UHGV virus genome: UHGV-0208881 | Reading direction: 5' to 3' (one strand) | Length of the DNA: 22,343 bases | Source of the DNA: a virus | Part shown: piece after piece, positions 1 through 22,343 of the stretch | Numbering within the stretch: the stretch's first letter is position 1 | Layout: the number at the start of each line of letters is the position of its first letter | Made by a program: the position numbers and the translations under genes | Notes under the pieces: model-generated | Told to the model about the DNA's origin: nothing | Databases searched by the model: none | The model's input: the letters and a program-made list of their open reading frames with translations, nothing else

Positions 1-1
1 T

Positions 2-37
2 AATAAGCAACCTCCTCTGTTAGGAGGTTGCTTATTA
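2..37 (-). terminator. Perfect 16-bp inverted repeat (stem TAATAAGCAACCTCCT, 5-nt loop) about 30 nt downstream of the tailspike stop; probable end-of-late-operon hairpin, with any U-tract lying beyond the window edge
   Basis: Read directly: bases 1-16 are the exact reverse complement of bases 22-37. No T-run follows on the plus strand; the minus-strand tail is outside the window. Confidence 0.4.
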
Positions 38-68
38 CAATTAAAGTCTAATAATGCGCTCTAGATAT

Positions 69-2486
69 TTACAATGTAATGTTTTGCGGCATGTCTGTAT
101 TCGCCTTATTTGCTGCTGGGTACTGGCATGTAGCAGTCGAATTTGTTGTCGAGTTATCCCCGAACCACAATTTGTTCTGTGACGCTATCCCTGACACTGC
201 AGATCCAGAGCACTGAATGACGTTAATTGCATCCTTAAACATGTTGTCAGCAATTCTGATATTCTCATACTGTGAAAGCCATGGAGTTGCTCCATCATCT
301 ATCAGCATTGTTGCATTTCCTGCCGTTCCAGGGGTAGATGATGATATATAGTTTCTAGAAAATTCTGCATAACTAGTTCCTGTTGCTTTTGATACCCCCG
401 TTTGTAATTGATCAAACAAAAAACCGCCTATCTGGATGTTGCCTCTTACAATAAGGGACCTTGGTGTATATCCTGCCGGATGGAATTTAACAACTCGAGT
501 GCCACAATTATAGAACTTGTTTTCTATAAAAGAAGCAAGGCAATTTGATGAGCACTTAATCCTGATTAAAGATGGTCCATTTGTGAACTCATTTCCTGTT
601 AATGAAATAAAATTCATTAAACCGACATTAGTGGATGTCATAACATCAATGAATGGCATTAAGGAAAAACCTGAGTAATAAGAAACTTTGTTATCTATTA
701 CTCTTAGCTCTGTTGCTGCCGATCCTGTTGCAAAGTTGATATTTGAAATATTGCAATTAGATATTTTTATTCTATTAAAATTTCCAACAGCGGCAAAACC
801 AACTGATGATGTTGAGTCAGATCTAAGTGTTGCACCATTGAATTCAATGCCACTGTTTGATGATATGTTTGATGAATCTTGAGCAAACATGAATGTTGTT
901 CCAGTAGTGGCAATTACCCCGCCAATTATCTTAAATTCACAATTGCTCATTTGCGCGTAATTGGTCATGAACAATGGTGCTATCATAGTGTTATTATTAA
1001 GTGATATAATAGCAGACTCAATAACAACACCAGGAGTCCCAATTAACATAATGCGATCATAAGCTCTGATGGTGTTACCAGAAGCAACAAGAGATCGCAT
1101 CCACCCTGTATCTATCCAAGGAGTTGTTGATGTACCAGGTACAATATGAATGCCAACACCTTGAGTTTGTATATTATTTCCAGAGACAGTAATCTGCCCC
1201 CAAGGAATATTTCCGTTTGATCCTGGCATATCAAGAACAATTGCGTTATCTAAAACGTCAATATTGTTACCTATAATTGATAAACGTGTAAATCCACAGC
1301 GACCTTTTATACATCCATTGCCTCTGGTATTAACTCTATTCTTCAGTGAGTTTCCAATTACAGCGATATCTTCAACCAAAGCTCCCTCGCCTGTTGCATC
1401 CCATGTGGCTCCAGCGGTGTACACAGCGTGATCATACCATCCATCCATTGAATTGCCTTGGATGCGAATATTGCGCATATTGCCACCGATGCATGATCCA
1501 GGTGAGTCATAGAACACGCAATCAAATATCAGAACGCCACCGAGTGAGTATCGGTGATCAGACCAAGTGACATTAGGCACTTGTGTTTTAACCCCATCAG
1601 GGGTGTTGTCATATGGTTCAGCGTTTGTCGGACATACATCTATATATCGTGTTTGGTCAGGAATAGATGTACCTGAGCCAGAAGCACCAACCTCCATGTT
1701 TCTGGCATTTCCATCAAATCTTAGGCCGTGAATAGAGATGCTTCCAGTTGCTCCTGACGCAACCAGCAAAATATTTGAACGGTCCTGGTTAGGGTCAATA
1801 TCTGTAGTTGAACCTGTTACAAAATGTGACCGCTGACTTCTGACGAGCGTTGCCCCTCCATCACCCCAAATAGATGTGCATCCTGTCCATACGTTTACCT
1901 TTGCATCAAACACATAGTCTCCAGGAGGGAAAAATACACCACAACCTTTTTCTGCTGCCTCATTAACAGCGAGTTGAACAGATGCGTTGACGTATTTAGT
2001 TCTATCTCTTGCAAATACTGATGCCATTTCATCATCAGTCATATATTTTGTAGCCAGAATACTTGGTGTCTTCTCTACATATTCATCAAGTGTTCCATAT
2101 CGGGTGTTTACAAGAGAACCATTGCCATTAGCTAATTCAAGGCGCAACTGGTCAGGATCGTATTTCAGTACATTAGGATAATAGAACTGCTGTGCCCCGT
2201 ACGCATCATAAACAGCCATAGAATGGCCTTGCACAGTTACGAACTTGGCAATCTGCCCGTTATATACAGGATATCCTGCAGCGTTAATGATGATTGGTTG
2301 CGAAACAGGAACGTGAGAACCATCTTCGTTCTCTATATAAACCTGAATCTGGTTTTCAGGATTTACCGGGTCAGTGTCAATTTTACCGATATAAATTTTT
2401 CCATTGGCTACGGCTTTAAAAGAACGCGCCATAGTGAAGAGTTGCGAAGGCATACTCACTACAACATTGGCTGTAATGTCTGTCAT
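69..2486 (-). CDS. Tailspike protein: P22 gp9-like head-binding N-terminal domain (about 115 aa) fused to a different right-handed beta-helix (pectate-lyase-like) receptor-binding/glycanase domain
   Basis: 805-aa ORF. N-terminus [11 protein letters not shown]...VLKYDPDQ matches remembered P22 tailspike head-binding domain; remainder is rich in GN/IxGN repeats typical of beta-helix tailspikes and does not resemble the P22 endorhamnosidase body. Last gene of the operon. SD GGAG upstream of ATG. Confidence 0.85.
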
Positions 2487-2650
2487 TTAATTTGCTCCAG
2501 ACGTAGCAATGCGGAACAAGATGCAACTTGCCCGGCATTGCACTAATGTCAGTTATGATCTGTTAATTATGAGATGAGTCTATGCAAAGAGATCTGTTGA
2601 ATATTGCGTTCTACATATTTGGTTTTTGCACGTTCCTGGTGTTTGCGAAA

Positions 2651-5044
2651 CTATTCTGACAACGCATCAGACTTAGCGCCTTGGGTCAGCGCGTTAATGG
2701 CCTTTTGCGCCTGCTGCATGGCTTTCTCAAACGCTGTTGATCCGCGTGGGGTGTTTGCCATTCGGAGCATTGCATTTCTGAATGGCTCGCTCTCATAGGC
2801 GCGAGTAAGAAGTCCGTAGCTTACTGCTGCGCCAGTTGTTGCAGGGTTCATTGCCGTCCCATACCCGATAATGAACGGGATGGTTTGCTGGCCTGTGGGT
2901 GTTGTTACAGCCGCTTTTGCAGCCTGCTGCGTGGATTGAAGGTAGTTTTTCAATCCTTTCAGATAAGCGGCTTCCTGACCTTTAAATGTGATTCCAGTCT
3001 GGTTTTGCAGGATGTTAAGCTGTCGAAGGAACTGGTCAGGGGATCCGCCAGATTTCTCCATCGCCTTTCCAATGATGCCATTGCGCATTTGCGCCCTGCC
3101 AACACGACCAACTGAGTTATACAGAGTCTTAATTTCCGATTTGTTCTTGCTGAATAGCATGTTGTTGACAACTTCCGGCGTCAGGTCGCCTTTCATGAGA
3201 ACATTCTTCAGCCTGGTATTCTTTAGTTTCTCCGCTTCGTCAGCGTAGACGGCATTGGCCTGCTGATATTTACGGAGAGTATCGTTGCCAAGATTCTGAC
3301 CAATGGCACCATTGATATCTTCGGTCATCGCCTTGTAAACTCGCTGAATGGCGGCATCGGAACGGTTTGGTAACACTGGTCGCTCCCCCTTCACGTCCAT
3401 TCTGAACTGGCTGCGCAGGTCGCTTAATTGCTTCAAATCCAGATTTACCGGACCATCAGGGCCAGCATTGCGAACAAGCTCATCACGATAGGACTGAAGT
3501 TTTGAAATAGTCTCGCTATCAGCAACCTTACCAAGCTTCTGCAGGTTAGATATTTCTGTATCAATCTGCTGAATTGCTCGCGCAGGCTGAATGTTTACTC
3601 CAGCCATAGCATTCTGAACCTGCTCCAGTCGATTACCGGCTGCACGACGAATTCCTGATGTTTTCGCTTTAAGGCTGTCAATAACAACCGCTGGGTCATA
3701 CTCACCGAATTTATCAGCAAATCTCTGCACCAACTGGCTTCTCGCTTCCTGTTGCGTTGCTCTCATTCCGCTTGTGCCAGCCAGAGGGATATTTTCTGCT
3801 GTAGTCTGCGCCATTTTTCCGACGCGGGAAGTTGGTTGTAACAGGTCTGTGGTGTGAAGAGGAACTCCTTCACGCTCTGCAAATCTGATAGCCTGCTGCG
3901 CTTCTGGCGAGATAGCGCCACGAACGCCACGATAAGCAGCACCTAATCCACGTCCGGCAGCGTTAATAGCACCGCCAGCAAGTACACCAACGCCTAAATC
4001 GGTGGCGAGTGCTTCCGCATCATCTTTCGCACTATTTGCAGCAAGTGATCCAACTGCGTTTCCTGCTAGAAGGCGAGTTGCCCCCTGAGCAATTCGACCA
4101 GCAAGTGTTGGTGCCTGTGTTGCCGCTCTCTCAACGCCAGCAGGAGTGAGGTAAGGCAATGCTTCGGCAAATACCCTTCCCTCTGTCGTTTGTGGAGTCA
4201 GCGCGCCTTGCTGAAGGCCAAAGTCCTGCTCTAATCCCTGCGTTGTTACTCGTGGTGCTGGTTGATATGTACCATCGCCAATGCCGAGTTTACCGCCAGC
4301 CCAAGCCGCCGCGCTTGTTACAGCATCAGTGAGTTCAGCAGGTATGTTCGCTACGTTGATTCCTGCCTGTAGTAAGCCGCGCCCGGTTTCAGCAAGTCCA
4401 TTACCAAGGTCAGACATTATTCCGCCTTGCTGCTGAACAGGTTTCGGTGCGACAGAACTTACGGGTTGAGGTGGCTGCTGACTGGCTGCCTGCTGCTCAA
4501 TCTGAGCAAATGGATTATTTGGGTCTGACTGCACGCCTGATGCCGATACTTGTTCGGATGACTGTGCTTCCAGTTGTGCAAACGGGTTGTTAGGGTCTTG
4601 CTGAGGATGTACCTTTGCAGAGGTGGCGCGCTGTTCGACTGTTGAGTCTGTCACCGGGTCACCCGCCCATTGAGCAAAGCGATCATCAACGTAACCGCGG
4701 CCTTCAGGTCCTGGCGTATATTCACCACGCTTTGCCTTCATAACGTTGCCGGGACCGTCGTGATAAGCCTGAAGAGCGTCACGCCAGTTACCAAACTGCT
4801 GGTACATCTTTGCCAGATAGCGCGCGCCAGCGTCAGCCTGATATTCGGGGTTTTGCATTTGCTCATCGGTATAACCCATATCACGCCATGTCCCAGGCAT
4901 GACCTGAGTCAATCCTACAGCCCCGGCGGAGCTTACTGCGGCAGGGTTGTAAGAAGACTCCTTGGCACCCAGTGCAGTCATCAACCCTTCTGGCACACCG
5001 TAACGTGCGCCAGCCTGCTCTAACAAATCACGGTAATTAGCCAT
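2651..5044 (-). CDS. Ejection (injection) protein, P22 gp16 position, with N-terminal soluble lytic transglycosylase (SLT) domain
   Basis: 797-aa ORF immediately after the gp20-like gene. N-terminal motif AKESSYNPAAVSSAGAVGLTQVMPGTW fits the SLT family catalytic region (ES...GAxGLxQxMP). Followed by a Q/P/A-rich linker with a tandem repeat and a long C-terminal domain. Position matches the third ejection protein of P22-like phages. Confidence 0.8.
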   Translation of the reverse strand: MANYRDLLEQAGARYGVPEGLMTALGAKESSYNPAAVSSAGAVGLTQVMPGTWRDMGYTDEQMQNPEYQADAGARYLAKMYQQFGNWRDALQAYHDGPGNVMKAKRGEYTPGPEGRGYVDDRFAQWAGDPVTDSTVEQRATSAKVHPQQDPNNPFAQLEAQSSEQVSASGVQSDPNNPFAQIEQQAASQQPPQPVSSVAPKPVQQQGGIMSDLGNGLAETGRGLLQAGINVANIPAELTDAVTSAAAWAGGKLGIGDGTYQPAPRVTTQGLEQDFGLQQGALTPQTTEGRVFAEALPYLTPAGVERAATQAPTLAGRIAQGATRLLAGNAVGSLAANSAKDDAEALATDLGVGVLAGGAINAAGRGLGAAYRGVRGAISPEAQQAIRFAEREGVPLHTTDLLQPTSRVGKMAQTTAENIPLAGTSGMRATQQEARSQLVQRFADKFGEYDPAVVIDSLKAKTSGIRRAAGNRLEQVQNAMAGVNIQPARAIQQIDTEISNLQKLGKVADSETISKLQSYRDELVRNAGPDGPVNLDLKQLSDLRSQFRMDVKGERPVLPNRSDAAIQRVYKAMTEDINGAIGQNLGNDTLRKYQQANAVYADEAEKLKNTRLKNVLMKGDLTPEVVNNMLFSKNKSEIKTLYNSVGRVGRAQMRNGIIGKAMEKSGGSPDQFLRQLNILQNQTGITFKGQEAAYLKGLKNYLQSTQQAAKAAVTTPTGQQTIPFIIGYGTAMNPATTGAAVSYGLLTRAYESEPFRNAMLRMANTPRGSTAFEKAMQQAQKAINALTQGAKSDALSE
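4491..4612 (-). repeat. In-frame tandem repeat (two copies of about 75 bp / 25 aa, DPNNPFAQ(L/I)E.Q...) in the linker of the SLT-ejection protein
   Basis: Protein shows QDPNNPFAQLEAQSSEQVSASGVQS followed by DPNNPFAQIEQQAASQQPPQPVSS; the matching DNA repeats are visible on the plus strand near 4491-4526 and 4566-4602. Confidence 0.5.
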
Positions 5045-6382
5045 TTACTGCCCCAAAGATGGAAGATATCCGTAGCGATTAATGAAGTCGATTGACAGCT
5101 CGGGGTGCTGCTTCAGGTAATCTATAGAAGCCTGAGGCGCTTCCACTCGCTTGATACCGTTTTGCTGAACGTACTTACCAACCGCCTCATTACGCTTCTG
5201 GTTGAGCGTGTTCAGGATGACGCCAGCGTTGCGACGAAAGGACTCCTCGCTCTGCGAGTTCTGCAGCGAACCAACAGCCTGGTCGAGCTTTTTGCCCTCG
5301 GCATCAGAAAGTGCGCCCATGCCTCGCATGGCCTGAACCGCTGTCAGGTATGCTTGTGATTTAAAGGTATCAAGTCGTGCCTGAGTGTCTGCAGCCTGTG
5401 AGCCTGGAACGTTGGGGATTACTCCGCGTAAGCCTGTAATGCTCTTAAGTGAAGGAGAACTAACGATATCGTTCAGAGTGAACATGCTGGTTGTGAGGGT
5501 GTTGATGCCGTCTTTGTAGCCATCATTTAGCGCTTGCTGCTTCTGCTGCAACTGCTGGTTGTTGGCTGCTATGCGGCTCTGTATTTCCTGGCGCTTCAGG
5601 TCGTTAGTTTCTGCTGATAGCATCCGGTCAAGGCGCTTATTTTCGTTGTTAATGCGGTTTGTTTCTGCGTCCAGATTAATGCGCTGCTGACCTAAATTCG
5701 CCTGGATATCTTGTCCGCGCATTGTGATTGCCTGATTCCGAGCGGCGGTTTGCGAATCCAGATCCTGACCGCGCATGGTAACCTGGCGACCCTGCATTTT
5801 ATCCTGTAGGTCAAAGTATTTTTCGGGCCCGAGACTGTTCATCCCCAGGTGATCGACAAATTCGCCGAACTGCCGCGGGTTCTGTTGGTACATCTGAGCG
5901 ACGTCCTGAGGATTAACGCCAACACGAGCTAACTCACCGGCGTTGTTTTGCAGCCATGATTGCATTGCTTCTGGAGACGATGACGCAAGGCGAGCGCCAG
6001 CCGCTAAGGTGCCTATAGAATTGCGTTGGTCTTCGTCTGCCCACTTCATACCAGACTGAATCTTCTCTAATTGACGAGGATATTTGGTCATCAGATCTCG
6101 CACCTGCTGTCGATCACCGGACTGGATGGCTGCCGCATATTCTTTTTGGAATGCAGCATCCGCTTCCTGTTGCTTTGCGGCTTGATATGTTTGAGCGACA
6201 CTACCAAGTCCCTGCAACGCCTGAAGGCCGATGTTATTGCGACCTGAACGCTCCATTTCGTTGTTCTGGCGAATATAGGCCAACGCCTCACTTACATCAC
6301 TTGCCTTTGGCGCATTTGAGTTTTGCCCACCGATACCAGCAAGAAAACCGCCTGAGTTGATTCCTTGTTGCCAAGTAGCCAT
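5045..6382 (-). CDS. Ejection protein, P22 gp20-like
   Basis: 445-aa ORF in the conserved gp7-gp20-gp16 position; Q-rich coiled-coil-like sequence with an internal TMRGQD(L/I) repeat; start adjoins the stop of the downstream gene. Confidence 0.8.
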   Translation of the reverse strand: MATWQQGINSGGFLAGIGGQNSNAPKASDVSEALAYIRQNNEMERSGRNNIGLQALQGLGSVAQTYQAAKQQEADAAFQKEYAAAIQSGDRQQVRDLMTKYPRQLEKIQSGMKWADEDQRNSIGTLAAGARLASSSPEAMQSWLQNNAGELARVGVNPQDVAQMYQQNPRQFGEFVDHLGMNSLGPEKYFDLQDKMQGRQVTMRGQDLDSQTAARNQAITMRGQDIQANLGQQRINLDAETNRINNENKRLDRMLSAETNDLKRQEIQSRIAANNQQLQQKQQALNDGYKDGINTLTTSMFTLNDIVSSPSLKSITGLRGVIPNVPGSQAADTQARLDTFKSQAYLTAVQAMRGMGALSDAEGKKLDQAVGSLQNSQSEESFRRNAGVILNTLNQKRNEAVGKYVQQNGIKRVEAPQASIDYLKQHPELSIDFINRYGYLPSLGQ

Positions 6383-6391
6383 ATTCCCACC

Positions 6392-7066
6392 TTAAAACAA
6401 TGATCCAAGACCACCGATAATACCGCCACCAATAGCGCCAACAGCTGTACCTATTCCAGGCACCACAGAGCCAATCATCGCCCCTGATGCCGCACCGCTC
6501 ATGGCACCGCCCAAAGCTGATTGCAATCCTGATGGTCGGTTAGCATTCGCCGCAGATGCTGCCGCCTGCTGTTGATACAATTGGCTGACGTTGTTAGCGT
6601 AGTTCTGTCCGGCGTTTGCCTGACCTGTAAGAGCACCAAGGCCGATATTTGCCAGATTGTTGTAGTTGTTCATCTGACCTGACAGCCAGTTTTGACCGAG
6701 TGTAGGTGCGATTGCTGCCAGCTGGTTTCCGGTTGCTGTAGAGCCTAATCCACCCGTTGCCTCTGCTGCTGCCAGACTCTGATAGCGCGCCTGACCAGCA
6801 AGGTCTTTGTACTGCTGAGAGTTGTAATACTGGTTAAGAGCCTGACCTTGCCCCTGAAGAGAGGAAAGATTTTGCAACTGTGATACGTACTGCTGAGCGA
6901 GTGGCGTGAACGGTGCAAGGTTCTGCATGTTCGTTTGCCACATTTCACGCTGCAATTCGATGCCCTTTTCAGTTGCGCGTGCCTGGGCTTTTGAACCGCC
7001 ATCACTGCCACCTTTGCAGTAAACAGTTTTGCTGAGGTGCTTATTGGCAATCTGGAAAATTAACAT
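6392..7066 (-). CDS. Ejection protein, P22 gp7-like, glycine-rich hydrophobic C-terminus
   Basis: 224-aa ORF, AGGAG SD 7 nt upstream of ATG, C-terminus SGAASGAMIGSVVPGIGTAVGAIGGGIIGGLGSLF. Overlaps the 3' end of the gp14-like gene by 26 nt. Confidence 0.75.
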   Translation of the reverse strand: MLIFQIANKHLSKTVYCKGGSDGGSKAQARATEKGIELQREMWQTNMQNLAPFTPLAQQYVSQLQNLSSLQGQGQALNQYYNSQQYKDLAGQARYQSLAAAEATGGLGSTATGNQLAAIAPTLGQNWLSGQMNNYNNLANIGLGALTGQANAGQNYANNVSQLYQQQAAASAANANRPSGLQSALGGAMSGAASGAMIGSVVPGIGTAVGAIGGGIIGGLGSLF

Positions 7067-7520
7067 TCTTTAGCTCCTCGTATTTTGAGCGCGGTAACTG
7101 ATAAATCGTGATGCCTACAGGCTTTCCATTGCTGGTATAAGCATCATCAAGGTGACCAACACGGGTAGCGCCAAGCAAACGGATAATTGCCCGTCCGTAT
7201 TTCGTGGTGTCAGGAACCATGGTGATGCTGTTAAGGAATGGTGAGTTTTCGAGAAGCCATTTGCAGAATAATCGATGCCCTTGCAGTGCATATTCACCAC
7301 GGAATCCGGGGTCGTACACCGCATGGCATTCAACAACGCTATGCCAGAAGTTACGCACTTCATGAACTCCAGCCAGCACTAATCCTTCGTAGATGCCGAG
7401 ATATACCGCATCAGTCTTGATGTAGTATTTGTCTCCACTGTCTACGATATTTCCCGTGTTTGCCGGGTTGTTGAGGAATTCTGCAAGCTTCACCGGGTTA
7501 TCGATGAGCTTTATGTGCAT
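7041..7520 (-). CDS. Head/tail assembly protein, P22 gp14-like
   Basis: 159-aa ORF in the conserved position between the needle gene and the ejection-protein genes; start overlaps the upstream stop (TAATG). Confidence 0.75.
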   Translation of the reverse strand: MHIKLIDNPVKLAEFLNNPANTGNIVDSGDKYYIKTDAVYLGIYEGLVLAGVHEVRNFWHSVVECHAVYDPGFRGEYALQGHRLFCKWLLENSPFLNSITMVPDTTKYGRAIIRLLGATRVGHLDDAYTSNGKPVGITIYQLPRSKYEELKNVNFPDCQ

Positions 7521-8221
7521 TAGTTGATTAATCCATGTGTTCGTAAGGCGTCTTCCAGTGCTTTGATGCGCTGCCGCGCCTGCTGTAAACCTGTAGCCAT
7601 AGCGGAAACTTCAGACTGCGTATACGTGGTACTGACCGTGTATGCCTGGTTAGCGTTGAATGCGCCGAGAAGTGCCGTTCCGGTTGCTGCTGTCCATCCT
7701 GTCTGACGAGCACCGATAACCTTGGTGCCGCCGACTGAATAGGATGTTGTTACGTTGAGGGGGGATGCCAGCGATTGTGTTGCTGTGGCTGTTTTCGATA
7801 CGTAATCGTCCTGCAATGCAGAAATATTTCCTTCAGCCTCCGTCACTCTACCATCAAGAGCACTGACATCAGCCTGCAAGGTGACTATTTCACCTTCAGC
7901 CGTGGTTAGTCTGACATCCAGCGACGCGATTGCATTGGTATTTGCAGTAATACGGATTTCATGGTCGTCTACGTCGATGCGGAGCTGACGAATTCTTTCT
8001 TCGTGATCAACCAGAATCACATCCTGCTCATCGTTCCTGACTTGTGCATCATAAGCGCCCTGTCCGGCCTCGTTGGCCTTGTTAGCCACGTTACCAACAT
8101 CAGTTCCCTGTGCGATAACGTAAAGCAGATACGACTGCGAGAAGATATTGCGTGGAAGGATTGATGTATCGAGCCGCGTCGCCTGCACAATAACAGGGGT
8201 GTTGAGATTCGAATCAGCCAT
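7520..8221 (-). CDS. Tail needle / plug protein, P22 gp26-like
   Basis: 233-aa ORF (same length as P22 gp26). N-terminus [18 protein letters not shown]...ILPRN and heptad-repeat middle region match the remembered gp26 trimeric coiled-coil needle. Confidence 0.85.
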
Positions 8222-9639
8222 TACTCAATCCTTATCTGGCAGCCAGACAGAGTTACAGGTGACTTCGTGATAACGCGCAATTTGAAGCCGACATTTTTCC
8301 TGATGCGCCCTACTCGCTTCCACAAAACACGCTTGTCGTAAACGAACGGTTCATTCTGCTCAATCATCTGCTCACGACCGTAATTGATGCCGTCAGTGGT
8401 TGCAGAGAGGAACAGGCGGTCAGCGTACTGCGCAACACCAGTCGATGATTCCAACTCCAGATCAAAGCATCTGGCGTTATCCGCTTTGAACAGTGGAGTA
8501 AACAGCAGGTGTTCTTGCTGTAGCCCATACTGGCTGCTGATATCGAACTGCAATTTCCCGGTCACGGATTCCAGCTTATCGCCGCACGTTATCTGATTGC
8601 CTTCGTAAATGAAGTCGATAGCGCGGTACACATCGTCATACAGGCCTGTTTTCAGCACACACCATTGCGGACCATTGGCACTTGAAGATGCGTCGTATAC
8701 GAGGACATGGCGCGGAAGATGGATAATCAGCAACTCATGCGCATCAAATCTCAGAGACTCCATCACGCCATCAGCCAGTTCATCAGCAGTGTAGGAGCGT
8801 AGTATTTTCTCAATACTCGCGCTGGCGATTGGTGATATCTGACCGGAGCCGATGATGTATACAGATGGCGCACCTGTTGCCGGATTGCTGATGAACGCAT
8901 ACGAATCAGCGAACGGTGTTTTGCAGTAAGTCCCGGCAATACCTTTCTGCACCATCAACGATGGCTGGGCGACATACAAAGCAGCACCAACGGTGGTTGC
9001 GCCAGTCAGGGAGAAATACTCAATCGTCGATGAACCAAAGCAGACGATGAAGTCTCGCCATGTGCCGATGCCGATGATGCCGTCAGGCTGTGATTCTGCC
9101 CGATATTGTGCGCTGTAGCGGTCAGGATGCGATTCGTCTTCAAGGTCAGTGATAAACCATGAATCAGTGCCGTCTTTTGACCACGCATAACGCCCACGTA
9201 AGCGAGTAATGTCACGAACAGAACCTAACTCATACTGCGTGAATCCGCTGTCTGTAGGCCAGTTTGAGACGGTTTTAACCGTGCCATCATAGCGATACTC
9301 GACCAGTTGACCATTAACGCCTACCGCCTGTGATGTTCGACCATGCGCCATTGATACGCGACCACTTCCGGCAACATCGCCGACTTCACTTTCTCCTTTG
9401 TAGAGCTTGCCACCACACACGCGATAAACAGCACTCTGTGCCATGTTGTACTCGACGCCGCGAGATACACCGTTCACATCAGAACGTTTGGCAATGCCCG
9501 GGAATGAGCGAAGATATCCGCTGCTGTTAAGGATTTCTTTGGGGGTTGCCAGCATATTCACTGGCAGATAGTCGATATAGTCGGCGTTTCGGAAGTCTTT
9601 ACCGACACCTTTCATAAGCGGAAGTTGCTGAATCGGCAT
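8221..9639 (-). CDS. Tail hub / head-completion protein, P22 gp10-like
   Basis: 472-aa ORF (same length as P22 gp10). N-terminus [49 protein letters not shown] matches remembered gp10. Confidence 0.85.
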
Positions 9640-10139
9640 TATTCGCTCCCGTTATCGCAAGGTTCCTTTCGGTGGAAGTAATTCCAACCGTTCCACTTCG
9701 CCAACTGATTACCGCTACCAATAGGCATACGGTTTGGATAACCGGACTTACATTTAGCGGCTTTTGCTCTGTCCATTGCAGACAGTTTGACGAGTCGCTC
9801 TTTCCCGTATCTGGCAGTGGTTATAAGTTTTGCAGACGCTTCCAGCGCATAATCTGGAGCAATGCGGCAGGCAAGGTTGAAAATGACGGCATTGATAGCG
9901 TTATTTGACAAACCGTGCTCATCGCCAGGATCCGGAGCGACATCTGCATCAGCGAAAATGTAGCCAACGTTGATACCAGGTGACGCATCACCTCCAAGCC
10001 ATTCAGCCATCATCATTTCAAGGTCGTTGACGCCGTCTTCCATGGACTGCGGTTCGACATCGGTTAACGTGGCATTTGATGCCACACCGAGCTTACGTAA
10101 TGCCGCAAGGACTAAATCACCCTTCGTTGTCAGGTTCAT
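9639..10139 (-). CDS. Tail accessory / head-completion protein, P22 gp4-like (start taken at internal Met, 166 aa)
   Basis: ORF track gives 9639..10208 (189 aa), but the Met at 10139 ([21 protein letters not shown]...) gives a 166-aa product matching remembered P22 gp4 length and N-terminus. The upstream ATG has no usable SD. Confidence 0.8.
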
Positions 10140-10347
10140 CTGCTGCCGCCTTAGGTTTTCGACCAGGCTTTTTACGCTGTTTTTCTTCTGGCTCTGGCTC
10201 TGCAACATCCTTCAAAAGGTCATCAGGATGTGAAAACCAGCCAGCATCCAGATATTCCTGAAGCTCTTCGGCTTTCACGATTTCAAAGTCGTAGCCAACG
10301 CCTTTCCACTTCTTCATGTCGCCATGACGAAAGATCATGTGTGTCAT
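10117..10347 (-). CDS. Small hypothetical protein between coat and gp4 (about 76 aa from the SD-supported Met), highly charged K/P/E-rich C-terminal tail
   Basis: ORF track 10117..10395 (92 aa) runs through the coat-gene terminator hairpin. The ATG at 10347 ([10 protein letters not shown]...) has GGAGA 5 nt upstream. C-terminus [27 protein letters not shown]. 3' end overlaps the gp4 start by 23 nt. Confidence 0.4.
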
Positions 10348-10360
10348 GCTTGTCTCCAGA

Positions 10361-10384
10361 TAAAAACGGGAGCCGAAGCTCCCT
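10361..10384 (-). terminator. Intrinsic terminator / attenuator just after the coat gene stop
   Basis: Minus strand reads GGGAGC-TTCG-GCTCCC (perfect 6-bp GC-rich stem, UUCG tetraloop) followed by G-TTTTT-A, a few nt after the coat TGA and just before the next SD. Confidence 0.6.
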
Positions 10385-10391
10385 CTGGTTA

Positions 10392-11687
10392 TCACGCAGT
10401 CTGGTTAGGCAGACCAACACCAATTGCCTCTGGCCGTACAGCACATGCTGAATACCACACAGCAATACGGCACTTACCAGACAGAGTATTGATATCACCC
10501 TGCGTTGCGAAGATGCCGTTAACACCAATACCAGGAATGCTGAAGGAAGACGTTTTCATGCCAGCAAACAGTTCATGGGTTACCGGAATCGGCTGAGACA
10601 GCAGGCGGATTGAGTCATCAGCCCAGAACACGTTAGCGGTGGTTGTTGCCACGTTCAGAACGTTTACCGGAGTGGAATCAGCAAGAGAGGTGTTTACGTT
10701 AGCGTAAGCCTTCTCTTCTTTTGTCAGTGAAGAGTCATCAAGCGCAATCGGTTTCGGCGTGATTTCGATGTGAGTACTATCGATCACACGGGTGATTGAG
10801 AAAGTCGCATCATCAGTCAGCACGTTCTTCGCCATCTGAGACAGGAATTTCACACCAGTGAAGCTGATTTTGTCGCCGCGCTTAAATCCGGTGGTGGAGG
10901 ATACGGTCACCGTTGCAACACGGTTGTCGACGTTCTCCTTGTTACCATCGGTATCAAGGGTGTATGCCTGCGGCTTAAACTTCTGCGCTCCAGACACAGT
11001 TACACCAGTAGCGGTTGACTTGGTAACTGCCGGAAGTTTCGGTGAGCGAAGAATTTCATCAAAGCCAGCAATCTGACGCTGAATAGTACCGTTGCGATAC
11101 GCTTCTTCAGGAACGCGCCCAAAGATGTCACCATCTACCAGGTTGCGGCCTGCTTTGCGGTAATCGTCAGGGTTCAGGAAGTAACTGATGCCCATGTCGC
11201 GGTTTAGCTCACGGGAGAACATCAGGCGCTCTGCATCAGACACAAAATCCCAGCCAGACAGGCCAGTAGATGGACCAATTGCGCGGGTATCGTGAACAAC
11301 AAGCGAGCCCATTTCAGTTGCCTGTTTGGCAATCGCTGACTCAATGTTATTCGCCAGTTTTTTGGCGGATGCCTGGATGCGGCGACGGTAAGAACGCTCA
11401 TCACGCAGGTCATCTGCACGAAGCTCGAAGAAATCGTTATCCGGATCGCCCATGTTGCATTTCACGGAGAGTTCCAGAATCCCGGTTGCGTTGCCAGTTA
11501 AATCCCAGCCAGTCTGGGTTGGCGCTTCCTGCTCAACAGGCATCCACACGGTGTTGCTTGAACGCTGCATGGATTCTGCCGGAGGGGTGTATTTTGTCAC
11601 TTTGGACGCCATTGGCGTCAGGTTCTGGACGGTTTCGATGATTTCATCCAGAGCATACGTGACCAGTTGACCTTCATTTAATGCCAT
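10392..11687 (-). CDS. Major capsid (coat) protein, P22 gp5-like
   Basis: 431-aa ORF (P22 coat is 430 aa). N-terminus [10 protein letters not shown]...DEIIETV and C-terminus [13 protein letters not shown] match remembered P22 coat. Start overlaps the scaffold stop. Confidence 0.9.
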
Positions 11688-12598
11688 TATCGAATTCCTT
11701 TATTCAGTTGCGCCTTAAGCTTGCGGTACGTCTCTACATCCCCTTTGTTTGCTGCCGCTTCCATCTGCTTTTCAATCGCAGAGATATTTGCAGCAACAGC
11801 GTGCCCCTGAATGGGTTCATCAGGTAACGGGGCTTCTGAAACAGGCTTGGCTCGAGGCTTGAGAGTTAAACGTTCTGACAGTCGAGTGAGTTCAATCAGC
11901 GCGGATTGCCCGTCCATCGCCAGCAACTGGCGTGTTTTCTCAGGATTAGCACCAAGGTGATACATGAGAGCAGCGGATTTCTCCGGGAAGAGGCGCATGA
12001 TGTCGGCACCGACTGCTGGCGGCACCAGTTGCATGAATGCATCCTCTTTCTCCTGATAGTCAGGGATATTGAGCTTTTCCGCTGCATCGTAGTGCTTACG
12101 GGCGGCCTCGACGTATTGCGCTGATTGCTGGGTGAACTCCTGAGTTTTGCGGCCCTGCTCGGCGACAGCCTGGCTTCGTGCGTCCATAGCCTTGATCTGC
12201 CATTCACTGTTTGCCTGCTGGAAGGCCGCCAGTGCGCGGCTCTGGTCATAGTCGTACTTAGCCAGTGCGTCTTCGGAAAGATAATCGTTAGGGTCTGGTT
12301 GTTTTGGTAACTCAGGACTCACCCGCAGGTGCTCCGGCAACTCTCCACGCTTAACCGCTTCCATCTGCTGCTCAAGCTCACGCTGGCGTTTGCGTTCGAT
12401 GCGGCGACGGGCAAATTCAGCATTAGTTGCCGGGTCTTGTTTTGGTTTCTCATCGTCTTTCAGGACAATCTCGAAGCCTTCTTCCTGACCTGCGTTGTCG
12501 TTGGCATTATCGACAACTAAGCCATCAGCAGATGCCGCTGCATGATTGCCGGGCAGGGTTAATTCTTCAGAAGCCTGAATGTCGGTGGTTTGTTCCAT
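11687..12598 (-). CDS. Scaffolding protein, P22 gp8-like
   Basis: 303-aa ORF (same length as P22 gp8). Matches remembered gp8 over the central [26 protein letters not shown] block and the C-terminal coat-binding region [11 protein letters not shown]. Confidence 0.9.
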
Positions 12599-12611
12599 GA
12601 TTAACTCTCTC

Positions 12612-14777
12612 TTATTGAGGTGTCTCGGCTACTCCGCCGGAGGGTATTTGAACTTGACGCATAAGATTCGCGAAATCCATGCGTTGTGAATGAGTCTGGT
12701 CTGCATCTTTAAGAAGCAGCTCAGCGTTAGCACGAGCATCTTTGCTGCGCTGTTGCTGGAATTGACCTACGAGCTTGAGGTACTCACGCAGTTCTGCCTG
12801 CTTGTCGAGGTCCATATTGTTGAAGATTTCCGCAATCTTCGCGGCGTTGAGTTGGTTTTGTGCTTCAACCTTGGCAGCTTCAACCTGAATCTGCGCCTGT
12901 TGGTTCTCTGCCTTGAGCAATTCAGCCTGACCTTGCAGAAGGATACCCTGCGCCTGAATTTGCTCTGCTGATGGCTGCTGCGGCTGCTGTTGCGCCTGCT
13001 GCACCATCTCCATCTCTTCAGGTGTTTCTGGTTTCTTCAGCCCCATCATCACCAGTTGCTTGTTCGCGTACTCTCGCATCATCTCGACGCCTTTACCGTC
13101 AAGCAGCGTGAAGTATTGCAGCATCAGCATCTGGAACTCTGGAGTACCTTGCGGAACCTTGGTGAGCAACTCCTGAATCTCTGCGCGGTTCTGTTCCTTC
13201 ATACTCTGGAAGGATGGCCCAACGTCCGTATAGCACTCATAGCGACCGCGAATGTCGTTGAGTGTGACCACATTGCCGGACTGGTAATCGACAACTTGCG
13301 CGTAGAGTTGAACGTCTTTCTCGCTTCCATCTTCGAGTGTCAGCGTTACATGACGAGGAACGTCATAAATATCGTTGACCATTGAGGCATAAATCTCGCC
13401 ATCACGTCGCATTGCGGTAGCCAGGTTATCCTGAAACACGTATGTCTCAAGGTCTGCCCGCATGTTCAGTTGATTGACGGTATCGAAAGCGACCTGACCA
13501 TTTGCCGCCTGCGCATCCACGCCAAGACTAGCCACCTCTTTCACTGCGTTGGTGGCAGCCTCAAGCATGTAAGCGTTGGCTTGCGGCACTTCAGGGTTTT
13601 CCATGTAGGAGATTGGACCAATCGGCAGGTCGTTACCGTTTTCATCGGTCCTGTTCTGCAGATAGTACGGATAGTCATCATTTCCACCGTACATGTATTC
13701 GTAGCCTTCGATTTGCTCAGGGAAGAAGGTCGGTTTCTTCTTCGGTGAACGAGCAACAATATCGGCGTTGAACGACATGATCATGTTACGAAGGCGTTGA
13801 CCGTCTTTCGTCAGCCTTACCACGCCCTCGTAGCACTCCTTGTCACCAGCGAATGACCATTCGCCGTACACAGGAACGATTGGGATATGCTCTCCAGCTA
13901 TCTTCTCGCGGTCTTTCAGTATCTGCGTGCAGGTGATGATCGACTTATACACACGCCGACGCTTGACCTTACGCTCTGCTACCTTAATGAATCCACGATT
14001 AGCCAGGTCGTCGATGACGTCTTTGATATCCTGCTGGTAATAGCTGACCGGCTCACCTGTCAGCGGGTCGCGGTAGATGAAGACCTTCTCTTTCTTCTCT
14101 TCGACCTCGTAATACTCAGCGACGTAGACGACATCATTCGATACCCACGGAAACAGCCATGTATCGTTCGGATTCTGGAAAGATGGCAAGGTGTCCGGAT
14201 CAATACCGTAATCCTCTGCGAACTCTTTCCAGCCATTGCGCGACAAGGCGTTAATCACCGTGCAGTGCTTAGCGTCGCTCTTATCCATCTGCTTGCTGTT
14301 GGCGTCCCATATGACGTGTGAGCAGGCTTCATGAATTGGCAGGCGTCTGATTACCTGATTGTTGCTTGTTGGGTCGTTGTCTTCGTACTGTGTGACCAGA
14401 CGCCATGCACCAACGCCGGACTCTATCTGCTCACGAACGCCAACGTTAACGGCAATCTTTGCCGTGTTATGGCGCATATCAGTACGATACATCCCCATCA
14501 ACACATCGGCTGCATCAGGATTAGCGCCGTCTTTGGGTCGGAAGAGAACGTCGATAGGGTTCCGGCGCATCTCTGCGACCAGTTTCCTGACCACCGGGCG
14601 AACAACATCGAATTGTCCGCGATATTGCAGGGTGGTGTAGTTTGATAGCCAGTCATCCCATTGCGACACTCGGCTAAAATACAGGTCATTTGTCGCCTCG
14701 GTTCTGGCTTCATCGCTCGCCATCCAGTCTGCGTCAAACTTACACAGAATGGAATTGAGTCTGTTTTCGTCGGCCAT
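12612..14777 (-). CDS. Portal protein, P22 gp1-like
   Basis: 721-aa ORF (P22 portal about 725 aa). Conserved blocks [40 protein letters not shown] and the long C-terminal coiled-coil barrel region. Start ATG is directly adjacent to the terminase stop. Confidence 0.9.
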
Positions 14778-16277
14778 TTAAGTTCTCCGTGCGATGGGCC
14801 TGATTGGGGCTGGTATCTTTTTCTCTTTTGGTTTTTTGATGTCACGCATCATTTTTGCGAAGCGGCGCATCATGTATGCATAGCGAACGGCTGAGAGAAC
14901 GTCGTCGTTAAGCTTGACGATTTTCCCGTTTTCATCACGGTGATAGAGGCGGAACTCCTCAAAGAATGGCTCACAGGTGTTGAATACTTTGAAGCGACCA
15001 TCAAGCATCATGTCGCGCAATTCAGTGATGCCTGGCTCAACAGCGTTACCGCCATCAGGCCATGTCGCATGCTCCTGCAACATCATAAAACCAGCGTCTG
15101 CATACTGCCCTTTGAGCTGCTCACCGCCGCCCTTCTCATGCTGGTTTCCGTCATGAGGCCATGCGGTTGGCACTTTATGCGCCCATGATTTAACAGCTCC
15201 CCACGCCTGAACGGCTGTCTTTTCTTTCGCCTTCCACACGCGTGAAACGTAGATTGTGTCTGCGTCCTTATCCCACCAAAGCTGAACCTGCGCCTGAGGG
15301 TGATCCCATCCGAAATCCATCCCGCCAATTACGTAGAAGTGATCAGGGCACTCAAACGGCTGACACTTAATCGTCTCTTCCGGTATCTGGAAGATTCGAC
15401 CGCTACCCATCGTAGGAATACCGCGAGCACGCGCCTCTCTCTCATGCTCGGGATAGGATGCGATGATTTGCTCTTTCTGCTCGTCGGTGTAGTGCTCAGC
15501 GTCATAGATGGTCATGTTGACCACTTTCTGCGACTTGCTGGGATTCTTCAGGAACTTGGTAACAACGTCAGACATCCCCATCAGCGGGGTAAACGTCAGA
15601 ATTGAGAATTGCCCGTATTTGTTGGTACGGGTAAGCCCTTCGCCATAAATGCTGTATGGTGGTTCTTCGTCAAACCACACGCCATGGATTGTGTCACCCT
15701 GCCAGCGAGCGCGGCCTTGCGAGTATGGCTTGAAGTAGCAGATTGAAATGCCATCTTCAACGCCATCAGCCGTGTGATGCTTAACCAGAAGATGATCAAC
15801 AAGGTTCGGAAAGAAAGGAGACTTCTTCCAGCTAATGATGTCTTCTTTCGGTATGGAACCGTAGCCAGGCTCATCATTCTCTTCAATACGACCGCACAGG
15901 ATGCGTTGAGTCGTTTTGGTTACCGTCTCGTTTGTCTCGCCACCAATCCAGAAGACAACAGGCTCATAGAAACGCTTACCTTTCCACTCCCCGCCATATT
16001 TACCATCAGCAGGATAGCCTTTTGTGCCCGGATAACGCCCGGTAAGGTGAAACGCGACTTCAGCAGCACCAGTAAATGACTTGCCAAGCTGGTTACCAGC
16101 CATAAAACATCGCTCTGGATAGTCATGCCCGGCGTCGATGAACTCACGCTGTTTGCTGTATGGCGTAAATTCATATAGCAGGTGTGTGTTCCGGTAGTTC
16201 TCTTCTTCTTCGAGTAGTTCGAGCAATTCGATTTGCTCTTCGTCGCTCAGGTTATCAAGAATCGCGTCCAGTTCCAC
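14778..16277 (-). CDS. Terminase large subunit, P22 gp2-like (headful packaging ATPase/nuclease)
   Basis: 499-aa ORF (same length as P22 gp2). N-terminus [37 protein letters not shown] matches remembered gp2; Walker A-like GNQLGKS. Confidence 0.9.
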
Positions 16278-16749
16278 GGTTGAATAGCTCCTTGATACGA
16301 GAGCGCCGTTTATCGCGATCTCCCTTATCAGGTGTCACGTCTTCAACTTGCGACTGCTCTTTGAGGCCCAAATCACGGGCGATGATGTTAGCGTTGAGAA
16401 GGTCAGCGGCTGCGCCAGAGAATTTCTGGTCGTAGATGACCTGTTCTGCTCGCGTAACGACTTCAGATAAATCTTCTCGCAGGCGATATGTGCGCCATGT
16501 TTCAAGTGTCACATCAATGAACAGAGTGAGGCCTGTAATAGTCATCGCTCGCATCTTGGCGATAGGCTCTTGTATCACTTCACCCTGATACGAGAACGCC
16601 TTCATCTCCCATAGCGGGTTAGCTTCTACCCACTCGAAGTATTCACAACAAGCAGCCCACAGCGCCTCAGGCGATTCGAATTTAGGATTTCGCCCATGAC
16701 TACTGCGGGCCTCCCAAAATCGGTTGCCCTTTGGTGCTGCCATATTCAT
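16255..16749 (-). CDS. Terminase small subunit, P22 gp3-like; true start possibly at the third codon (16743), giving 162 aa
   Basis: ORF begins [24 protein letters not shown]; remembered P22 gp3 begins [10 protein letters not shown] and is 162 aa. 3' end overlaps the large-terminase start by 23 nt. Contains the pac sequence. Confidence 0.85.
16449..16476 (-). other. pac site (headful packaging recognition sequence) inside the small-terminase gene
   Basis: Minus strand reads GAAGATTTATCTGAAGTCGTTACGCGAG, matching the P22 pac sequence as I remember it, in the codons for EDLSEVVTR. Consistent with P22-type terminase and absence of lambda cos/Nu1/A. Confidence 0.6.
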
Positions 16750-16766
16750 CTCACTTAATCGTTATT

Positions 16767-16946
16767 TCAGGTTAAGGACTCTTTCGCGCCTTCAATCAGT
16801 TGCTGCTTCAGCAATTCGAGTGTGCCAATCGCCTCGCATAAACTGATTTCACCATCGTAATCATGGATGACGCTTTCCAGCCTCTCGTATAGCTCTTGAG
16901 TAATTGGGAATTTCTTCTCCTTACCCAAATTGATTACGCGGCTCAC
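16767..16946 (-). CDS. Possible small ORF (59 aa, GTG start) between the 80-aa ORF and the small-terminase gene; not in the ORF track
   Basis: Hand translation of the minus strand: GTG at 16946 preceded by GGAG about 6 nt upstream, 1 nt after the TGA of the upstream ORF; product VSRVINLGKEKKFPITQELYERLESVIHDYDGEISLCEAIGTLELLKQQLIEGAKESLT, stop TGA at 16767-16769. Fills an otherwise empty 198-bp gap. Confidence 0.3.
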   Translation of the reverse strand: MSRVINLGKEKKFPITQELYERLESVIHDYDGEISLCEAIGTLELLKQQLIEGAKESLT

Positions 16947-16947
16947 A

Positions 16948-17190
16948 TCATGCTCCGGTGGTGAACAGGTCTAACGCTTCCTTCGATTTACGCACCGCTT
17001 CAAATGTGCGGATCGTGATATCTGAATTAGCGCCACCTGACTGGAAGTGAATTTTGAATAGCTCAAGCTTCAGTTCGTCAGTGCCAATGAACTGAAATGC
17101 TTCCTCTGCGGCTGCGTTCTGGTTCATGACCAGCTTGTAAATCTCTAACTGGAATTTCTGTTCTTCAGTCATGGGAATAATCTCTGCCAT
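16948..17190 (-). CDS. Hypothetical small protein (80 aa), function unknown
   Basis: ORF with GGAGCC SD about 6 nt upstream of ATG; acidic, helical-looking sequence; co-oriented with the late operon. Confidence 0.55.
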   Translation of the reverse strand: MAEIIPMTEEQKFQLEIYKLVMNQNAAAEEAFQFIGTDELKLELFKIHFQSGGANSDITIRTFEAVRKSKEALDLFTTGA

Positions 17191-17215
17191 TGTTGGCTCC
17201 GTTTATCCGTTAAAA

Positions 17216-17237
17216 GGGATATCAGTTAAGTTATCCC
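17216..17237 (-). terminator. Weak candidate hairpin (GGGATA-N10-TATCCC) followed by TTTT on the minus strand, about 25 nt upstream of the 80-aa ORF start
   Basis: Perfect 6-bp inverted repeat read from sequence; only four T follow on the minus strand, so terminator function is uncertain. Confidence 0.25.
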
Positions 17238-17523
17238 GTGTAGGGTATAAGCCATTATCAAAGCCACTCTGTAGGGAATGGCTTTTGTGATGGCATCACT
17301 TACTCTTTACGCTGCTATCCCACTCATCCCGGAATTTTGATGGGTTATTGAAACCTTCTGCTGACATAACAACTCCTTCAATGTTTGGCTGAAATTAGGA
17401 TGTCTTTCCATCAGTCCGCCACCACAAAGAATCTTTTTTGCCATAAGGCAGGAGGTTCATCTTTCAGTGGCTGCCAGTGTTATTTCCCCACTTACTGGCT
17501 TGGGTTGTTTCGCTGTACTGCCG

Positions 17524-18066
17524 TTAATTAGTGAGTCCGGGGATTATGGTTTGCCCGTGCTGTTCAAGGCGTTCAATTCTCGCCAGTAGCTGAGGCTTCT
17601 TAATTTTTCCCCAGCGATTAAGCAGTCGACCTGACATGCTGGCAACATCCTTCTCTTTCATGTACTCCAGCATTACGGCATTTCTCTCTTCTTCAAATTG
17701 ACGATGACCAACCTGAAGCATGGCGTACATCCAGTTAAATGCGTTGATGTAAGCAATTTTGATACGCATTGCTTCTTTTTTGGTGTAGGACATAACCAAA
17801 AGCATCAACCCATCCTTGCGGAGACGGTAGAATTTTTGCGGCTTACCATTCTGTAACTCATTGTTTTTATAGCAAAGCTCAAAGTTGAGCTTTGTATCAA
17901 ACTCAGGAGGGCAAGCTTCTATGGTTCGTTCAATGTCACGAACTACGTTCTTCGGCAGCTTTCCAAATGCTTTTGCCACCATAAAAGAATCTGTAACCGG
18001 ATCGTTGTTTGCCACAAAAATCAGATCTCGGAAATCAATGCCGTTAACGATAGTTGGATAATGCAT
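17524..18066 (-). CDS. rha: Rha-family phage regulatory protein (antirepressor-like)
   Basis: 180-aa ORF. Motifs VTDSFMVAKAFGK...NVVRDIE and KDGLMLLVMSYTKKEAMRIKIAYINAFNWM fit the phage pRha domain consensus as I remember it. Sits between Rz and terminase, as P22 Rha does. Confidence 0.8.
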   Translation of the reverse strand: MHYPTIVNGIDFRDLIFVANNDPVTDSFMVAKAFGKLPKNVVRDIERTIEACPPEFDTKLNFELCYKNNELQNGKPQKFYRLRKDGLMLLVMSYTKKEAMRIKIAYINAFNWMYAMLQVGHRQFEEERNAVMLEYMKEKDVASMSGRLLNRWGKIKKPQLLARIERLEQHGQTIIPGLTN

Positions 18067-18210
18067 CAGTGATCACCTTTTAGTGATGAACCTTGTCACA
18101 CAGGATTCCGGCCCACAGAAAGGCACCGATCACCAAACCGGCATCCTCAAGGGTCATCCTGAAAGGTTCTGTGTTCATAAGTCGCGCGTGTGAAGCGCGT
18201 TTACTGCGGA

Positions 18211-18238
18211 CATAAAAAAGCCCCGCATCGCGAGGCTC
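18211..18238 (-). terminator. Intrinsic terminator downstream of the lysis cassette
   Basis: Minus strand reads AGCCTCGCGATGCGGGGCT (8-bp stem including one G-U pair, 3-nt loop) followed by TTTTTTAT, about 30 nt after the Rz stop. Confidence 0.55.
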
Positions 18239-18269
18239 ATTAAATTGACTTTGTGATTTGCAAAAAAAT

Positions 18270-18707
18270 TTATTTCAGGCACTGAGTCCTGATGTACTCC
18301 TGTAGGTAGTTAACCTGCGCGGTTATCCTGTCGATTCCACTTCGGAGACGGTAATAATTGAGTTCAGCATCTGCTGTAAGTCTTGGGCTTTCTCCATCGC
18401 CCATGCCGCTGGCTCCGGTCGTTGACTTTGCACAGGTGGCGGCGACTTGCAGGCGCTTACGCCCAGCAGAAACATCAGCACGGAGACTTTCGATAGTCGC
18501 GTTAGCATCAGCAAGCTCCTTTGTGTATCTGGCGTCGAGTTCTGCTACGTCACGTTGACGCTCCTGCATGTCAGCGATTATGGATGTGGCTTTATCGCGC
18601 TGCTCTTTGTAGGTCATGGCGTTATCACGGTAATGATTAACAGCCCATGACAGACAGACGATGATGCAGATAACCAGAGCGGAGATAATCGCGGTTACTC
18701 TGCTCAT
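18270..18707 (-). CDS. Rz: Rz-type inner-membrane spanin (i-spanin), 145 aa
   Basis: N-terminus [30 protein letters not shown] (TM segment) as in lambda Rz / P22 gp15; start overlaps the R stop (ATGA). Beyond about residue 35 it differs from lambda Rz as I remember it, and the 145-aa length equals P22 gp15. Confidence 0.85.
18323..18514 (-). CDS. Rz1: Rz1-type outer-membrane lipoprotein spanin (o-spanin), embedded in the +1 frame of Rz
   Basis: 63-aa ORF wholly inside Rz in a different frame; signal peptide [22 protein letters not shown] with lipobox ending in Cys, then a Pro-rich mature region ([13 protein letters not shown]). Confidence 0.75.
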
Positions 18708-19180
18708 ACCTCAATCTCTCTGACCGTTCCGCCTGCTTCTTTGAATTTTGCAATCAGGCTGTCAGCCTTATGCTCGAACTGACCATAACCAGCGCCCGGC
18801 AGTGAAGCCCAGATATTGCTGCAACGGTCGATTGCCTGACGGATATCACCGCGATCAATCATCGGTAAAGCGCCACGCTCTTTAATCTGCTGTAGTGCAA
18901 CAGCGTCCTGACTTTTGGAAGAGAAGTCTTTCAGGCCAAGTTGCTTGCGGTAGGCATCCCACCAACGGGAAAGAAGCTGGTAACGTCCGGCTGCTGTTGA
19001 TTTGAGTTTTGGGTTTAGCGTGACAAGTTTGCGAGGGTGATCTGAGTAATCAGTGAATAGCTCCCCGCCAACAATGACGTCATAACCATGATTTCTGGTT
19101 TTCTGTCGTCCGTTATCAGTTCCCTCTGACCACGCCAGCATATCGAGGAACGCCTTACGTTGATTATTGATTTCCACCAT
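18704..19180 (-). CDS. R: Endolysin, lambda R-type lytic transglycosylase
   Basis: 158-aa [42 protein letters not shown]...; essentially identical to lambda R as I remember it. Start overlaps the S gene 3' end. Confidence 0.95.
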
Positions 19181-19487
19181 CTTCTACTCCGGCTTTTTTA
19201 GCAGCGAAGCGTTTGATAAGCGAACCAATCGAGTCAGTACCGATGTAGCCGATAAACACGCTCGTTATATAAGCGAGATTGCTACTTAGTCCGGCGAAGT
19301 CGAGAAGGTCACGAATGAACCAGGCGATAATGGCGCACATCGTTGCGTCGATTACTGTTTTTGTAAACGCACCGCCATTATATCTGCCGCGAAGGTACGC
19401 CATTGCAAACGCAAGGATTGCCCCGATGCCTTGTTCCTTTGCCGCGAGAATGGCGGCTAACAGGTCATGTTTTTCTGGCATCTTCAT
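19164..19487 (-). CDS. S: Holin / antiholin, lambda S-type with dual start (S107 from Met1, S105 from Met3)
   Basis: 107-aa [37 protein letters not shown]...; the Met-Lys-Met dual-start motif and sequence match lambda S. Confidence 0.95.
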
Positions 19488-19507
19488 GTCTTACCCCCAA
19501 TAAGGGG
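19488..19507 (-). promoter_or_regulatory. sdi-type stem-loop and SD upstream of the S dual start
   Basis: Minus strand CCCC-TTATT-GGGGG-TAAGAC-ATG-AAG-ATG; the stem-loop abutting the ribosome-binding region is the arrangement known in lambda to set the S107:S105 ratio. Confidence 0.5.
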
Positions 19508-19884
19508 ATTTGCTCTATTTAATTAGGAATAAGGTCGATTACTGATAGAACAAATCCAGGCTACTGTGTTTAGTAATCAGATTTGTTCGTGACCGATATG
19601 CACGGGCAAAACGGCAGGAGGTTGTTAGCGCAACCTCTTGCCACCCGCTTTCACGAAGGTCATGTGTAGAAGGCCGCAGCATAACTATCACTGATGAATT
19701 CAGGATAGCCAGTGGCTACGGCTCAGTTTGGGTTGTGCTGTTGCTGGGCGGCGATGACGCCTGTACGCATTTGTTGATCCGGTTCTGCTTCCGGTATTCG
19801 CTTAATTCAGCACAACGGAAAGAGCACTCGGTGCATTTAAGCCAAGCCCCATAAGGGAGAATGCTCTTACCTGTTGCACAGATA

Positions 19885-19941
19885 TAAAAAATCCCGAAAC
19901 CGTTATGCAGGCTCTAACTATTACCTGCGAACTGTTTCGGG
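19885..19941 (-). terminator. tR'-type intrinsic terminator of the short pR' transcript
   Basis: Minus strand CCCGAAAC...GTTTCGGG (with inner GCAGG/CCTGC stem) followed by ATTTTTTAT, about 194 nt downstream of the pR' start as in lambda. Confidence 0.7.
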
Positions 19942-20078
19942 ATTGCATTTTGCAGACCTCTCAGCCTGCGATGGTTGGAGTTCCAGACGATACGTCGAAG
20001 TGACCAACTAGGCGGAATCGGTAGTAAGCGCCGCCTCTTTTCATCTCACTACCACAACGAGCGAATTAACCCATCGTT
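19885..20078 (-). ncRNA. Lambda 6S-type short late leader transcript (pR' to tR', about 194 nt)
   Basis: Bounded by the pR' -10 at 20085-20090 (start about 7 nt downstream) and the tR' U-tract; sequence matches the lambda pR'-tR' region as I remember it. Transcript ends are inferred. Confidence 0.55.
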
Positions 20079-20113
20079 GGGTCAAATTTACCCAACTTTA
20101 TTCAATAAGTCAA
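20060..20113 (-). promoter_or_regulatory. Late promoter pR' with Q-utilisation (qut) site
   Basis: Minus strand TTGACT (-35, 20113-20108), 17-bp spacer, TAAATT (-10, 20090-20085), then TGACCCAACGATGGG pause region; matches lambda pR'/qut layout, about 40 bp downstream of the Q stop. Confidence 0.8.
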
Positions 20114-20155
20114 TATCATGCCGTTAATATGTTGCCATCCGTGGCAATCATGCTG

Positions 20156-20779
20156 CTAACGTGTGACCGCATTCAAAATGTTGTCTGCGATTGACTCTTC
20201 TTTGTGGCATTGCACCACCAGAGCGTCATACAGCGGCTTAACAGTGCGTGACCAAGTGGGTTGGGTAAGGTTTGGGATTAACATCGTCACAGCGCGATAT
20301 GCTGCGCTTGCTGGCATCCTTGAATAGCCGACGCCTTTGCATCTTCCGCACTCTTTCTCGACAACTCTCCCCAACTGCTCTGTTTTGGCTATATCAACCG
20401 CACGGCCTGTACCGTGGCAATCTCTGCATCTTGCGCCCGGCGTCGCGGCACTACGGCAATAATCCGCATAAGCGAATGTTGCGAGCACTTGCAGTACCTT
20501 TGCCTTAGTATTTCCTTCGAGCTTTGCCACACCACGGTATTTCCCCGATACCTTGTGTGCAAATTGCATCAGATAGTTGATAGCCTTTTGTTTGTCGTTC
20601 TGGCTGAGTTCATGCTTACCGCAGAATGCAGCCATTCCGAATCCGGCTTGTGATTGTGCCATCCCCATAGCAGCCATCACATCAGTACCGGAAAGAGAGT
20701 CAGAAGCCGTGGCCCGTGGTGAGTCGCTCATCATCGGGCTTTTTGGCGAATGAAATTTAGCTACGCTTTCGAGTCTCAT
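20156..20779 (-). CDS. Q: Late-gene antiterminator Q (lambda type)
   Basis: 207-aa ORF MRLESVAKFHSPKSPMMSDSPRATASD...CRDCHGTGRAVD...CGRCKGVGYS...; essentially identical to lambda Q as I remember it, including the zinc-binding Cys cluster. Confidence 0.95.
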   Translation of the reverse strand: MRLESVAKFHSPKSPMMSDSPRATASDSLSGTDVMAAMGMAQSQAGFGMAAFCGKHELSQNDKQKAINYLMQFAHKVSGKYRGVAKLEGNTKAKVLQVLATFAYADYCRSAATPGARCRDCHGTGRAVDIAKTEQLGRVVEKECGRCKGVGYSRMPASAAYRAVTMLIPNLTQPTWSRTVKPLYDALVVQCHKEESIADNILNAVTR

Positions 20780-20964
20780 CGTCTTCCCTTTTTGCCTGGC
20801 GTGACCATCAGGACGCCGTTAACGATTACGTGACGCTCGCCTTTGCTGTCTCGGTTGTACTTGAGCACTGTTCCTCTTGCGCAGGAAAGCATCCTCGCCA
20901 CTTCGGTCTGATTGCCTCGTGTCTGGATAAGAAGCTCTGGTATCGTTTGAATTGTGGCGTTCAT
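20776..20964 (-). CDS. ninH: NinH-like small DNA-binding protein
   Basis: 62-aa ORF; TIPELLIQTRGNQTEVARMLSCARGTVLKYNRD resembles lambda NinH (Fis-like HTH) as I remember it. 4-nt overlaps with both neighbours, immediately upstream of Q. Confidence 0.8.
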   Translation of the reverse strand: MNATIQTIPELLIQTRGNQTEVARMLSCARGTVLKYNRDSKGERHVIVNGVLMVTPGKKGRR

Positions 20965-21323
20965 ACGTTCTCCAGTTCGGTGATTTTTATTCCAAGCCTT
21001 CCGCCTGGTACTTTCACACCACGAATTACGCGAATGTCATCGAATTGCTCGTCGTCTTCCGCAAATCCGGCGTGGATAAGGGAGTCGAGTAATCCTTTCA
21101 GGATGTTATCGAGGTCGCGGCGGCGGGAGTCTGGAACGTCTGCGATGACTTTGATGCGGAGTCGTGATTTGGTGAAAATGTCTAACTTGAGTTGGCGGAT
21201 GATTTGCTGAACGTCTTTTCGGTATTTCTGGCCTTTATCGCTGATGTAATATTGGCTTCCCCGTCTTCGCCAGTAGGTGTTCACCGACGGCGGGTATGGA
21301 AGCACAAACTGATATTCGTTCAT
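20961..21323 (-). CDS. rusA: RusA-family Holliday junction resolvase
   Basis: 120-aa ORF (same length as E. coli RusA). Motifs LPYPPSVNTYW and DVPDSRRRDLDNILKGLLDSL match the RusA catalytic Asp-containing region. Confidence 0.9.
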   Translation of the reverse strand: MNEYQFVLPYPPSVNTYWRRRGSQYYISDKGQKYRKDVQQIIRQLKLDIFTKSRLRIKVIADVPDSRRRDLDNILKGLLDSLIHAGFAEDDEQFDDIRVIRGVKVPGGRLGIKITELENV

Positions 21324-21610
21324 GACTTAATCTTCCCCTCCTTCAGCAGTATCGCCTGCGTCCTGATTACGCCTTCGAGGTGGTAAAGTCTGGCGTCTTT
21401 GTTGTCGAGGTTATGGGTGCGTCGGTCGATTTCATCGTGACACGCGCTACAAGCCCATGCGCCGATCAGGTCGTCAGGCTTCATTCCAGTTCCGCAAATT
21501 CCAGCCATCCGGTAATGTGCCAGAACTGTAGTTTCAGGGTTGCCATTGCATACGCCGTAAATACGTACCTGGCATTCTCTGCCGCGCGCTTCTTTGCGTA
21601 GGTTAGCCAT
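21320..21610 (-). CDS. YbcO-like protein (DUF1364 family, Cys-rich putative metal-binding nuclease)
   Basis: 96-aa ORF; ARGRECQVRI.GVCNGNPET.VLAH ... ACSACHDEIDRRTH resembles E. coli DLP12 YbcO as I remember it; sits directly upstream of rusA as in DLP12. Confidence 0.8.
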   Translation of the reverse strand: MANLRKEARGRECQVRIYGVCNGNPETTVLAHYRMAGICGTGMKPDDLIGAWACSACHDEIDRRTHNLDNKDARLYHLEGVIRTQAILLKEGKIKS

Positions 21611-21815
21611 TTACCTTCCCTCGCAACTGAAGAATTGACTGAAGGTCTTTTTTAATAAATATGCGAGTGCGAATTGAGCAGTAGTTTTCCTTCATTCTGG
21701 CGTAGTAATAGTCCTTTCGTTGTTTAAGCTTGTTGGCATCCGCTGTCATCCAGTCTTTTACAGCAAACTTAATTAACCAGCGGTGGCAGAGATACCATTT
21801 CAGGTAATCACTCAT
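21603..21815 (-). CDS. Hypothetical small basic protein (70 aa), nin region
   Basis: ORF whose ATG overlaps the NinD stop (ATGAGTGA) and whose stop overlaps the YbcO-like start by 8 nt. Sequence not recognised; does not match lambda NinE as I remember it. Confidence 0.5.
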   Translation of the reverse strand: MSDYLKWYLCHRWLIKFAVKDWMTADANKLKQRKDYYYARMKENYCSIRTRIFIKKDLQSILQLRGKVNG

Positions 21816-21984
21816 CGTCTTCTTCCTCGTACATTGAGCTATTCGGATCGCTCATCAGTTCTGCGCAGCAGTGCTCACACACGTGAACTTCCAGCACATG
21901 CAGCTTCTGACCGCAGTTAGCGCACGTTAAAGCTCGCTCGGCGCTTTCTTTCTGGTATTGAAGGGATTGGGATGGGCTAAGCAT
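21808..21984 (-). CDS. ninD: NinD-like zinc-ribbon protein (58 aa); not in the ORF track
   Basis: Hand translation of the minus strand: MLSPSQSLQYQKESAERALTCANCGQKLHVLEVHVCEHCCAELMSDPNSSMYEEEDDE, closely matching lambda NinD as I remember it; CxxC...CxxCC motif. Start overlaps the upstream stop (TAATG). Confidence 0.8.
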   Translation of the reverse strand: MLSPSQSLQYQKESAERALTCANCGQKLHVLEVHVCEHCCAELMSDPNSSMYEEEDDE

Positions 21985-22343
21985 TATTGGATTCTCTGCA
22001 TCATGAGAAAGACAATCATGGCGGCGCGGAGGGGATTTTCATGTATAGCTCGCTTAGATTTACAGTAGGCCACACCGCGTGCACCCCACTCGTCTTCATC
22101 GAGATTGATAATGCTAATCCTGTATTTTTCAATAATCGGCCATGCGTCTGCTGGATTTGCGCATGGGTTAAAGGATCCGCGCTCAACTTCTACTTCAACT
22201 GCGTCTCCGTTTACAATGTCTCCCTCAAATGAGATAAACACCATCGCGCCATTCTCACCTTCTTTGTAATCCGGTGATCCGTTATGAATGGCTTCGAATA
22301 CCGCCACGTTAATTTCAAAATCACTTAACTGTGAATAATCCAT
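21984..22343 (-). CDS. Hypothetical nin-region protein (119 aa, possibly NinX/DUF2591-like); start codon lies at the window edge so the N-terminus may be incomplete
   Basis: ORF 21984..22343 with its ATG as the last three bases of the window; family assignment is a weak recollection only. Confidence 0.45.
   Translation of the reverse strand: MDYSQLSDFEINVAVFEAIHNGSPDYKEGENGAMVFISFEGDIVNGDAVEVEVERGSFNPCANPADAWPIIEKYRISIINLDEDEWGARGVAYCKSKRAIHENPLRAAMIVFLMMQRIQ

Follow-up and report, generated by a model that had tools for sequence, protein, structure and literature searches.

The tailspike end of a P22-like late operon

The window analysed here is the whole of a 22,343-nt stretch of viral DNA (UHGV virus genome UHGV-0208881), in which the long open reading frames (ORFs) all lie on the minus strand and follow P22-like sizes and order, running from terminase, portal, scaffold, and coat through gp4, gp10, gp26, gp14, gp7, gp20, and gp16 to the tailspike. 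Holin, Rz, and a Q-type antiterminator (20156–20779; PF03589, E = 1.4e-56) are also encoded, and this combination of P22-like late genes with Q, holin, and Rz places the hairpin described below at the 3′ end of a lambdoid late operon, as the sequence-only reading had proposed. A sequence resembling a promoter, TTGACT-17-TAAATT, occurs at 20085–20113 (minus strand), 43 nt downstream of Q, and is on that ground a candidate for the late promoter P_R′; unlike in Sf6 and phage L, there are no tRNA genes between this candidate and holin. The gp16-type ejection protein (2651–5044, minus strand) is 797 aa long and carries an N-terminal SLT lytic-transglycosylase domain (PF01464, 2.9e-25), whereas its counterpart in Sf6 and in the other contigs that encode this exact tailspike is 665 aa long, with the SLT match absent from the record; these differences indicate that the same tailspike and its adjoining conversion module have been combined with at least three upstream virion-gene sets. 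The gap between gp16 and the tailspike gene is 164 nt (2487–2650) and, as in Sf6, is without the immI region (mnt, arc, ant, sieA).

The final gene of the late operon (69–2486, minus strand) encodes an 805-aa protein that we identify as the tailspike because its N-terminus is a P22-type head-binding domain (Head_binding, PF09008, E = 1.6e-67). The region that spans this N-terminal part and gp16 (2146–3000) is 91–92% identical to Sf6, HK620, and their relatives, and positions 1–2140, which include the low-G+C receptor-binding part, have no match in the phage collection. The stop codon occupies 69–71 and is followed, in the tailspike sense, by a 31-nt 3′ untranslated spacer (38–68, minus strand; delimited by junction sequences and alignment), in agreement with an earlier estimate of about 30 nt. 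This spacer holds a vestige of an older gene end: homologous tailspikes finish ..PQNITI*, and the protein here finishes ..PQNITL*, as an 8-nt difference in the alignment introduces a TAA ahead of the former ATC-TAG codons, which persist within the spacer (CTAGAT at 61–66; ATCTAG in the tailspike sense).

Next to the spacer, at positions 1–37 and legible on both strands, lies a hairpin recovered by repeat finding and by folding, with arms at 1–16 (TAATAAGCAACCTCCT) and 22–37 (AGGAGGTTGCTTATTA) that are 100% complementary and are separated by the 5-nt loop CTGTT (17–21). The perfect 16-bp hairpin and 37-nt palindrome claimed from the letters alone are thus real, the element being, strictly, a perfect inverted repeat about a nonpalindromic loop. 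It can be divided, from the sequence and a tabulation of its pairs, into a G+C-rich 10-bp core stem with loop (7–31; GCAACCTCCT/AGGAGGTTGC, 6 G-C pairs among the 10) and two shoulders, TAATAA on one side and TTATTA on the other; the core lies within the stem (∼5–14 bp) and loop (3–8 nt) lengths of intrinsic terminators. The hairpin is present in the minimum-free-energy RNA structure of both strands (−25.4 and −25.3 kcal/mol; z = −4.95 and −5.75), and none of 200 shuffled sequences was equally stable. Perfect 16-bp stems with loops of 3–10 nt are expected by chance 3.8e-5 times per window, simulation of 200 Markov-1 windows yielded perfect stems of 12 bp at most, and the second-best real hairpin of the window has 9 bp; a chance origin is excluded. 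The AGGAGG of the 3′ arm was considered as a ribosome-binding site and rejected, as the nearest ATG on the plus strand is 26 nt distant and that on the minus strand 30 nt, and both open only short ORFs antisense to real genes.

The flank beyond the window and the end of the prophage

The exact tailspike protein is recorded in 26 blocks of the assembly collection. Two contigs, L003 (246,927 nt; GCA_044268755.1) and L006, are 100% identical to the window across all 12,486 comparable bases and continue past position 1 as TTA-CTGCTGAG (in a fuller read, TTA-CTGCTGAGAAAC). What this continuation encodes is the end (..VSQQ*, with the stop codon) of a 416-aa GT4 glycosyltransferase (Pfam Glycos_transf_1, E = 3.9e-31) whose gene is convergent, so that the first base of the window directly adjoins the GT4 stop codon. 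The order in L003 is tailspike (10001–12418, plus strand), hairpin (12450–12486), and GT4 (12487–13737, minus strand), and the convergent arrangement of tailspike and GT4 recurs in all six contexts listed for the exact tailspike protein. A single element, set within a 68-nt intergenic segment from stop codon to stop codon, therefore lies between two convergent coding regions, as a bidirectional terminator does. The Watson–Crick palindrome is complete at 16 bp in L003, where a 17th pair could form only as a G·U wobble and only in tailspike-sense RNA, and thus the window edge does not truncate the hairpin.

Beyond GT4, a gene for a second, GNT-I-like glycosyltransferase (E = 2.6e-07) overlaps it by 4 nt and is succeeded by a divergent Wzx-type flippase gene (Polysacc_synt, E = 5.7e-26), an integrase gene (int; L003 16455–17612), and, adjoining int, the tRNA-Arg(CCT) gene argW (L003 17774–17848), past which the host genes yfdC-mlaA-yfdF-fadL are 100% identical to those of Escherichia coli. 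The prophage is integrated at argW, as in Sf6-type phages. Between the hairpin and this attachment site lie four genes (two glycosyltransferases, the wzx-like gene, and int) and a distance of ∼5.3 kb, which places the phage/host junction elsewhere than at the hairpin; nor does the hairpin bear the marks of an attachment site (a place beside the integrase, a core shared with a tRNA, host DNA beyond). The sequence-only reading had entertained a position near the phage/host junction, an alternative that int, argW, and the host genes, all ∼5.3 kb off, leave unsupported. It had also pointed to a T-tract, an att core, or host genes as what the flank might reveal: what stands there is the convergent GT4 stop. 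The window is hence cut at a gene boundary inside the prophage and not at the prophage end.

Beside the hairpin is a low-G+C cassette (L003 12487–16272 and window 69–2140; 33–41% against ∼48–55% around it) that comprises the receptor-binding part of the tailspike, GT4, the GNT-I-like transferase, and the divergent Wzx-type flippase, and that occupies the spot held by gtrABC in P22 and by oac in Sf6. A prophage with two transferases and a flippase looks unusual for the P22-like group. The cassette was not found in 5,426 complete E. coli genomes or in the phage collection; versions 78–81% identical adjoin thrS in Salmonella and Citrobacter. Searched for in IMG/VR, GT4 relatives comprise only the UViG that corresponds to the diverged context L001 and two irrelevant loci at 21–23% identity.

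Hairpins at the equivalent junction in related phages

A terminator is annotated at the same position in several well-described relatives. The P22 element (NC_002371 18214–18245) lies between gene 9 and the convergent gtrC in an interval of 58 nt (68 nt here) and, although it has no sequence similarity to the hairpin of the window, is built in the same manner, with an A-rich shoulder, a G+C core, and a U-rich shoulder (AATAAAAATGGGTG-TAAA-CACCCATTTTTATT). Its perfect extended stem is 14 bp long as compared with 16 bp here, and it too passes scoring in both directions, with uninterrupted and stronger U-tracts (UUUUUAUU; tail scores of −4.7 and −5.1 against −3.2 to −3.75 here); the neighbouring operon is gtrABC in P22, whereas here it consists of the GT4 and GNT-I-like transferases, accompanied by the divergent wzx. 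In Sf6, gene 14 and the convergent oac are 33 nt apart and flank a stem (AGGGGCC-ATAT-GGCCCCT-UUUAUUG) that is annotated as a "putative terminator for oac gene transcription" and has a U-tract in the tailspike direction only. In HK620, the 177 nt between gene 9 and the convergent hkcF contain two separate hairpins in place of the single one here, the first annotated as a "terminator of late transcription" and the other (TTAACCACCTC-GTGGT-GAGGTGGTTAA) adjoining the hkcF stop codon. The Sf6 and HK620 hairpins are unrelated in sequence to that of the window, and yet each of them, too, separates the tailspike from a convergent gene for O-antigen modification (oac, hkcF). A hairpin terminator in this place is a standing feature of the phage group, and annotations differ as to whether it serves the late operon or the conversion gene.

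Closer homologs of the junction itself are found in Salmonella and Citrobacter prophages, which adjoin thrS rather than argW and share the transferase–transferase–wzx module (GT4 at 78–81% identity) as well as a homologous tailspike 3′ end (..PQNITI*; tailspike relative at 87%). Between the two stop codons of these junctions (L019–L022, L024) there is also a hairpin, CCCCTCCT-loop-AGGAGGGG, with a stem of 8 bp in a spacer of 30 nt, as against 16 bp in 68 nt here, and the inner six pairs (CCTCCT/AGGAGG) are common to both forms. We compared the pairs of five sequences in a hand alignment tabulated by script, because MAFFT aligned the short hairpins out of structural register. Counted from the loop outward, pairs 1–6 are the same across the five junction types with two single exceptions (a U·G at pair 1 in one relative and a mismatch at pair 5 in another); pairs 7–8 are C-G, C-G in the relatives and A-T, A-T here, with both sides changed; and pairs 9–16 exist only in the E. 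coli form. The loops all differ (AACAG, GTAA, TTAC, GTGA), and such free variation of the loop with the pairing kept suits a folded strand rather than a sequence read by a protein. The Salmonella and Citrobacter hairpins are without the A/U shoulders and, by tail scoring, have almost no U-tract, so that the feature conserved at this junction is the hairpin and not a full canonical terminator.

More distant tailspike relatives (76–84% identity) have a co-directional SGNH-hydrolase gene downstream, after a different hairpin (GCCGCGCAGAA...TTTTGCGCGGC). At these loci (L025–L028), the SGNH/GDSL hydrolase gene replaces the transferases, and the hairpin that precedes it is itself conserved and has a 13-nt loop; in three of the proteins (P0123, P0125, P0126), receptor-binding domains at 76–84% identity are carried on other N-terminal domains, and P0124 (80% identical) has a TSP1/Gp66 domain (PF18668), with a 913-aa form lying beside holins and a GH19 endolysin.

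In E. coli, bidirectional terminators formed by hairpin elements that lie between convergent genes, such as the ynaJ-uspE element, are a described class (10.1101/2022.10.23.513370, citing Ju et al. 2019). The class resembles the arrangement here in having a single hairpin element between convergent stop codons, and a shared element of this sort would give the two transcripts complementary, overlapping 3′ ends. The class was defined by mapped RNA ends and is reportedly unlike canonical intrinsic terminators, whereas the element of the window is known from its sequence and looks canonical; moreover, only one of the two units here is active in a lysogen.

Anatomy of the putative terminator, rival readings, and proposed function

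We read the hairpin as a bidirectional intrinsic (Rho-independent) terminator that also serves as a 3′-end hairpin, a reading to which we assign a probability of roughly three in four on the strength of its anatomy, its convergent context, its positional equivalence to annotated terminators, and the partial conservation of its stem, from which we infer termination itself. The late-direction RNA would read ...UAA-(31 nt)-UAAUAA GCAACCUCCU AACAG AGGAGGUUGC UUAUUA UUACUG... and the transferase-direction RNA ...CAGCAG UAA UAAUAA GCAACCUCCU CUGUU AGGAGGUUGC UUAUUA CAAUUAAAG.... Both strands thus present an A-rich 5′ shoulder, a stem, and a U-rich 3′ shoulder; the 16-bp stem looks perfect because the A-rich and U-rich shoulders complement each other, with the consequence that either strand gives a stem and then a stretch of A/U only. 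The U-rich tail of the late transcript starts at 1–6 (minus strand; UUAUUA, then UUACUG outside the window), and that of the glycosyltransferase-operon transcript, UUAUUACAAUUAAAG, occupies 32–46 (plus strand; tail score −3.68), its opening 6 nt doubling as the outer 3′ arm of the stem. Intrinsic terminators carry a U-rich tract of some 7–9 nt immediately 3′ of the stem; here the tract after the core is UUAUUAUUA in the late direction (6 U of 9) and UUAUUACAA in the transferase direction (4 U of 9), and the sequence past the full 16-bp stem is not U-rich on either side (UUACUGCUG, CAAUUAAAG). As is usual for intrinsic terminators, the element stands close behind a stop codon: it is separated from that of the tailspike by 31 nt and from that of GT4 by 0 nt, with 6 nt between the latter and the core.

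Scored with our own TransTermHP-like script, the element passes the hairpin and tail cut-offs in both orientations, with tails of −3.2 to −3.75 against a tail cut-off of −2.5. These tails are weaker than those of P22 (−4.7/−5.1) or Sf6 (−4.9), and their U-tracts are interrupted. A separate terminator scan flags the plus strand only, by way of an out-of-register 5-bp stem that we do not count as evidence; the scan misses the true register because it extends stems maximally. The sequence-only suggestion of a terminator, possibly bidirectional, is strengthened by the convergent stop codon, by the shoulders, and by the annotated terminators of P22, Sf6, and HK620, and would therefore seem sound on sequence and analogy, whereas its attribution to the late operon needs the caveat that the window encodes a Q antiterminator.

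The weakness of the tails also bears on the most serious rival, in which the hairpin is an RNA-stability or pause element that releases no polymerase and acts by blocking 3′-to-5′ exonucleases or by pausing converging polymerases until they collide. The U-tracts are moderate here and nearly lacking in the hairpins of the relatives, where the stem is conserved and the tail is not; the late polymerase is Q-modified; and the ynaJ-uspE element, at which intrinsic termination was weak when transcription came from one side only, is proposed to be a pause site for head-on collision (10.1101/2022.10.23.513370). We nevertheless consider this explanation unlikely, as the E. coli stem has gained A/U shoulders on both sides in the manner of the canonical two-way terminator of P22, and the late operon is silent in lysogens, so that collisions cannot end the conversion-operon transcript there. 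The same conservation pattern is at odds with a function at the DNA level, such as attachment or recombination, the binding of a dimeric protein, or a module boundary for exchange of tailspike and conversion genes: pairing is kept in the relatives, including two both-sided changes, while the loops vary. In favour of a DNA site, the palindrome is perfect and sits at the border of the tailspike and a low-G+C accessory module, homologous tailspikes occur beside quite different downstream genes, and the spacer measures 68 nt here and 30 nt in the relatives between homologous coding ends, which shows that the tailspike/GT4 junction has been rearranged. Attachment, however, is served by int at argW, ∼5.3 kb away; the glycosyltransferase module follows the tailspike in the contexts listed, and the diverged copy L001 has no break in identity at the hairpin; and further copies are absent from 5,426 E. 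coli genomes as well as from the phage and metagenome collections. We regard a DNA-level site as very improbable.

A palindrome that ends exactly at position 1 might at first glance be a contig-end fold-back, and either such an assembly or window-edge artefact or a repetitive palindrome of the REP or MITE kind could be invoked. The window, however, simply begins after the stop codon of the neighbouring gene, and the hairpin is internal to long independent assemblies (246,927 nt, 592,234 nt, and others) with ordinary genes on either side. REP and MITE families are marked by many dispersed copies, and no second copy was found in the collections searched, namely complete E. coli genomes (5,426), phages, and metagenome contigs. 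The 74-nt junction (blastn, word size 11) matches nothing in the E. coli genomes and, among the phages, nothing but 25 nt of a Lactobacillus phage by chance; a scan of the metagenome contigs for the 12-bp arms, whatever the loop, found no match; and the 10-bp core with any loop has five matches in genome contigs, about the number expected by chance, in unrelated metagenome-assembled genomes (Solirubrobacterales, Agriterribacter, Clostridia, Vulcanococcus, and a gammaproteobacterium). Repeat and artefact are hence barely credible explanations. The Rfam 15 covariance models give no match at E ≤ 1 over positions 1–68, and the only match within positions 1–3000 is a subthreshold chance match at 1545–1571.

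Under the bidirectional terminator reading, two convergent units would share the hairpin, the late operon that ends in the tailspike and a two-gene glycosyltransferase operon that probably serves O-antigen conversion. RNA polymerase arriving from either direction would transcribe the core GCAACCUCCU-loop-AGGAGGUUGC, followed by a run made up entirely of A and U (UUAUUAUUA for the late transcript, UUAUUACAA for the transferase transcript); the hairpin would form behind a weak rU/rA hybrid and the transcript would be released, its left shoulder UAAUAA complementing the right one to complete the perfect 16-bp stem in the free RNA. On the plus strand, window positions 1–6 (TAATAA) supply two more in-frame stop codons after the GT4 TAA, which abuts the stem to give three in all (TAA-TAATAA), and a ribosome terminating so close to the stem may cover the 5′ arm, which would make termination less efficient for the transferase transcript.

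The two polymerases need not respond alike. A strong canonical intrinsic terminator lies within the late operon itself, after Rz and before the terminase genes (18238–18218, minus strand; GAGCCTCGC-GAT-GCGGGGCTT followed by TTTTATG, giving a 9-bp stem and UUUUUAU), so that expression of the virion genes would depend on Q antitermination and, given the Q antiterminator encoded in the window, the late polymerase is expected to be terminator-resistant. By what is established for Q in lambda, that polymerase should largely ignore a signal such as the hairpin. Terminators within the operon have been noted in phage L as well (PMC8022706), and lysogens of the P22-like prophage BTP1 express gtr, the conversion operon, highly (TPM >100), which is not so for the lytic genes (PMC7067206); by analogy, transcription does converge on the tailspike 3′ end in the lysogen. 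The hairpin is thus probably leaky for Q-antiterminated late transcripts, and its greater role is probably to end transcripts of the conversion operon in lysogens. It would be efficient mainly against ordinary RNA polymerase leaving that operon, and would thereby keep antisense transcription out of the silent late genes; the Q-modified polymerase would be halted only partly, and for late transcripts the hairpin would then act mainly as a barrier to 3′ exonucleases or as a pause or collision site.

The comparison with Salmonella and Citrobacter permits a further, quite doubtful proposal, namely that the E. coli hairpin arose from an ancestral 8-bp CCCCTCCT/AGGAGGGG stem without a U-tract, in which two C-G pairs were replaced by A-T through compensatory change and to which eight further pairs, six of them A-T, were added, the outcome being a canonical bidirectional terminator. 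If this were true, a pause or stability hairpin would have become an insulator of the silent late operon from a constitutively expressed conversion operon; a stronger version of the proposal would have the bare hairpins work only through polymerase collision or ribosome-coupled release.

The element is an ordinary candidate two-way terminator, new in sequence and known in kind. It matters little in itself, and the rare low-G+C cassette beside it deserves more attention. Its position shows where the late operon truly ends, its 37 nt offer a compact candidate two-way insulator for annotation and engineering, and it separates the tailspike from the O-antigen-modifying genes that travel with it.

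Follow-up and report, generated by a model that had tools for sequence, protein, structure and literature searches.

The tailspikes of P22 (gp9), Sf6 (gp14), HK620 (gp9), and CUS-3 (SiaK1) consist of an N-terminal anchor followed by a beta-helix, and their genes stand at the end of the late operon, beside the conversion genes and the integrase. In Lederbergvirus spikes, the boundary between anchor and body lies at about residues 114–124, and Pas et al. delimited the anchor of the HK620 spike as its first 124 amino acids (PMC10408124). Spike bodies are well known to be exchanged between phage genera (PMC10408124, PMC3220722, PMC11721090).

We analyzed a 22,343-nucleotide stretch of viral DNA (hereafter, the window), in which a tailspike gene shares both this anchor-plus-beta-helix architecture and this genomic location. 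Its anchor/body boundary falls at the same place as in other Lederbergvirus spikes (PMC10408124), and its body comprises about 690 residues, versus about 550 in P22. Taken as a whole, the data make it likely that this gene specifies the gp9-equivalent tailspike of a temperate phage of the P22-like (Lederbergvirus-type, IME10-like) kind, with a beta-helix that binds and cleaves O-antigen. Because cross-genus exchange of bodies has already been documented, this spike is a further example of known tailspike modularity, and the established picture of that modularity is unchanged by our findings. What is new is the delineation of a rare body family, its three recombination boundaries, and its pairing with an unusual cassette composed of a Wzx-like gene and two glycosyltransferase genes.

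The tailspike gene and its anchor

The initial annotation had placed a tailspike at 69–2486, and this was borne out: the interval holds an intact ORF of 805 codons on the minus strand, with its ATG at 2484–2486 (Table 1). A plus-strand reading of the same interval was discarded, as that frame is riddled with stop codons. The inverted repeat that stands 3' of the stop codon is probably a bidirectional terminator, common to the tailspike gene and to a convergent glycosyltransferase gene starting just outside the window. GC content is 40% throughout the tailspike gene versus 50% in the remaining window. NCBI already lists the exact protein under the names 'phage head-binding domain-containing protein [Escherichia coli]' and 'hypothetical protein', and its 90% cluster also takes in E. 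fergusonii.

Table 1. Positions of the tailspike gene, its segments, and adjacent signals in the window
Feature	Position	Strand	Basis
Tailspike gene, 805 codons + stop	69..2486	minus	ORF list and translation; stop codon 69-71
GGAG ribosome-binding site, 9-12 nt 5' of ATG	2495..2498	minus	read from sequence
P22-type head-binding (tail-hub attachment) domain, residues 1-113	2148..2486	minus	PF09008, PDB matches, DNA identity
Linker/neck, residues 114-149	2040..2147	minus	segment identities and DNA profiles
Proximal beta-helix half (predicted), residues 150-440	1167..2039	minus	most conserved part of family; holds invariant polar residues
GWYDHAVY, residues 349-356, candidate catalytic motif	1419..1442	minus	D352, H353, Y356 invariant
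K394-G-R396, candidate substrate-binding/catalytic basic residues	1299..1307	minus	K394, R396 invariant; motif NRxNxRGNxxxKGR (383-396)
Distal beta-helix half (predicted), residues 441-805	72..1166	minus	L002-like DNA; hypervariable stretch and conserved C-terminal end
Inverted repeat, 15-bp stem, TAATAAGCAACCTCC ... GGAGGTTGCTTATTA	1..37	none	sequence, terminator scan, self-inverted BLAST match

The window is 96% identical to Enterobacteria phage IME10 (Lederbergvirus) over 72% of its length. Apart from the tailspike gene, it consists of a late region with homologs of gp10, gp26, gp14, gp7, gp20, and gp16 upstream of the tailspike. Among its ORFs are matches to P22_gp7, Inj_translocase, and the stabilisation protein, and the gene sizes are the same as in another locus carrying the exact protein (L007), where a 797-aa product of the Phage_P22_gp16 family is followed by the tailspike, a conversion cassette, an integrase, and yfdC. 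The tailspike gene is thus the last late gene, after those for the ejection proteins gp7/gp20/gp16 and next to lysogenic-conversion genes and the integrase. This is the host-range position of the P22-like late operon, in agreement with the earlier description of the gene as a host-range cassette.

Decay has occurred elsewhere among the relatives: the one in E. coli GDSC2227PM is clearly a remnant, which has lost most phage genes and carries an internal stop codon in its head-binding part, and short fragments of 122–260 aa are numerous in the protein clusters. Both facts would suit a decaying relic of a defective prophage, without a role in infection, a reading that we regard as barely credible for the window gene. 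Its ORF is intact, with a ribosome-binding site and a terminator, and is surrounded by a complete-looking morphogenesis operon, 96% identical to that of IME10. Moreover, the identical protein is found on at least 24 contigs, and the gene is under strong purifying selection (see below).

Residues 1–113 correspond to Pfam PF09008 (Head_binding) over profile positions 1–113 of 113, with an E value of 1.6e-67, and are 71–76% identical to the N-terminus of P22 gp9 and 86% identical to that of Sf6 gp14; the first ~115 residues had been assigned to the P22 gp9 attachment domain correctly. The best PDB matches for this segment were Sf6 gp14 and P22 gp9, in tail-hub:tailspike complexes. Residues 1–113 are a conserved domain that docks the spike onto the tail hub. 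'Head-binding' is a historical Pfam name; the PF09008 structures matched here are those of tail-hub:tailspike complexes.

All PDB alignments to the P22 tailspike, obtained by phmmer with the full-length P22 protein, stop at residue 119, and full-length Sf6 gp14 aligns strongly to about residue 113, with a weak tail to residue 236. At the DNA level, the anchor is 88–94% identical to HK620, CUS-3, Sf6, and others up to nt 339–357 of the gene. Matches confined to nt 1 to 339–357 were found in 31 P22-like phage records (HK620, CUS-3, Sf6, epsilon34, and others) and in 1103 of 5426 complete E. coli genomes. A megablast search of 50,697 phage records and of the 5,426 complete E. coli genomes yielded no full-length copy of the gene, the first 14–19% alone being matched. 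The DNA match ends where the anchor/body boundary of Lederbergvirus spikes is known to lie (PMC10408124). The protein is therefore chimeric, as had been proposed: at about residue 114, a conserved anchor gives way to a body for which no sequence relation to the P22 endorhamnosidase was detectable.

Fold and candidate active site of the body

Residues 116–805 gave no sequence match in Pfam, PHROGs, NCBIfam, or PDB; searching PDB with the body alone returned nothing below E = 1, and none of the characterized tailspikes was detectably homologous to the body by sequence search. An assignment to the P22 endorhamnosidase body (gp9 residues ~125–666; named PF09251 in PMC3220722) was rejected, as Pfam gives PF09008 only and no P22 alignment extends past residue 119. 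The body had been described as unrelated to that enzyme and does not align with it from end to end. The catalytic residues of P22 (E359/D392/D395), HK620 (D339/E372), and Sf6 could not be aligned to the body.

We built an AlphaFold2 model on 22 homologs (mean pLDDT, 76). Residues ~141–805 were modeled mostly at pLDDT 80–95 and almost entirely as short strands, and the anchor was modeled badly because the alignment mixes different anchors. The body (residues 150–805) is accordingly predicted to form a long right-handed parallel beta-helix, which appears to extend as far as the C-terminus. This prediction agrees with the beta-helix proposed by the initial annotation; the GN repeat mentioned there is real but modest, with 14 GN dipeptides in the body versus 6.4 ± 2.3 in shuffles, an approximately two-fold enrichment. 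Foldseek searches of PDB and BFVD returned generic beta-helix matches or anchor-driven matches to P22 and Sf6, with low TM-scores. Structural neighbors of the body include K1 lyase, K5 lyase, K64-1 S2-4, and the Phi92 colanidase, and the top matches by structure and by profile include PfbA, a beta-helix adhesin.

PF12708 (Pect-lyase_RHGA_epim) did not match the window protein even at E ≤ 10. It matched four of seven relatives weakly (best E value 2.1e-5, under the gathering score), and its threshold was passed by the more distant homologs P0077 (51.9 bits) and P0081 (46.7 bits). The family profile detects an N-terminal cap common to GH55 glucanases, PfbA, and the epimerases AlgE6 and AlgE4. 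In hhalign, AlgE4 (query sequence 100% identical to 2PYG) was matched with 95% probability, the alignment ending at AlgE4 residue 156, short of the DH motif. Members of the PF12708 superfamily (the AlgE4 and AlgE6 mannuronan C5-epimerases, GH55 glucanases, and PfbA) are 12–13% identical to the window protein. Judged by these profiles, the body would belong to the pectate-lyase-like beta-helix superfamily at the profile level only.

We scored residue invariance in two alignments that included distant homologs, A3 (18 sequences) and A4 (14 sequences). G330, D352, H353, Y356, G359, K394, and R396 remained invariant after homologs of 18–26% identity had been added, and all of them fall in the conserved proximal half. 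D352, H353, Y356, K394, and R396 probably mark the active site. That a single carboxylate is invariant, alongside His, Tyr, Lys, and Arg, tips the reading slightly toward a lyase- or epimerase-like center. The catalytic residues of AlgE4 are Y149, D152, H154, and D178. With low confidence, hhalign pairs the YGFDPHE of AlgE4 with residues 292–298 (PYDNTPDG); in none of the hhalign alignments obtained was YGFDPHE paired with the invariant WYDHxxY of the family.

The resemblance to PfbA, an adhesin, would also accommodate a spike that binds without catalysis, the polar cluster serving folding, trimer contacts, or sugar binding. We consider this improbable. A group of D, H, Y, K, and R that stays invariant down to 18% identity and is confined to one or two rungs is what active sites typically show, the dN/dS ratio of the proximal half is 0.03, and, to our knowledge, all characterized P22-type tailspikes (P22, Sf6, HK620, and CUS-3) are enzymes.

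Mosaic structure and relatives of the body

Of the two-part structure in the initial annotation, the joining of the anchor to a different body stood; its treatment of the body as a single block did not, since the body has three parts: a linker, a proximal half that is conserved, and a distal half that is exchanged separately. Three boundaries were located in the gene, at about residue 114 (~nt 345), residue 149 (~nt 450), and residues 400–450 (~nt 1200–1350). Past ~nt 345, other P22-like phages are unrelated to the window gene. The 36-residue linker is 83–100% identical in most members of subfamilies that are otherwise ~40% identical, and 47–64% identical in members with other anchors (P0013/14 and P0017/18/20/21). 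The DNA of a Salmonella locus (L014) and of the E. coli GDSC2227PM remnant (L001) is 95–99% identical to the window gene up to nt 450 and ~50% identical after it. The linker is therefore a shared splice site of the body family.

The third boundary divides the beta-helix itself. The DNA of the P0003 lineage (L012) is 100% identical to the window over nt 301–1050 and 58–71% identical past nt 1350; that of the P0001 lineage (L002) is 71–86% identical over nt 451–1350 and 99–100% identical from nt 1351 through the downstream flank. The match to L012 proximally and to L002 distally indicates that the window allele is, on the evidence of DNA identity, a recombinant that took its proximal half from the P0003 lineage and its distal half, along with downstream DNA, from the L002 lineage. 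Compared with L002, the proximal half of the window gene has a dS of 1.9 (synonymous change is saturated), a dN of 0.05, and a dN/dS of 0.03, and the DNA of the distal half is 99.5% identical. These values show an old gene that is under constraint and has recombined recently. The distal half contains a hypervariable stretch at about residues 441–700, with peak variability at 521–600, and the last ~100 residues are conserved. Amino acid identity over residues 521–600 is 49–54% in the close subfamily and 23–34% to distant subfamilies. On these alignments, the distal half moves as a unit along with the downstream cassette.

Homologous bodies are rare. A word-indexed search of 5.8 billion proteins retrieved 24 relatives; when 1.84 billion cluster representatives were searched exhaustively with a HMMER profile, 33 were retrieved at E ≤ 1e-3 and six at E ≤ 1e-30. 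When genome contigs were scanned with one genome per species, a single locus was found, in Citrobacter werkmanii. By these counts of homologous sequences, the body defines a very small receptor-binding family, with E. coli, E. fergusonii, Salmonella, and Citrobacter as hosts.

The only phage isolates with a homologous body were Vi01 ('tail spike 3', orf172c) and KEP4, at 38% identity over 99% of residues 116–805. These Kuttervirus (Ackermannviridae) spikes have another anchor (PF18668, TSP1/Gp66 type) than the window spike and, unlike that of the window's P22-like phage, belong to a branched four-spike complex on a myovirus. Given the identity of 38%, they probably differ from the window spike in specificity. 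A receptor assignment for orf172c of Vi01 was not found in PMC3220722, and Table 2 of PMC11721090 does not include orf172c.

Homologous bodies are joined to at least four kinds of anchor, namely P22-type (PF09008), TSP1/Gp66-type (PF18668), epsilon15/Uetakevirus-type, and T7-type. PF18668 (Tail_spike_N) is carried by P0004, P0012, P0016-20, P0023, and P0072, the last of which has a T7 tail-fibre N-terminal domain plus PF18668 before the body. A Pfam search did not find PF18668 in the window protein, which shares only the body with Ackermannviridae TSP1-type spikes. Two epsilon15-type (Uetakevirus) spikes (P0006 and P0056; Citrobacter werkmanii, L003 7191-9974) have a body 76–77% identical to that of the window protein, a linker 61–64% identical to the window's, and an N-terminal 218-residue anchor of the epsilon15/PAS61/SPN1S type. 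Such anchors of homologs are 80–85% identical to those of PAS61, epsilon15, and SPN1S. A description of the N-terminus of the 913-aa homologs as a 'StfR-like lambdoid side-tail-fibre' was rejected, as it matches the epsilon15/Uetakevirus tailspike anchor. In all anchor contexts, the shared module starts at 'LRxEL', which corresponds to residue 115 in the window protein; in PF18668 homologs, 'LRxEL' directly follows the boundary motif GGVGxGAW (P0012), which has been described for Vi01-like spikes (PMC3220722). The body family thus circulates among P22-like, epsilon15-like, T7-anchor, and Kuttervirus spikes, with neither a Pfam or PHROG family nor a solved structure.

Conversion cassettes and the receptor

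The genes downstream of the tailspike bear on its receptor. In all six exact-protein loci shown (representing at least 24 contigs), as well as in L002, the tailspike gene is followed by a convergent GT4 glycosyltransferase gene, a second, small glycosyltransferase gene, and a Wzx-like flippase gene; this cassette begins just outside the window and occurs in none of the 5,426 complete E. coli genomes. Downstream of other body variants lie a GDSL lipase (P0003), gtrA, gtrB, and a GtrC-like gene (P0022, Salmonella Casablanca), or an SGNH hydrolase and an acyltransferase (L001, E. coli GDSC2227PM), and P0011 has no cassette downstream. The type of cassette follows the distal half of the spike. This match fits specificity residing in the distal half, and plain physical linkage, in which one crossover moves both, could give the same pattern.

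The lysogenic-conversion genes of P22 (gtrABC) and Sf6 (oac) hold the same position and follow the same logic. Because the cassettes sit like these conversion genes, and because the Lederbergvirus receptor-binding subtype is reported to stand in a one-to-one relation to host O serogroup (PMC10408124), O-antigen is, by analogy, most likely the receptor of the window spike.

By analogy with P22, Sf6, and HK620, the spike would be a homotrimer whose beta-helix binds and cleaves the O-antigen of the host, allowing the virion to advance to the outer membrane. The active site would lie in the conserved proximal half near D352, H353, Y356, K394, and R396, and fine specificity would be set by the hypervariable distal half (~residues 441–700). 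In the lysogen, the GT4, the second glycosyltransferase, and the Wzx-like protein encoded by the prophage may alter the O-antigen such that its own spike no longer recognizes it.

Phage spikes are not confined to O-antigen: that of CUS-3 is a K1 endosialidase, and gp150 of Phi92 is a colanidase. The receptor could be a different polysaccharide of the cell surface (for instance, a group 1/4 K capsule, colanic acid, or enterobacterial common antigen), with the spike acting as a capsule or exopolysaccharide depolymerase. K1 lyase, K5 lyase, K64-1 S2-4, and the Phi92 colanidase among the structural neighbors are in keeping with this, and an acidic substrate is a good fit to the invariant residues, one Asp together with His, Tyr, Lys, and Arg. 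Colanic acid and enterobacterial common antigen are also common to the hosts of the family (E. coli, E. fergusonii, Salmonella, and Citrobacter). However, a common invariant target leaves both the hypervariable distal half and the 40%-identity subfamilies unexplained. The adjoining cassettes are classical O-antigen modifiers (gtrABC-like genes and an Oac-like acyltransferase), and the spikes of P22-like prophages follow the O serogroup (PMC10408124). We therefore consider a receptor other than O-antigen unlikely.

With O-antigen as the preferred receptor, the candidate active site and the cassettes can be combined in a more tentative proposal, which we regard as unlikely though possible: the spike may represent a new class of O-antigen depolymerase, with a one-Asp beta-elimination center and a portable distal half that travels with a matching cassette. 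The center formed by D352/H353/Y356/K394/R396 would act on an O-antigen that contains uronic acid; the hydrolases of P22, Sf6, and HK620, by contrast, use two or three carboxylates. The distal half would recombine at a conserved site in the middle of the gene, and the cassette is unusual in consisting of Wzx and two glycosyltransferases in place of GtrABC or an acetyltransferase. If so, a single crossover would switch both the target of the phage and the disguise of the lysogen.

Tailspike bodies are specificity determinants for host-range prediction, serotyping reagents, engineered phages, and tailocins. The receptor of this body family, once identified, would link a further serogroup to a spike and might bring to light a new catalytic type, and the three-boundary mosaic with its variant-specific O-antigen-modifying cassettes is a natural experiment on which part of a beta-helix sets specificity.

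In every exact-protein contig that extends far enough downstream, the cassette is followed by the integrase and yfdC. The phage is integrated beside yfdC in rare E. coli and E. fergusonii strains; we take this neighborhood to be the position of the argW attachment site. The O-antigen locus was not among the genes within 10 kb of the tailspike gene; on the K-12 map, it lies hundreds of kb from argW.

A receptor-binding body shared by several anchors and genera

We found the beta-helix body of the window tailspike joined to other N-terminal parts. P0072, a metagenomic representative of 906 aa retrieved by profile search of cluster representatives, begins with a T7 tail-fibre N-terminal domain (PF03906), continues with PF18668 and ends in the same body (E 5e-298); its N-terminal part is a stack of two anchor or adaptor domains. 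When 185,579 species were scanned, one genome per species, the sole match was an epsilon15-type spike in Citrobacter werkmanii. Because its body is 77% identical to that of the window, this match shows that the window-body subfamily itself has spread across genera.

At the C-terminal end of the body, 42% identity was detected to a 'hypothetical protein' of Escherichia phage ECML-4 (Kuttervirus; JX128257.1, 89493-89828). Since this match (H64) is limited to the last 112 residues (aa 694-805), the conserved C-terminal ~100 residues may, judging by the alignment, form a module of their own, with trimerisation as one conceivable role.

Coordinates of the spikes and neighbouring features
Feature	Coordinates	Sequence	Strand	Remark
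L001 spike	6001-8442	E. coli GDSC2227PM, NZ_CP135595.1		prophage remnant, argW/yfdC site
Epsilon15-type spike	7191-9974	L003, Citrobacter werkmanii NBRC 105721		body 77% identical to window body
GT4 glycosyltransferase, second glycosyltransferase, Wzx-like flippase	just past window coordinate 1; 12487-16272 in L007	window; L007 (exact window protein)		GT4 convergent to spike
Gene 16-tailspike spacer	2487-2650	window		164 nt
Gp16-like ejection protein, 797 aa	2651-5044	window	-	SLT domain at N-terminus

Conversion cassette and prophage remnant

A three-gene cassette lies downstream of the spike in every case (L002 and L006-L011). It encodes a GT4 glycosyltransferase of 416 aa, a small glycosyltransferase of 292-304 aa with a weak GNT-I match, and a Wzx-like flippase of 430 aa; the integrase and yfdC come next in all contigs long enough to reach them. 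No GtrA/B/C, acetyltransferase or Wzy was found in the cassette at these loci. Such a composition is unusual for a P22-like conversion module, and the cassette was present in none of 5,426 complete E. coli genomes.

Of the L001 prophage, which occupies the same site as the window-type prophage, all that remains is the spike, intS and the genes for an SGNH hydrolase and an acyltransferase; a sucrose-utilisation cluster adjoins this remnant. As far as nt 448, the L001 spike gene matches the window at 97.6% DNA identity; it has an internal stop within the head-binding part, and its body belongs to a subfamily only about 40% identical to the window body.

Base composition and the gene 16 junction

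The tailspike gene (69-2486) is AT-rich throughout, with 40% GC versus 50% in the rest of the phage (2487-22343). GC content is 38% in its distal half, and the conserved head-binding part is also AT-rich (42%).

The spacer upstream of the spike contains no immI-type region (ant/mnt/arc). The two segments matching there are separated by 78 nt in the window, as compared with ~385 nt in phage IME10, and related prophages carry Arc/Mnt-like repressor, HNH endonuclease or antirepressor genes at the same spot. In the adjacent gp16-like protein, a lytic-transglycosylase domain (PF01464, E 2.9e-25) spans residues 7-110, whereas gp16 of other prophages with the same spike has 665 aa and no SLT match.

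Follow-up and report, generated by a model that had tools for sequence, protein, structure and literature searches.

A swappable lytic transglycosylase cassette on the gp16-type ejection protein of a P22-like podovirus

The DNA analysed here, referred to throughout as the window, is a stretch of 22,343 nucleotides from the viral genome UHGV-0208881. It carries the gene order gp10-gp26-gp14-gp7-gp20-gp16-tailspike, as in P22, with each gene identified by Pfam and PHROG matches, and so the P22-like podovirus setting proposed in an earlier, sequence-only reading is borne out. That reading also named a third ejection protein of 797 aa, and this open reading frame (ORF) is confirmed on the minus strand as the third gene of the gp7-gp20-gp16 cluster, which lies between gene 14 and the tailspike gene and has the same internal order in P22, Sf6, HK620 and CUS-3. 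The ORF begins with an ATG that adjoins the TAA stop of the upstream gp20-like gene, has GGGG 7-10 nt upstream of this start, and encodes a protein matching the PHROG family phrog_770 ('DNA transfer protein') at aa 108-797 (E=4e-239). The neighboring gp20-like protein shares 86-88% identity with gp20 of Sf101, IME10 and Huey and 53% with Sf6 gp12. In the gp7-like gene the Pfam match begins at aa 18, and the mechanically called ORF probably begins upstream of the true start. A scan of the window for Rfam families and tRNAs found none. The features discussed below are as follows.

2651..5044, minus strand: gp16-type (third) ejection protein gene, 797 aa, stop codon 2651-2653 included (ORF list)
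2654..4426, minus strand: Sf6-gp13-type gp16 body, aa 207-797 (homology to Sf6 gp13)
4427..4663, minus strand: conserved extension after the SLT domain, aa 128-206 (alignments)
4502..4525, minus strand: DPNNPFAQ copy 2, aa 174-181
4574..4597, minus strand: DPNNPFAQ copy 1, aa 150-157
4664..5044, minus strand: N-terminal family-1 lytic transglycosylase (SLT/GH23) domain, aa 1-127 (Pfam, PDB sequence matches, AF2/Foldseek)
4958..4960, minus strand: codon of Glu29, the predicted catalytic acid of the ES motif (aligned to Slt70 E478 and T7 gp16 E37)
4427..5930, minus strand: mosaic block comprising the C-terminal two thirds of gene 20 and the SLT module of gene 16 (windowed DNA identity)
5045..6382, minus strand: gp20-like ejection protein (periplasmic tube protein), 445 aa (Pfam Inj_translocase, E=2.7e-61)
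6392..7066, minus strand: gp7-like ejection protein (Pfam P22_gp7, E=5.3e-90)

The first 127 residues of the protein form an SLT domain. Pfam PF01464 matches aa 7-110 with E=2.9e-25 and 88.6 bits against a cut-off of 21.3, a result far beyond chance. The catalytic motif that had been picked out by eye, AKESSYNP...GAVGLTQVMP, is genuine: its Glu29 lines up with the catalytic Glu478 of Slt70 and Glu37 of T7 gp16, and the family motifs GLTQ (aa 44-47) and AYHDGPG (aa 93-99) follow. PDB sequence matches of the domain comprise Slt70, MltC, MltE and T7 gp16. The AlphaFold model (pLDDT >90 across aa 1 to about 110) has the goose-lysozyme-like all-helical fold of family-1 lytic transglycosylases, with Foldseek matches to Slt70 (E=1.9e-5), LtgA, MltE, MltC and T7 gp16, the first four at probability 1.00. 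Domain search, family alignment and structural model, three of the checks that had been suggested, all support an SLT domain with its catalytic Glu. The E. coli enzymes Slt70, MltE and MltC share fold, catalytic Glu and motifs with this domain but belong to the housekeeping machinery of the cell, carry signal peptides or lipoboxes as well as additional accessory domains, and are not virion proteins; no signal sequence was found in the 797-aa protein. When the N-terminal 206 aa were used as a query, most of the proteins retrieved were short cellular SLT proteins, and this search served as a domain alignment only.

In a 60-sequence alignment E29, S30, G44, Y94 and G97, the last two belonging to the AYxxG motif, are invariant, and no loss of the catalytic Glu was seen among the homologues inspected; the sequence-only reading had offered the lack of an SLT match in aa 1-130, or an unconserved Glu, as grounds for its rejection, and neither was observed. 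This conservation bears on the idea that the domain has been kept as a peptidoglycan-binding anchor or a spacer in the conduit that does not cut the wall. Related phages manage without the domain, and P22-type virions are reported to contain a different wall-degrading protein, gp4 (PMC5380687), a report which, together with the gp4 homologue encoded in the window, counts against a role of the SLT domain at entry. However, a domain needed for binding alone should lose its Glu in some lineages, and here E29-S30, GLTQ and AYHDGPG are all intact, which makes a purely structural role improbable.

The known functional parallel is T7 gp16 (PDB 7K5C, 7EYB, 9JYY), which likewise carries an N-terminal SLT domain on the largest podovirus ejection protein. 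The two domains share 28% identity over 130 aa, and the model superimposes on T7 gp16 (9jyy_I) with an rmsd of 3.1 Å over 133 columns in Foldseek. The remainder of the 1318-aa T7 protein is unrelated in sequence, with no detectable similarity past about aa 120; the BLASTP alignment ends at aa 119, and no homology was found to the 'molecular tape' (aa 157-228) or the C-terminal ~1100 aa. In addition, P22-like phages have no T7-type core stack (PMC8954989). The window protein thus works like T7 gp16-N, as far as its predicted activity goes, yet stands outside the T7 gp16 family.

Beyond the N-terminal module the protein is a typical member of the P22-like gp16 group. Its body (aa 208-797) is 96.6% identical to aa 76-665 of Sf6 gp13 and 35% identical to P22 gp16, and both of these proteins occupy the same operon position. 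The body is all-helical and has no strongly hydrophobic segment (top Kyte-Doolittle 19-mer 1.36); PF26808 is listed for all close homologues in precomputed Pfam annotation, and no PDB entry was recovered as a sequence homologue of the body. The full-length AlphaFold model, built from a 22-sequence alignment, has a mean pLDDT of 46 and a pTM of 0.29, and is therefore unfit for a fold search with the body, or for judging how the domain and the motifs described below relate to it.

The close match of the body to a virion ejection protein bears on when the domain might act. Phage lysis enzymes also have SLT domains, as matches to PHROG 'endolysin' families show, and the domain could in principle aid lysis or release late in infection rather than entry. 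Against this, the prophage encodes a holin, an endolysin and Rz in a separate cassette, the fusion to an ejection-protein body comes without a signal sequence, and the known analogue, T7 gp16, works at entry (PMC8954989); we consider late action very unlikely. It is also conceivable that a frameshift or assembly error joined a separate SLT gene to gene 16, and the annotation of Kosakonia phage Kc166B does split the SLT part and the body into two ORFs. Identical 797-aa ORFs, however, recur in many independent genomes (one cluster has 1295 member sequences) and in three phage isolates, and there is hardly any chance that the long ORF is such an artefact.

The SLT module is best understood as an exchangeable cassette. 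The gp16 homologues of P22 and Sf6 have short N-terminal modules of ~35-75 aa, and no SLT match was obtained in those of P22, HK620, CUS-3 or Sf6, in agreement with the view of the sequence-only reading that P22 gp16 lacks such a domain. In the window the short module of these four phages is replaced by a 206-aa cassette, consisting of the SLT domain and its extension, with junctions at nt 4427/4432. The mosaic block to which the cassette belongs is 99-100% identical at the DNA level in IME10, phiKp_30, Sf101 and Huey, and the tail of gp20 changes along with the type of gp16 N-module. In two of these phages the whole protein shows essentially no difference from that of the window: an unannotated ORF of IME10 (NC_019501, 31064-33454) is 98.7% identical over all 797 aa, and BEI45442 of Klebsiella phage phiKp_30, called hypothetical, is 93.7% identical over 797 aa, both within the same gene order. 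Sf101 gp13 (911 aa, 'transglycosylase') and Huey gp13 (875 aa) carry the same 206-aa module in the same place after gene 20, at 100% protein and 99-100% DNA identity, but on different bodies: the Huey body shares 98% identity with that of CUS-3 gp16, Sf101 has a third type, and the window has the Sf6 type. The cassette is accordingly found on at least three gp16 bodies.

The second part of the cassette, the extension after the SLT domain, contains a Q-R-A-T-S-A-K helix, two DPNNPFAQ motifs and a Q/P-rich spacer that runs up to the recombination junction. The sequence-only reading had described this region as a linker with tandem 25-aa DPNNPFAQ repeats at 4491-4612. Two copies do lie within that interval, but the repeated element is the 8-aa motif itself, with a period of 24 aa; the surrounding 24-aa units are identical at only 13/24 aa and 40/72 nt. 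Tandem Repeats Finder reported no DNA tandem repeat in 2500-5200, so the repeat exists at the peptide level only. Nor is this a linker of variable repeat number. A comparison of copy number among relatives, which had been proposed, showed both copies in every one of 108 full-length homologues, nine of which have point variants in them, and the extension is conserved as a whole.

Whether the motif pair matters in its own right is less clear. It may be a neutral duplication in a floppy linker, functionless on its own, an account that we find possible but rather unlikely. Low AF2 confidence over aa 128-235, where the model has short helices (134-145, 154-166, 178-186), and the Q/P-rich composition (16 Q and 11 P among the 79 residues of the extension) both favor it, as does the lack of any significant profile match to the T7 gp16 'tape' region. 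The constant presence of both copies while the residues between them vary among homologues argues the other way, as does the observation that the 8-codon cores are identical at 18/24 nt with all six differences synonymous. Moreover, the distantly related Murrayvirus, Skarprettervirus and Kosakonia phages have N-x-F-[AD]-Q-[FY] motifs on both sides of their SLT domain.

These phages belong to a wider set, comprising Murrayvirus (IME_EC2, Lumpael), Sortsnevirus (IME279), Skarprettervirus and Kosakonia phages, in which the third ejection protein also has an SLT domain (55-63% identical) at its N-terminal end, followed by an N-x-F-x-Q motif, with the same synteny as in the window. Their proteins differ in being about 1000 aa long with different bodies, in belonging to virulent phages, and in flanking the SLT domain with motif copies, an extra N-terminal one ahead of it and a single one behind it.

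Taken together, we estimate a probability of roughly 85% that the protein is a gp16-type ejection (pilot) protein of a P22-like temperate E. coli podovirus, with an intact SLT cassette that opens peptidoglycan at DNA entry. By homology with Sf6 gp13 and P22 gp16, it would be packaged in the head and would leave at infection, along with gp7 and gp20, by way of the portal-tail channel. In the periplasm, its predicted location, the SLT domain would then cut MurNAc-GlcNAc bonds by means of Glu29, an activity expected from its relatives, and the local opening of peptidoglycan would let a gp20/gp16 conduit reach the inner membrane. A wall-opening role at entry has been described for the N-terminal transglycosylase of T7 gp16 (PMC8954989), which is also covered in a review of virion-associated lysins (PMC5380687), and by analogy with T7 the activity may be useful mainly on highly cross-linked walls. 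The Sf6 and CUS-3 phages have the same bodies without the SLT domain, which is therefore dispensable for the ejection machinery. Activity of the domain in the periplasm would also constrain the topology of gp16.

A broader reading would make the cassette equivalent, in P22-like phages, to the complete T7 gp16-N unit, transglycosylase 'wings' and 'molecular tape' included, with the DPNNPFAQ pair as docking peptides for the gp20 periplasmic tube, the co-inherited gp20/gp16 block as the gp20-gp16 interface, and the gp16 N-terminus in the periplasm. This proposal we regard as doubtful. The presence of both motif copies in every homologue examined fits it, as do the variation of the gp20 tail with gp16 N-module type and a D-P-x-x-P-F-[AG]-[KQ]-like motif in the tape region of T7-like gp16. 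The linkage of gp20 and gp16 modules is equally well explained by the physical adjacency of the genes. The hhalign comparison of the P22-like extension with the T7-like tape came out negative (probability 0.2%, 3 aligned columns), and the loose P-F-A-[KQ] similarity is consequently a lead only.

The SLT-bearing gp16 is a known swappable module rather than a discovery, because near-identical proteins are already in the databases under a transglycosylase name, the RefSeq form being "lytic transglycosylase domain-containing protein". Any claim to novelty falls away in view of this naming, the near-identical proteins of IME10, phiKp_30 and many prophages, and the occurrence of the module on the Sf101 and Huey bodies. 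Full-text literature searches found no paper discussing a P22-like gp16 with an SLT or transglycosylase domain, although the type may already have been described. The same name is also attached to some records of Sf6-type gp13, suggesting a hidden SLT domain; Pfam and NCBIfam showed none in these proteins, and the name appears to have spread from SLT-bearing relatives.

The domain is carried by a minority of P22-like phages and prophages. Of 5426 complete E. coli genomes, 70 contain the 206-aa module, whereas the Sf6-type gp16 body is present near full length in 260. More broadly, the SLT-gp16 architecture is kept in over 100 protein clusters, which come from Escherichia, Cronobacter, Klebsiella aerogenes, Kosakonia and Enterobacter, in addition to the virulent phages above with an SLT domain on the gp16-position protein. 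The main value of these observations is a correction and an experimental handle, and the general picture of how P22-like phages work is unchanged. Since the cassette sits on bodies that also exist without it, the window or IME10 against Sf6, and Huey against CUS-3, form natural near-isogenic pairs, providing a handle on what a virion transglycosylase adds to podovirus entry.

The window corresponds to the late region of an E. coli prophage or phage that is P22-like (Lederbergvirus-type) and transcribed from the minus strand; about 75% of it is matched by prophages of complete E. coli genomes at an identity of roughly 96.5%. By Pfam or PHROG, the gene order is Q, holin, endolysin, Rz, small and large terminase, portal, coat, gp4, gp10, gp26 needle, gp14, gp7, gp20, the ejection-protein ORF and tailspike; between portal and coat, at the place of the scaffold gene, there is a 303-aa ORF.

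Features of the window discussed in the text
69-2486, minus strand, tailspike
2651-5044, minus strand, gp16-type ejection protein, 797 aa; its start codon (ATG) adjoins the stop of the gp20-like gene
7041-7520, minus strand, gene-14 homologue
17524-18066, minus strand, Rha-family regulator

The ejection protein opens with the lytic transglycosylase (SLT) domain that the sequence-only reading had proposed. Pfam places SLT (PF01464) at residues 7-110 (E=2.9e-25), and the best matches among PDB sequences are Slt70 (E=2e-11), MltC and MltE, with T7 gp16 weaker (E=6e-4). Besides this family match, a check for conservation of the catalytic glutamate was positive: Glu29 aligns with Slt70 Glu478 and T7 gp16 Glu37, their catalytic residues (E37 is named in PMC8954989), and E29, S30, G44, Y94 and G97 are invariant across a 60-sequence alignment. 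The remaining family-1 motifs are found at 44-47 (GLTQ) and 93-99 (AYHDGPG). An AlphaFold model of residues 1-300 has pLDDT >90 across residues 1 to about 110, and Foldseek groups it with Slt70, LtgA, MltE, MltC and T7 gp16 (for the last, 9jyy_I, rmsd 3.1 A over 133 columns at 27% identity). The domain is genuine and looks active.

The remainder of the protein is a gp16-type ejection protein of the usual kind. PHROG 770 ('DNA transfer protein') spans residues 108-797, and residues 208-797 share 96.6% identity with Sf6 gp13 residues 76-665 and 35% with P22 gp16. This body has no strongly hydrophobic segment and no sequence homologue among PDB sequences, and the full-length AlphaFold model is poor. 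Pfam gives no SLT match in the gp16 homologues of P22, HK620, CUS-3 and Sf6, in agreement with the sequence-only reading for P22 gp16, and NCBIfam gives none in Sf6 gp13 either. The 665-aa Sf6-type gp16 (Sf6 gp13; VSe13, L002:2776-4773) lacks SLT by Pfam and NCBIfam, and none is among the precomputed Pfam hits of two further 665-aa proteins of this type (P0236, P0238). GenBank and RefSeq nevertheless call SLT-less Sf6-type gp16 a 'lytic transglycosylase domain-containing protein', in clusters with 2252 and 1304 members; this label seems to have been carried over from SLT-bearing relatives. In three other homologues (P0232, P0235, P0240) the Sf6-type body forms an in-frame fusion with the N-terminus of gp26 needle, gp7 or NinG, most likely through deletions in decaying prophages.

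The SLT N-terminus is a swappable cassette. Residues 1-206 are 100% identical to the N-termini of gp13 from Sf101 (911 aa) and Huey (875 aa), and this identity breaks off sharply past ...KPVQQQ; in the DNA, homology to Sf101 and Huey extends up to window nt 4427, and homology to Sf6 starts at nt 4432. The Huey body is 98% identical to that of CUS-3 gp16, Sf101 has a third type and the window has the Sf6 type, so there are at least three bodies with this one cassette, and every one of them also occurs with a short, enzyme-free N-terminal module. The annotation of Kosakonia phage Kc166B (L015:3408-6558) has two ORFs instead of one, of 310 aa for the SLT-plus-motif part and of 734 aa for the gp16 body; either the fusion has split naturally or sequencing introduced a frameshift.

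The shared block begins some 450 nt inside gene 20 and runs to the junction; over this length the window, IME10, phiKp_30, Sf101 and Huey are 99-100% identical in DNA (Sf101 95-100%), whereas the start of gene 20 reaches only 50-80% in the same phages. The extreme C-terminal tail of gp20 covaries with the type of gp16 N-module (window 5045-5930; gene 20 ends of L003, L011 and L012, loci from other phages): ...YLPSLGQ is paired with SLT, ...FSSLWGD with the MAKAWKD module (Sf6, HK620, CUS-3) and ...IKFTVE with the P22 module, while gp20 sequences outside the tail are very different between phages. Sf6 and HK620, both with MAKAWKD-type N-modules, have gp20 proteins only 8-44% identical over their last ~400 residues and yet a common ...FSSLWGD tail. 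A functional interface between gp20 tail and gp16 N-terminus is one explanation of this linkage, but gene adjacency alone can account for it.

The stretch following the SLT domain had been read as two tandem 25-aa repeats. What recurs is instead an 8-aa motif, DPNNPFAQ, at residues 150-157 and 174-181 (24-aa spacing); the whole 24-aa units are identical at 13/24 residues and 40/72 nucleotides, and TRF detects no repeat. Within the 8-codon core the copies differ at six positions, all six synonymous, which points to selection on the peptide. Both copies are present in 108/108 full-length SLT-bearing homologues from Escherichia, Cronobacter, Klebsiella aerogenes, Kosakonia and Enterobacter, nine with point variants (e.g., Q-to-H), and residues between them are variable; the proposed comparison of copy number thus revealed no variation. 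The synteny extends to distant relatives that are virulent (Murrayvirus IME_EC2 and Lumpael, Sortsnevirus IME279, Skarpretter, and Kosakonia phages Kc259 and Kc166B); their proteins have N-x-F-[AD]-Q-[FY] at the extreme N-terminus and again after SLT, as in IME_EC2 (MANIFDQF, GGNVFDQF) and Kc259 (MANPFAQF, SNNPFAQF). In the AlphaFold model a short, low-confidence helix begins at the Phe of each DPNNPFAQ motif. For this stretch, 'conserved extension containing short linear motifs' is a more apt description than 'repeat linker'. Some Cronobacter/Klebsiella-type homologues (P0220, P0225, P0226) have an insert of ~95 aa right after the second motif (residues ~185-285; …GNIDIHNRPVVKNPDGSISTVRS…GREVLIPTV…); it has no match in Pfam or PHROG and is thus a possible additional cargo domain.

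A loosely similar motif lies in the 'molecular tape' region of T7-like gp16, which in T7 (residues 157-228) binds gp15 (PMC8954989): AKPFAKDFWE in T7 (residues 203-212), PNEPFAKTFWE in phiEap-1 and DPQQPFGKQYWE in Sarma103. MAFFT puts the window's second DPNNPFAQ motif against it; profile-profile comparison of the post-SLT regions of P22-like and T7-like proteins was not significant, and we treat kinship of the motifs as a lead only. Kayfunavirus gp16 keeps the tape region behind a different N-terminal domain: in Salmonella phage PRF-SP5 (L023:344-1763) a non-SLT domain (MATRGIRNHNIGNIR…) precedes a region homologous to T7 gp16 residues ~150-260, which implies that T7-like phages, too, can exchange the enzymatic head of gp16.

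From near-identity to Sf6 gp13, we infer that the protein would be packaged in the virion and ejected alongside gp7 and gp20 upon needle release. An active SLT domain would then cut glycan strands locally, allowing the conduit to cross the wall, with a benefit that is presumably conditional. The domain is evidently dispensable for the ejection machinery as such, since Sf6 and CUS-3 lack it, and the separate lysis cassette makes a role in lysis unlikely. The window also encodes a homologue of gp4, the reported virion lysin of P22 (PMC5380687).

Cassette DNA occurs in 70 of 5426 complete E. coli genomes, and the Sf6-type body is near full length in 260 of the 5426. IME10 has an unannotated ORF 98.7% identical to the 797-aa protein, and Klebsiella phage phiKp_30 a 'hypothetical protein' at 93.7%. 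The RefSeq name for SLT-bearing proteins is 'lytic transglycosylase domain-containing protein', and Sf101 has 'transglycosylase' in its GenBank entry, so the architecture is already in databases; a literature search found no paper discussing it, although the 2011 and 2016 Casjens surveys of P22-like virion genes, outside its scope, may cover it. The finding is correct but ordinary: virion-associated lysins of this kind are known, as is the protein that carries the domain, and the pairing of the two has been annotated before. Its value lies in the natural module swaps and conserved motifs.

Residues 1-113 of the tailspike are a P22-type head-binding domain; the receptor-binding part is matched in 0/5426 complete E. 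coli genomes (window nt 1-2145 uncovered), shows 38% identity to the tailspike 3 that the Ackermannviridae phages Vi01 and KEP4 carry, and has a GC content of ~37% versus ~50% in the remaining window. This receptor-binding module looks like a lateral acquisition. The gene-14 product (DUF2824, E=6e-64) is ~20% identical to gp14 of IME10, Sf6, Sf101, Huey and phiKp_30, compared with 65-88% for neighbouring genes, and is therefore of a different type. Taken from its mechanical start (7066), the gp7 ORF has a 26-nt overlap with gene 14; Pfam matches gp7 from residue 18 onwards. The Rha-family gene (Phage_pRha and ORF11CD3 domains) lies in a stretch of lower GC (0.44-0.46) that separates the lysis cassette from the small terminase gene. 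Such a position is typical of morons, which are accessory genes that have inserted among the essential genes of a phage.

Follow-up and report, generated by a model that had tools for sequence, protein, structure and literature searches.

The DNA analysed here, a stretch of 22,343 nucleotides from the viral genome UHGV-0208881 (hereafter the window), corresponds to the late region of a P22-like (Lederbergvirus) prophage whose nearest coliphages are IME10 and CurroJimenez_Bas106, at approximately 98% DNA identity, and every gene in it is located on the minus strand. The coat (major capsid) gene of the P22 gp5 family occupies positions 10392..11687 and encodes 431 aa that are 73% identical to P22 gp5 (Pfam PF11651, P22_CoatProtein, E 1.8e-165); its stop codon TGA at 10394-10392 is followed by an in-frame TAA at 10391-10389. 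The gap of 44 nt between coat and the next gene contains, on the transcribed strand, a hairpin GGGAGC-UUCG-GCUCCC (10368..10383, minus strand; 5' arm 10383-10378, loop 10377-10374, 3' arm 10373-10368) that begins 8 bases past the coat stop, a tail G-UUUUU-AUCU (10358..10367, minus strand) and, as read from the sequence, a Shine-Dalgarno motif GGAG (10354..10357, minus strand) located 6 nt upstream of the ATG at 10347. This ATG opens a 76-aa ORF (10117..10347, minus strand) that is a homologue of P22 orf69 (BLASTP E 3e-11) and belongs to PHROG 1175 (phrog_1175, E 1.4e-37), a family of unknown function; the same ORF is a CDS in the annotation of phage CurroJimenez. Its 3' end overlaps by 23 nt the start (10139) of a gp4 homologue, a head completion or tail accessory factor (9639..10139, minus strand; Pfam PF11650, P22_Tail-4, E 1.3e-58), which is the first virion gene dependent on read-through of the hairpin. 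Further downstream are gp10 and the tailspike, the latter with a Pfam head-binding domain, and the other downstream ORFs may be read, from their size and order, as the remaining late genes of P22.

Two features of the 76-aa ORF and its surroundings were also observed. First, an in-frame (CAGAGC)n repeat at 10191-10202 (minus strand) encodes (Glu-Pro)n and is present in 2 copies in the window, 2 in CurroJimenez and 8 in IME10; the change in length preserves the reading frame, which fits an orf69-like ORF that is translated. Second, a mosaic joint is present immediately 3' of the U tract (window positions 10347-10367, minus strand; loci L003-L171), such that one and the same hairpin can precede either a short orf69-like (PHROG 1175) or a long orf186-like (PHROG 3769) ORF, in window-type as well as P22-type coat lineages.

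The element has the anatomy of an intrinsic terminator. The original prediction of a perfect 6-bp stem, a UUCG loop and a U5 tract between the coat stop and the next Shine-Dalgarno motif was borne out on the minus strand, and the predicted span of 10361-10384 takes in the stem and the U run. All six pairs of the stem are perfect, five of them are G-C, and a C-G pair closes the UUCG loop. The U5 tract is indeed found at 10366-10362, but the G at 10367, located between the stem and the U run, had been overlooked; the tail G-UUUUU-AU therefore contains 6 U among its first 8 nt with a G at the first position, compared with the U-rich tract of about 7-9 nt that adjoins the stem of a typical intrinsic terminator, and most relatives carry a U at 10367, extending the tract to U6. 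The free-energy calculation proposed along with the prediction gave -10.8 kcal/mol for the isolated core hairpin, and the whole gap between coat and the next gene folds at -16.7 kcal/mol (z = -3.4). The description of the terminator as strong was thus overstated, as the core reaches only -10.8 kcal/mol and the G at 10367 both shortens the U tract and removes a 2-bp extension of the stem. A bidirectional terminator was also considered, since the record of phage L annotates both strands at this location, and was rejected for the window: the plus-strand flank TCTGGTTA contains 4 T in 8 without a T run, and the site is absent from the plus-strand terminator scan.

The occurrence of such a hairpin by chance is unlikely. 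Under strict criteria (a stem of six perfect pairs, five or more of them G-C, around a loop of 4 nt, with five or more T among the 8 nt that follow), exactly one match was found on both strands of the window, and this match is the post-coat site; dinucleotide shuffles (500 in number) gave 0.04 matches per window on average, and any match at all was obtained in 3.8% of them. A looser terminator scan returned 25 candidates against 20.2 expected, with no overall enrichment, and the post-coat site is the third one listed. No match at gathering thresholds was obtained in an Rfam scan of the whole window. The idea of a dispersed or REP-type repeat was rejected, as no second copy of the hairpin is present in the window even when 3 mismatches are allowed, and an inverted-repeat scan adds nothing nearby.

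Upstream of the hairpin and on the same strand are the gene for a lambda-type antiterminator Q of 207 aa (20156..20779, minus strand; Pfam PF03589, E 1.4e-56) and the late promoter PR' with the 6S RNA leader and tR' (19884..20113, minus strand). PR' reads TTGACT-17-TAAATT (TTGACT at 20113-20108, TAAATT ending at 20085), and tR' forms a hairpin at 19941-19893 followed by a U tail. The segment comprising Q, PR', qut, the 6S leader and tR' (19884-20779) is 98.2% identical in DNA to lambda 43886-44795, and the presence of this lambda-like cassette inside an otherwise P22-like virion module is typical of lambdoid mosaicism; phage L, by comparison, has a Q of the phage 21 type (PMC8022706). From P22 (PMC8022706) and from the absence of promoter-like sites, we infer that one promoter drives the late operon. 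The late region contains fewer sigma-70-like promoter matches than expected (7 vs 18.7), and the promoter scan revealed none between the hairpin and gp4. Because virion genes are located downstream and no promoter-like site separates the hairpin from gp4, polymerase must read through the hairpin, and Q-loaded polymerase is the obvious means of doing so. The part of the original prediction that invoked read-through by Q-modified polymerase is therefore backed, as to the need for read-through, by the lambda-type Q context and the promoter-free gap. The part proposing that termination sets a step down in dosage after coat is weakened by the report that Q-lambda forms a nozzle at the RNA exit channel, precluding formation of the terminator hairpin (PMC9388147), so that termination by late complexes may be slight.

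Another good terminator-like hairpin was observed at 18218-18238 (minus strand), with 9 pairs, 6 of them G-C, followed by UUUUAU. This hairpin is located just after Rz (18270-18707) and ahead of a Rha-domain gene (17524-18066) that stands between the lysis and terminase genes, and from its sequence it would be one more terminator within the operon for Q-loaded polymerase to pass.

The post-coat hairpin is an already known, annotated element of P22-like and other lambdoid phages. The curated P22 record (BK000583) contains a stem_loop at 6102..6119, immediately downstream of gene 5, and notes that its location is similar to that of stem-loops in HK97 and lambda; in Sf6 (AF547987, 6147..6173) the element is named "t coat" and annotated as a likely transcription terminator stem-loop; in HK620 (AF335538, 25827..25853) it is "tGP5", a consensus termination sequence after the major capsid transcript; and terminators are annotated at the same spot in phage L (MW013503, 6356..6392). 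In the paper describing epsilon34, terminators are defined solely by similarity to P22. The P22-like phages share the strand and the layout of coat stop, hairpin, U-rich tail and Shine-Dalgarno motif of a small ORF before gp4, and the gene order coat, hairpin, small ORF, gp4 is the same in P22, L, Sf6, HK620 and CUS-3. The build is also shared, a G-C stem of 5-7 bp with a tetraloop that is often UUCG: the P22 element is GGGGC-UGCG-GCCCC-UUUCUUUAU, L and CUS-3 carry GGGGC-UUCG-GCCCC, and Sf6 and HK620 carry GGGGC-UUAC-GCCCC. The window stem GGGAGC/GCUCCC differs from the GGGGC/GCCCC of these annotated relatives, and the identical 16-nt hairpin GGGAGC-UUCG-GCUCCC is present in Proteus phage Brookers. 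Outside the P22-like group, lambda carries AUGGCCC-UUCG-GGGCCAU directly after E (J02459, about 7163-7180), followed by the U-poor tail UGUUUCUCU, and HK97 has an annotated putative terminator with a GNRA loop at 5192..5213 after gene 5. In both phages, as in the window, a G-C tetraloop hairpin is located between the major capsid gene and the next Shine-Dalgarno motif in a Q-antiterminated late operon; however, because the capsid genes of lambda and HK97 are unrelated to that of the window and the hairpins are not alignable, this likeness is a positional analogy rather than demonstrable homology.

The conservation of the element was examined in 80 IMG/VR loci from each of four coat lineages (window-type, P22-type, Sf6-type and CUS-3-type; 320 loci in total), some of which share coats only about 25% identical. 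A hairpin with a T-rich tail was found 4-17 nt past the coat stop in about 317 of the 320 loci; the three exceptions are L112 (short stem and A run), L326 (a stem mutation) and L219 (contig edge). In L112, which has a P22-type coat, the stem is shortened and AAAAAA replaces the T tract (GGGGCTTCGGCCCAAAAAATATTT), which reflects either a mistake in sequencing or assembly or a phage able to do without the terminator tail. Within lineages, the stem is near-invariant while loop and tail vary, and in the 80 close, window-type relatives the GGGAGC/GCUCCC stem is invariant; the loop variants are UUCG, UGCG, UUAG, UUUG, UUCU, UUAC, UUCC and UACG. Between lineages, the stems differ yet still pair (GGGAGC/GCUCCC, GGGGC/GCCCC, GGCGGGG/CCCCGCC and GGGGCC/GGCCCC). 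A post-coat hairpin with a T run was also found in six phages that are more distant but have P22-type coats (Pseudomonas AH02, Sortsne, Kosakonia Kc166B, ST231, IME_EC2 and Manatee Spring virus), and no post-coat hairpin was found in Ralstonia RSK1, where the coat stop is overlapped by the following gene. Purifying selection acting on an RNA hairpin at the post-coat position would leave just such a pattern.

Against this background, the window carries a rare allele. The base after the stem is U in 76 of the 80 close relatives, giving tracts of U4-U7 (U6 in 60 of them), and in 75-76 of the 80 the stem can be extended by 2 bp to GAGGGAGC/GCUCCCUU, with a free energy of -13.7 vs -10.8 kcal/mol in the window. 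The G at the first tail position is present in the window and in 1 of the 80 IMG/VR relatives (L044); therefore, only the 6-bp core (-10.8 kcal/mol) and U5 remain. The genome of E. coli AH21A060 (NZ_CP196291) matches the window at 100% over the 401 bases searched around the hairpin (10100-10500), so the G at 10367 is a real but rare allele. Since the U residues proximal to the stem matter most in intrinsic termination, termination at the window copy is expected to be weaker than is usual in the family. A d'Aubenton-Carafa-type score, used qualitatively, falls from about +33 to -6 with the G allele; this drop is not decisive, because the proven lambda tR' scores lower still and is also negative.

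What such terminators do has been discussed for phage L, in which their roles are described as "not known" and two possibilities are offered, namely partial termination or the stopping of non-antiterminated transcription (PMC8022706). The original prediction, a step down in dosage with read-through by Q, is essentially this hypothesis. A search of the literature revealed no transcript 3' ends or coverage step at the post-coat site for any P22-like phage: the P22 small-RNA paper lists no RNA ends at the coat 3' end, and the accessible part of the BTP1 prophage transcriptome paper does not mention a post-capsid terminator.

Herein, with moderate confidence, we propose that the element is a leaky terminator and also a cap that stabilises the scaffold-coat transcripts, adding a step in mRNA dosage to translational control. 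From the observed anatomy, strand, position, conservation and Q context, we infer termination, its efficiency, the stabilisation and an effect on stoichiometry, the element being the window's version of the terminator-like stem-loop found at the end of the procapsid genes, scaffold and coat, of P22-like phages. First, the whole late operon would be transcribed from the lambda-type PR', and polymerase loaded with Q at qut would pass tR', the post-Rz hairpin and the post-coat hairpin, such that gp4, gp10, gp26, the ejection proteins and the tailspike can be made. Second, the post-coat element would act as a leaky intrinsic terminator at which a minority of late complexes might release in the U run around 10366-10360, and essentially all polymerases not loaded with Q would release there. 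Third, transcripts that end by termination or trimming would retain the compact UUCG hairpin at their 3' end, where it might shield the scaffold-coat message from 3' exonucleases. The net result would be more mRNA ending after coat than downstream mRNA, which would add to the translational control of coat and minor-protein amounts. In the P22 virion, coat and minor proteins differ 30- to 100-fold, a difference too large for a leaky terminator alone.

Several lines of evidence bear on this proposal. The T-rich tail, needless for a pure exonuclease barrier, is kept in every lineage, which argues for real termination; on the other side, the tail could be kept as an A/U-rich translation enhancer before the next Shine-Dalgarno motif, the nozzle formed by Q-lambda may make termination by late complexes negligible, and the G-allele copy, with its first-tail G and 6-bp stem at -10.8 kcal/mol, is weakened. 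Dosage control by termination at this position is known elsewhere: T7 has the T-phi terminator after gene 10 (major capsid), and Ff phages have a terminator after gene VIII. As in the window, these terminators, leaky or strong, are located right after the most abundant structural gene, and they lower the dosage of downstream structural transcripts; in T7, inefficient terminators balance expression (PMC9163698). However, T-phi acts on the single-subunit polymerase of T7 and the Ff phages are without antitermination, whereas it is a Q-modified host polymerase that transcribes the window, and this modification should suppress termination; the dosage effect is a measured one in T7 and Ff and a proposed one in the window. 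In E. coli, transcripts upstream of strong terminators were about 2.2-fold more abundant than those upstream of weak ones (PMC11696848), and this association was counted in favour of the combined leaky terminator and stabiliser.

The same gain upstream of strong terminators also fits a purely stabilising role, in which the element is an mRNA-stability element and Q-loaded polymerase reads through essentially completely. Endonucleases would cut in the A/U-rich tail or further downstream, and 3' exonucleases would trim back to the UUCG hairpin, resulting in a long-lived scaffold-coat mRNA and faster-decaying downstream segments, so that dosage would be set through differential stability and not through termination. 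We consider this explanation possible but rather unlikely. The blocking of terminator hairpins by Q-lambda complexes (PMC9388147) is consistent with it, and so are the 98% identity of the Q cassette of the window to that of lambda, the stem being the most conserved part of the element, the poor U tract of the lambda hairpin after E and the tolerance of a G at the first tail position in the window allele. Stabilising intercistronic hairpins are well established, including the malE-malF REP in the malEFG operon, the puf operon of Rhodobacter and papA. As in these systems, a hairpin after the product needed most would bar 3' exonucleases and give segments of unequal stability; unlike them, the window hairpin is not a dispersed repeat and carries a terminator-like U tract. 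That tract speaks against pure stabilisation, since a barrier needs none and nearly all lineages, even those with unrelated flanks, have kept a T-rich tail. In a bolder form, which we entertain tentatively and would sooner doubt than believe, the element is no terminator of lytic growth at all, being instead a convergently evolved device for mRNA segmentation, with full read-through and the hyperstable tetraloop hairpin fixing the 3' end of a processed and long-lived scaffold-coat message. If this were true, lambda, HK97 and P22-like phages would all set the ratio of capsid to minor proteins post-transcriptionally by the same trick, and the natural test alleles would be the first-tail G of the window and the A-run tail of L112.

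An insulating role, corresponding to the second possibility raised in the phage L genome paper (PMC8022706), appears improbable. In this case the element would keep non-antiterminated transcription out of the head-completion, ejection and tailspike genes by stopping Q-less starts, e.g. spurious ones in the prophage or in early infection, and would be irrelevant to Q-loaded late transcription. A life spent mostly as a prophage (the region is present in 217 of 5426 complete E. coli genomes) and a late operon punctuated by intrinsic terminators at tR', after Rz (18238..18218) and after coat are consistent with insulation. However, it leaves unexplained why the post-capsid position is conserved across unrelated capsid genes, including those of lambda and HK97, and the depletion of promoter matches described above leaves little to insulate against. 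A translational element, in which the hairpin and an outer CCAGA/UCUGG helix set Shine-Dalgarno access for the orf69-like gene, and for gp4 by coupling, and uncouple the orf69-like gene from the heavy ribosome traffic on coat, is very improbable: the minimum free-energy fold of the gap (-16.7 kcal/mol, 96% of the ensemble) does pair 10388-10384 with 10360-10356 and cover the first two bases of the Shine-Dalgarno motif, and the small ORF does overlap the gp4 start, but the outer helix is broken without compensation in the close relatives L048, L056 and L005, and P22 and Sf6 lack it, such that it was rejected as a conserved mask and the translational role was discounted, and in several lineages the conserved G-C hairpin and U tract are not next to the Shine-Dalgarno motif (gaps of 54-94 nt).

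The element carries little weight as a discovery; as a post-coat stem-loop it has been part of the annotation of P22, Sf6, HK620 and L for about two decades. The comparative set gives clean natural variants for experiments that tell apart termination, stabilisation of the message and mere insulation by terminators within Q-antiterminated late operons: the element is present almost everywhere, its stem does not vary whereas loop and tail do, and the window has a rare weakened allele.

At the far end of the operon, the tailspike gene (69-2486, minus strand; 805 aa) resembles P22 in the head-binding domain at residues 1-113 only, and the remainder of the protein beyond these residues gave no Pfam match at E <= 0.001. 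Approximately 35 nt past the tailspike stop (69), an 11-bp hairpin, AAGCAACCUCC / GGAGGUUGCUU, was observed at 5-33 (minus strand), which is probably the end-of-operon terminator with its tail lost at the edge of the window.

Follow-up and report, generated by a model that had tools for sequence, protein, structure and literature searches.

A putative packaging-initiation (pac) site, identical to that of Salmonella phage P22, in the small-terminase gene of a P22-like phage of Escherichia coli

A 22-bp sequence in the small-terminase gene of the virus genome UHGV-0208881, analysed as one stretch of 22,343 nucleotides (hereafter the window), matches the pac site of Salmonella phage P22 base for base and very probably serves as the packaging-initiation site of a P22-like temperate phage of Escherichia coli. 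The exact identity of the site, its position, the protein that recognises it, the gp3-binding end of the large terminase and an intact virion module were all established directly. The site and the genes around it are located on the minus strand:

16455 to 16476, minus strand: the pac site proper, GAAGATTTATCTGAAGTCGTTA (22 bp, read 5' to 3' from 16476 to 16455), exact and unique in the window
16449 to 16454, minus strand: CGCGAG, the 3' six bases of the 28-mer described below, forming the next two codons of gene 3 and lying outside the 22-bp pac
16406 to 16525, minus strand: putative series-initiation cutting zone of about 120 bp, centred on pac, placed by homology with P22 and with nominal boundaries
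16255 to 16743, minus strand: gene 3, small terminase (TerS, gp3), 162 aa from the ATG of the P22 annotation, in a frame open to 16749
14778 to 16277, minus strand: gene 2, large terminase (TerL, ATPase and nuclease), 499 aa, with Terminase_6N and Terminase_6C (Pfam), overlapping the end of gene 3
12612 to 14777, minus strand: gene 1, portal protein (Pfam P22_portal, E=5.9e-162, full length)

The first-pass annotation had proposed a P22-type pac site in the form of a 28-mer, GAAGATTTATCTGAAGTCGTTACGCGAG, within the codons for EDLSEVVTR on the coding strand of a gp3-like gene. An exact search of the whole window returned a single copy of this 28-mer, at 16449-16476 on the minus strand, inside the open reading frame 16255..16749 and with the in-frame reading E-D-L-S-E-V-V-T-R; the position, the codons and the strand had therefore been given exactly, the coding strand being the minus strand of the window. 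No second copy was found in the whole window with up to three mismatches, and 0/100 dinucleotide-preserving shuffles of the window matched the 28-mer. As a delimitation of pac the 28-mer was partly right, in that its first 22 bases are the published site and its last six (CGCGAG) are flanking coding sequence. The alignment to the published P22 pac site that had been suggested as a check was run at the level of the whole gene, and all 22 of the 22 bases agree. Numbered from the first ATG of the 495-nt frame, the site occupies nucleotides 274-295, or 268-289 from the P22 start (the P22 annotation, AF217253, uses the second ATG of the open reading frame and not the first), and it begins in codon phase 0, near the middle of the gene and on its coding strand, as it does in P22. 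The published pseudo-pac consensus, derived from functional host sites that P22 uses (PMC10996546), has a single match in the window against an expectation of 0.11; this match lies at 16459-16475 on the minus strand and coincides with the 17-nt core of pac. Throughout the pac zone of about 120 bp, the window differs from P22 by a single synonymous change at gene nucleotide 271, three nucleotides upstream of pac, where C stands for A (CGA versus AGA); CGA also directly precedes pac in 59/80 relatives from IMG/VR.

The extent of the P22 pac site has been described in several ways. Two papers (PMC5261728 and PMC11447400) give it as the 22-mer GAAGATTTATCTGAAGTCGTTA, and the core AAGATTTATCTG was defined earlier and extended afterwards (PMC11447400). 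In the genome of phage L the 22-bp pac lies within gene 3 with its first base at bp 268 (PMC8022706); counted from the annotated start of P22, this position falls on the G that opens GAAG in the gene of the window. The native context of pac listed in Table 1 of PMC11260489, ...GAG AAGATTTATCTGAAGTC GTT..., agrees with the window, a location of pac inside gene 3 is also reported in PMC8575938, and the P22 terminase is known to cut in a 120-bp zone around pac (PMC10996546, PMC11260489). A review quotes another 22-mer, AGAGAAGATTTATCTGAAGTCG, from in-vitro work (PMC9611059); its first base is C in the window (CGA and not AGA, arginine in either case), and this base lies outside the 22-bp GAAG...GTTA. 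We retained the GAAG...GTTA definition because it is quoted explicitly in two papers. A synonymous recoding of the site, the P22 pac-wobble AGGACTTGTCGGAAGTC, has also been described (PMC11260489). The P22 pac and the gene 3/gene 2 terminase go back to Casjens et al. 1987, Wu et al. 2002 and Leavitt et al. 2013 (cited in PMC10996546, PMC8022706 and PMC11447400).

The gene that contains the site is, like the site itself, of P22 type. Over 495 nt its DNA shares 98.4% identity with P22 gene 3, all eight of the eight differences are synonymous, and the encoded gp3 is 100% identical to P22 gp3 over 164 aa, with matches to the Pfam family GP3_package (E=3.6e-33) and to the solved P22 gp3 structure PDB 3P9A (E=1.4e-108). 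The proposal of a P22-type pac in a gp3-like gene is thus borne out by 22/22 bases in the same gene, position and codon phase and by a small terminase that is that of P22. The region of the 28-mer, confirmed as observed, appears to be a P22-type headful pac site, a reading supported by sequence identity. In P22, packaging specificity has been assigned genetically to gp3 and pac (PMC11260489, PMC9611059). Purified P22 TerS has not been demonstrated to bind pac oligonucleotides specifically in vitro (PMC9611059), and the pac recognition step therefore rests on genetics.

The remainder of the packaging machinery is encoded next to the site. TerL is 93% identical to P22 gp2, with one difference in residues 1-317 and about 80% identity in the C-terminal nuclease domain (residues ~318-499). 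Residues 1-58 of P22 TerL bind the C-terminus of TerS (PMC9611059), and 57/58 of these residues are identical in the window. The identical TerL is indexed in 11,661 blocks of a public sequence collection, and 6/6 of the places listed are P22-like prophages on contigs of 0.5-5 Mb. Downstream of gene 2, full-length genes follow in P22 order: portal, scaffold, coat, gp4, gp10, a gene in the gp26 position, gp14, gp7, gp20 and an ejection protein with an SLT domain; a tailspike with the P22 head-binding domain ends the same module. The P22 portal is both the DNA entry channel and the headful sensor. The machinery predicted to act on pac is, as far as can be read from open frames and full-length family matches of the packaging and virion genes, complete within the window.

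Some features of this module were observed in addition. A mosaic joint lies at ~15330 inside gene 2: the DNA of gene 3 and of the part of gene 2 for the ATPase domain (TerL residues 1-317) has 95-100% identity to P22, which falls to 65-83% for the nuclease domain of TerL and everything downstream. The protein in the position of P22 gene 16 (2651-5044, minus strand, 797 aa) carries an SLT lytic transglycosylase domain at its N-terminus. The tailspike (69-2486, minus strand, 805 aa) matches known phages in its N-terminal head-binding domain only, and window positions 1-2145, at the tailspike end, were without a match in the phage and E. coli collections. The interval between these two genes is without an immI region (ant/mnt/arc/sieA).

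Variation at the site, in the same gene, was followed in 80 IMG/VR relatives, of which 59 carry the exact pac, 11 the substitution A15G and 10 both T6C and A15G. The variants are thus confined to position 6 and/or position 15. The pseudo-pac consensus (PMC10996546) is degenerate at each of them, and the variant sites still fit it. Extra synonymous conservation of pac among 62 distinct IMG/VR gene 3 sequences was not significant in a test of low power, as 2/7 third positions vary in pac versus 43% gene-wide, and in the same 62 sequences 25% of the 22-nt windows of the gene are conserved at least as well as pac. A prophage of Erwinia tracheiphila whose gp3 has 76% protein identity keeps 21/22 pac bases (L084, 5777-5798); identical synonymous codons make up 6/7 in pac versus 63/110 (Fisher p=0.14 in this low-power test). 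A scan for the exact 22-mer in one genome per species gave no match, and a degenerate 22-mer scan of 596 Gb gave one true homologue, that of Erwinia, and one unrelated gene in a Saprospirales MAG; by the matches of these two scans, pac was seen there in only one species besides Salmonella and E. coli. The Saprospirales gene (L083, 3431-3452) encodes ...QEDLSEVVNK..., and the count of such matches is about the chance expectation in 596 Gb. What supports the putative pac assignment is identity to the experimentally defined site and to its protein, and not a conservation signal from the present analysis.

The same result, an excess of synonymous conservation of the 22 bp that was not detected in the 62 IMG/VR sequences or against Erwinia, would also fit a site that is present but inert, its sequence being kept merely as gp3 coding sequence in a defective or cryptic prophage. 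The extent of the window points the same way, since its ~22 kb span the nin region through the tailspike, with the immunity, replication and integration genes outside it. We regard this explanation as improbable, because every packaging and virion gene of the window is an open frame of full length that matches its family over the whole length, the identical TerL is widespread in public contigs beside intact modules (P22-like prophages in 6/6 places listed), and the plaque-forming isolates APC_JM3.2 and JEP4 carry gene 3 at 97.5-98.6% identity. Still less probable is headful packaging whose initiation specificity has shifted or differs from that of P22, for instance through the diverged TerL nuclease, such that the P22 pac is not the site used. 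It could draw on the ~80% identity of TerL residues ~318-499 to P22 and on a sister gp3 allele that is found beside the very same TerL and differs at the pac position, but P22 specificity is set genetically by gp3 and pac, both of which are here those of P22, and the window holds no second pac-like site. A chance resemblance to P22 pac was ruled out by the gene-wide identity over 495 nt and the 0/100 shuffles, and lambda-like cos packaging was ruled out by the terminase families (GP3_package; Terminase_6N/6C).

Assignment to the pac of a P22-like phage can be placed more precisely by comparison with the lambda and P22 systems. The P22-type and lambda systems have in common that they act on concatemers and that they are placed, in lambdoid genomes, between lysis and head genes. 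In contrast to the Nu1-gpA terminase of lambda, TerS belongs to GP3_package and TerL is of the T4-like Terminase_6N/6C type; Nu1/gpA-type proteins were sought among the open reading frames of the window and none was found. The cos system, moreover, requires two sites and leaves fixed, cohesive ends (PMC11260489, PMC8575938). The expectation that packaging differs from that of lambda, put forward with the 28-mer, agrees with these terminase families.

With P22 the window shares the 22-bp site, its place and codon phase, gp3, a nearly identical TerL over residues 1-317, and the gene order 3-2-1-8-5-4-10-26-14-7-20. It differs in the DNA from ~15330 to lower coordinates (nuclease domain, portal and beyond), which is 65-83% identical, in the likely host, E. 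coli and not Salmonella, and in the lysis genes, for which the relative IME10 has lambda S/R-like annotations. The element is thus not P22 itself; from ~15330 to lower coordinates it is instead 93-100% identical to IME10. Its best whole-window matches are the E. coli phages IME10 and APC_JM3.2 and E. coli chromosomal prophages; no record in the phage and complete E. coli genome collections covered more than ~75% of the window. Gene 3 is present at 97.5-98.6% identity in the plaque-forming E. coli phage isolates APC_JM3.2 and JEP4, and the P22-type central segment of gene 3, with pac, is present at 95% identity or more in ~146 complete E. coli genome records, where the gene is annotated as 'DNA-packaging protein'. 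Because ~146 genome records and isolated phages carry this segment, the P22-type pac is common in E. coli phages and already recorded; the feature is a known one and represents no new biology.

The genes between the lysis genes and gene 3 are more variable. Immediately upstream of gene 3 is an open reading frame of 59 aa (16767-16946, minus strand) without a Pfam match, whose DNA is 88-97% identical to P22 and which is missing from IME10; a 59-aa gene is found at the equivalent position in some prophages (L088, L089). The interval from the lysis genes to gene 3 forms a variable 'moron' slot, which in the window holds a Rha/ORF11CD3-domain protein (17524-18066, minus strand, 180 aa) and a DUF2560 protein (16948-17190, minus strand, 80 aa), and which in related prophages holds KilA-N, gp49_66, trypsin-like protease or Tad2-like genes instead. 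Among the lysis genes, an out-of-frame open reading frame with a signal-peptide/lipobox-like start (…LLGVSAC…; 18323-18514, minus strand) is embedded in Rz (18270-18707, minus strand), which is the usual arrangement of an Rz1 spanin within Rz, and the adjacent endolysin is 158 aa long versus 146 aa for P22 gp19, its IME10 copy being annotated as lambda R-like.

The comparison with IME10, the nearest relative at whole-genome level, also revealed a second allele of the centre of gene 3, which certain prophages carry as well. Identity between window and IME10 is 93-100% in the DUF2560 gene, at either end of gene 3 and in genes 2 and 1, and within 13800-17190 the two differ in two respects only, namely the ~240-nt centre of gene 3 and the 59-aa open reading frame (16767-16946) that IME10 lacks. 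The centre, at ~16410-16650 on the minus strand and including pac, is 53-82% identical to IME10 15060-15320. At the pac position the IME10-type sequence is GGAAGGTTTTTCTGACGTCACA, encoding EGFSDVT versus EDLSEVV, and the TerL that accompanies it is exactly that of the window. This allele is found at 95% identity or more in ~222 complete E. coli genome records, versus ~146 for the P22 type. Its 17-nt core fits the pseudo-pac consensus, as would only 2.8% of random variants of the P22 core with three substitutions. An excess of conservation of the IME10 core relative to P22 gave no signal, 14/17 matches being unexceptional within the diverged segment. As IME10 differs almost only in the ~240-nt centre of gene 3, the comparison points to joint exchange of pac and the middle of TerS as one unit; that P22-like phages exchange TerS horizontally is a published finding (Leavitt et al. 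2013, in the account given of it in PMC8022706).

By analogy with P22, we infer that the element is packaged and that it behaves in a P22-like manner. Late in infection or after induction, a ring of gp3 (TerS) would recognise the 22-bp asymmetric site on concatemeric phage DNA and recruit gp2 (TerL), and the first cut would be made within ~120 bp of pac. The DNA would then be pumped in one direction through the portal, towards the 3' end of gene 3 and hence along falling window coordinates through genes 2, 1, 8, 5 and onward, as packaging proceeds towards the 3' end of terS (PMC8575938). Once the head is full, a sequence-independent cut would follow and the next head would be filled from the resulting end, as in the headful series packaging of P22 (PMC8022706, PMC8575938, PMC9611059), so that virion DNA would be terminally redundant and partly circularly permuted. 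Generalized transduction from pac-like host sites (PMC10996546, PMC11260489) may be expected, as may lateral transduction if packaging of the prophage precedes its excision (PMC8575938). Headful packaging, circular permutation and transduction potential are thus predictions for the present element, drawn from established P22 biology. Counting against them are the TerL nuclease domain, with only ~80% identity to P22, and the window itself, which is without phage ends or host flanks.

For the annotation of such genomes, a headful-from-pac strategy would mean that defined genome ends are not to be expected, and pac is a sensible zero point for genome numbering. Where lateral transduction takes place, the host DNA carried would be that lying past the tailspike end of the window. 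The ~240-nt centre of gene 3 may, tentatively, act as an exchangeable packaging-specificity cassette in which a P22 or an IME10 allele stands beside the same TerL; that the IME10-type site still fits the pseudo-pac consensus counts against a real difference in specificity between the alleles. P22 packaging specificity circulates in E. coli prophages, and if the alleles do differ in specificity, the phage would carry the packaging specificity of Salmonella P22 into E. coli, and the P22 pseudo-pac consensus would predict where transduction hot spots lie on the E. coli chromosome.

Follow-up and report, generated by a model that had tools for sequence, protein, structure and literature searches.

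Do accessory genes of undescribed function lie between the lysis cassette and the terminase gene in virus genome UHGV-0208881? An earlier note on this DNA, called here the window (the whole analyzed stretch of 22,343 nt), had read the interval as an accessory cluster in which a Rha-family gene stands beside an 80-aa ORF (orf80) and a 59-aa ORF (orf59c), and had put forward the two small proteins as candidates for anti-defense, superinfection exclusion, or host takeover. We found that the segment is most probably (about 85%) an ordinary gene 15-to-gene 3 late-operon stretch of a P22-like (Lederbergvirus) phage or prophage, with two variable slots and one conserved pair of genes (Table 1). Its DNA is 94-98% identical to that of P22, Sf101, CUS-3, PS34, and others, whose records carry orf80/orf59c/rha annotations, and the identity of the segment is secure because it comes from direct sequence identity to annotated records. 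The genes rha, orf80, and orf59c are annotated in P22, HK620, Sf6, Sf101, and E. coli prophages; orf80 is present in 170 phage records and orf59c in 45, and NCBI PGAP annotates E. coli prophages with the identical gene order. The three genes, their order, and the neighboring moron hot-spot were already documented in P22 and related phages. No tRNA genes were found within the window.

Table 1. Features of the lysis-to-terminase interval, in coordinates of the window
Feature	Position	Strand	Description
Small terminase subunit gene, P22 gp3 type	16255-16749	minus	GP3_package (Pfam) 114 bits; phrog_606 terminase small subunit
orf59c (= hkbN, Sf6 gene 68)	16767-16946	minus	59 aa, acidic; GTG start
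orf80 (= hkbM, Sf6 gene 67), DUF2560	16948-17190	minus	80 aa, acidic; four-helix model; conserved, heads the run into the packaging genes
Non-coding gap between rha and orf80	17191-17523		333 bp
Left flank of hot-spot	17191-17269		includes the orf80 ribosome-binding site
Imperfect hairpin, 19-nt arms	17251-17294		inverted repeat I1, 79% complementary; spans the left allele junction
Hot-spot allele of the window	17270-17398		129 bp; placed by pairwise BLAST junctions
Micro-ORF, 23 codons (MSAEGFNNPSKFRDEWDSSVKSK)	17296-17367	minus	inside the allele; AAGGAG 5 nt upstream; candidate gene only
Right flank of hot-spot	17399-17523		non-coding; downstream of the Rha-slot gene
Rha-family gene	17524-18066	minus	180 aa
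32-aa ORF, hydrophobic C-terminal half (MNTEPFRMTLEDAGLVIGAFLWAGILCDKVHH)	18080-18178	minus	between terminator and rha; coding status uncertain
Intrinsic terminator hairpin	18218-18238	minus	just 3' of Rz; GAGCCTCGCGATGCGGGGCTT then T-run; terminator scan: 9 pairs, 6 G-C

The P22 gene 15-to-gene 3 region (NC_002371.2 / BK000583), which contains rha (orf201), orf25, pid, orf80, and orf59c, agrees with the window in order and strand. Orf80 is 96% and Orf59c 98% identical between the two, orf59c begins with GTG 1 nt past orf80 in P22 also, a gp3-type small terminase gene comes next, and the hot-spot flanks are conserved. P22 differs in that its hot-spot holds a 631-bp pid cassette plus orf25 where the window has a 129-bp allele, and in that its Rha has 201 aa and another allele of the N-terminal domain. 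The closest annotated phage over rha/orf80/orf59c is Sf101 (96.5%), and the prophages of E. coli DLL7555 and MS 16-3 have the order of the window, annotated as Rha, DUF2560, hypothetical protein, and DNA-packaging protein. HK620 (hkbM/hkbN) and Sf6 (genes 66-68) are likewise among the closest known counterparts, and Sf6-like phages differ from the window in terminase type.

The two small proteins, which had been described as resembling nothing recognizable, belong to families annotated for decades. Searches of Pfam and PHROG assigned Orf80 to DUF2560 (PF10834; 143.3 bits versus a cut-off of 25, residues 5-76 of 80) and Orf59c to PHROG 3546 (phrog_3546) over its full length (positions 1-59 of 59, E 7.9e-42), and by tblastn Orf59c is 95-98% identical to HK620 hkbN and P22 orf59c. 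The GTG of orf59c is the annotated start in both of these phages, an allele starting with ATG aligns at the same position, and GGAG lies about 7 nt upstream. This start is 1 nt past the orf80 stop codon, a placement by which translation of orf59c could be coupled to that of orf80.

Both ORFs are short and one starts with GTG, as might be expected of chance, non-coding reading frames, but we found dN/dS of 0.10-0.18 for orf80 (65 unique sequences) and 0.21 for orf59c (56 unique sequences), with variable sites commonest at third codon positions in both, which effectively refutes that reading and leaves it next to no probability. Also against it, the frames are kept down to 40-60% identity and, in a profile search with Orf59c, in 163 protein clusters at E <=1e-3, and both genes have a Shine-Dalgarno sequence. 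Hence, orf80 and the GTG-start orf59c are real genes under purifying selection (dN/dS about 0.1-0.2), and the reading frames of both, checked in relatives, are conserved. All three ORFs of the earlier note, the GTG-start one included, were confirmed on the minus strand at the coordinates it gave.

Conservation also bears on whether the pair is accessory. Our set of related loci consisted of 80 IMG/VR P22-like loci, all carrying orf59c (which was the search seed); orf80 is present in 79 of them, and Orf59c is 88-97% identical across loci with differing neighbors. The lysis-terminase interval was correctly described as an accessory, variable region in lambdoid phages; however, by synteny comparison it is the Rha slot and the gap that vary, not the small ORFs. 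For orf80 and orf59c we found neither presence/absence polymorphism among collinear relatives, apart from the lack of orf59c in some lineages (CUS-3, ST64T), nor a promoter and terminator of their own, the two marks by which a moron is judged. The spacings are tight, at 1 nt between orf80 and orf59c and 17 nt between orf59c and the small terminase gene directly downstream, which is the downstream edge of the cluster.

No sigma-70-like promoter was found within 16700-18280 by a consensus scan, which weak promoters could escape. Since the genes show no promoter-like site of their own and have Q and the lysis genes upstream, their transcription most likely depends on Q-modified RNA polymerase, which would pass the post-Rz terminator late in infection and transcribe the packaging genes as well. 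In BTP1, a P22-like prophage, the late genes form one polycistronic operon (PMC7067206). On this evidence, orf80 and orf59c belong to the late operon as conserved, closely packed genes and are not variable accessory genes.

These results make it distinctly unlikely that Orf80 and Orf59c are moron-type accessory proteins with an undescribed anti-defense, superinfection-exclusion, or host-takeover role. Both are small and acidic (pI 4.7 for Orf80, 4.8 for Orf59c), a trait common to many phage inhibitor proteins, no functional mention of orf59c or DUF2560 was found in the literature searched, and the adjoining hot-spot does hold cargo such as pid. In addition, P22 orf80 is reported to be dispensable for both lytic growth and lysogeny (bioRxiv 10.1101/2023.08.15.553423), and accessory genes are often non-essential in the laboratory in this way. 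Against this role, the pair is conserved, not polymorphic (present in 79 of 80 loci at 88-100% identity), it lacks a promoter- or terminator-like site of its own and is closely spaced to the terminase gene, and late-operon timing would be too late for shielding incoming DNA. A search of PADLOC-DB v2 gave no match at E <=0.01 for Orf80 or Orf59c, nor for Rha or the 32-aa ORF. Work on BTP1 lysogeny picked out bstA, pid, and gtrAC as accessory or regulatory loci and picked out neither orf80 nor orf59c (PMC7067206), which argues against prophage-mediated exclusion. Hence, nothing supports the functions proposed earlier for the pair.

Neither of the two proteins has a significant sequence match among solved structures. 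The AlphaFold2 model of Orf80 (pLDDT 77) consists of four helices, and Orf80 would be a dispensable helical protein. The model of the Orf59c monomer (pLDDT 73) has the elements E2-6, E12-16, H17-28, and H36-57, that is, the beta-alpha-alpha topology of ribbon-helix-helix proteins plus an extra strand, E2-6. Like Arc/Mnt, CopG, ParD, TacA, and the TraM N-terminal domain, it is predicted to form a strand followed by two helices, and by comparison with the Arc/Mnt pattern Orf59c has 'hydrophobic-Pro' before helix A and 'G-x-x-S' before helix B. Unlike the ribbon-helix-helix proteins, the Orf59c model has the additional N-terminal strand, an invariant glycine in the middle of helix B, and acidic charge. 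Foldseek against the PDB gave no significant match for the model, hhalign of the family against Arc and CopG gave a probability of <=3%, hmmsearch against PDB sequences returned no ribbon-helix-helix match, and 0 of 36 family members had a Pfam ribbon-helix-helix match. The net charge of Orf59c is -4, and acidity extends through the family (pI 4-5.7 in 34 of 36 members), which weighs against classical operator binding; an acidic protein is unusual in that role. The model weakly suggests a ribbon-helix-helix assignment: Orf59c would most likely form a small ribbon-helix-helix-like dimer whose partner during packaging would be DNA or a protein, and it would not be tied to a single small-terminase type.

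A more specific proposal makes Orf59c an accessory factor for packaging, in which a small dimer would bind DNA or terminase and aid pac recognition or terminase assembly. We consider this rather doubtful. Its appeal lies in gene context. In P22-like phages and in a Cellvibrionaceae metagenome-assembled genome (L095), the gene that follows orf59c is that of the small terminase; in L100, orf59c precedes the large terminase and a P22-type portal; and in nine further distant loci it stands between the large terminase and MuF/portal. The family is much broader than its annotation implies. For this wider context, a scan of genome contigs yielded 1 locus and metagenome scans yielded 0 and then 10 loci, half of which lie on contigs <2 kb and were left out of the analysis. 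Of the distant loci, 11 of about 20 are beside terminase, MuF, or portal genes, a sample biased because it was seeded from packaging-context loci; about 9 of 20 are outside packaging modules, in contexts including Dam plus integrase, PhoH, and an early region, which counts against the proposal. So does the finding that small-terminase genes of three unrelated types follow identical Orf59c alleles, from which it follows that Orf59c does not co-vary with small-terminase type. The CUS-3 and ST64T lineages package DNA without orf59c, and the acidity of Orf59c is a further point against. To our knowledge, classical P22 genetics found only genes 3 and 2 to be needed for pac recognition and cleavage.

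The pair could also be pictured as a toxin-antitoxin-like module with Orf59c as a ribbon-helix-helix antitoxin, and the two genes are indeed adjacent and closely spaced. However, CUS-3 keeps orf80 without orf59c, about half of the related loci have a 95-aa ORF separating the two, distant Orf59c relatives (L009-L013) have no Orf80 partner, P22 tolerates loss of orf80, and neither Pfam nor PADLOC searches found toxin or antitoxin domains. We rejected a type II pair on co-occurrence, and a module of this kind is highly improbable.

Unlike the conserved pair, the Rha slot varies. The claim of a Rha-family gene held, as its scores exceed the curated cut-offs for Phage_pRha (Pfam PF09669; 77.0 bits versus 29.9), ORF11CD3 (Pfam; 89 bits versus 25), and TIGR02681 (NCBIfam; 84.8 versus 45.95), and it matches phrog_518 (E 2e-80). 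The Phage_pRha DNA-binding domain is N-terminal and the ORF11CD3 domain C-terminal. The founding rha genes are those of P22 and phi80. BLASTP against P22 Rha aligned 172 aa at 56% identity (E 3e-64), whereas identity reaches about 96% in the last 52 residues; the Rha of the window is a mosaic homologue of P22 Rha. Among the 80 loci, the slot contains variants of 98%, 48%, or 34% identity or no detectable Rha-like gene, and KilA-N or GIY-YIG genes fill it in HK544, Emek, L014, and g341c. Its net charge is +7 and its pI 9.4. Rha would be a DNA-binding regulator, named for the toxicity that the phi80 and P22 genes are reported to show in IHF-defective hosts, where phage growth is inhibited (Henthorn & Friedman 1995, in the account given in PMC8951638).

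The upstream edge of the cluster is the post-Rz terminator, and a rho-independent terminator is annotated at the equivalent position in HK544 and Emek. The cluster had been described as flanked by hairpins; this is right for the Rz side, where the terminator stands, and wrong for the terminase end, where no notable hairpin was found. The 32-aa ORF downstream of the terminator matches phrog_16173 (E 2e-23, profile positions 23-54 of 63) and is found in 7 of the 80 related loci; no obvious Shine-Dalgarno sequence was seen for it. The ORF and Sf6 gp65 are unrelated.

The remaining variable part is the gap between rha and orf80. The site of pid in P22, which lies between the same flanks, is a published moron hot-spot (PMC3573128), and the gap is this pid moron hot-spot and the real moron site of the interval, here without a recognizable cargo gene. 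The right flank occurs in 74 of the 80 loci at a mean identity of 98.6%, regardless of the upstream gene, and also in P22, Sf101, Huey, Sf6, CUS-3, g341c, ST64T, and the HK97-like phage HK544; the left flank occurs in 75 loci (mean 96.8%). HK544 is 99.3% identical to the window across 17109-17524, a stretch that takes in the first 27 codons of orf80. Between the flanks, inserts range from 23 to 1322 bp. Of the 73 loci having both flanks, 41 have the 23-bp 'empty' state, as do Sf101 and DLL7555, and 2 have the rare 129-bp allele, which is also carried by HK544 and Emek. In its position, P22 has the pid cassette, and Sf6, Huey, and MS 16-3 have a Phage_gp49_66 gene. Among 5426 complete E. coli genomes, 129 carry the allele, nearly always at >=99% identity and without annotation.

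The pid cassette lies wholly within the P22-specific insert (positions 726-1356 of locus L001, with the transcription start, P22 nt 40880, at 845). No counterpart of the pid locus (ORF, promoter, long 5' UTR, and terminator) was found in the window, where only the flanks match. Intact copies of the candidate micro-ORF of the 129-bp allele occur in HK544, Emek, L015, and L083; because these are 96-100% identical, their conservation carries little weight. The small ORFs that have been annotated at this gap in relatives (P22 orf25, Sf101 gp64, Emek orf53, and Huey CDS0065) were considered and rejected; they are probably not genes because they are unrelated to each other or cross a recombination junction.

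The earlier note had also remarked on structure in this gap, and imperfect hairpins are present, one at 17203-17250 and another across the left allele junction (Table 1), the latter forming in the minimum-free-energy fold of each strand. Folding of the gap is only modestly above that of shuffled controls (z -2.2 for the minus and -3.1 for the plus strand). An RNA element was rejected as an explanation, as Rfam gave no match at gathering thresholds and only the sub-threshold chance matches asX2 and mir-458.

The comparison with lambda clarifies what kind of site this is. The lambda bor gene is a moron between Rz and cos/Nu1, with its own promoter and expressed from the prophage. By the lambda map, the interval in the window is of the same position class, from lysis cassette to terminase in a lambdoid phage. 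Unlike the bor slot, the cluster of the window has no bor homologue or lipoprotein, and its genes are in late-operon orientation without a promoter-like site.

Few conserved late-operon genes of P22 lack an assigned function, and orf80 and orf59c are two of them; orf59c is not known to have been deleted singly. The discovery value of the locus is small; its residual value lies in the broader orf59c family together with the weak structural lead. The interval resolves cleanly into three parts: the conserved genes, a regulator slot that varies, and a cargo hot-spot defined by its flanks. Hence, mining of P22-like prophages for cargo should search between these flanks and not at orf80/orf59c.

Read on the minus strand, the window is a P22-like (Lederbergvirus-type) late region, from a phage or a prophage, in which Q, holin, endolysin and Rz/Rz1 are followed by the cluster, the small terminase, the large terminase, the portal and the morphogenesis genes. 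The Rha-family gene, the gap, the 80-aa ORF and the 59-aa GTG-start ORF were each found where the earlier note had placed them. The GTG of the 59-aa ORF lies 1 nt past the stop of the 80-aa ORF, with GGAG ~7 nt upstream, and 17 nt separate its stop from the ATG of the small terminase.

Features of the late region around the cluster
Feature	Coordinates	Strand	Family
Q	20156-20779	-	
Rz/Rz1	18270-18707	-	
Rha-family gene, 180 aa	17524-18066	-	Pfam Phage_pRha + ORF11CD3, TIGR02681
Gap, 333 bp	17191-17523		
orf80, 80 aa	16948-17190	-	DUF2560
orf59c, 59 aa, GTG start	16767-16946	-	phrog_3546
Small terminase	16255-16749	-	Pfam GP3_package

The two small ORFs had been taken for unrecognisable proteins, and this view was not upheld, since they are already annotated as orf80 and orf59c in P22 (beside rha), as hkbM and hkbN in HK620 and CUS-3, and as genes 67 and 68 in Sf6. 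By megablast, P22, Sf101, CUS-3, PS34 and many other phage records match the cluster at 94-98%. The DUF2560 match scores 143 bits (cut-off 25), and the three Rha matches are all over their cut-offs. In E. coli prophages, PGAP gives the order Rha family transcriptional regulator, DUF2560 family protein, hypothetical protein and DNA-packaging protein. Hence, as the records of P22 and its relatives and PGAP annotate the same ORFs in the same order, the 'hand-found' GTG ORF is P22 orf59c.

Selection was measured by comparing, for each ORF, its distinct nucleotide versions among related loci in IMG/VR. We found dN/dS of 0.21 for Orf59c (56 versions; 17, 6 and 29 variable sites at codon positions 1, 2 and 3) and 0.10-0.18 for Orf80 (65 versions; 49, 32 and 62 sites). 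Both frames are kept in relatives down to ~60% identity in a collection of 5.8 billion proteins, and the Orf59c frame also persisted in 163 clusters when 1.84 billion representatives were searched with a profile. These sequence comparisons show that orf80 and orf59c are real genes.

The proposal of an accessory interval held for the interval, whose Rha slot and hot-spot are variable, but not for the small ORFs, which are conserved and long annotated. Orf80 was found in 79 of 80 loci and opens the packaging block in every order observed: orf80-orf59c-TerS (small terminase) in P22, Sf6, HK620 and Sf101, orf80-TerS in CUS-3, and orf80-like, orf129, orf134 and gp3 in ST64T and g341c. Across the same 80 loci, what occupies the Rha slot is a variant of 98%, 48% or 34% identity or nothing detectable; KilA-N sits there in HK544, Emek and the related locus L014, and GIY-YIG in g341c. 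The Rha of the window is itself a mosaic, 56% identical to P22 Rha overall and ~96% in the C-terminal ORF11CD3 domain. Hence, the accessory parts are the Rha slot and the hot-spot, and orf80 and orf59c are not accessory.

The mosaic joint in rha divides 17524-17754 from 17755-18066; the ORF11CD3 part has ~88% DNA identity to P22 (~96% protein identity over the final 52 residues), and the N-terminal domain only ~40% identity. Between the post-Rz terminator and rha lies a 32-aa ORF (18080-18178, minus strand) whose C-terminal half is hydrophobic. It aligns with positions 23-54 of 63 in phrog_16173 (E 2e-23), lacks any obvious Shine-Dalgarno sequence and occurs in just 7 of 80 related loci; Sf6 gene 65 has a similar position but is unrelated. 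A second small insertion site lies between orf80 and orf59c, where about half of the IMG/VR loci (L014-L093) have an extra 95-aa ORF. The one example searched (L014, 3704-3991; MTEQEMPRYQCHKK...) had no Pfam, NCBIfam or PADLOC match. In loci with this ORF, orf59c starts with ATG (MTSVVDLG...) versus GTG (MSRVINLG...) otherwise.

Pairwise BLAST of the gap revealed conserved flanks (17191-17269 and 17399-17523) bracketing a variable middle (17270-17398); what lies between these flanks in P22 is a 631-bp segment. The promoter, long 5' UTR and terminator of pid have been mapped in P22 (PMC8835761). Because the P22-specific insert includes the transcription start of pid (P22 nt 40880), the window is without pid. 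The flanks are present in 74-75 of 80 IMG/VR P22-like loci at 97-99% identity. Among the 73 loci with both, 41 show a 23-bp 'empty' state, 2 carry the 129-bp allele of the window, and the remainder have inserts of 33-1322 bp. The 129-bp allele also occurs in Emek, in 129 of 5426 complete E. coli genomes and, unannotated, in the HK97-like siphovirus HK544 (99.3% identity across 17109-17524). A Phage_gp49_66 (PF13876) protein is recurrent cargo (Sf6, Huey and E. coli MS 16-3). Predicted structure in the gap is modest (z -2.2 and -3.1), and Rfam recognised no RNA family there.

Wholly inside the 129-bp allele is a 23-codon ORF (MSAEGFNNPSKFRDEWDSSVKSK; 17296-17367, minus strand) with a consensus AAGGAG Shine-Dalgarno 5 nt upstream; it is intact in HK544, Emek and two related loci (L015 and L083), copies too alike for a coding test. 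A plus-strand GTG-start 40-aa ORF (17467-17589) runs antisense to the rha 3' end in the right flank, which is highly conserved; it has AGGAGG ~11 nt upstream and a terminator-like hairpin on the same strand just upstream (17434-17455), and it may be due to chance. The Huey record (L003, 382-762 and 997-1497) labels both its cargo gene and its Rha-slot gene 'anti-CRISPR protein', which looks like automated over-annotation; Sf6 gp66, to which the cargo gene is almost identical, matches PF13876 (N4 Gp49 / Sf6 gene 66 family). HK97-like siphoviruses (HK97, HK022, HK75 and mEp234 records; HK544, L004, 745-1160) contain, as an unannotated segment between the KilA-N/lysis region and the HNH-terminase genes, the hot-spot flanks together with the opening 27-28 codons of orf80 (amino-acid identity 93-96%); podovirus and siphovirus lineages appear to share a recombination joint here, within orf80.

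We found no sigma-70-like promoter site inside the cluster, whose genes are tightly spaced in the orientation of Q and the lysis and terminase genes. A good intrinsic terminator follows Rz (18218-18238), and HK544 and Emek annotate one at the matching position. The simplest reading would be late, Q-antiterminated transcription of the cluster. The late genes of BTP1, a P22-like prophage, make up a single polycistronic operon, and bstA, pid and gtrAC were singled out as accessory/regulatory in lysogeny, with orf80 and orf59c unnamed among them (PMC7067206).

P22 with an orf25-orf80 deletion is viable (PMC11016777), and the literature searched yielded no discussion of orf59c or DUF2560. Anti-defence or host takeover had been suggested for the small ORFs; nothing points there, and PADLOC matched no cluster protein. 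A ribbon-helix-helix fold for Orf59c found no match by Foldseek against the PDB or by profile and sequence comparisons, and the family is acidic throughout (pI 4-5.7 in 34 of 36 members); hence, this putative fold is regarded as a lead and not yet as a result.

Packaging modules host 11 of ~20 distinct distant Orf59c loci, a sample that is biased, as packaging-context sequences supplied the search patterns. Nine are flanked by the large terminase on one side and MuF-like and portal genes on the other; of the remaining two, one precedes a gp3-type small terminase in a Cellvibrionaceae MAG and the other a Terminase_3 large terminase and P22-type portal. The loci outside packaging modules neighbour Dam and integrase or PhoH, or lie in an early region or in unassigned contexts. 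In P22-like phages, small terminases of three unrelated types have identical Orf59c alleles ahead of them, which speaks against a partner-specific contact of Orf59c with the small terminase.

In uncultured phages (L009, 3506-4165; L010, L011, L098-L102 and L113), an Orf59c-like gene and two other conserved small genes, in an order that varies by locus, separate the large terminase from the MuF-like gene. One companion is ~60 aa ('...HIVVVLPDG...' in the L009 copy) and the other ~105 aa, with a HESVHG (HExxH-like) motif in the L009 and L011 copies; neither L009 companion had a Pfam match.

The observation in the earlier note is confirmed, and its interpretation is partly supported. The cluster is already known, and the role of orf80 and orf59c is a genuine but old question. 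What the analysis contributes is a broader family for orf59c, one weak lead on its fold and a precise map that divides the interval into conserved genes, a slot for a variable regulator and a cargo hot-spot defined by its flanks.

Follow-up and report, generated by a model that had tools for sequence, protein, structure and literature searches.

A lambda-type Q-S-R region joined to a P22/HK97-type Rz/Rz1 pair is an ordinary lambdoid mosaic boundary

The region described here lies in UHGV virus genome UHGV-0208881, of which a stretch of 22,343 nucleotides (the window) was analyzed. Very probably, the region serves late control and lysis in a temperate E. coli phage of the P22-like (Lederbergvirus) type, with a combination of alleles known first from HK97 and HK022; no observation speaks against this identification. 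The lysis cassette is intact, standard, and of the already known HK97 type: lambda-type Q, S, and R are followed by a joint inside Rz, beyond which Rz and the embedded Rz1 are of the P22/HK97 type. A contiguous lambda-type R and P22/HK97-type Rz are found in about 58 phage records, among them HK97, HK022, and Sf6, and in 983 of 5,426 complete E. coli genomes (~18%). Thus, the joint is an ordinary and already described mosaic boundary. The window is an example of textbook lambdoid mosaicism, in which the lysis parts reassort at a short conserved block in Rz while the spanin partners stay paired.

Q, S, R, and Rz with its embedded Rz1 are all encoded on the minus strand (Table 1). Every reading frame of the lysis region is intact and the parts carry the hallmarks of their families; we assume from the intact frames that they would function in the phage. 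Scans for tRNA genes and Rfam families found none in the window; the stretch from Q to S therefore lacks the tRNA genes that Sf6 and mEp506 have there.

Table 1. Features of the late-control and lysis region, with window coordinates.
Feature	Position	Strand	Basis
Q late-gene antiterminator, lambda type, 207 aa	20156-20779	minus	protein identity and Pfam
pR' late promoter with Q-binding region	20085-20113	minus	promoter scan
tR' terminator of the short 6S leader transcript	19886-19941	minus	alignment and RNA folding
S holin/antiholin, lambda class I, 107 aa	19164-19487	minus	identity and Pfam/TIGRFAM profile
R endolysin, lambda-type lytic transglycosylase (predicted), 158 aa	18704-19180	minus	identity and PDB sequence search
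Rz i-spanin, 145 aa	18270-18707	minus	Pfam and identity
Rz1 o-spanin lipoprotein (predicted), 61 aa, within Rz in the +1 frame	18323-18508	minus	Pfam and identity
Conserved block inside Rz, codons 12-35, crossover zone, 68 bp	18605-18672	minus	segment identities
Terminator-like hairpin and T-run, just 3' of Rz	18218-18238	minus	terminator scan

The earlier note on this DNA had judged the part from Q through pR', tR', and S to R to be lambda-type, and the comparisons bear this out. The lambda-like sequence begins at 20786, 7 nt upstream of the Q ATG, and runs at 94-100% nucleotide identity to ~18605, through Q, pR', tR', S, and R and into the first part of Rz; a short interval immediately past tR' (19827-19867) is the exception. 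The Q protein is identical to lambda Q at 205 of 207 residues and to P22 gp23 at 198 of 207 (96%), and it matches the Pfam Antiterm family, PF03589, with E=1.4e-56. The promoter scan gives pR' as TTGACT and TAAATT separated by a 17-nt spacer. Two bases are changed relative to lambda, one in the spacer at 20096, where P22 has the same change, and one in the discriminator at 20080. We infer that the pR' transcript starts at 20078, the first base of the pause element AACGAT; AACGATGGGTTAATT occupies 20078-20064 on the minus strand. The roles of pR', the Q-binding region, and the pause element were assigned from established lambda biology. The tR' element is a hairpin followed by six U residues and is identical to lambda in the alignment. 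Its RNA folds at -26.9 kcal/mol (z = -5.35), and none of 200 shuffled sequences folds as well. A Q family protein, a cognate promoter, the AACGAT pause, and the tR' hairpin with its U-run together characterize a lambda-type Q antiterminator.

S is identical to lambda S at 106 of 107 residues, to IME10 S at 107 of 107, and to P22 gp13 at 89%. It is matched above cut-offs by the profiles PF05106 (E=2.4e-30) and TIGR01594, holin_lambda (E=2.6e-37). The protein opens MKMPEK, with the dual start Met1-Lys2-Met3, for which ATGAAGATG lies at 19487-19479; membership of the S family and the dual start place it among the lambda class I holins. R is identical to lambda R at 155 of 158 residues and to HK97 gp71 at 157 of 158, and is unrelated to P22 gp19 (17% identity). 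No match to R was found in Pfam or NCBIfam; its identity was settled through a PDB sequence search, in which residues 1-158 matched the lambda lysozyme structure 1AM7 (E=3.6e-104). Glu19, the catalytic residue of lambda R, is present in the translation. R is a predicted lambda-type lytic transglycosylase.

Past R the affinities change. Rz is 98% identical to its IME10 counterpart, 96% (139/145) to that of HK97, and 91% to P22 gp15, against 58% for lambda Rz, and so is not lambda Rz over its full length, in keeping with the earlier reading. Residues 28-143 match PF03245 (E=1.9e-36). The lambda Rz i-spanin family is recognized by an N-terminal membrane anchor, a periplasmic coiled-coil domain that fits the Rz profile, and periplasmic cysteines for intermolecular disulfides; with this profile match, a hydrophobic N-terminal anchor, and the periplasmic Cys92 and Cys143, Rz belongs in it. 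Rz1, in a direct comparison of the +1-frame translations, is identical to P22 Rz1 at 59 of 61 residues and 34% identical to lambda Rz1, and it matches PF06085 (E=2.2e-20). It has a lipobox, V-S-A-C, in which Cys20 is its sole cysteine; lambda Rz1, in contrast, has a second cysteine, C29 (PMC6139136). Embedded o-spanins of the HK97 type are encoded by small lipoprotein genes lying wholly in the +1 frame of Rz, with a lipobox and a proline-rich mature part, and Rz1 is predicted to be one of them. Kongari et al. 2018 (PMC6139136) placed the Rz proteins of P22, HK97, Sf6, CUS-3, and epsilon34 in the lambda i-spanin family and the Rz1 proteins of these phages in a separate "HK97" o-spanin family. 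The Rz1 gene lies wholly inside the P22/HK97-type segment, as does the hairpin 3' of Rz, which has a 9-bp stem with 6 G-C pairs and a T-run. The hairpin is conserved in P22, and a "terminator" is annotated at the matching position in the mEpX1 and HK75 records.

That the recombination joint lies inside Rz, as had been proposed, is confirmed. From 18673 to about 18300 the window is 93-99% identical to P22 in nucleotide sequence, and the same range holds for the part of Rz past the joint, with Rz1, taken as 18604-18214. In the first Rz segment, 18673-18707, identity is 97% to lambda and 54% to P22; in the 68-bp block, 18605-18672, it is 97% and 94%, respectively; and in the remainder, 18270-18604, it is 55% and 94%. 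Lambda and P22 are themselves 92.6% identical within the 68-bp block and 53-54% identical on either side of it. A three-way comparison of window, lambda, and P22 gives 153 informative sites in Rz. Eighteen of the first 19 are lambda-like and one is P22-like, and those that follow are almost all P22-like. The maximum chi-square is 97.5, with the breakpoint at 18630/18604, that is, Rz codons 26-35 (permutation p <= 1e-4). It had also been suggested that Rz shares its first 30-35 residues with lambda Rz and then diverges, with the length of the P22 protein. The divergence and the P22 length of 145 aa stand; the extent of the lambda start needs correction, since only the first 12 codons are lambda-specific and residues 13-30 are identical in lambda and P22.

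The position of the block has a precedent in the Sf6 record, which annotates "bsq7; boundary sequence" at the homologous spot. The Sf6 bsq7 maps to 18638-18591 with 44 of 48 positions matching and overlaps the 68-bp block. The bsq7 site, a short stretch conserved at a mosaic transition among alleles that otherwise differ, qualifies as a lambdoid boundary sequence, a notion attributed to Clark et al. 2001 (cited in PMC3029335). With other phages, alignments repeatedly begin or stop at 18591, 18673, and 18707.

The genes farther downstream are P22-like, as had been recognized. Pfam matches identify the P22-type gp3/gp2 terminase, portal, scaffold, coat, gp4, gp10, gp14, gp7, gp20, and the head-binding domain of the tailspike. 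They form a P22-like virion and headful-packaging module in the P22 gene order, with Pfam matches throughout except for the protein in the gp26 position. The protein in the gp16 position, at 797 aa, is longer, and it has an SLT domain. At the nucleotide level the module is 78.8% identical to P22 over 7518-17204 and 95% identical to IME10. Searches of the window by blastn, tblastn, and for cosN found no lambda cos, Nu1, A, B, or E.

One of the closest parallels to the gene arrangement is found in HK97 and HK022 (NC_002167, AF069308), in which Q, the holin gp70, the transglycosylase gp71, and the Rz gp72 follow in the same order, with Q of 207 aa, R of 158 aa, and Rz of 145 aa as in the window. 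The switch from lambda to P22 type occurs inside Rz in the same way. HK97 is 95.4% identical over 18156-19658 and 96.5% over 20056-21611. The window's lambda-type segment with tR' and the leader, 19659-20055, is absent from HK97, and P22 likewise has no lambda-type leader there. HK97 and HK022 are cos-packaging siphoviruses, whereas the window runs on into P22-type virion genes. The combination of a P22-type virion, lambda-type S and R, and the window's Rz/Rz1 allele is found in IME10, Dewey, Sf6, CUS-3, and Sf101, which are P22-like phages of E. coli and Shigella, and in the Salmonella phage epsilon34 (Lederbergvirus and relatives). IME10 is 95-97.5% identical to the window over 7992-20786, small cassettes aside, and a single alignment with Dewey spans 18211-20796 at 96.6% identity. 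The genes between Rz and terminase in IME10 and Dewey differ from those of the window, however, and the receptor-binding part of the tailspike sets the window apart from its P22-like relatives. In Sf6, unlike in the window, Q is of the phage-21 type and tRNA genes precede S.

As for the two reference phages, lambda (NC_001416, 43886-46427) is 94-100% identical to the window from Q through pR', tR', S, and R to about codon 34 of Rz. Lambda Rz has 153 aa, with a 21-nt insertion and ~55% identity to the window after codon 34, and lambda continues into bor and cos, whereas the window continues into P22-type genes. In P22 (AF217253, genes 13-19-15), gene 15 (Rz) is 93-99% identical in nucleotides over its distal part, as is Rz1; the first 12 codons of gene 15 differ from those of the window's Rz, and the P22 endolysin, gp19, is an unrelated lysozyme.

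Carriers of the joint were counted with a 301-nt probe spanning it (18480-18780), at least 80% coverage defining a carrier. This probe cleanly separates the four arrangements: lambda-type, P22-type, and RrrD-type arrangements reach 63%, 64%, and 76%, below the cut-off. An earlier probe, 18560-18760, was dropped as too permissive, since lambda-type alleles can reach 85% coverage with it. The arrangement is found also in CUS-3 and epsilon34. The best phage match, IME10, covers 72% of the window at 96.3%, and the best E. coli match, a prophage of strain 88-3493, covers 88% of 16000-22343 at 96.8%. Uniform identity to one known phage across 16-21 kb, which the earlier note had named as telling against its own view, is nearly reached with these two: identity is near-uniform over 16.6-21 kb, interrupted by minor cassette replacements and by a few short bins where it falls to 67-87%.

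Three further claims did not survive the comparison. The joint does not separate a lambda lysis module from a P22 head module, given that the same Rz allele occurs in the cos-packaging phages HK97 and HK022 and that sequence shared with HK97 runs in patches to ~17109, well past Rz. Neither is it a mark of this genome; identity to HK97, Sf6, IME10, Dewey, and the 88-3493 prophage is 92-98% on both sides, with no drop at the joint. Finally, the pairing of a lambda R with a P22-like spanin had been called non-canonical, which is contradicted by the annotation of bsq7 in Sf6 and by the company that the Rz/Rz1 allele keeps. In ev099, phiKp_30, and Stx2 phages the same Rz allele, at full length, stands behind an RrrD endolysin, and in P22 it stands behind gp19, so that three unrelated endolysin types, lambda-R, P22-gp19, and RrrD, adjoin it. 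That holin and lysin types assort freely in P22-like phages is described in the epsilon34 genome paper (PMC2629481), epsilon34 being a P22-like phage with a lambda-type Q and qut.

Relative to lambda and P22, Rz is a mosaic of codons 1-12, contiguous with the lambda-type R, codons 12-35, common to all alleles, and a distal part that, with the whole of Rz1, is the P22/HK97 allele. Most likely, homologous or homeologous exchange inside the conserved 68-bp block gave rise to the joint, in line with the boundary sequence idea; recombination between sequences that have diverged is promoted by Red (PMC2327257). The prevailing alternative model for lambdoid mosaicism (PMC3029335, PMC2327257) holds that recombination is illegitimate and independent of homology; a working spanin would then have been selected, and the block would reflect functional constraint or common descent and not a substrate of recombination. 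The block does encode the end of the anchor and the juxtamembrane residues, which are identical at the protein level in all alleles, and it might have resulted from repeated crossovers, or from membrane-proximal constraint, and not be the cause of the joint. However, all five lambda-P22 differences in the aligned block are at third codon positions, and nucleotide identity, 92.6% in the block, is 53-54% in the flanks. Constraint on the protein by itself would not keep synonymous sites; the pattern seems to fit recent shared DNA ancestry better. Moreover, several allele combinations break at the same block edges (18591; 18673, 18707). On these grounds, illegitimate recombination appears rather unlikely as the origin of the joint.

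When only lambda and P22 serve as references, the switch is sharp and highly significant, as it would be if a recent, lineage-specific recombination between a lambda-like and a P22-like phage had made a new chimeric Rz and an unusual lysis cassette. This is highly improbable given the identical arrangement, at 92-98% on both sides, in HK97, HK022, Sf6, CUS-3, epsilon34, IME10, and Dewey and the numbers of phage records and genomes given above. The flanks are ~3-6% diverged from those of other carriers, and so the joint predates the divergence of the carriers; it is old and is passed on as a unit in a large population of lambdoid phages and prophages. An assembly chimera deserves almost no credence and was rejected because the joint is ubiquitous: the same contiguous sequence recurs in independently sequenced phages, dozens of them, and in complete genomes numbering in the hundreds, and all reading frames in the window are intact. 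It is tempting to see in the 68-bp block a maintained recombination hotspot at which lambdoid phages exchange endolysin cassettes to one side and Rz-distal/Rz1 pairs to the other, and the window would then be one more natural product of it. We regard this as unlikely; the hotspot idea was proposed in general form in 2001 and would be new only if active maintenance were demonstrated.

Near-identity to lambda suggests how the cassette would work. The lambda-type Q would modify RNA polymerase at pR' and allow readthrough of tR'; S, producing holin and antiholin from its dual start, would time permeabilization of the inner membrane; R would degrade the cell wall; and the Rz/Rz1 spanin pair would then disrupt the outer membrane. 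With the crossover placed between membrane anchor and periplasmic domain, the interacting Rz C-terminus and Rz1 come from one source, which is probably why the joint is tolerated; nor would spanins have to match a particular endolysin. A lambda-type endolysin with a P22/HK97-type spanin is among the commonest arrangements in E. coli prophages. The importance of the joint is small beyond correct annotation, and it should not be flagged as unusual or as a newly formed chimera. Beyond the cassette, the window has a conserved non-coding island at 17150-17600, for which the Rfam E-value scan returned only a chance microRNA match.

Alignment of the window with phages λ (NC_001416) and P22 (AF217253), followed along sliding identity profiles, places a switch from λ-type to P22-type sequence inside Rz, the i-spanin gene. 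From 20786 down to ~18605, the window is 94–100% identical to λ, the lone exception being a small substituted patch at 19827–19867, directly past tR'. From 18673 to ~18300, it is 93–99% identical to P22. P22 also matches the nucleotides of Q (88–98%) and of the holin gene S (~91%), lacks the λ-type leader (19659–20055), and encodes an endolysin, gp19, unrelated to R (17% protein identity). Protein identity to λ is 205/207 for Q, 106/107 for S, and 155/158 for R, and 58% and 34% for Rz and Rz1, the latter being the o-spanin lipoprotein embedded in the +1 frame of Rz. Rz is 91% identical to its P22 counterpart, and direct comparison of the +1-frame translations matches Rz1 to P22 at 59 of 61 residues. 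The absence of λ cos, Nu1, and A claimed by the earlier note is borne out, and neither B nor E was found in the window.

Features of the window; every gene lies on the minus strand
Feature	Position	Strand	Basis or note
NinX, NinF, YbcO-family nuclease, RusA, NinH	upstream of Q	minus	nin region
Q	20156-20779	minus	PF03589
pR' promoter	20113-20085	minus	promoter scan
tR' hairpin and U-run	19941-19886	minus	RNA fold
S	19164-19487	minus	TIGR01594
R	18704-19180	minus	full-length match to 1AM7
Rz	18270-18707	minus	PF03245
Rz1, embedded in Rz	18323-18508	minus	PF06085
Terminator-like hairpin	18238-18218	minus	terminator scan
Rha-family ORF	17524-18066	minus
DUF2560 ORF	16948-17190	minus
P22-type small and large terminase subunits, then complete virion gene set in P22 order		minus
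Tailspike, last of virion set	69-2486	minus

Within Rz, 153 sites are informative, that is, λ and P22 differ and the window sides with one or the other. Of the first 19, 18 are λ-like and 1 is P22-like, and nearly all the rest are P22-like. The maximum chi-square, 97.5, puts the breakpoint between 18630 and 18604, in Rz codons 26–35 (permutation p ≤ 1e-4). Profiles and chi-square thus confirm the earlier proposal that a λ-type Q-to-R segment is followed by a P22-like Rz with the joint inside that gene. The first 30–35 Rz residues are as in λ, as had been noted, yet residues 13–30 are equally those of P22; only the first 12 codons are λ-specific. The breakpoint falls within a 68-bp block, 18605–18672, in which λ and P22 are 92.6% identical, versus 53–54% in either flank. 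All five λ/P22 differences in the aligned block are at third codon positions.

The same joint is widespread. HK97 carries the same Q, holin, transglycosylase, and 145-aa Rz, and matches window positions 18156–19658 at 95.4% in one unbroken block spanning the joint. In the 100-nt bins on both sides of the joint, identity is 92–98% for HK97, Sf6, IME10, Dewey, and the E. coli 88-3493 prophage. A 301-nt probe (18480–18780) is covered to a maximum of 63% by λ-type, 64% by P22-type, and 76% by RrrD-type sequences, RrrD being another endolysin type; carriers, defined by coverage of at least 80%, number 58 phage records and 983 of 5,426 complete E. coli genomes. The phage carriers include mEpX1, g341c, HK140, HK75, HK544, Sf101, mEp043, and CUS-3. 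A shorter probe of lower stringency aligns end to end (98–100% of its length) in HK97, HK022, epsilon34, Sf6, IME10, and Dewey.

Several pairings of alleles occur. λ R is found with this P22/HK97-type Rz and with λ Rz; an RrrD-type endolysin accompanies the same full-length Rz in phiKp_30, phage 1W, Stx2 phages, and ev099; P22 gp19 accompanies the P22 Rz allele; and the conserved block alone lies beside other endolysins. Phage alignments repeatedly begin or end at 18591, 18673, or 18707, so mosaic boundaries recur at the block edges and at the gene start. In GenBank, Sf6 has a misc_feature, "bsq7; boundary sequence", annotated within its Rz, which maps over the breakpoint interval (18638–18591, 44/48 identity). 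PMC3029335 credits the boundary-sequence concept to the HK620 paper by Clark et al. (2001). The Rz joint is a very common mosaic boundary, already described, in an intact, standard lysis cassette.

As to its origin, we lean towards exchange between homologous or homeologous sequences inside the conserved block, because its synonymous sites are conserved, the flanking DNA is unrelated or about 54% identical, and several allele combinations reuse the block edges. Diverged sequences are known to be efficient substrates for recombination by λ Red (PMC2327257). The rival explanation is that illegitimate recombination was followed by selection and that the block is conserved for other reasons; on the three grounds named, exchange within the block is the somewhat more probable.

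We infer the function of the cassette from its near-identity to characterised λ parts and its intact hallmarks, as follows. The pause element AACGAT is present at pR', and tR' is unchanged from λ (fold −26.9 kcal/mol, z = −5.35). Q would act with a pR' differing from that of λ at two bases. One, at 20096, is A to G in the spacer/Q-binding region, with the same G in P22; the other, at 20080, is T to C in the discriminator directly upstream of the transcript start. S begins with the Met-Lys-Met dual start, and R, matched to the λ lysozyme structure at E=3.6e-104, retains Glu19. Rz is anchored at its N-terminus, and its Cys92 and Cys143 are periplasmic; Rz1 has a VSAC lipobox, without a second cysteine. 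In λ, a single intermolecular disulfide, at Rz C152 or Rz1 C29, suffices for function (PMC6139136). By analogy, Cys143, near the Rz C-terminus, would provide this disulfide.

The crossover sits between the Rz membrane anchor and periplasmic domain, upstream of Rz1; one source therefore supplied both Rz1 and the Rz C-terminus, two partners that have to interact. Spanins act once the wall is degraded. The pairing of λ R with a P22-like spanin had been called non-canonical, a view that does not hold: this Rz allele adjoins three unrelated endolysin types, which indicates that endolysin–spanin matching is unneeded, and the cassette is therefore not exceptional in this respect. Kongari et al. 2018 assigned the Rz proteins of P22, HK97, Sf6, CUS-3, and epsilon34 to the λ i-spanin family and their Rz1 proteins to a separate "HK97" o-spanin family (PMC6139136); the split seen in the window is the same. 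Three holin and three lysin types assort among six P22-like Salmonella phages, and epsilon34 is a P22-like phage with λ-type Q and qut (PMC2629481).

On its left, the λ-like block ends at 20786, 7 nt before the start codon of Q, and the λ record has a misc_recomb annotated at the homologous position, 43884–43885. The nin region upstream is HK97-like (95–98%), with HK97-like ninH, rusA, and YbcO genes where λ instead has ninI. Rightward, HK97-shared sequence persists in patches to ~17109, and small cassettes form a patchwork between Rz and terminase. The Rz joint is therefore not the border of λ lysis and P22 head modules that it had been taken for, and the earlier interpretation is, overall, partly supported. 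Taken whole, the window combines known cassettes in a new way, as almost every lambdoid genome does.

Compared with λ, the patch just 3' of tR' has ~33 substituted nucleotides and an 8-nt deletion. Dewey and the E. coli 88-3493 prophage, both λ-like, also diverge in the bin containing it (80–82%), and many E. coli genomes contain the exact 19790–19910 sequence at 100% identity, with 264 of 706 places on plasmids. Between Rz and terminase, the Rha-family regulator has a C-terminal ORF11CD3 domain; its cassette is 96–99% identical in the E. coli 88-3493 prophage, and different genes take its place in IME10, HK97 (KilA-N), and Dewey (HNH endonuclease). Directly past this ORF, an island of ~100–130 nt (17401–17500) is 98–99% identical in P22, HK97, Sf6, IME10, and Dewey, among which both its flanks vary. 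It matched no Rfam family and might represent a further boundary sequence, or else a conserved element with a regulatory role. Among the eight reference loci compared, 17301–17400 has no match, and 16801–16900 matches only P22 (94%) and Sf6 (93%); the latter segment lies inside a 59-aa ORF (16767–16946) with no Pfam hit.

The 805-aa tailspike has a P22 head-binding domain (residues 1–113). Its receptor-binding part (residues 115–805) matches just 5 phage records, the best being Salmonella phage Vi01 tailspike 3 and phage KEP4 at 38% protein identity, each from a record of about 157 kb. Matches so few and distant indicate a receptor specificity rare for a P22-like phage. The protein occupying the place of ejection protein gp16 (2651–5044, minus strand) has 797 aa, versus about 609 aa for P22 gp16 by record coordinates, with an SLT lytic transglycosylase domain at its N-terminus (PF01464, E=2.9e-25).

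Follow-up and report, generated by a model that had tools for sequence, protein, structure and literature searches.

The nin regions of lambdoid phages share a general architectural property, namely successive genes packed through ATGA junctions (PMC8022706), and the occurrence in them of either rap or rusA is a published alternative (PMC4118853). Phage lambda displays the order ninB-C-D-E-F-G-H-I followed by Q, and its NinH has been characterised as a Fis-like protein (PMC7166090). P22 has ninX, ninF, ninG-ninY, ninH and the Q-type gene 23. The DLP12 prophage of E. coli K-12 presents ybcN-ninE-ybcO-rusA-ylcG-quuD; it stands here as a proxy for phage 82, on the ground that the neighbouring ybcN is 97% identical between the two (PMC4118853). 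Further, phages HK620, HK022 and N7 carry the series ninF...ybcO(hkbD)-rus-ninH-Q. YbcO (DUF1364) itself has been classed as a His-Me finger protein and a neighbour of RusA, with a role in recombination put forward as a hypothesis only (PMC5714182).

Against this backdrop, we analysed a nin-type locus at one end of the viral genome UHGV-0208881 (the whole 22,343-nt stretch is hereinafter the window). With a probability of about 0.9, we read the interval as the ninR region's promoter-distal half in a temperate, P22-like phage or prophage of enterobacteria, whose late-control and lysis block (Q-S-R) is lambda-type and which shows a p70-ybcO-rusA-ninH cassette exchange, p70 being a gene for a 70-aa protein. 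The gene identities rest on Pfam and PHROG matches well above threshold, sequence matches to solved structures, and comparison with the proteins of lambda, P22 and DLP12.

Gene order and relatives of the locus

The locus is encoded on the minus strand throughout and runs ninX, ninF, p70, ybcO (DUF1364), rusA, ninH and Q, with stop/start overlaps of 1, 8, 8, 4, 4 and 4 nt. Six closely packed minus-strand genes occupy 20156-21984, and the preliminary description, which had every junction as a 1-8 nt overlap, was accurate in this respect. Purine-rich or Shine-Dalgarno-like stretches precede each ATG of the block; since overlapping stop and start codons are combined with such internal stretches, translational coupling across ninX-Q is likely, and coupling of this kind is described for nin regions of lambdoid phages at large (PMC8022706). 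These genes would be read as a single polycistronic stretch of the early-right transcript.

The closest arrangements are those of vB_EcoP-683R2 and vB_EcoP-720R6 (Escherichia) and ABTNLsp11242 (Salmonella), which cover 100% of the interval at ~97% identity, and of mEp043 (NC_019706, gp59-gp64), which covers 97% of it, again at ~97% identity. All four show the same order of ninF, the 70-aa ORF, DUF1364/HNH, RusA, NinH and Q with matching lengths and overlaps, save for ninF, which measures 177 nt here and 171 nt in mEp043. Unlike the window, mEp043 has ninE and not ninX directly upstream of ninF, as well as a different virion module. HK620, HK022 and N7 resemble the locus at ~96-97% identity, but where the window has p70 they carry a roi-like gene for a DNA-binding protein.

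With lambda the locus shares tight packing, a junction nuclease followed by NinH, and recognisable counterparts of ninF (86.5% at the amino acid level), ninH (54%), Q (99%), S, R and PR'; lambda differs in having ninG (rap) in place of p70-ybcO-rusA and ninI between ninH and Q, and in lacking ninX. The likeness to P22 extends through ninX, ninF, a nuclease gene, ninH and the Q-type gene, whereas P22 has ninG-ninY where the window has p70-ybcO-rusA. In DLP12, ybcO and rusA are as long as here (96 and 120 aa) and are joined by the same ATGA overlap, its YbcO and RusA being respectively 71% and 43% identical to those of the window. However, ninE of DLP12 directly precedes ybcO, ninF, p70 and ninX are missing, ylcG stands where the window has ninH, and an antiterminator of the 82-type (quuD) is found instead of lambda Q.

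Anchor genes and the extent of the exchange

The start codon of ninX (21984..22343, minus) forms the edge of the window (22343), and nin genes upstream of it, including any ninD or ninE there, fall beyond the sequence. Its 119-aa product is a DUF2591/NinX protein (Pfam PF10765, 2.7e-19) with 48% identity to P22 NinX, and the gene meets ninF at a TAATG junction with a 1-nt overlap. The 58-aa zinc-ribbon protein encoded next (21808..21984, minus) had earlier been labelled NinD. This label is wrong: the protein is NinF, as it matches the Pfam NinF family PF05810 (47.4 bits vs a cut-off of 27.5; E 1.8e-12) and is 86.5% identical to lambda NinF and 94.7% to P22 NinF, with no BLASTP match to NinD at E<=10 among lambda proteins or E<=1 among P22 proteins. 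Given that the anchor gene is NinF and not NinD, the segments that correspond to each other are ninG-ninH-ninI in lambda and p70-ybcO-rusA-ninH here, rather than lambda ninE, ninF and ninG being the part replaced, as initially proposed. Thus, ninF has to be struck from the replaced genes as it is present, while the replacement of ninG (rap) and the absence of ninI, the gene for a Ser/Thr phosphatase, hold good. In this regard, lambda NinI, NinG, NinE and NinD found no credible tblastn match in the 22.3-kb window (none at E<=1 for NinG and NinI), and ninH overlaps Q.

At the DNA level, homology to lambda, P22 and IME10 ends at 21813 in ninF, and homology to lambda and IME10 restarts at 20786 near Q. 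The breaks relative to lambda and to IME10, the closest sequenced relative, are the same two (21812/21813 and 20786/20787) and fall at gene borders; the segment that differs from lambda comprises 1,026 bp of unrelated sequence. As judged from these alignments, the lambda ninG(rap)-ninH-ninI segment is exchanged for p70-ybcO-rusA-ninH with a short ninH allele. Such an exchange would have come about by recombination at gene borders, right after ninF on the one side and, on the other, within a few bases of the Q start codon on its upstream side.

A different account would see the locus as a decaying cryptic-prophage remnant like DLP12, in which ybcO and rusA are silent relics and ninG and ninI were lost by deletion and not by cassette exchange. 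Its attraction lies in the ybcO-rusA pair, which is the DLP12 arrangement, and in the fact that rusA of K-12 is expressed only with an upstream insertion (PMC4118853). We nevertheless consider decay very unlikely: none of the seven ORFs from ninX to Q is disrupted, and their lengths and overlaps are conserved; the block is also found in the plaque-forming phages mEp043, HK620, HK022 and N7; the lysis, terminase, portal, coat and tailspike region of the window is unbroken, with the remaining genes from terminase to tailspike being P22-type; and 1,026 bp of sequence unrelated to lambda is not a simple deletion. Hence, we favor a cassette exchange in a P22-like phage or prophage over decay.

The nuclease pair and the 70-aa protein

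RusA enzymes are Mg2+-dependent dimers that resolve Holliday junctions by symmetric cleavage of the four-way structure. The 120-aa product of rusA (20961..21323, minus) is a predicted enzyme of this type, consistent with the original call: it matches Pfam PF05866 (62 bits vs a cut-off of 22.8), PHROG 34 (6e-54) and, over residues 1-119, PDB 1q8r, the crystallised E. coli enzyme (E 3.1e-26). An ungapped alignment of residues 1-119 with E. coli (DLP12) RusA, to which it is 43% identical, pairs RRRDLDNILK and AEDDEQ with RRRDLDNLQK and WLDDAQ; it retains Asp70, Asp72, Lys76 and Asp91 (E. coli numbering), which we take to be the catalytic acidic residues and lysine of RusA. The gene lies in the place of ninG (rap) and its product has no BLASTP match to Rap, in agreement with the suggestion that RusA for Rap is a non-orthologous swap. 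From its family membership and retained catalytic residues, RusA would supply branched-DNA cleavage in phage recombination, as Rap does in lambda. RusA in the place of Rap, with ninI missing and NinH next to Q, is a standard case of mosaicism in nin regions (Curtis et al.), and the RusA-type nin region seen here is a common variant that has already been catalogued.

The gene immediately upstream, ybcO (21320..21610, minus), codes for a 96-aa DUF1364 protein (Pfam PF07102, 150 bits vs a cut-off of 29.9), as had been recognised from the outset, and is a putative His-Me finger/HNH-type nuclease. It is 71% identical to DLP12 YbcO and matches the solved YbcO structure PDB 3g27 (E 1.9e-40); the invariant Cys and His residues of the treble-clef/HNH core are in place, an alignment of 23 family members, this protein included, having C13, C21, H32, C39, C54, C57, H58 and D59 unchanged throughout. 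YbcO is a near-constant neighbour upstream of RusA, and it is likely to act on DNA alongside RusA in one pathway.

This raises the question of whether Rap has its true counterpart in YbcO rather than in RusA, i.e., in a distant His-Me finger homologue that displaced it after ninF, with RusA as an added passenger. Both DUF1364/YbcO (group 7) and NinG/Rap (group 24) are placed in the His-Me finger superfamily and a recombination role has been proposed for YbcO (PMC5714182); YbcO sits after ninF/p70, where another locus (L007) has NinG; and one further locus (L168) has YbcO-RusA and NinG together. However, hhalign finds the YbcO and NinG profiles unrelated (probability 0.1%, E 0.41) from alignments of 23 sequences each, shallow as these are (Neff ~1.7), and Rap possesses a further zinc finger at its N-terminus as well as a region resembling an HTH (PMC5714182), for which the 96-aa YbcO has no room. 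Moreover, RusA occurs without detectable YbcO in 6/80 loci, and junction resolution is established for RusA as against no reported activity for YbcO. Taken together, we judge this unlikely and favor RusA as the functional replacement of Rap. As a side observation, the null result from the shallow YbcO and NinG profiles is compatible with the superfamily-level kinship proposed in PMC5714182.

Between ninF and ybcO lies p70 (21603..21815, minus), whose 70-aa product is a basic, helical protein with a full-length match to PHROG 3973 (2.3e-52). The preliminary description had left it unrecognised, and so it remains among named families: no Pfam family scores above threshold, no NCBIfam or PADLOC family is found, and BLASTP gives no match to any nin protein of lambda, P22 or DLP12, inclusive of P22 NinY, lambda NinE, NinD and NinG, and DLP12 YlcG and NinE. 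In profile comparisons against NinG, hhalign gives probabilities of 0.1% for YbcO and 0.3% for p70. A GNAT_C assignment was rejected, the Pfam score being sub-threshold and taken as chance. The relatives of p70 recovered by a word-indexed search form 18 clusters at 90% identity, all unnamed, and an exhaustive HMMER profile search returned only 8 matches among 1.84 billion representative proteins; the family is a tiny one of enterobacterial phages.

A small, unnamed family with a low-confidence AlphaFold2 model (a two-helix hairpin, pLDDT 66, pTM 0.27), and with no Pfam, NCBIfam or PADLOC family to which it can be assigned, might suggest that the ORF is not a gene at all, but a spacer or reading-frame artefact between ninF and ybcO. 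We regard this as extremely improbable. A 61%-identical homologue has kept both length and frame, and between the two pN is 0.25 against a pS of 0.95, at which synonymous change is saturated. The C-terminal motif DLQ[SA]ILQLRGKVNG is kept in every full-length family member aligned, and it is kept at the protein level across synonymous codon differences. Likewise, the ORF still follows a NinF-like gene and still overlaps the next gene by 8 nt even where the latter is NinG (L007), and the PHROG 3973 match runs the full length of the protein. These sequence comparisons indicate that p70 is a real gene under purifying selection. The idea that its C-terminus is a conserved DNA linker for recombination was rejected, as the codons differ synonymously.

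In the loci examined, p70 is always found just upstream of the junction-nuclease gene, be it ybcO-rusA (the window and mEp043) or ninG (L007), and overlaps it by 8 nt wherever the overlap was measured; it is a facultative cassette of the slot that separates ninF from that gene. One might conceive of p70 as a dedicated accessory factor or regulator of the phage junction-nuclease step or, alternatively, of YbcO and RusA as an obligate two-nuclease unit instead of independent genes; we hold such proposals to be quite doubtful.

NinH, Q and the spread of the cassette

The short ninH allele (20776..20964, minus) codes for a 62-aa member of the Fis-like DNA-binding protein family (Pfam PF06322, 81 bits vs 29.8), which is 54% identical to lambda NinH and 57% to P22 NinH and shows weak similarity to the Fis HTH; it would act as a Fis-like DNA-bending protein. 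It abuts Q directly, as first described, via a 4-nt ATGA overlap with no gene between them. Q (20156..20779, minus) is a lambda-type late antiterminator (Pfam Antiterm PF03589, 1.4e-56) with 99% identity to lambda Q over 207 aa. Downstream of it, and outside the swap, is a PR'-like late promoter (20085..20113, minus; TTGACT-17-TAAATT), which is part of a 2.36-kb stretch that aligns to lambda with 94% identity and whose counterpart in mEp043 is annotated as PR'/qut.

The significance of the locus extends little beyond its correct annotation, but it is a clean example of lambdoid mosaicism: cassettes are swapped at gene borders (rap against ybcO-rusA, ninH-ninI against the short ninH, p70 against roi), while amid this exchange the junction nuclease and the Fis-like NinH remain adjacent. 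The questions that it touches, namely the roles of YbcO and the 70-aa protein, concern genes that are common among sequenced phages and not peculiar to the window.

A survey of 5,426 complete E. coli genomes finds the ninX-ninH stretch, at a coverage of >=80%, in no fewer than 196. Among 80 IMG/VR loci with the window-type NinH allele, RusA is directly upstream in all 80 and YbcO is present in 74, while neither NinG nor NinI is found in any; the p70 slot is held by p70 in 14 and by Roi in 33. Judging from these loci, ninB and ninE would be expected ahead of ninX, with ninE immediately before it. By comparison, 80 loci with the lambda NinH allele have NinI in 78 cases and NinG in 74, with YbcO-RusA in six.

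Gene content and packing of the nin region

The preliminary description read this region as a lambda-type nin block with RusA and YbcO-like genes in place of NinE, NinF and NinG and with NinI missing; the observation is real and the reading essentially right, its NinD label apart, yet what it describes is textbook lambdoid mosaicism. In the order of transcription, all on the minus strand, lie ninX (21984-22343; 119 aa; Pfam NinX, 70 bits), ninF (21808-21984; 58 aa; Pfam NinF, 47.4 bits against a cut-off of 27.5), p70 (21603-21815; 70 aa; PHROG 3973, "unknown function"), ybcO (21320-21610; 96 aa; Pfam YbcO/DUF1364, 150 bits, cut-off 29.9), rusA (20961-21323; 120 aa; Pfam RusA, 62 bits, cut-off 22.8), ninH (20776-20964; 62 aa; Pfam NinH, 81 bits, cut-off 29.8) and Q (20156-20779; 207 aa; Pfam Q antiterminator, 189 bits). 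The nin-region proteins other than p70 score far over the curated Pfam cut-offs, and their PHROG matches are consistent with these identities, bearing out the RusA and YbcO-like assignments.

The interval originally singled out, 20776-21984, begins precisely with the ninH stop and closes with the start codon of the 58-aa gene. Taken then for NinD, the product of this gene is NinF: it matches the NinF family, shows 86.5% identity with lambda NinF and 94.7% with P22 NinF, and finds no match to NinD in the lambda protein comparison; further, lambda DNA homology (97%) spans 21813-21950 within the gene. Hence, NinF is kept in the window, and the proposed replacement holds for NinG alone. Searches by tblastn with lambda NinG, NinI, NinE and NinD returned nothing credible in the window, and the claimed lack of NinI stands; as the window ends at the ninX ATG, the result for ninD and ninE covers only the stretch downstream of that codon. 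In related loci (IMG/VR neighbourhoods), ninE precedes ninX or ninF.

The stop/start overlaps from ninX to Q measure 1 (TAATG), 8, 8, 4 (ATGA), 4 and 4 nt, matching the 1-8 nt first reported, and a purine-rich stretch within the upstream gene precedes each downstream start codon; it is weak at ninF and clear at the other five. Such overlaps suggest translational coupling across the nin genes. Exceptionally tight packing with ATGA overlaps has been described for the nin region "in all lambdoid phages" (phage L genome paper, PMC8022706).

The junction nuclease and its neighbours

The RusA of the window retains Asp70, Asp72, Lys76 and Asp91 (E. coli numbering), the acidic residues and lysine with catalytic roles in RusA. 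Its alignment with the E. coli RusA of known crystal structure (PDB 1q8r; E 3e-26, 43% identity) is ungapped. Judged from this alignment and the retained residues, it would resolve Holliday junctions and related branched intermediates in phage recombination, and may thereby do the job done in lambda by Rap (NinG). The associated YbcO is 71% identical to the YbcO of the DLP12 prophage (structure 3g27) and keeps the family-invariant Cys and His columns. DUF1364 has been classified as a His-Me finger domain whose typical neighbours are RusA and Q, and a recombination role has been hypothesised for it (Jablonska et al. 2017, PMC5714182). One might hence ask if YbcO, rather than RusA, is the real counterpart of Rap; this is improbable, as a profile-profile comparison of YbcO with NinG, albeit with shallow alignments, detected no relationship (probability 0.1%). 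The replacement of Rap by RusA as a non-orthologous swap, as proposed earlier, is upheld and was already published (Curtis et al.). A 117-aa E. coli protein in the protein collection carries both DUF1364 and RusA Pfam domains, and probably reflects a ybcO-rusA gene call with a frameshift or fusion.

The NinH family is Fis-like, DNA-binding and DNA-bending, and in lambda ninH lies just downstream of rap (PMC7166090). In the window ninH lies just downstream of rusA; thus, the adjacency of nuclease and NinH outlives the swap.

Exchangeable cassettes and the p70 gene

Lambda DNA homology ends at 21813, at the 3' end of ninF. It restarts at 20786, seven bases ahead of the Q start codon, and from there extends at 94% across Q, PR', orf-64, S and R. 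Between these breakpoints lie 1,026 bp with p70, ybcO, rusA and a ninH allele whose product has diverged to 54% identity with lambda NinH. Homology to IME10, overall the closest relative of the window (72% of the window matched at 96% identity), breaks at both of these points as well; the unmatched stretch in IME10, 1,443 bp, is as long as the lambda ninG-ninH-ninI segment.

We scored by tblastn the neighbours of ninH in 80 IMG/VR loci whose NinH is 95-100% identical to the short, 62-aa form of the window. RusA lies directly upstream of ninH in 80/80 and YbcO upstream of RusA in 74; between ninF and ybcO, 14 loci have p70 and 33 have Roi; downstream comes a Q of lambda type or of 82 type (quuD-like), or else a ylcG-like gene; and NinG and NinI were found in none of the 80. 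In a mirror sample of 80 loci with the lambda NinH allele, NinI comes next after NinH in 78; 74 of the loci have NinG, and six have YbcO-RusA ahead of NinH. Thus, ninI goes with the long lambda-type ninH allele and rusA with the short one, and the pattern of the nin region is one of combinatorial exchange among a few alternative cassettes. One locus of this mirror sample (IMGVR_UViG_2563366924_000002) combines p70-ybcO-rusA-ninH-ninI with a NinG gene before Q, implying that the two junction-nuclease types are not strictly mutually exclusive.

The exact arrangement of the window is already known from annotated public phage genomes and hundreds of E. coli prophages. The 20776-21984 interval is covered in one piece at ~97% identity by the Escherichia phages vB_EcoP-683R2 and vB_EcoP-720R6 and the Salmonella phage ABTNLsp11242 (100% each) and by mEp043 (97%). 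Matching records annotate the genes as NinF, hypothetical protein, YbcO/DUF1364/HNH, RusA, NinH and Q, and ninX to ninH occur in at least 196 of 5,426 complete E. coli genomes (≥80% coverage).

The 70-aa protein was rightly called unrecognised: it has no family in Pfam, NCBIfam or PADLOC, no similarity to the nin proteins of lambda, P22 or DLP12, and no profile similarity to NinG. Its family is tiny, with 18 clusters at 90% identity and eight matches among 1.84 billion representative proteins. Even so, p70 is a real gene: a homologue in a metagenomic locus (JGI 3300039960) is 61% identical and equal in length, with pN 0.25 against pS 0.95; a C-terminal motif, DLQ[SA]ILQLRGKVNG, is kept despite synonymous codon differences. 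In that locus (positions 1219-2120), a 41-aa NinF-like zinc-ribbon ORF precedes the homologue, which overlaps the downstream gene by 8 nt as in the window, though that gene is NinG and not YbcO; hence, p70 occurs independently of the RusA cassette. Homology with phage N7 breaks at 21611/21612 and 21807/21808, exactly flanking p70, in whose slot N7 has a 723-nt roi-like DNA-binding gene, making p70 a separately exchangeable cassette in itself. The gene is optional, and takes the place immediately before the junction nuclease, of whichever type that may be. Its AlphaFold2 model is a two-helix hairpin of low confidence (pLDDT 66), and our best guess, a speculative one, is that p70 serves the recombination block as a small accessory binding DNA or protein.

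The remainder of the window

The 805-aa tailspike (69-2486, minus strand) conserves an N-terminal P22-type head-binding domain (aa 1-113). For its receptor-binding part (window 1-2200), megablast gave no match among 50,697 phage records and, among the 5,426 complete E. coli genomes, just a 162-bp match at the edge, in a single genome; the closest proteins from phage records are tail spike 3 of Vi01 (ViI-like) and a KEP4 match, both at 38% identity. This divergence may point to an unusual O-antigen or capsule specificity, or to a non-E. coli host.

Between the small terminase subunit and the lysis cassette (16767-18066, minus strand) are a Rha-like regulator (180 aa; Phage_pRha and ORF11CD3 domains), an 80-aa DUF2560 protein and a 59-aa ORF that matches no Pfam family. 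The late-control and lysis block (18270-20155, minus strand) is lambda-type, comprising PR' (hexamers TTGACT-17-TAAATT at 20113-20085), orf-64 (95% identical to lambda), S (99%) and R (98%); Rz shares only 59% identity with its lambda counterpart, which indicates another mosaic joint near 18459.
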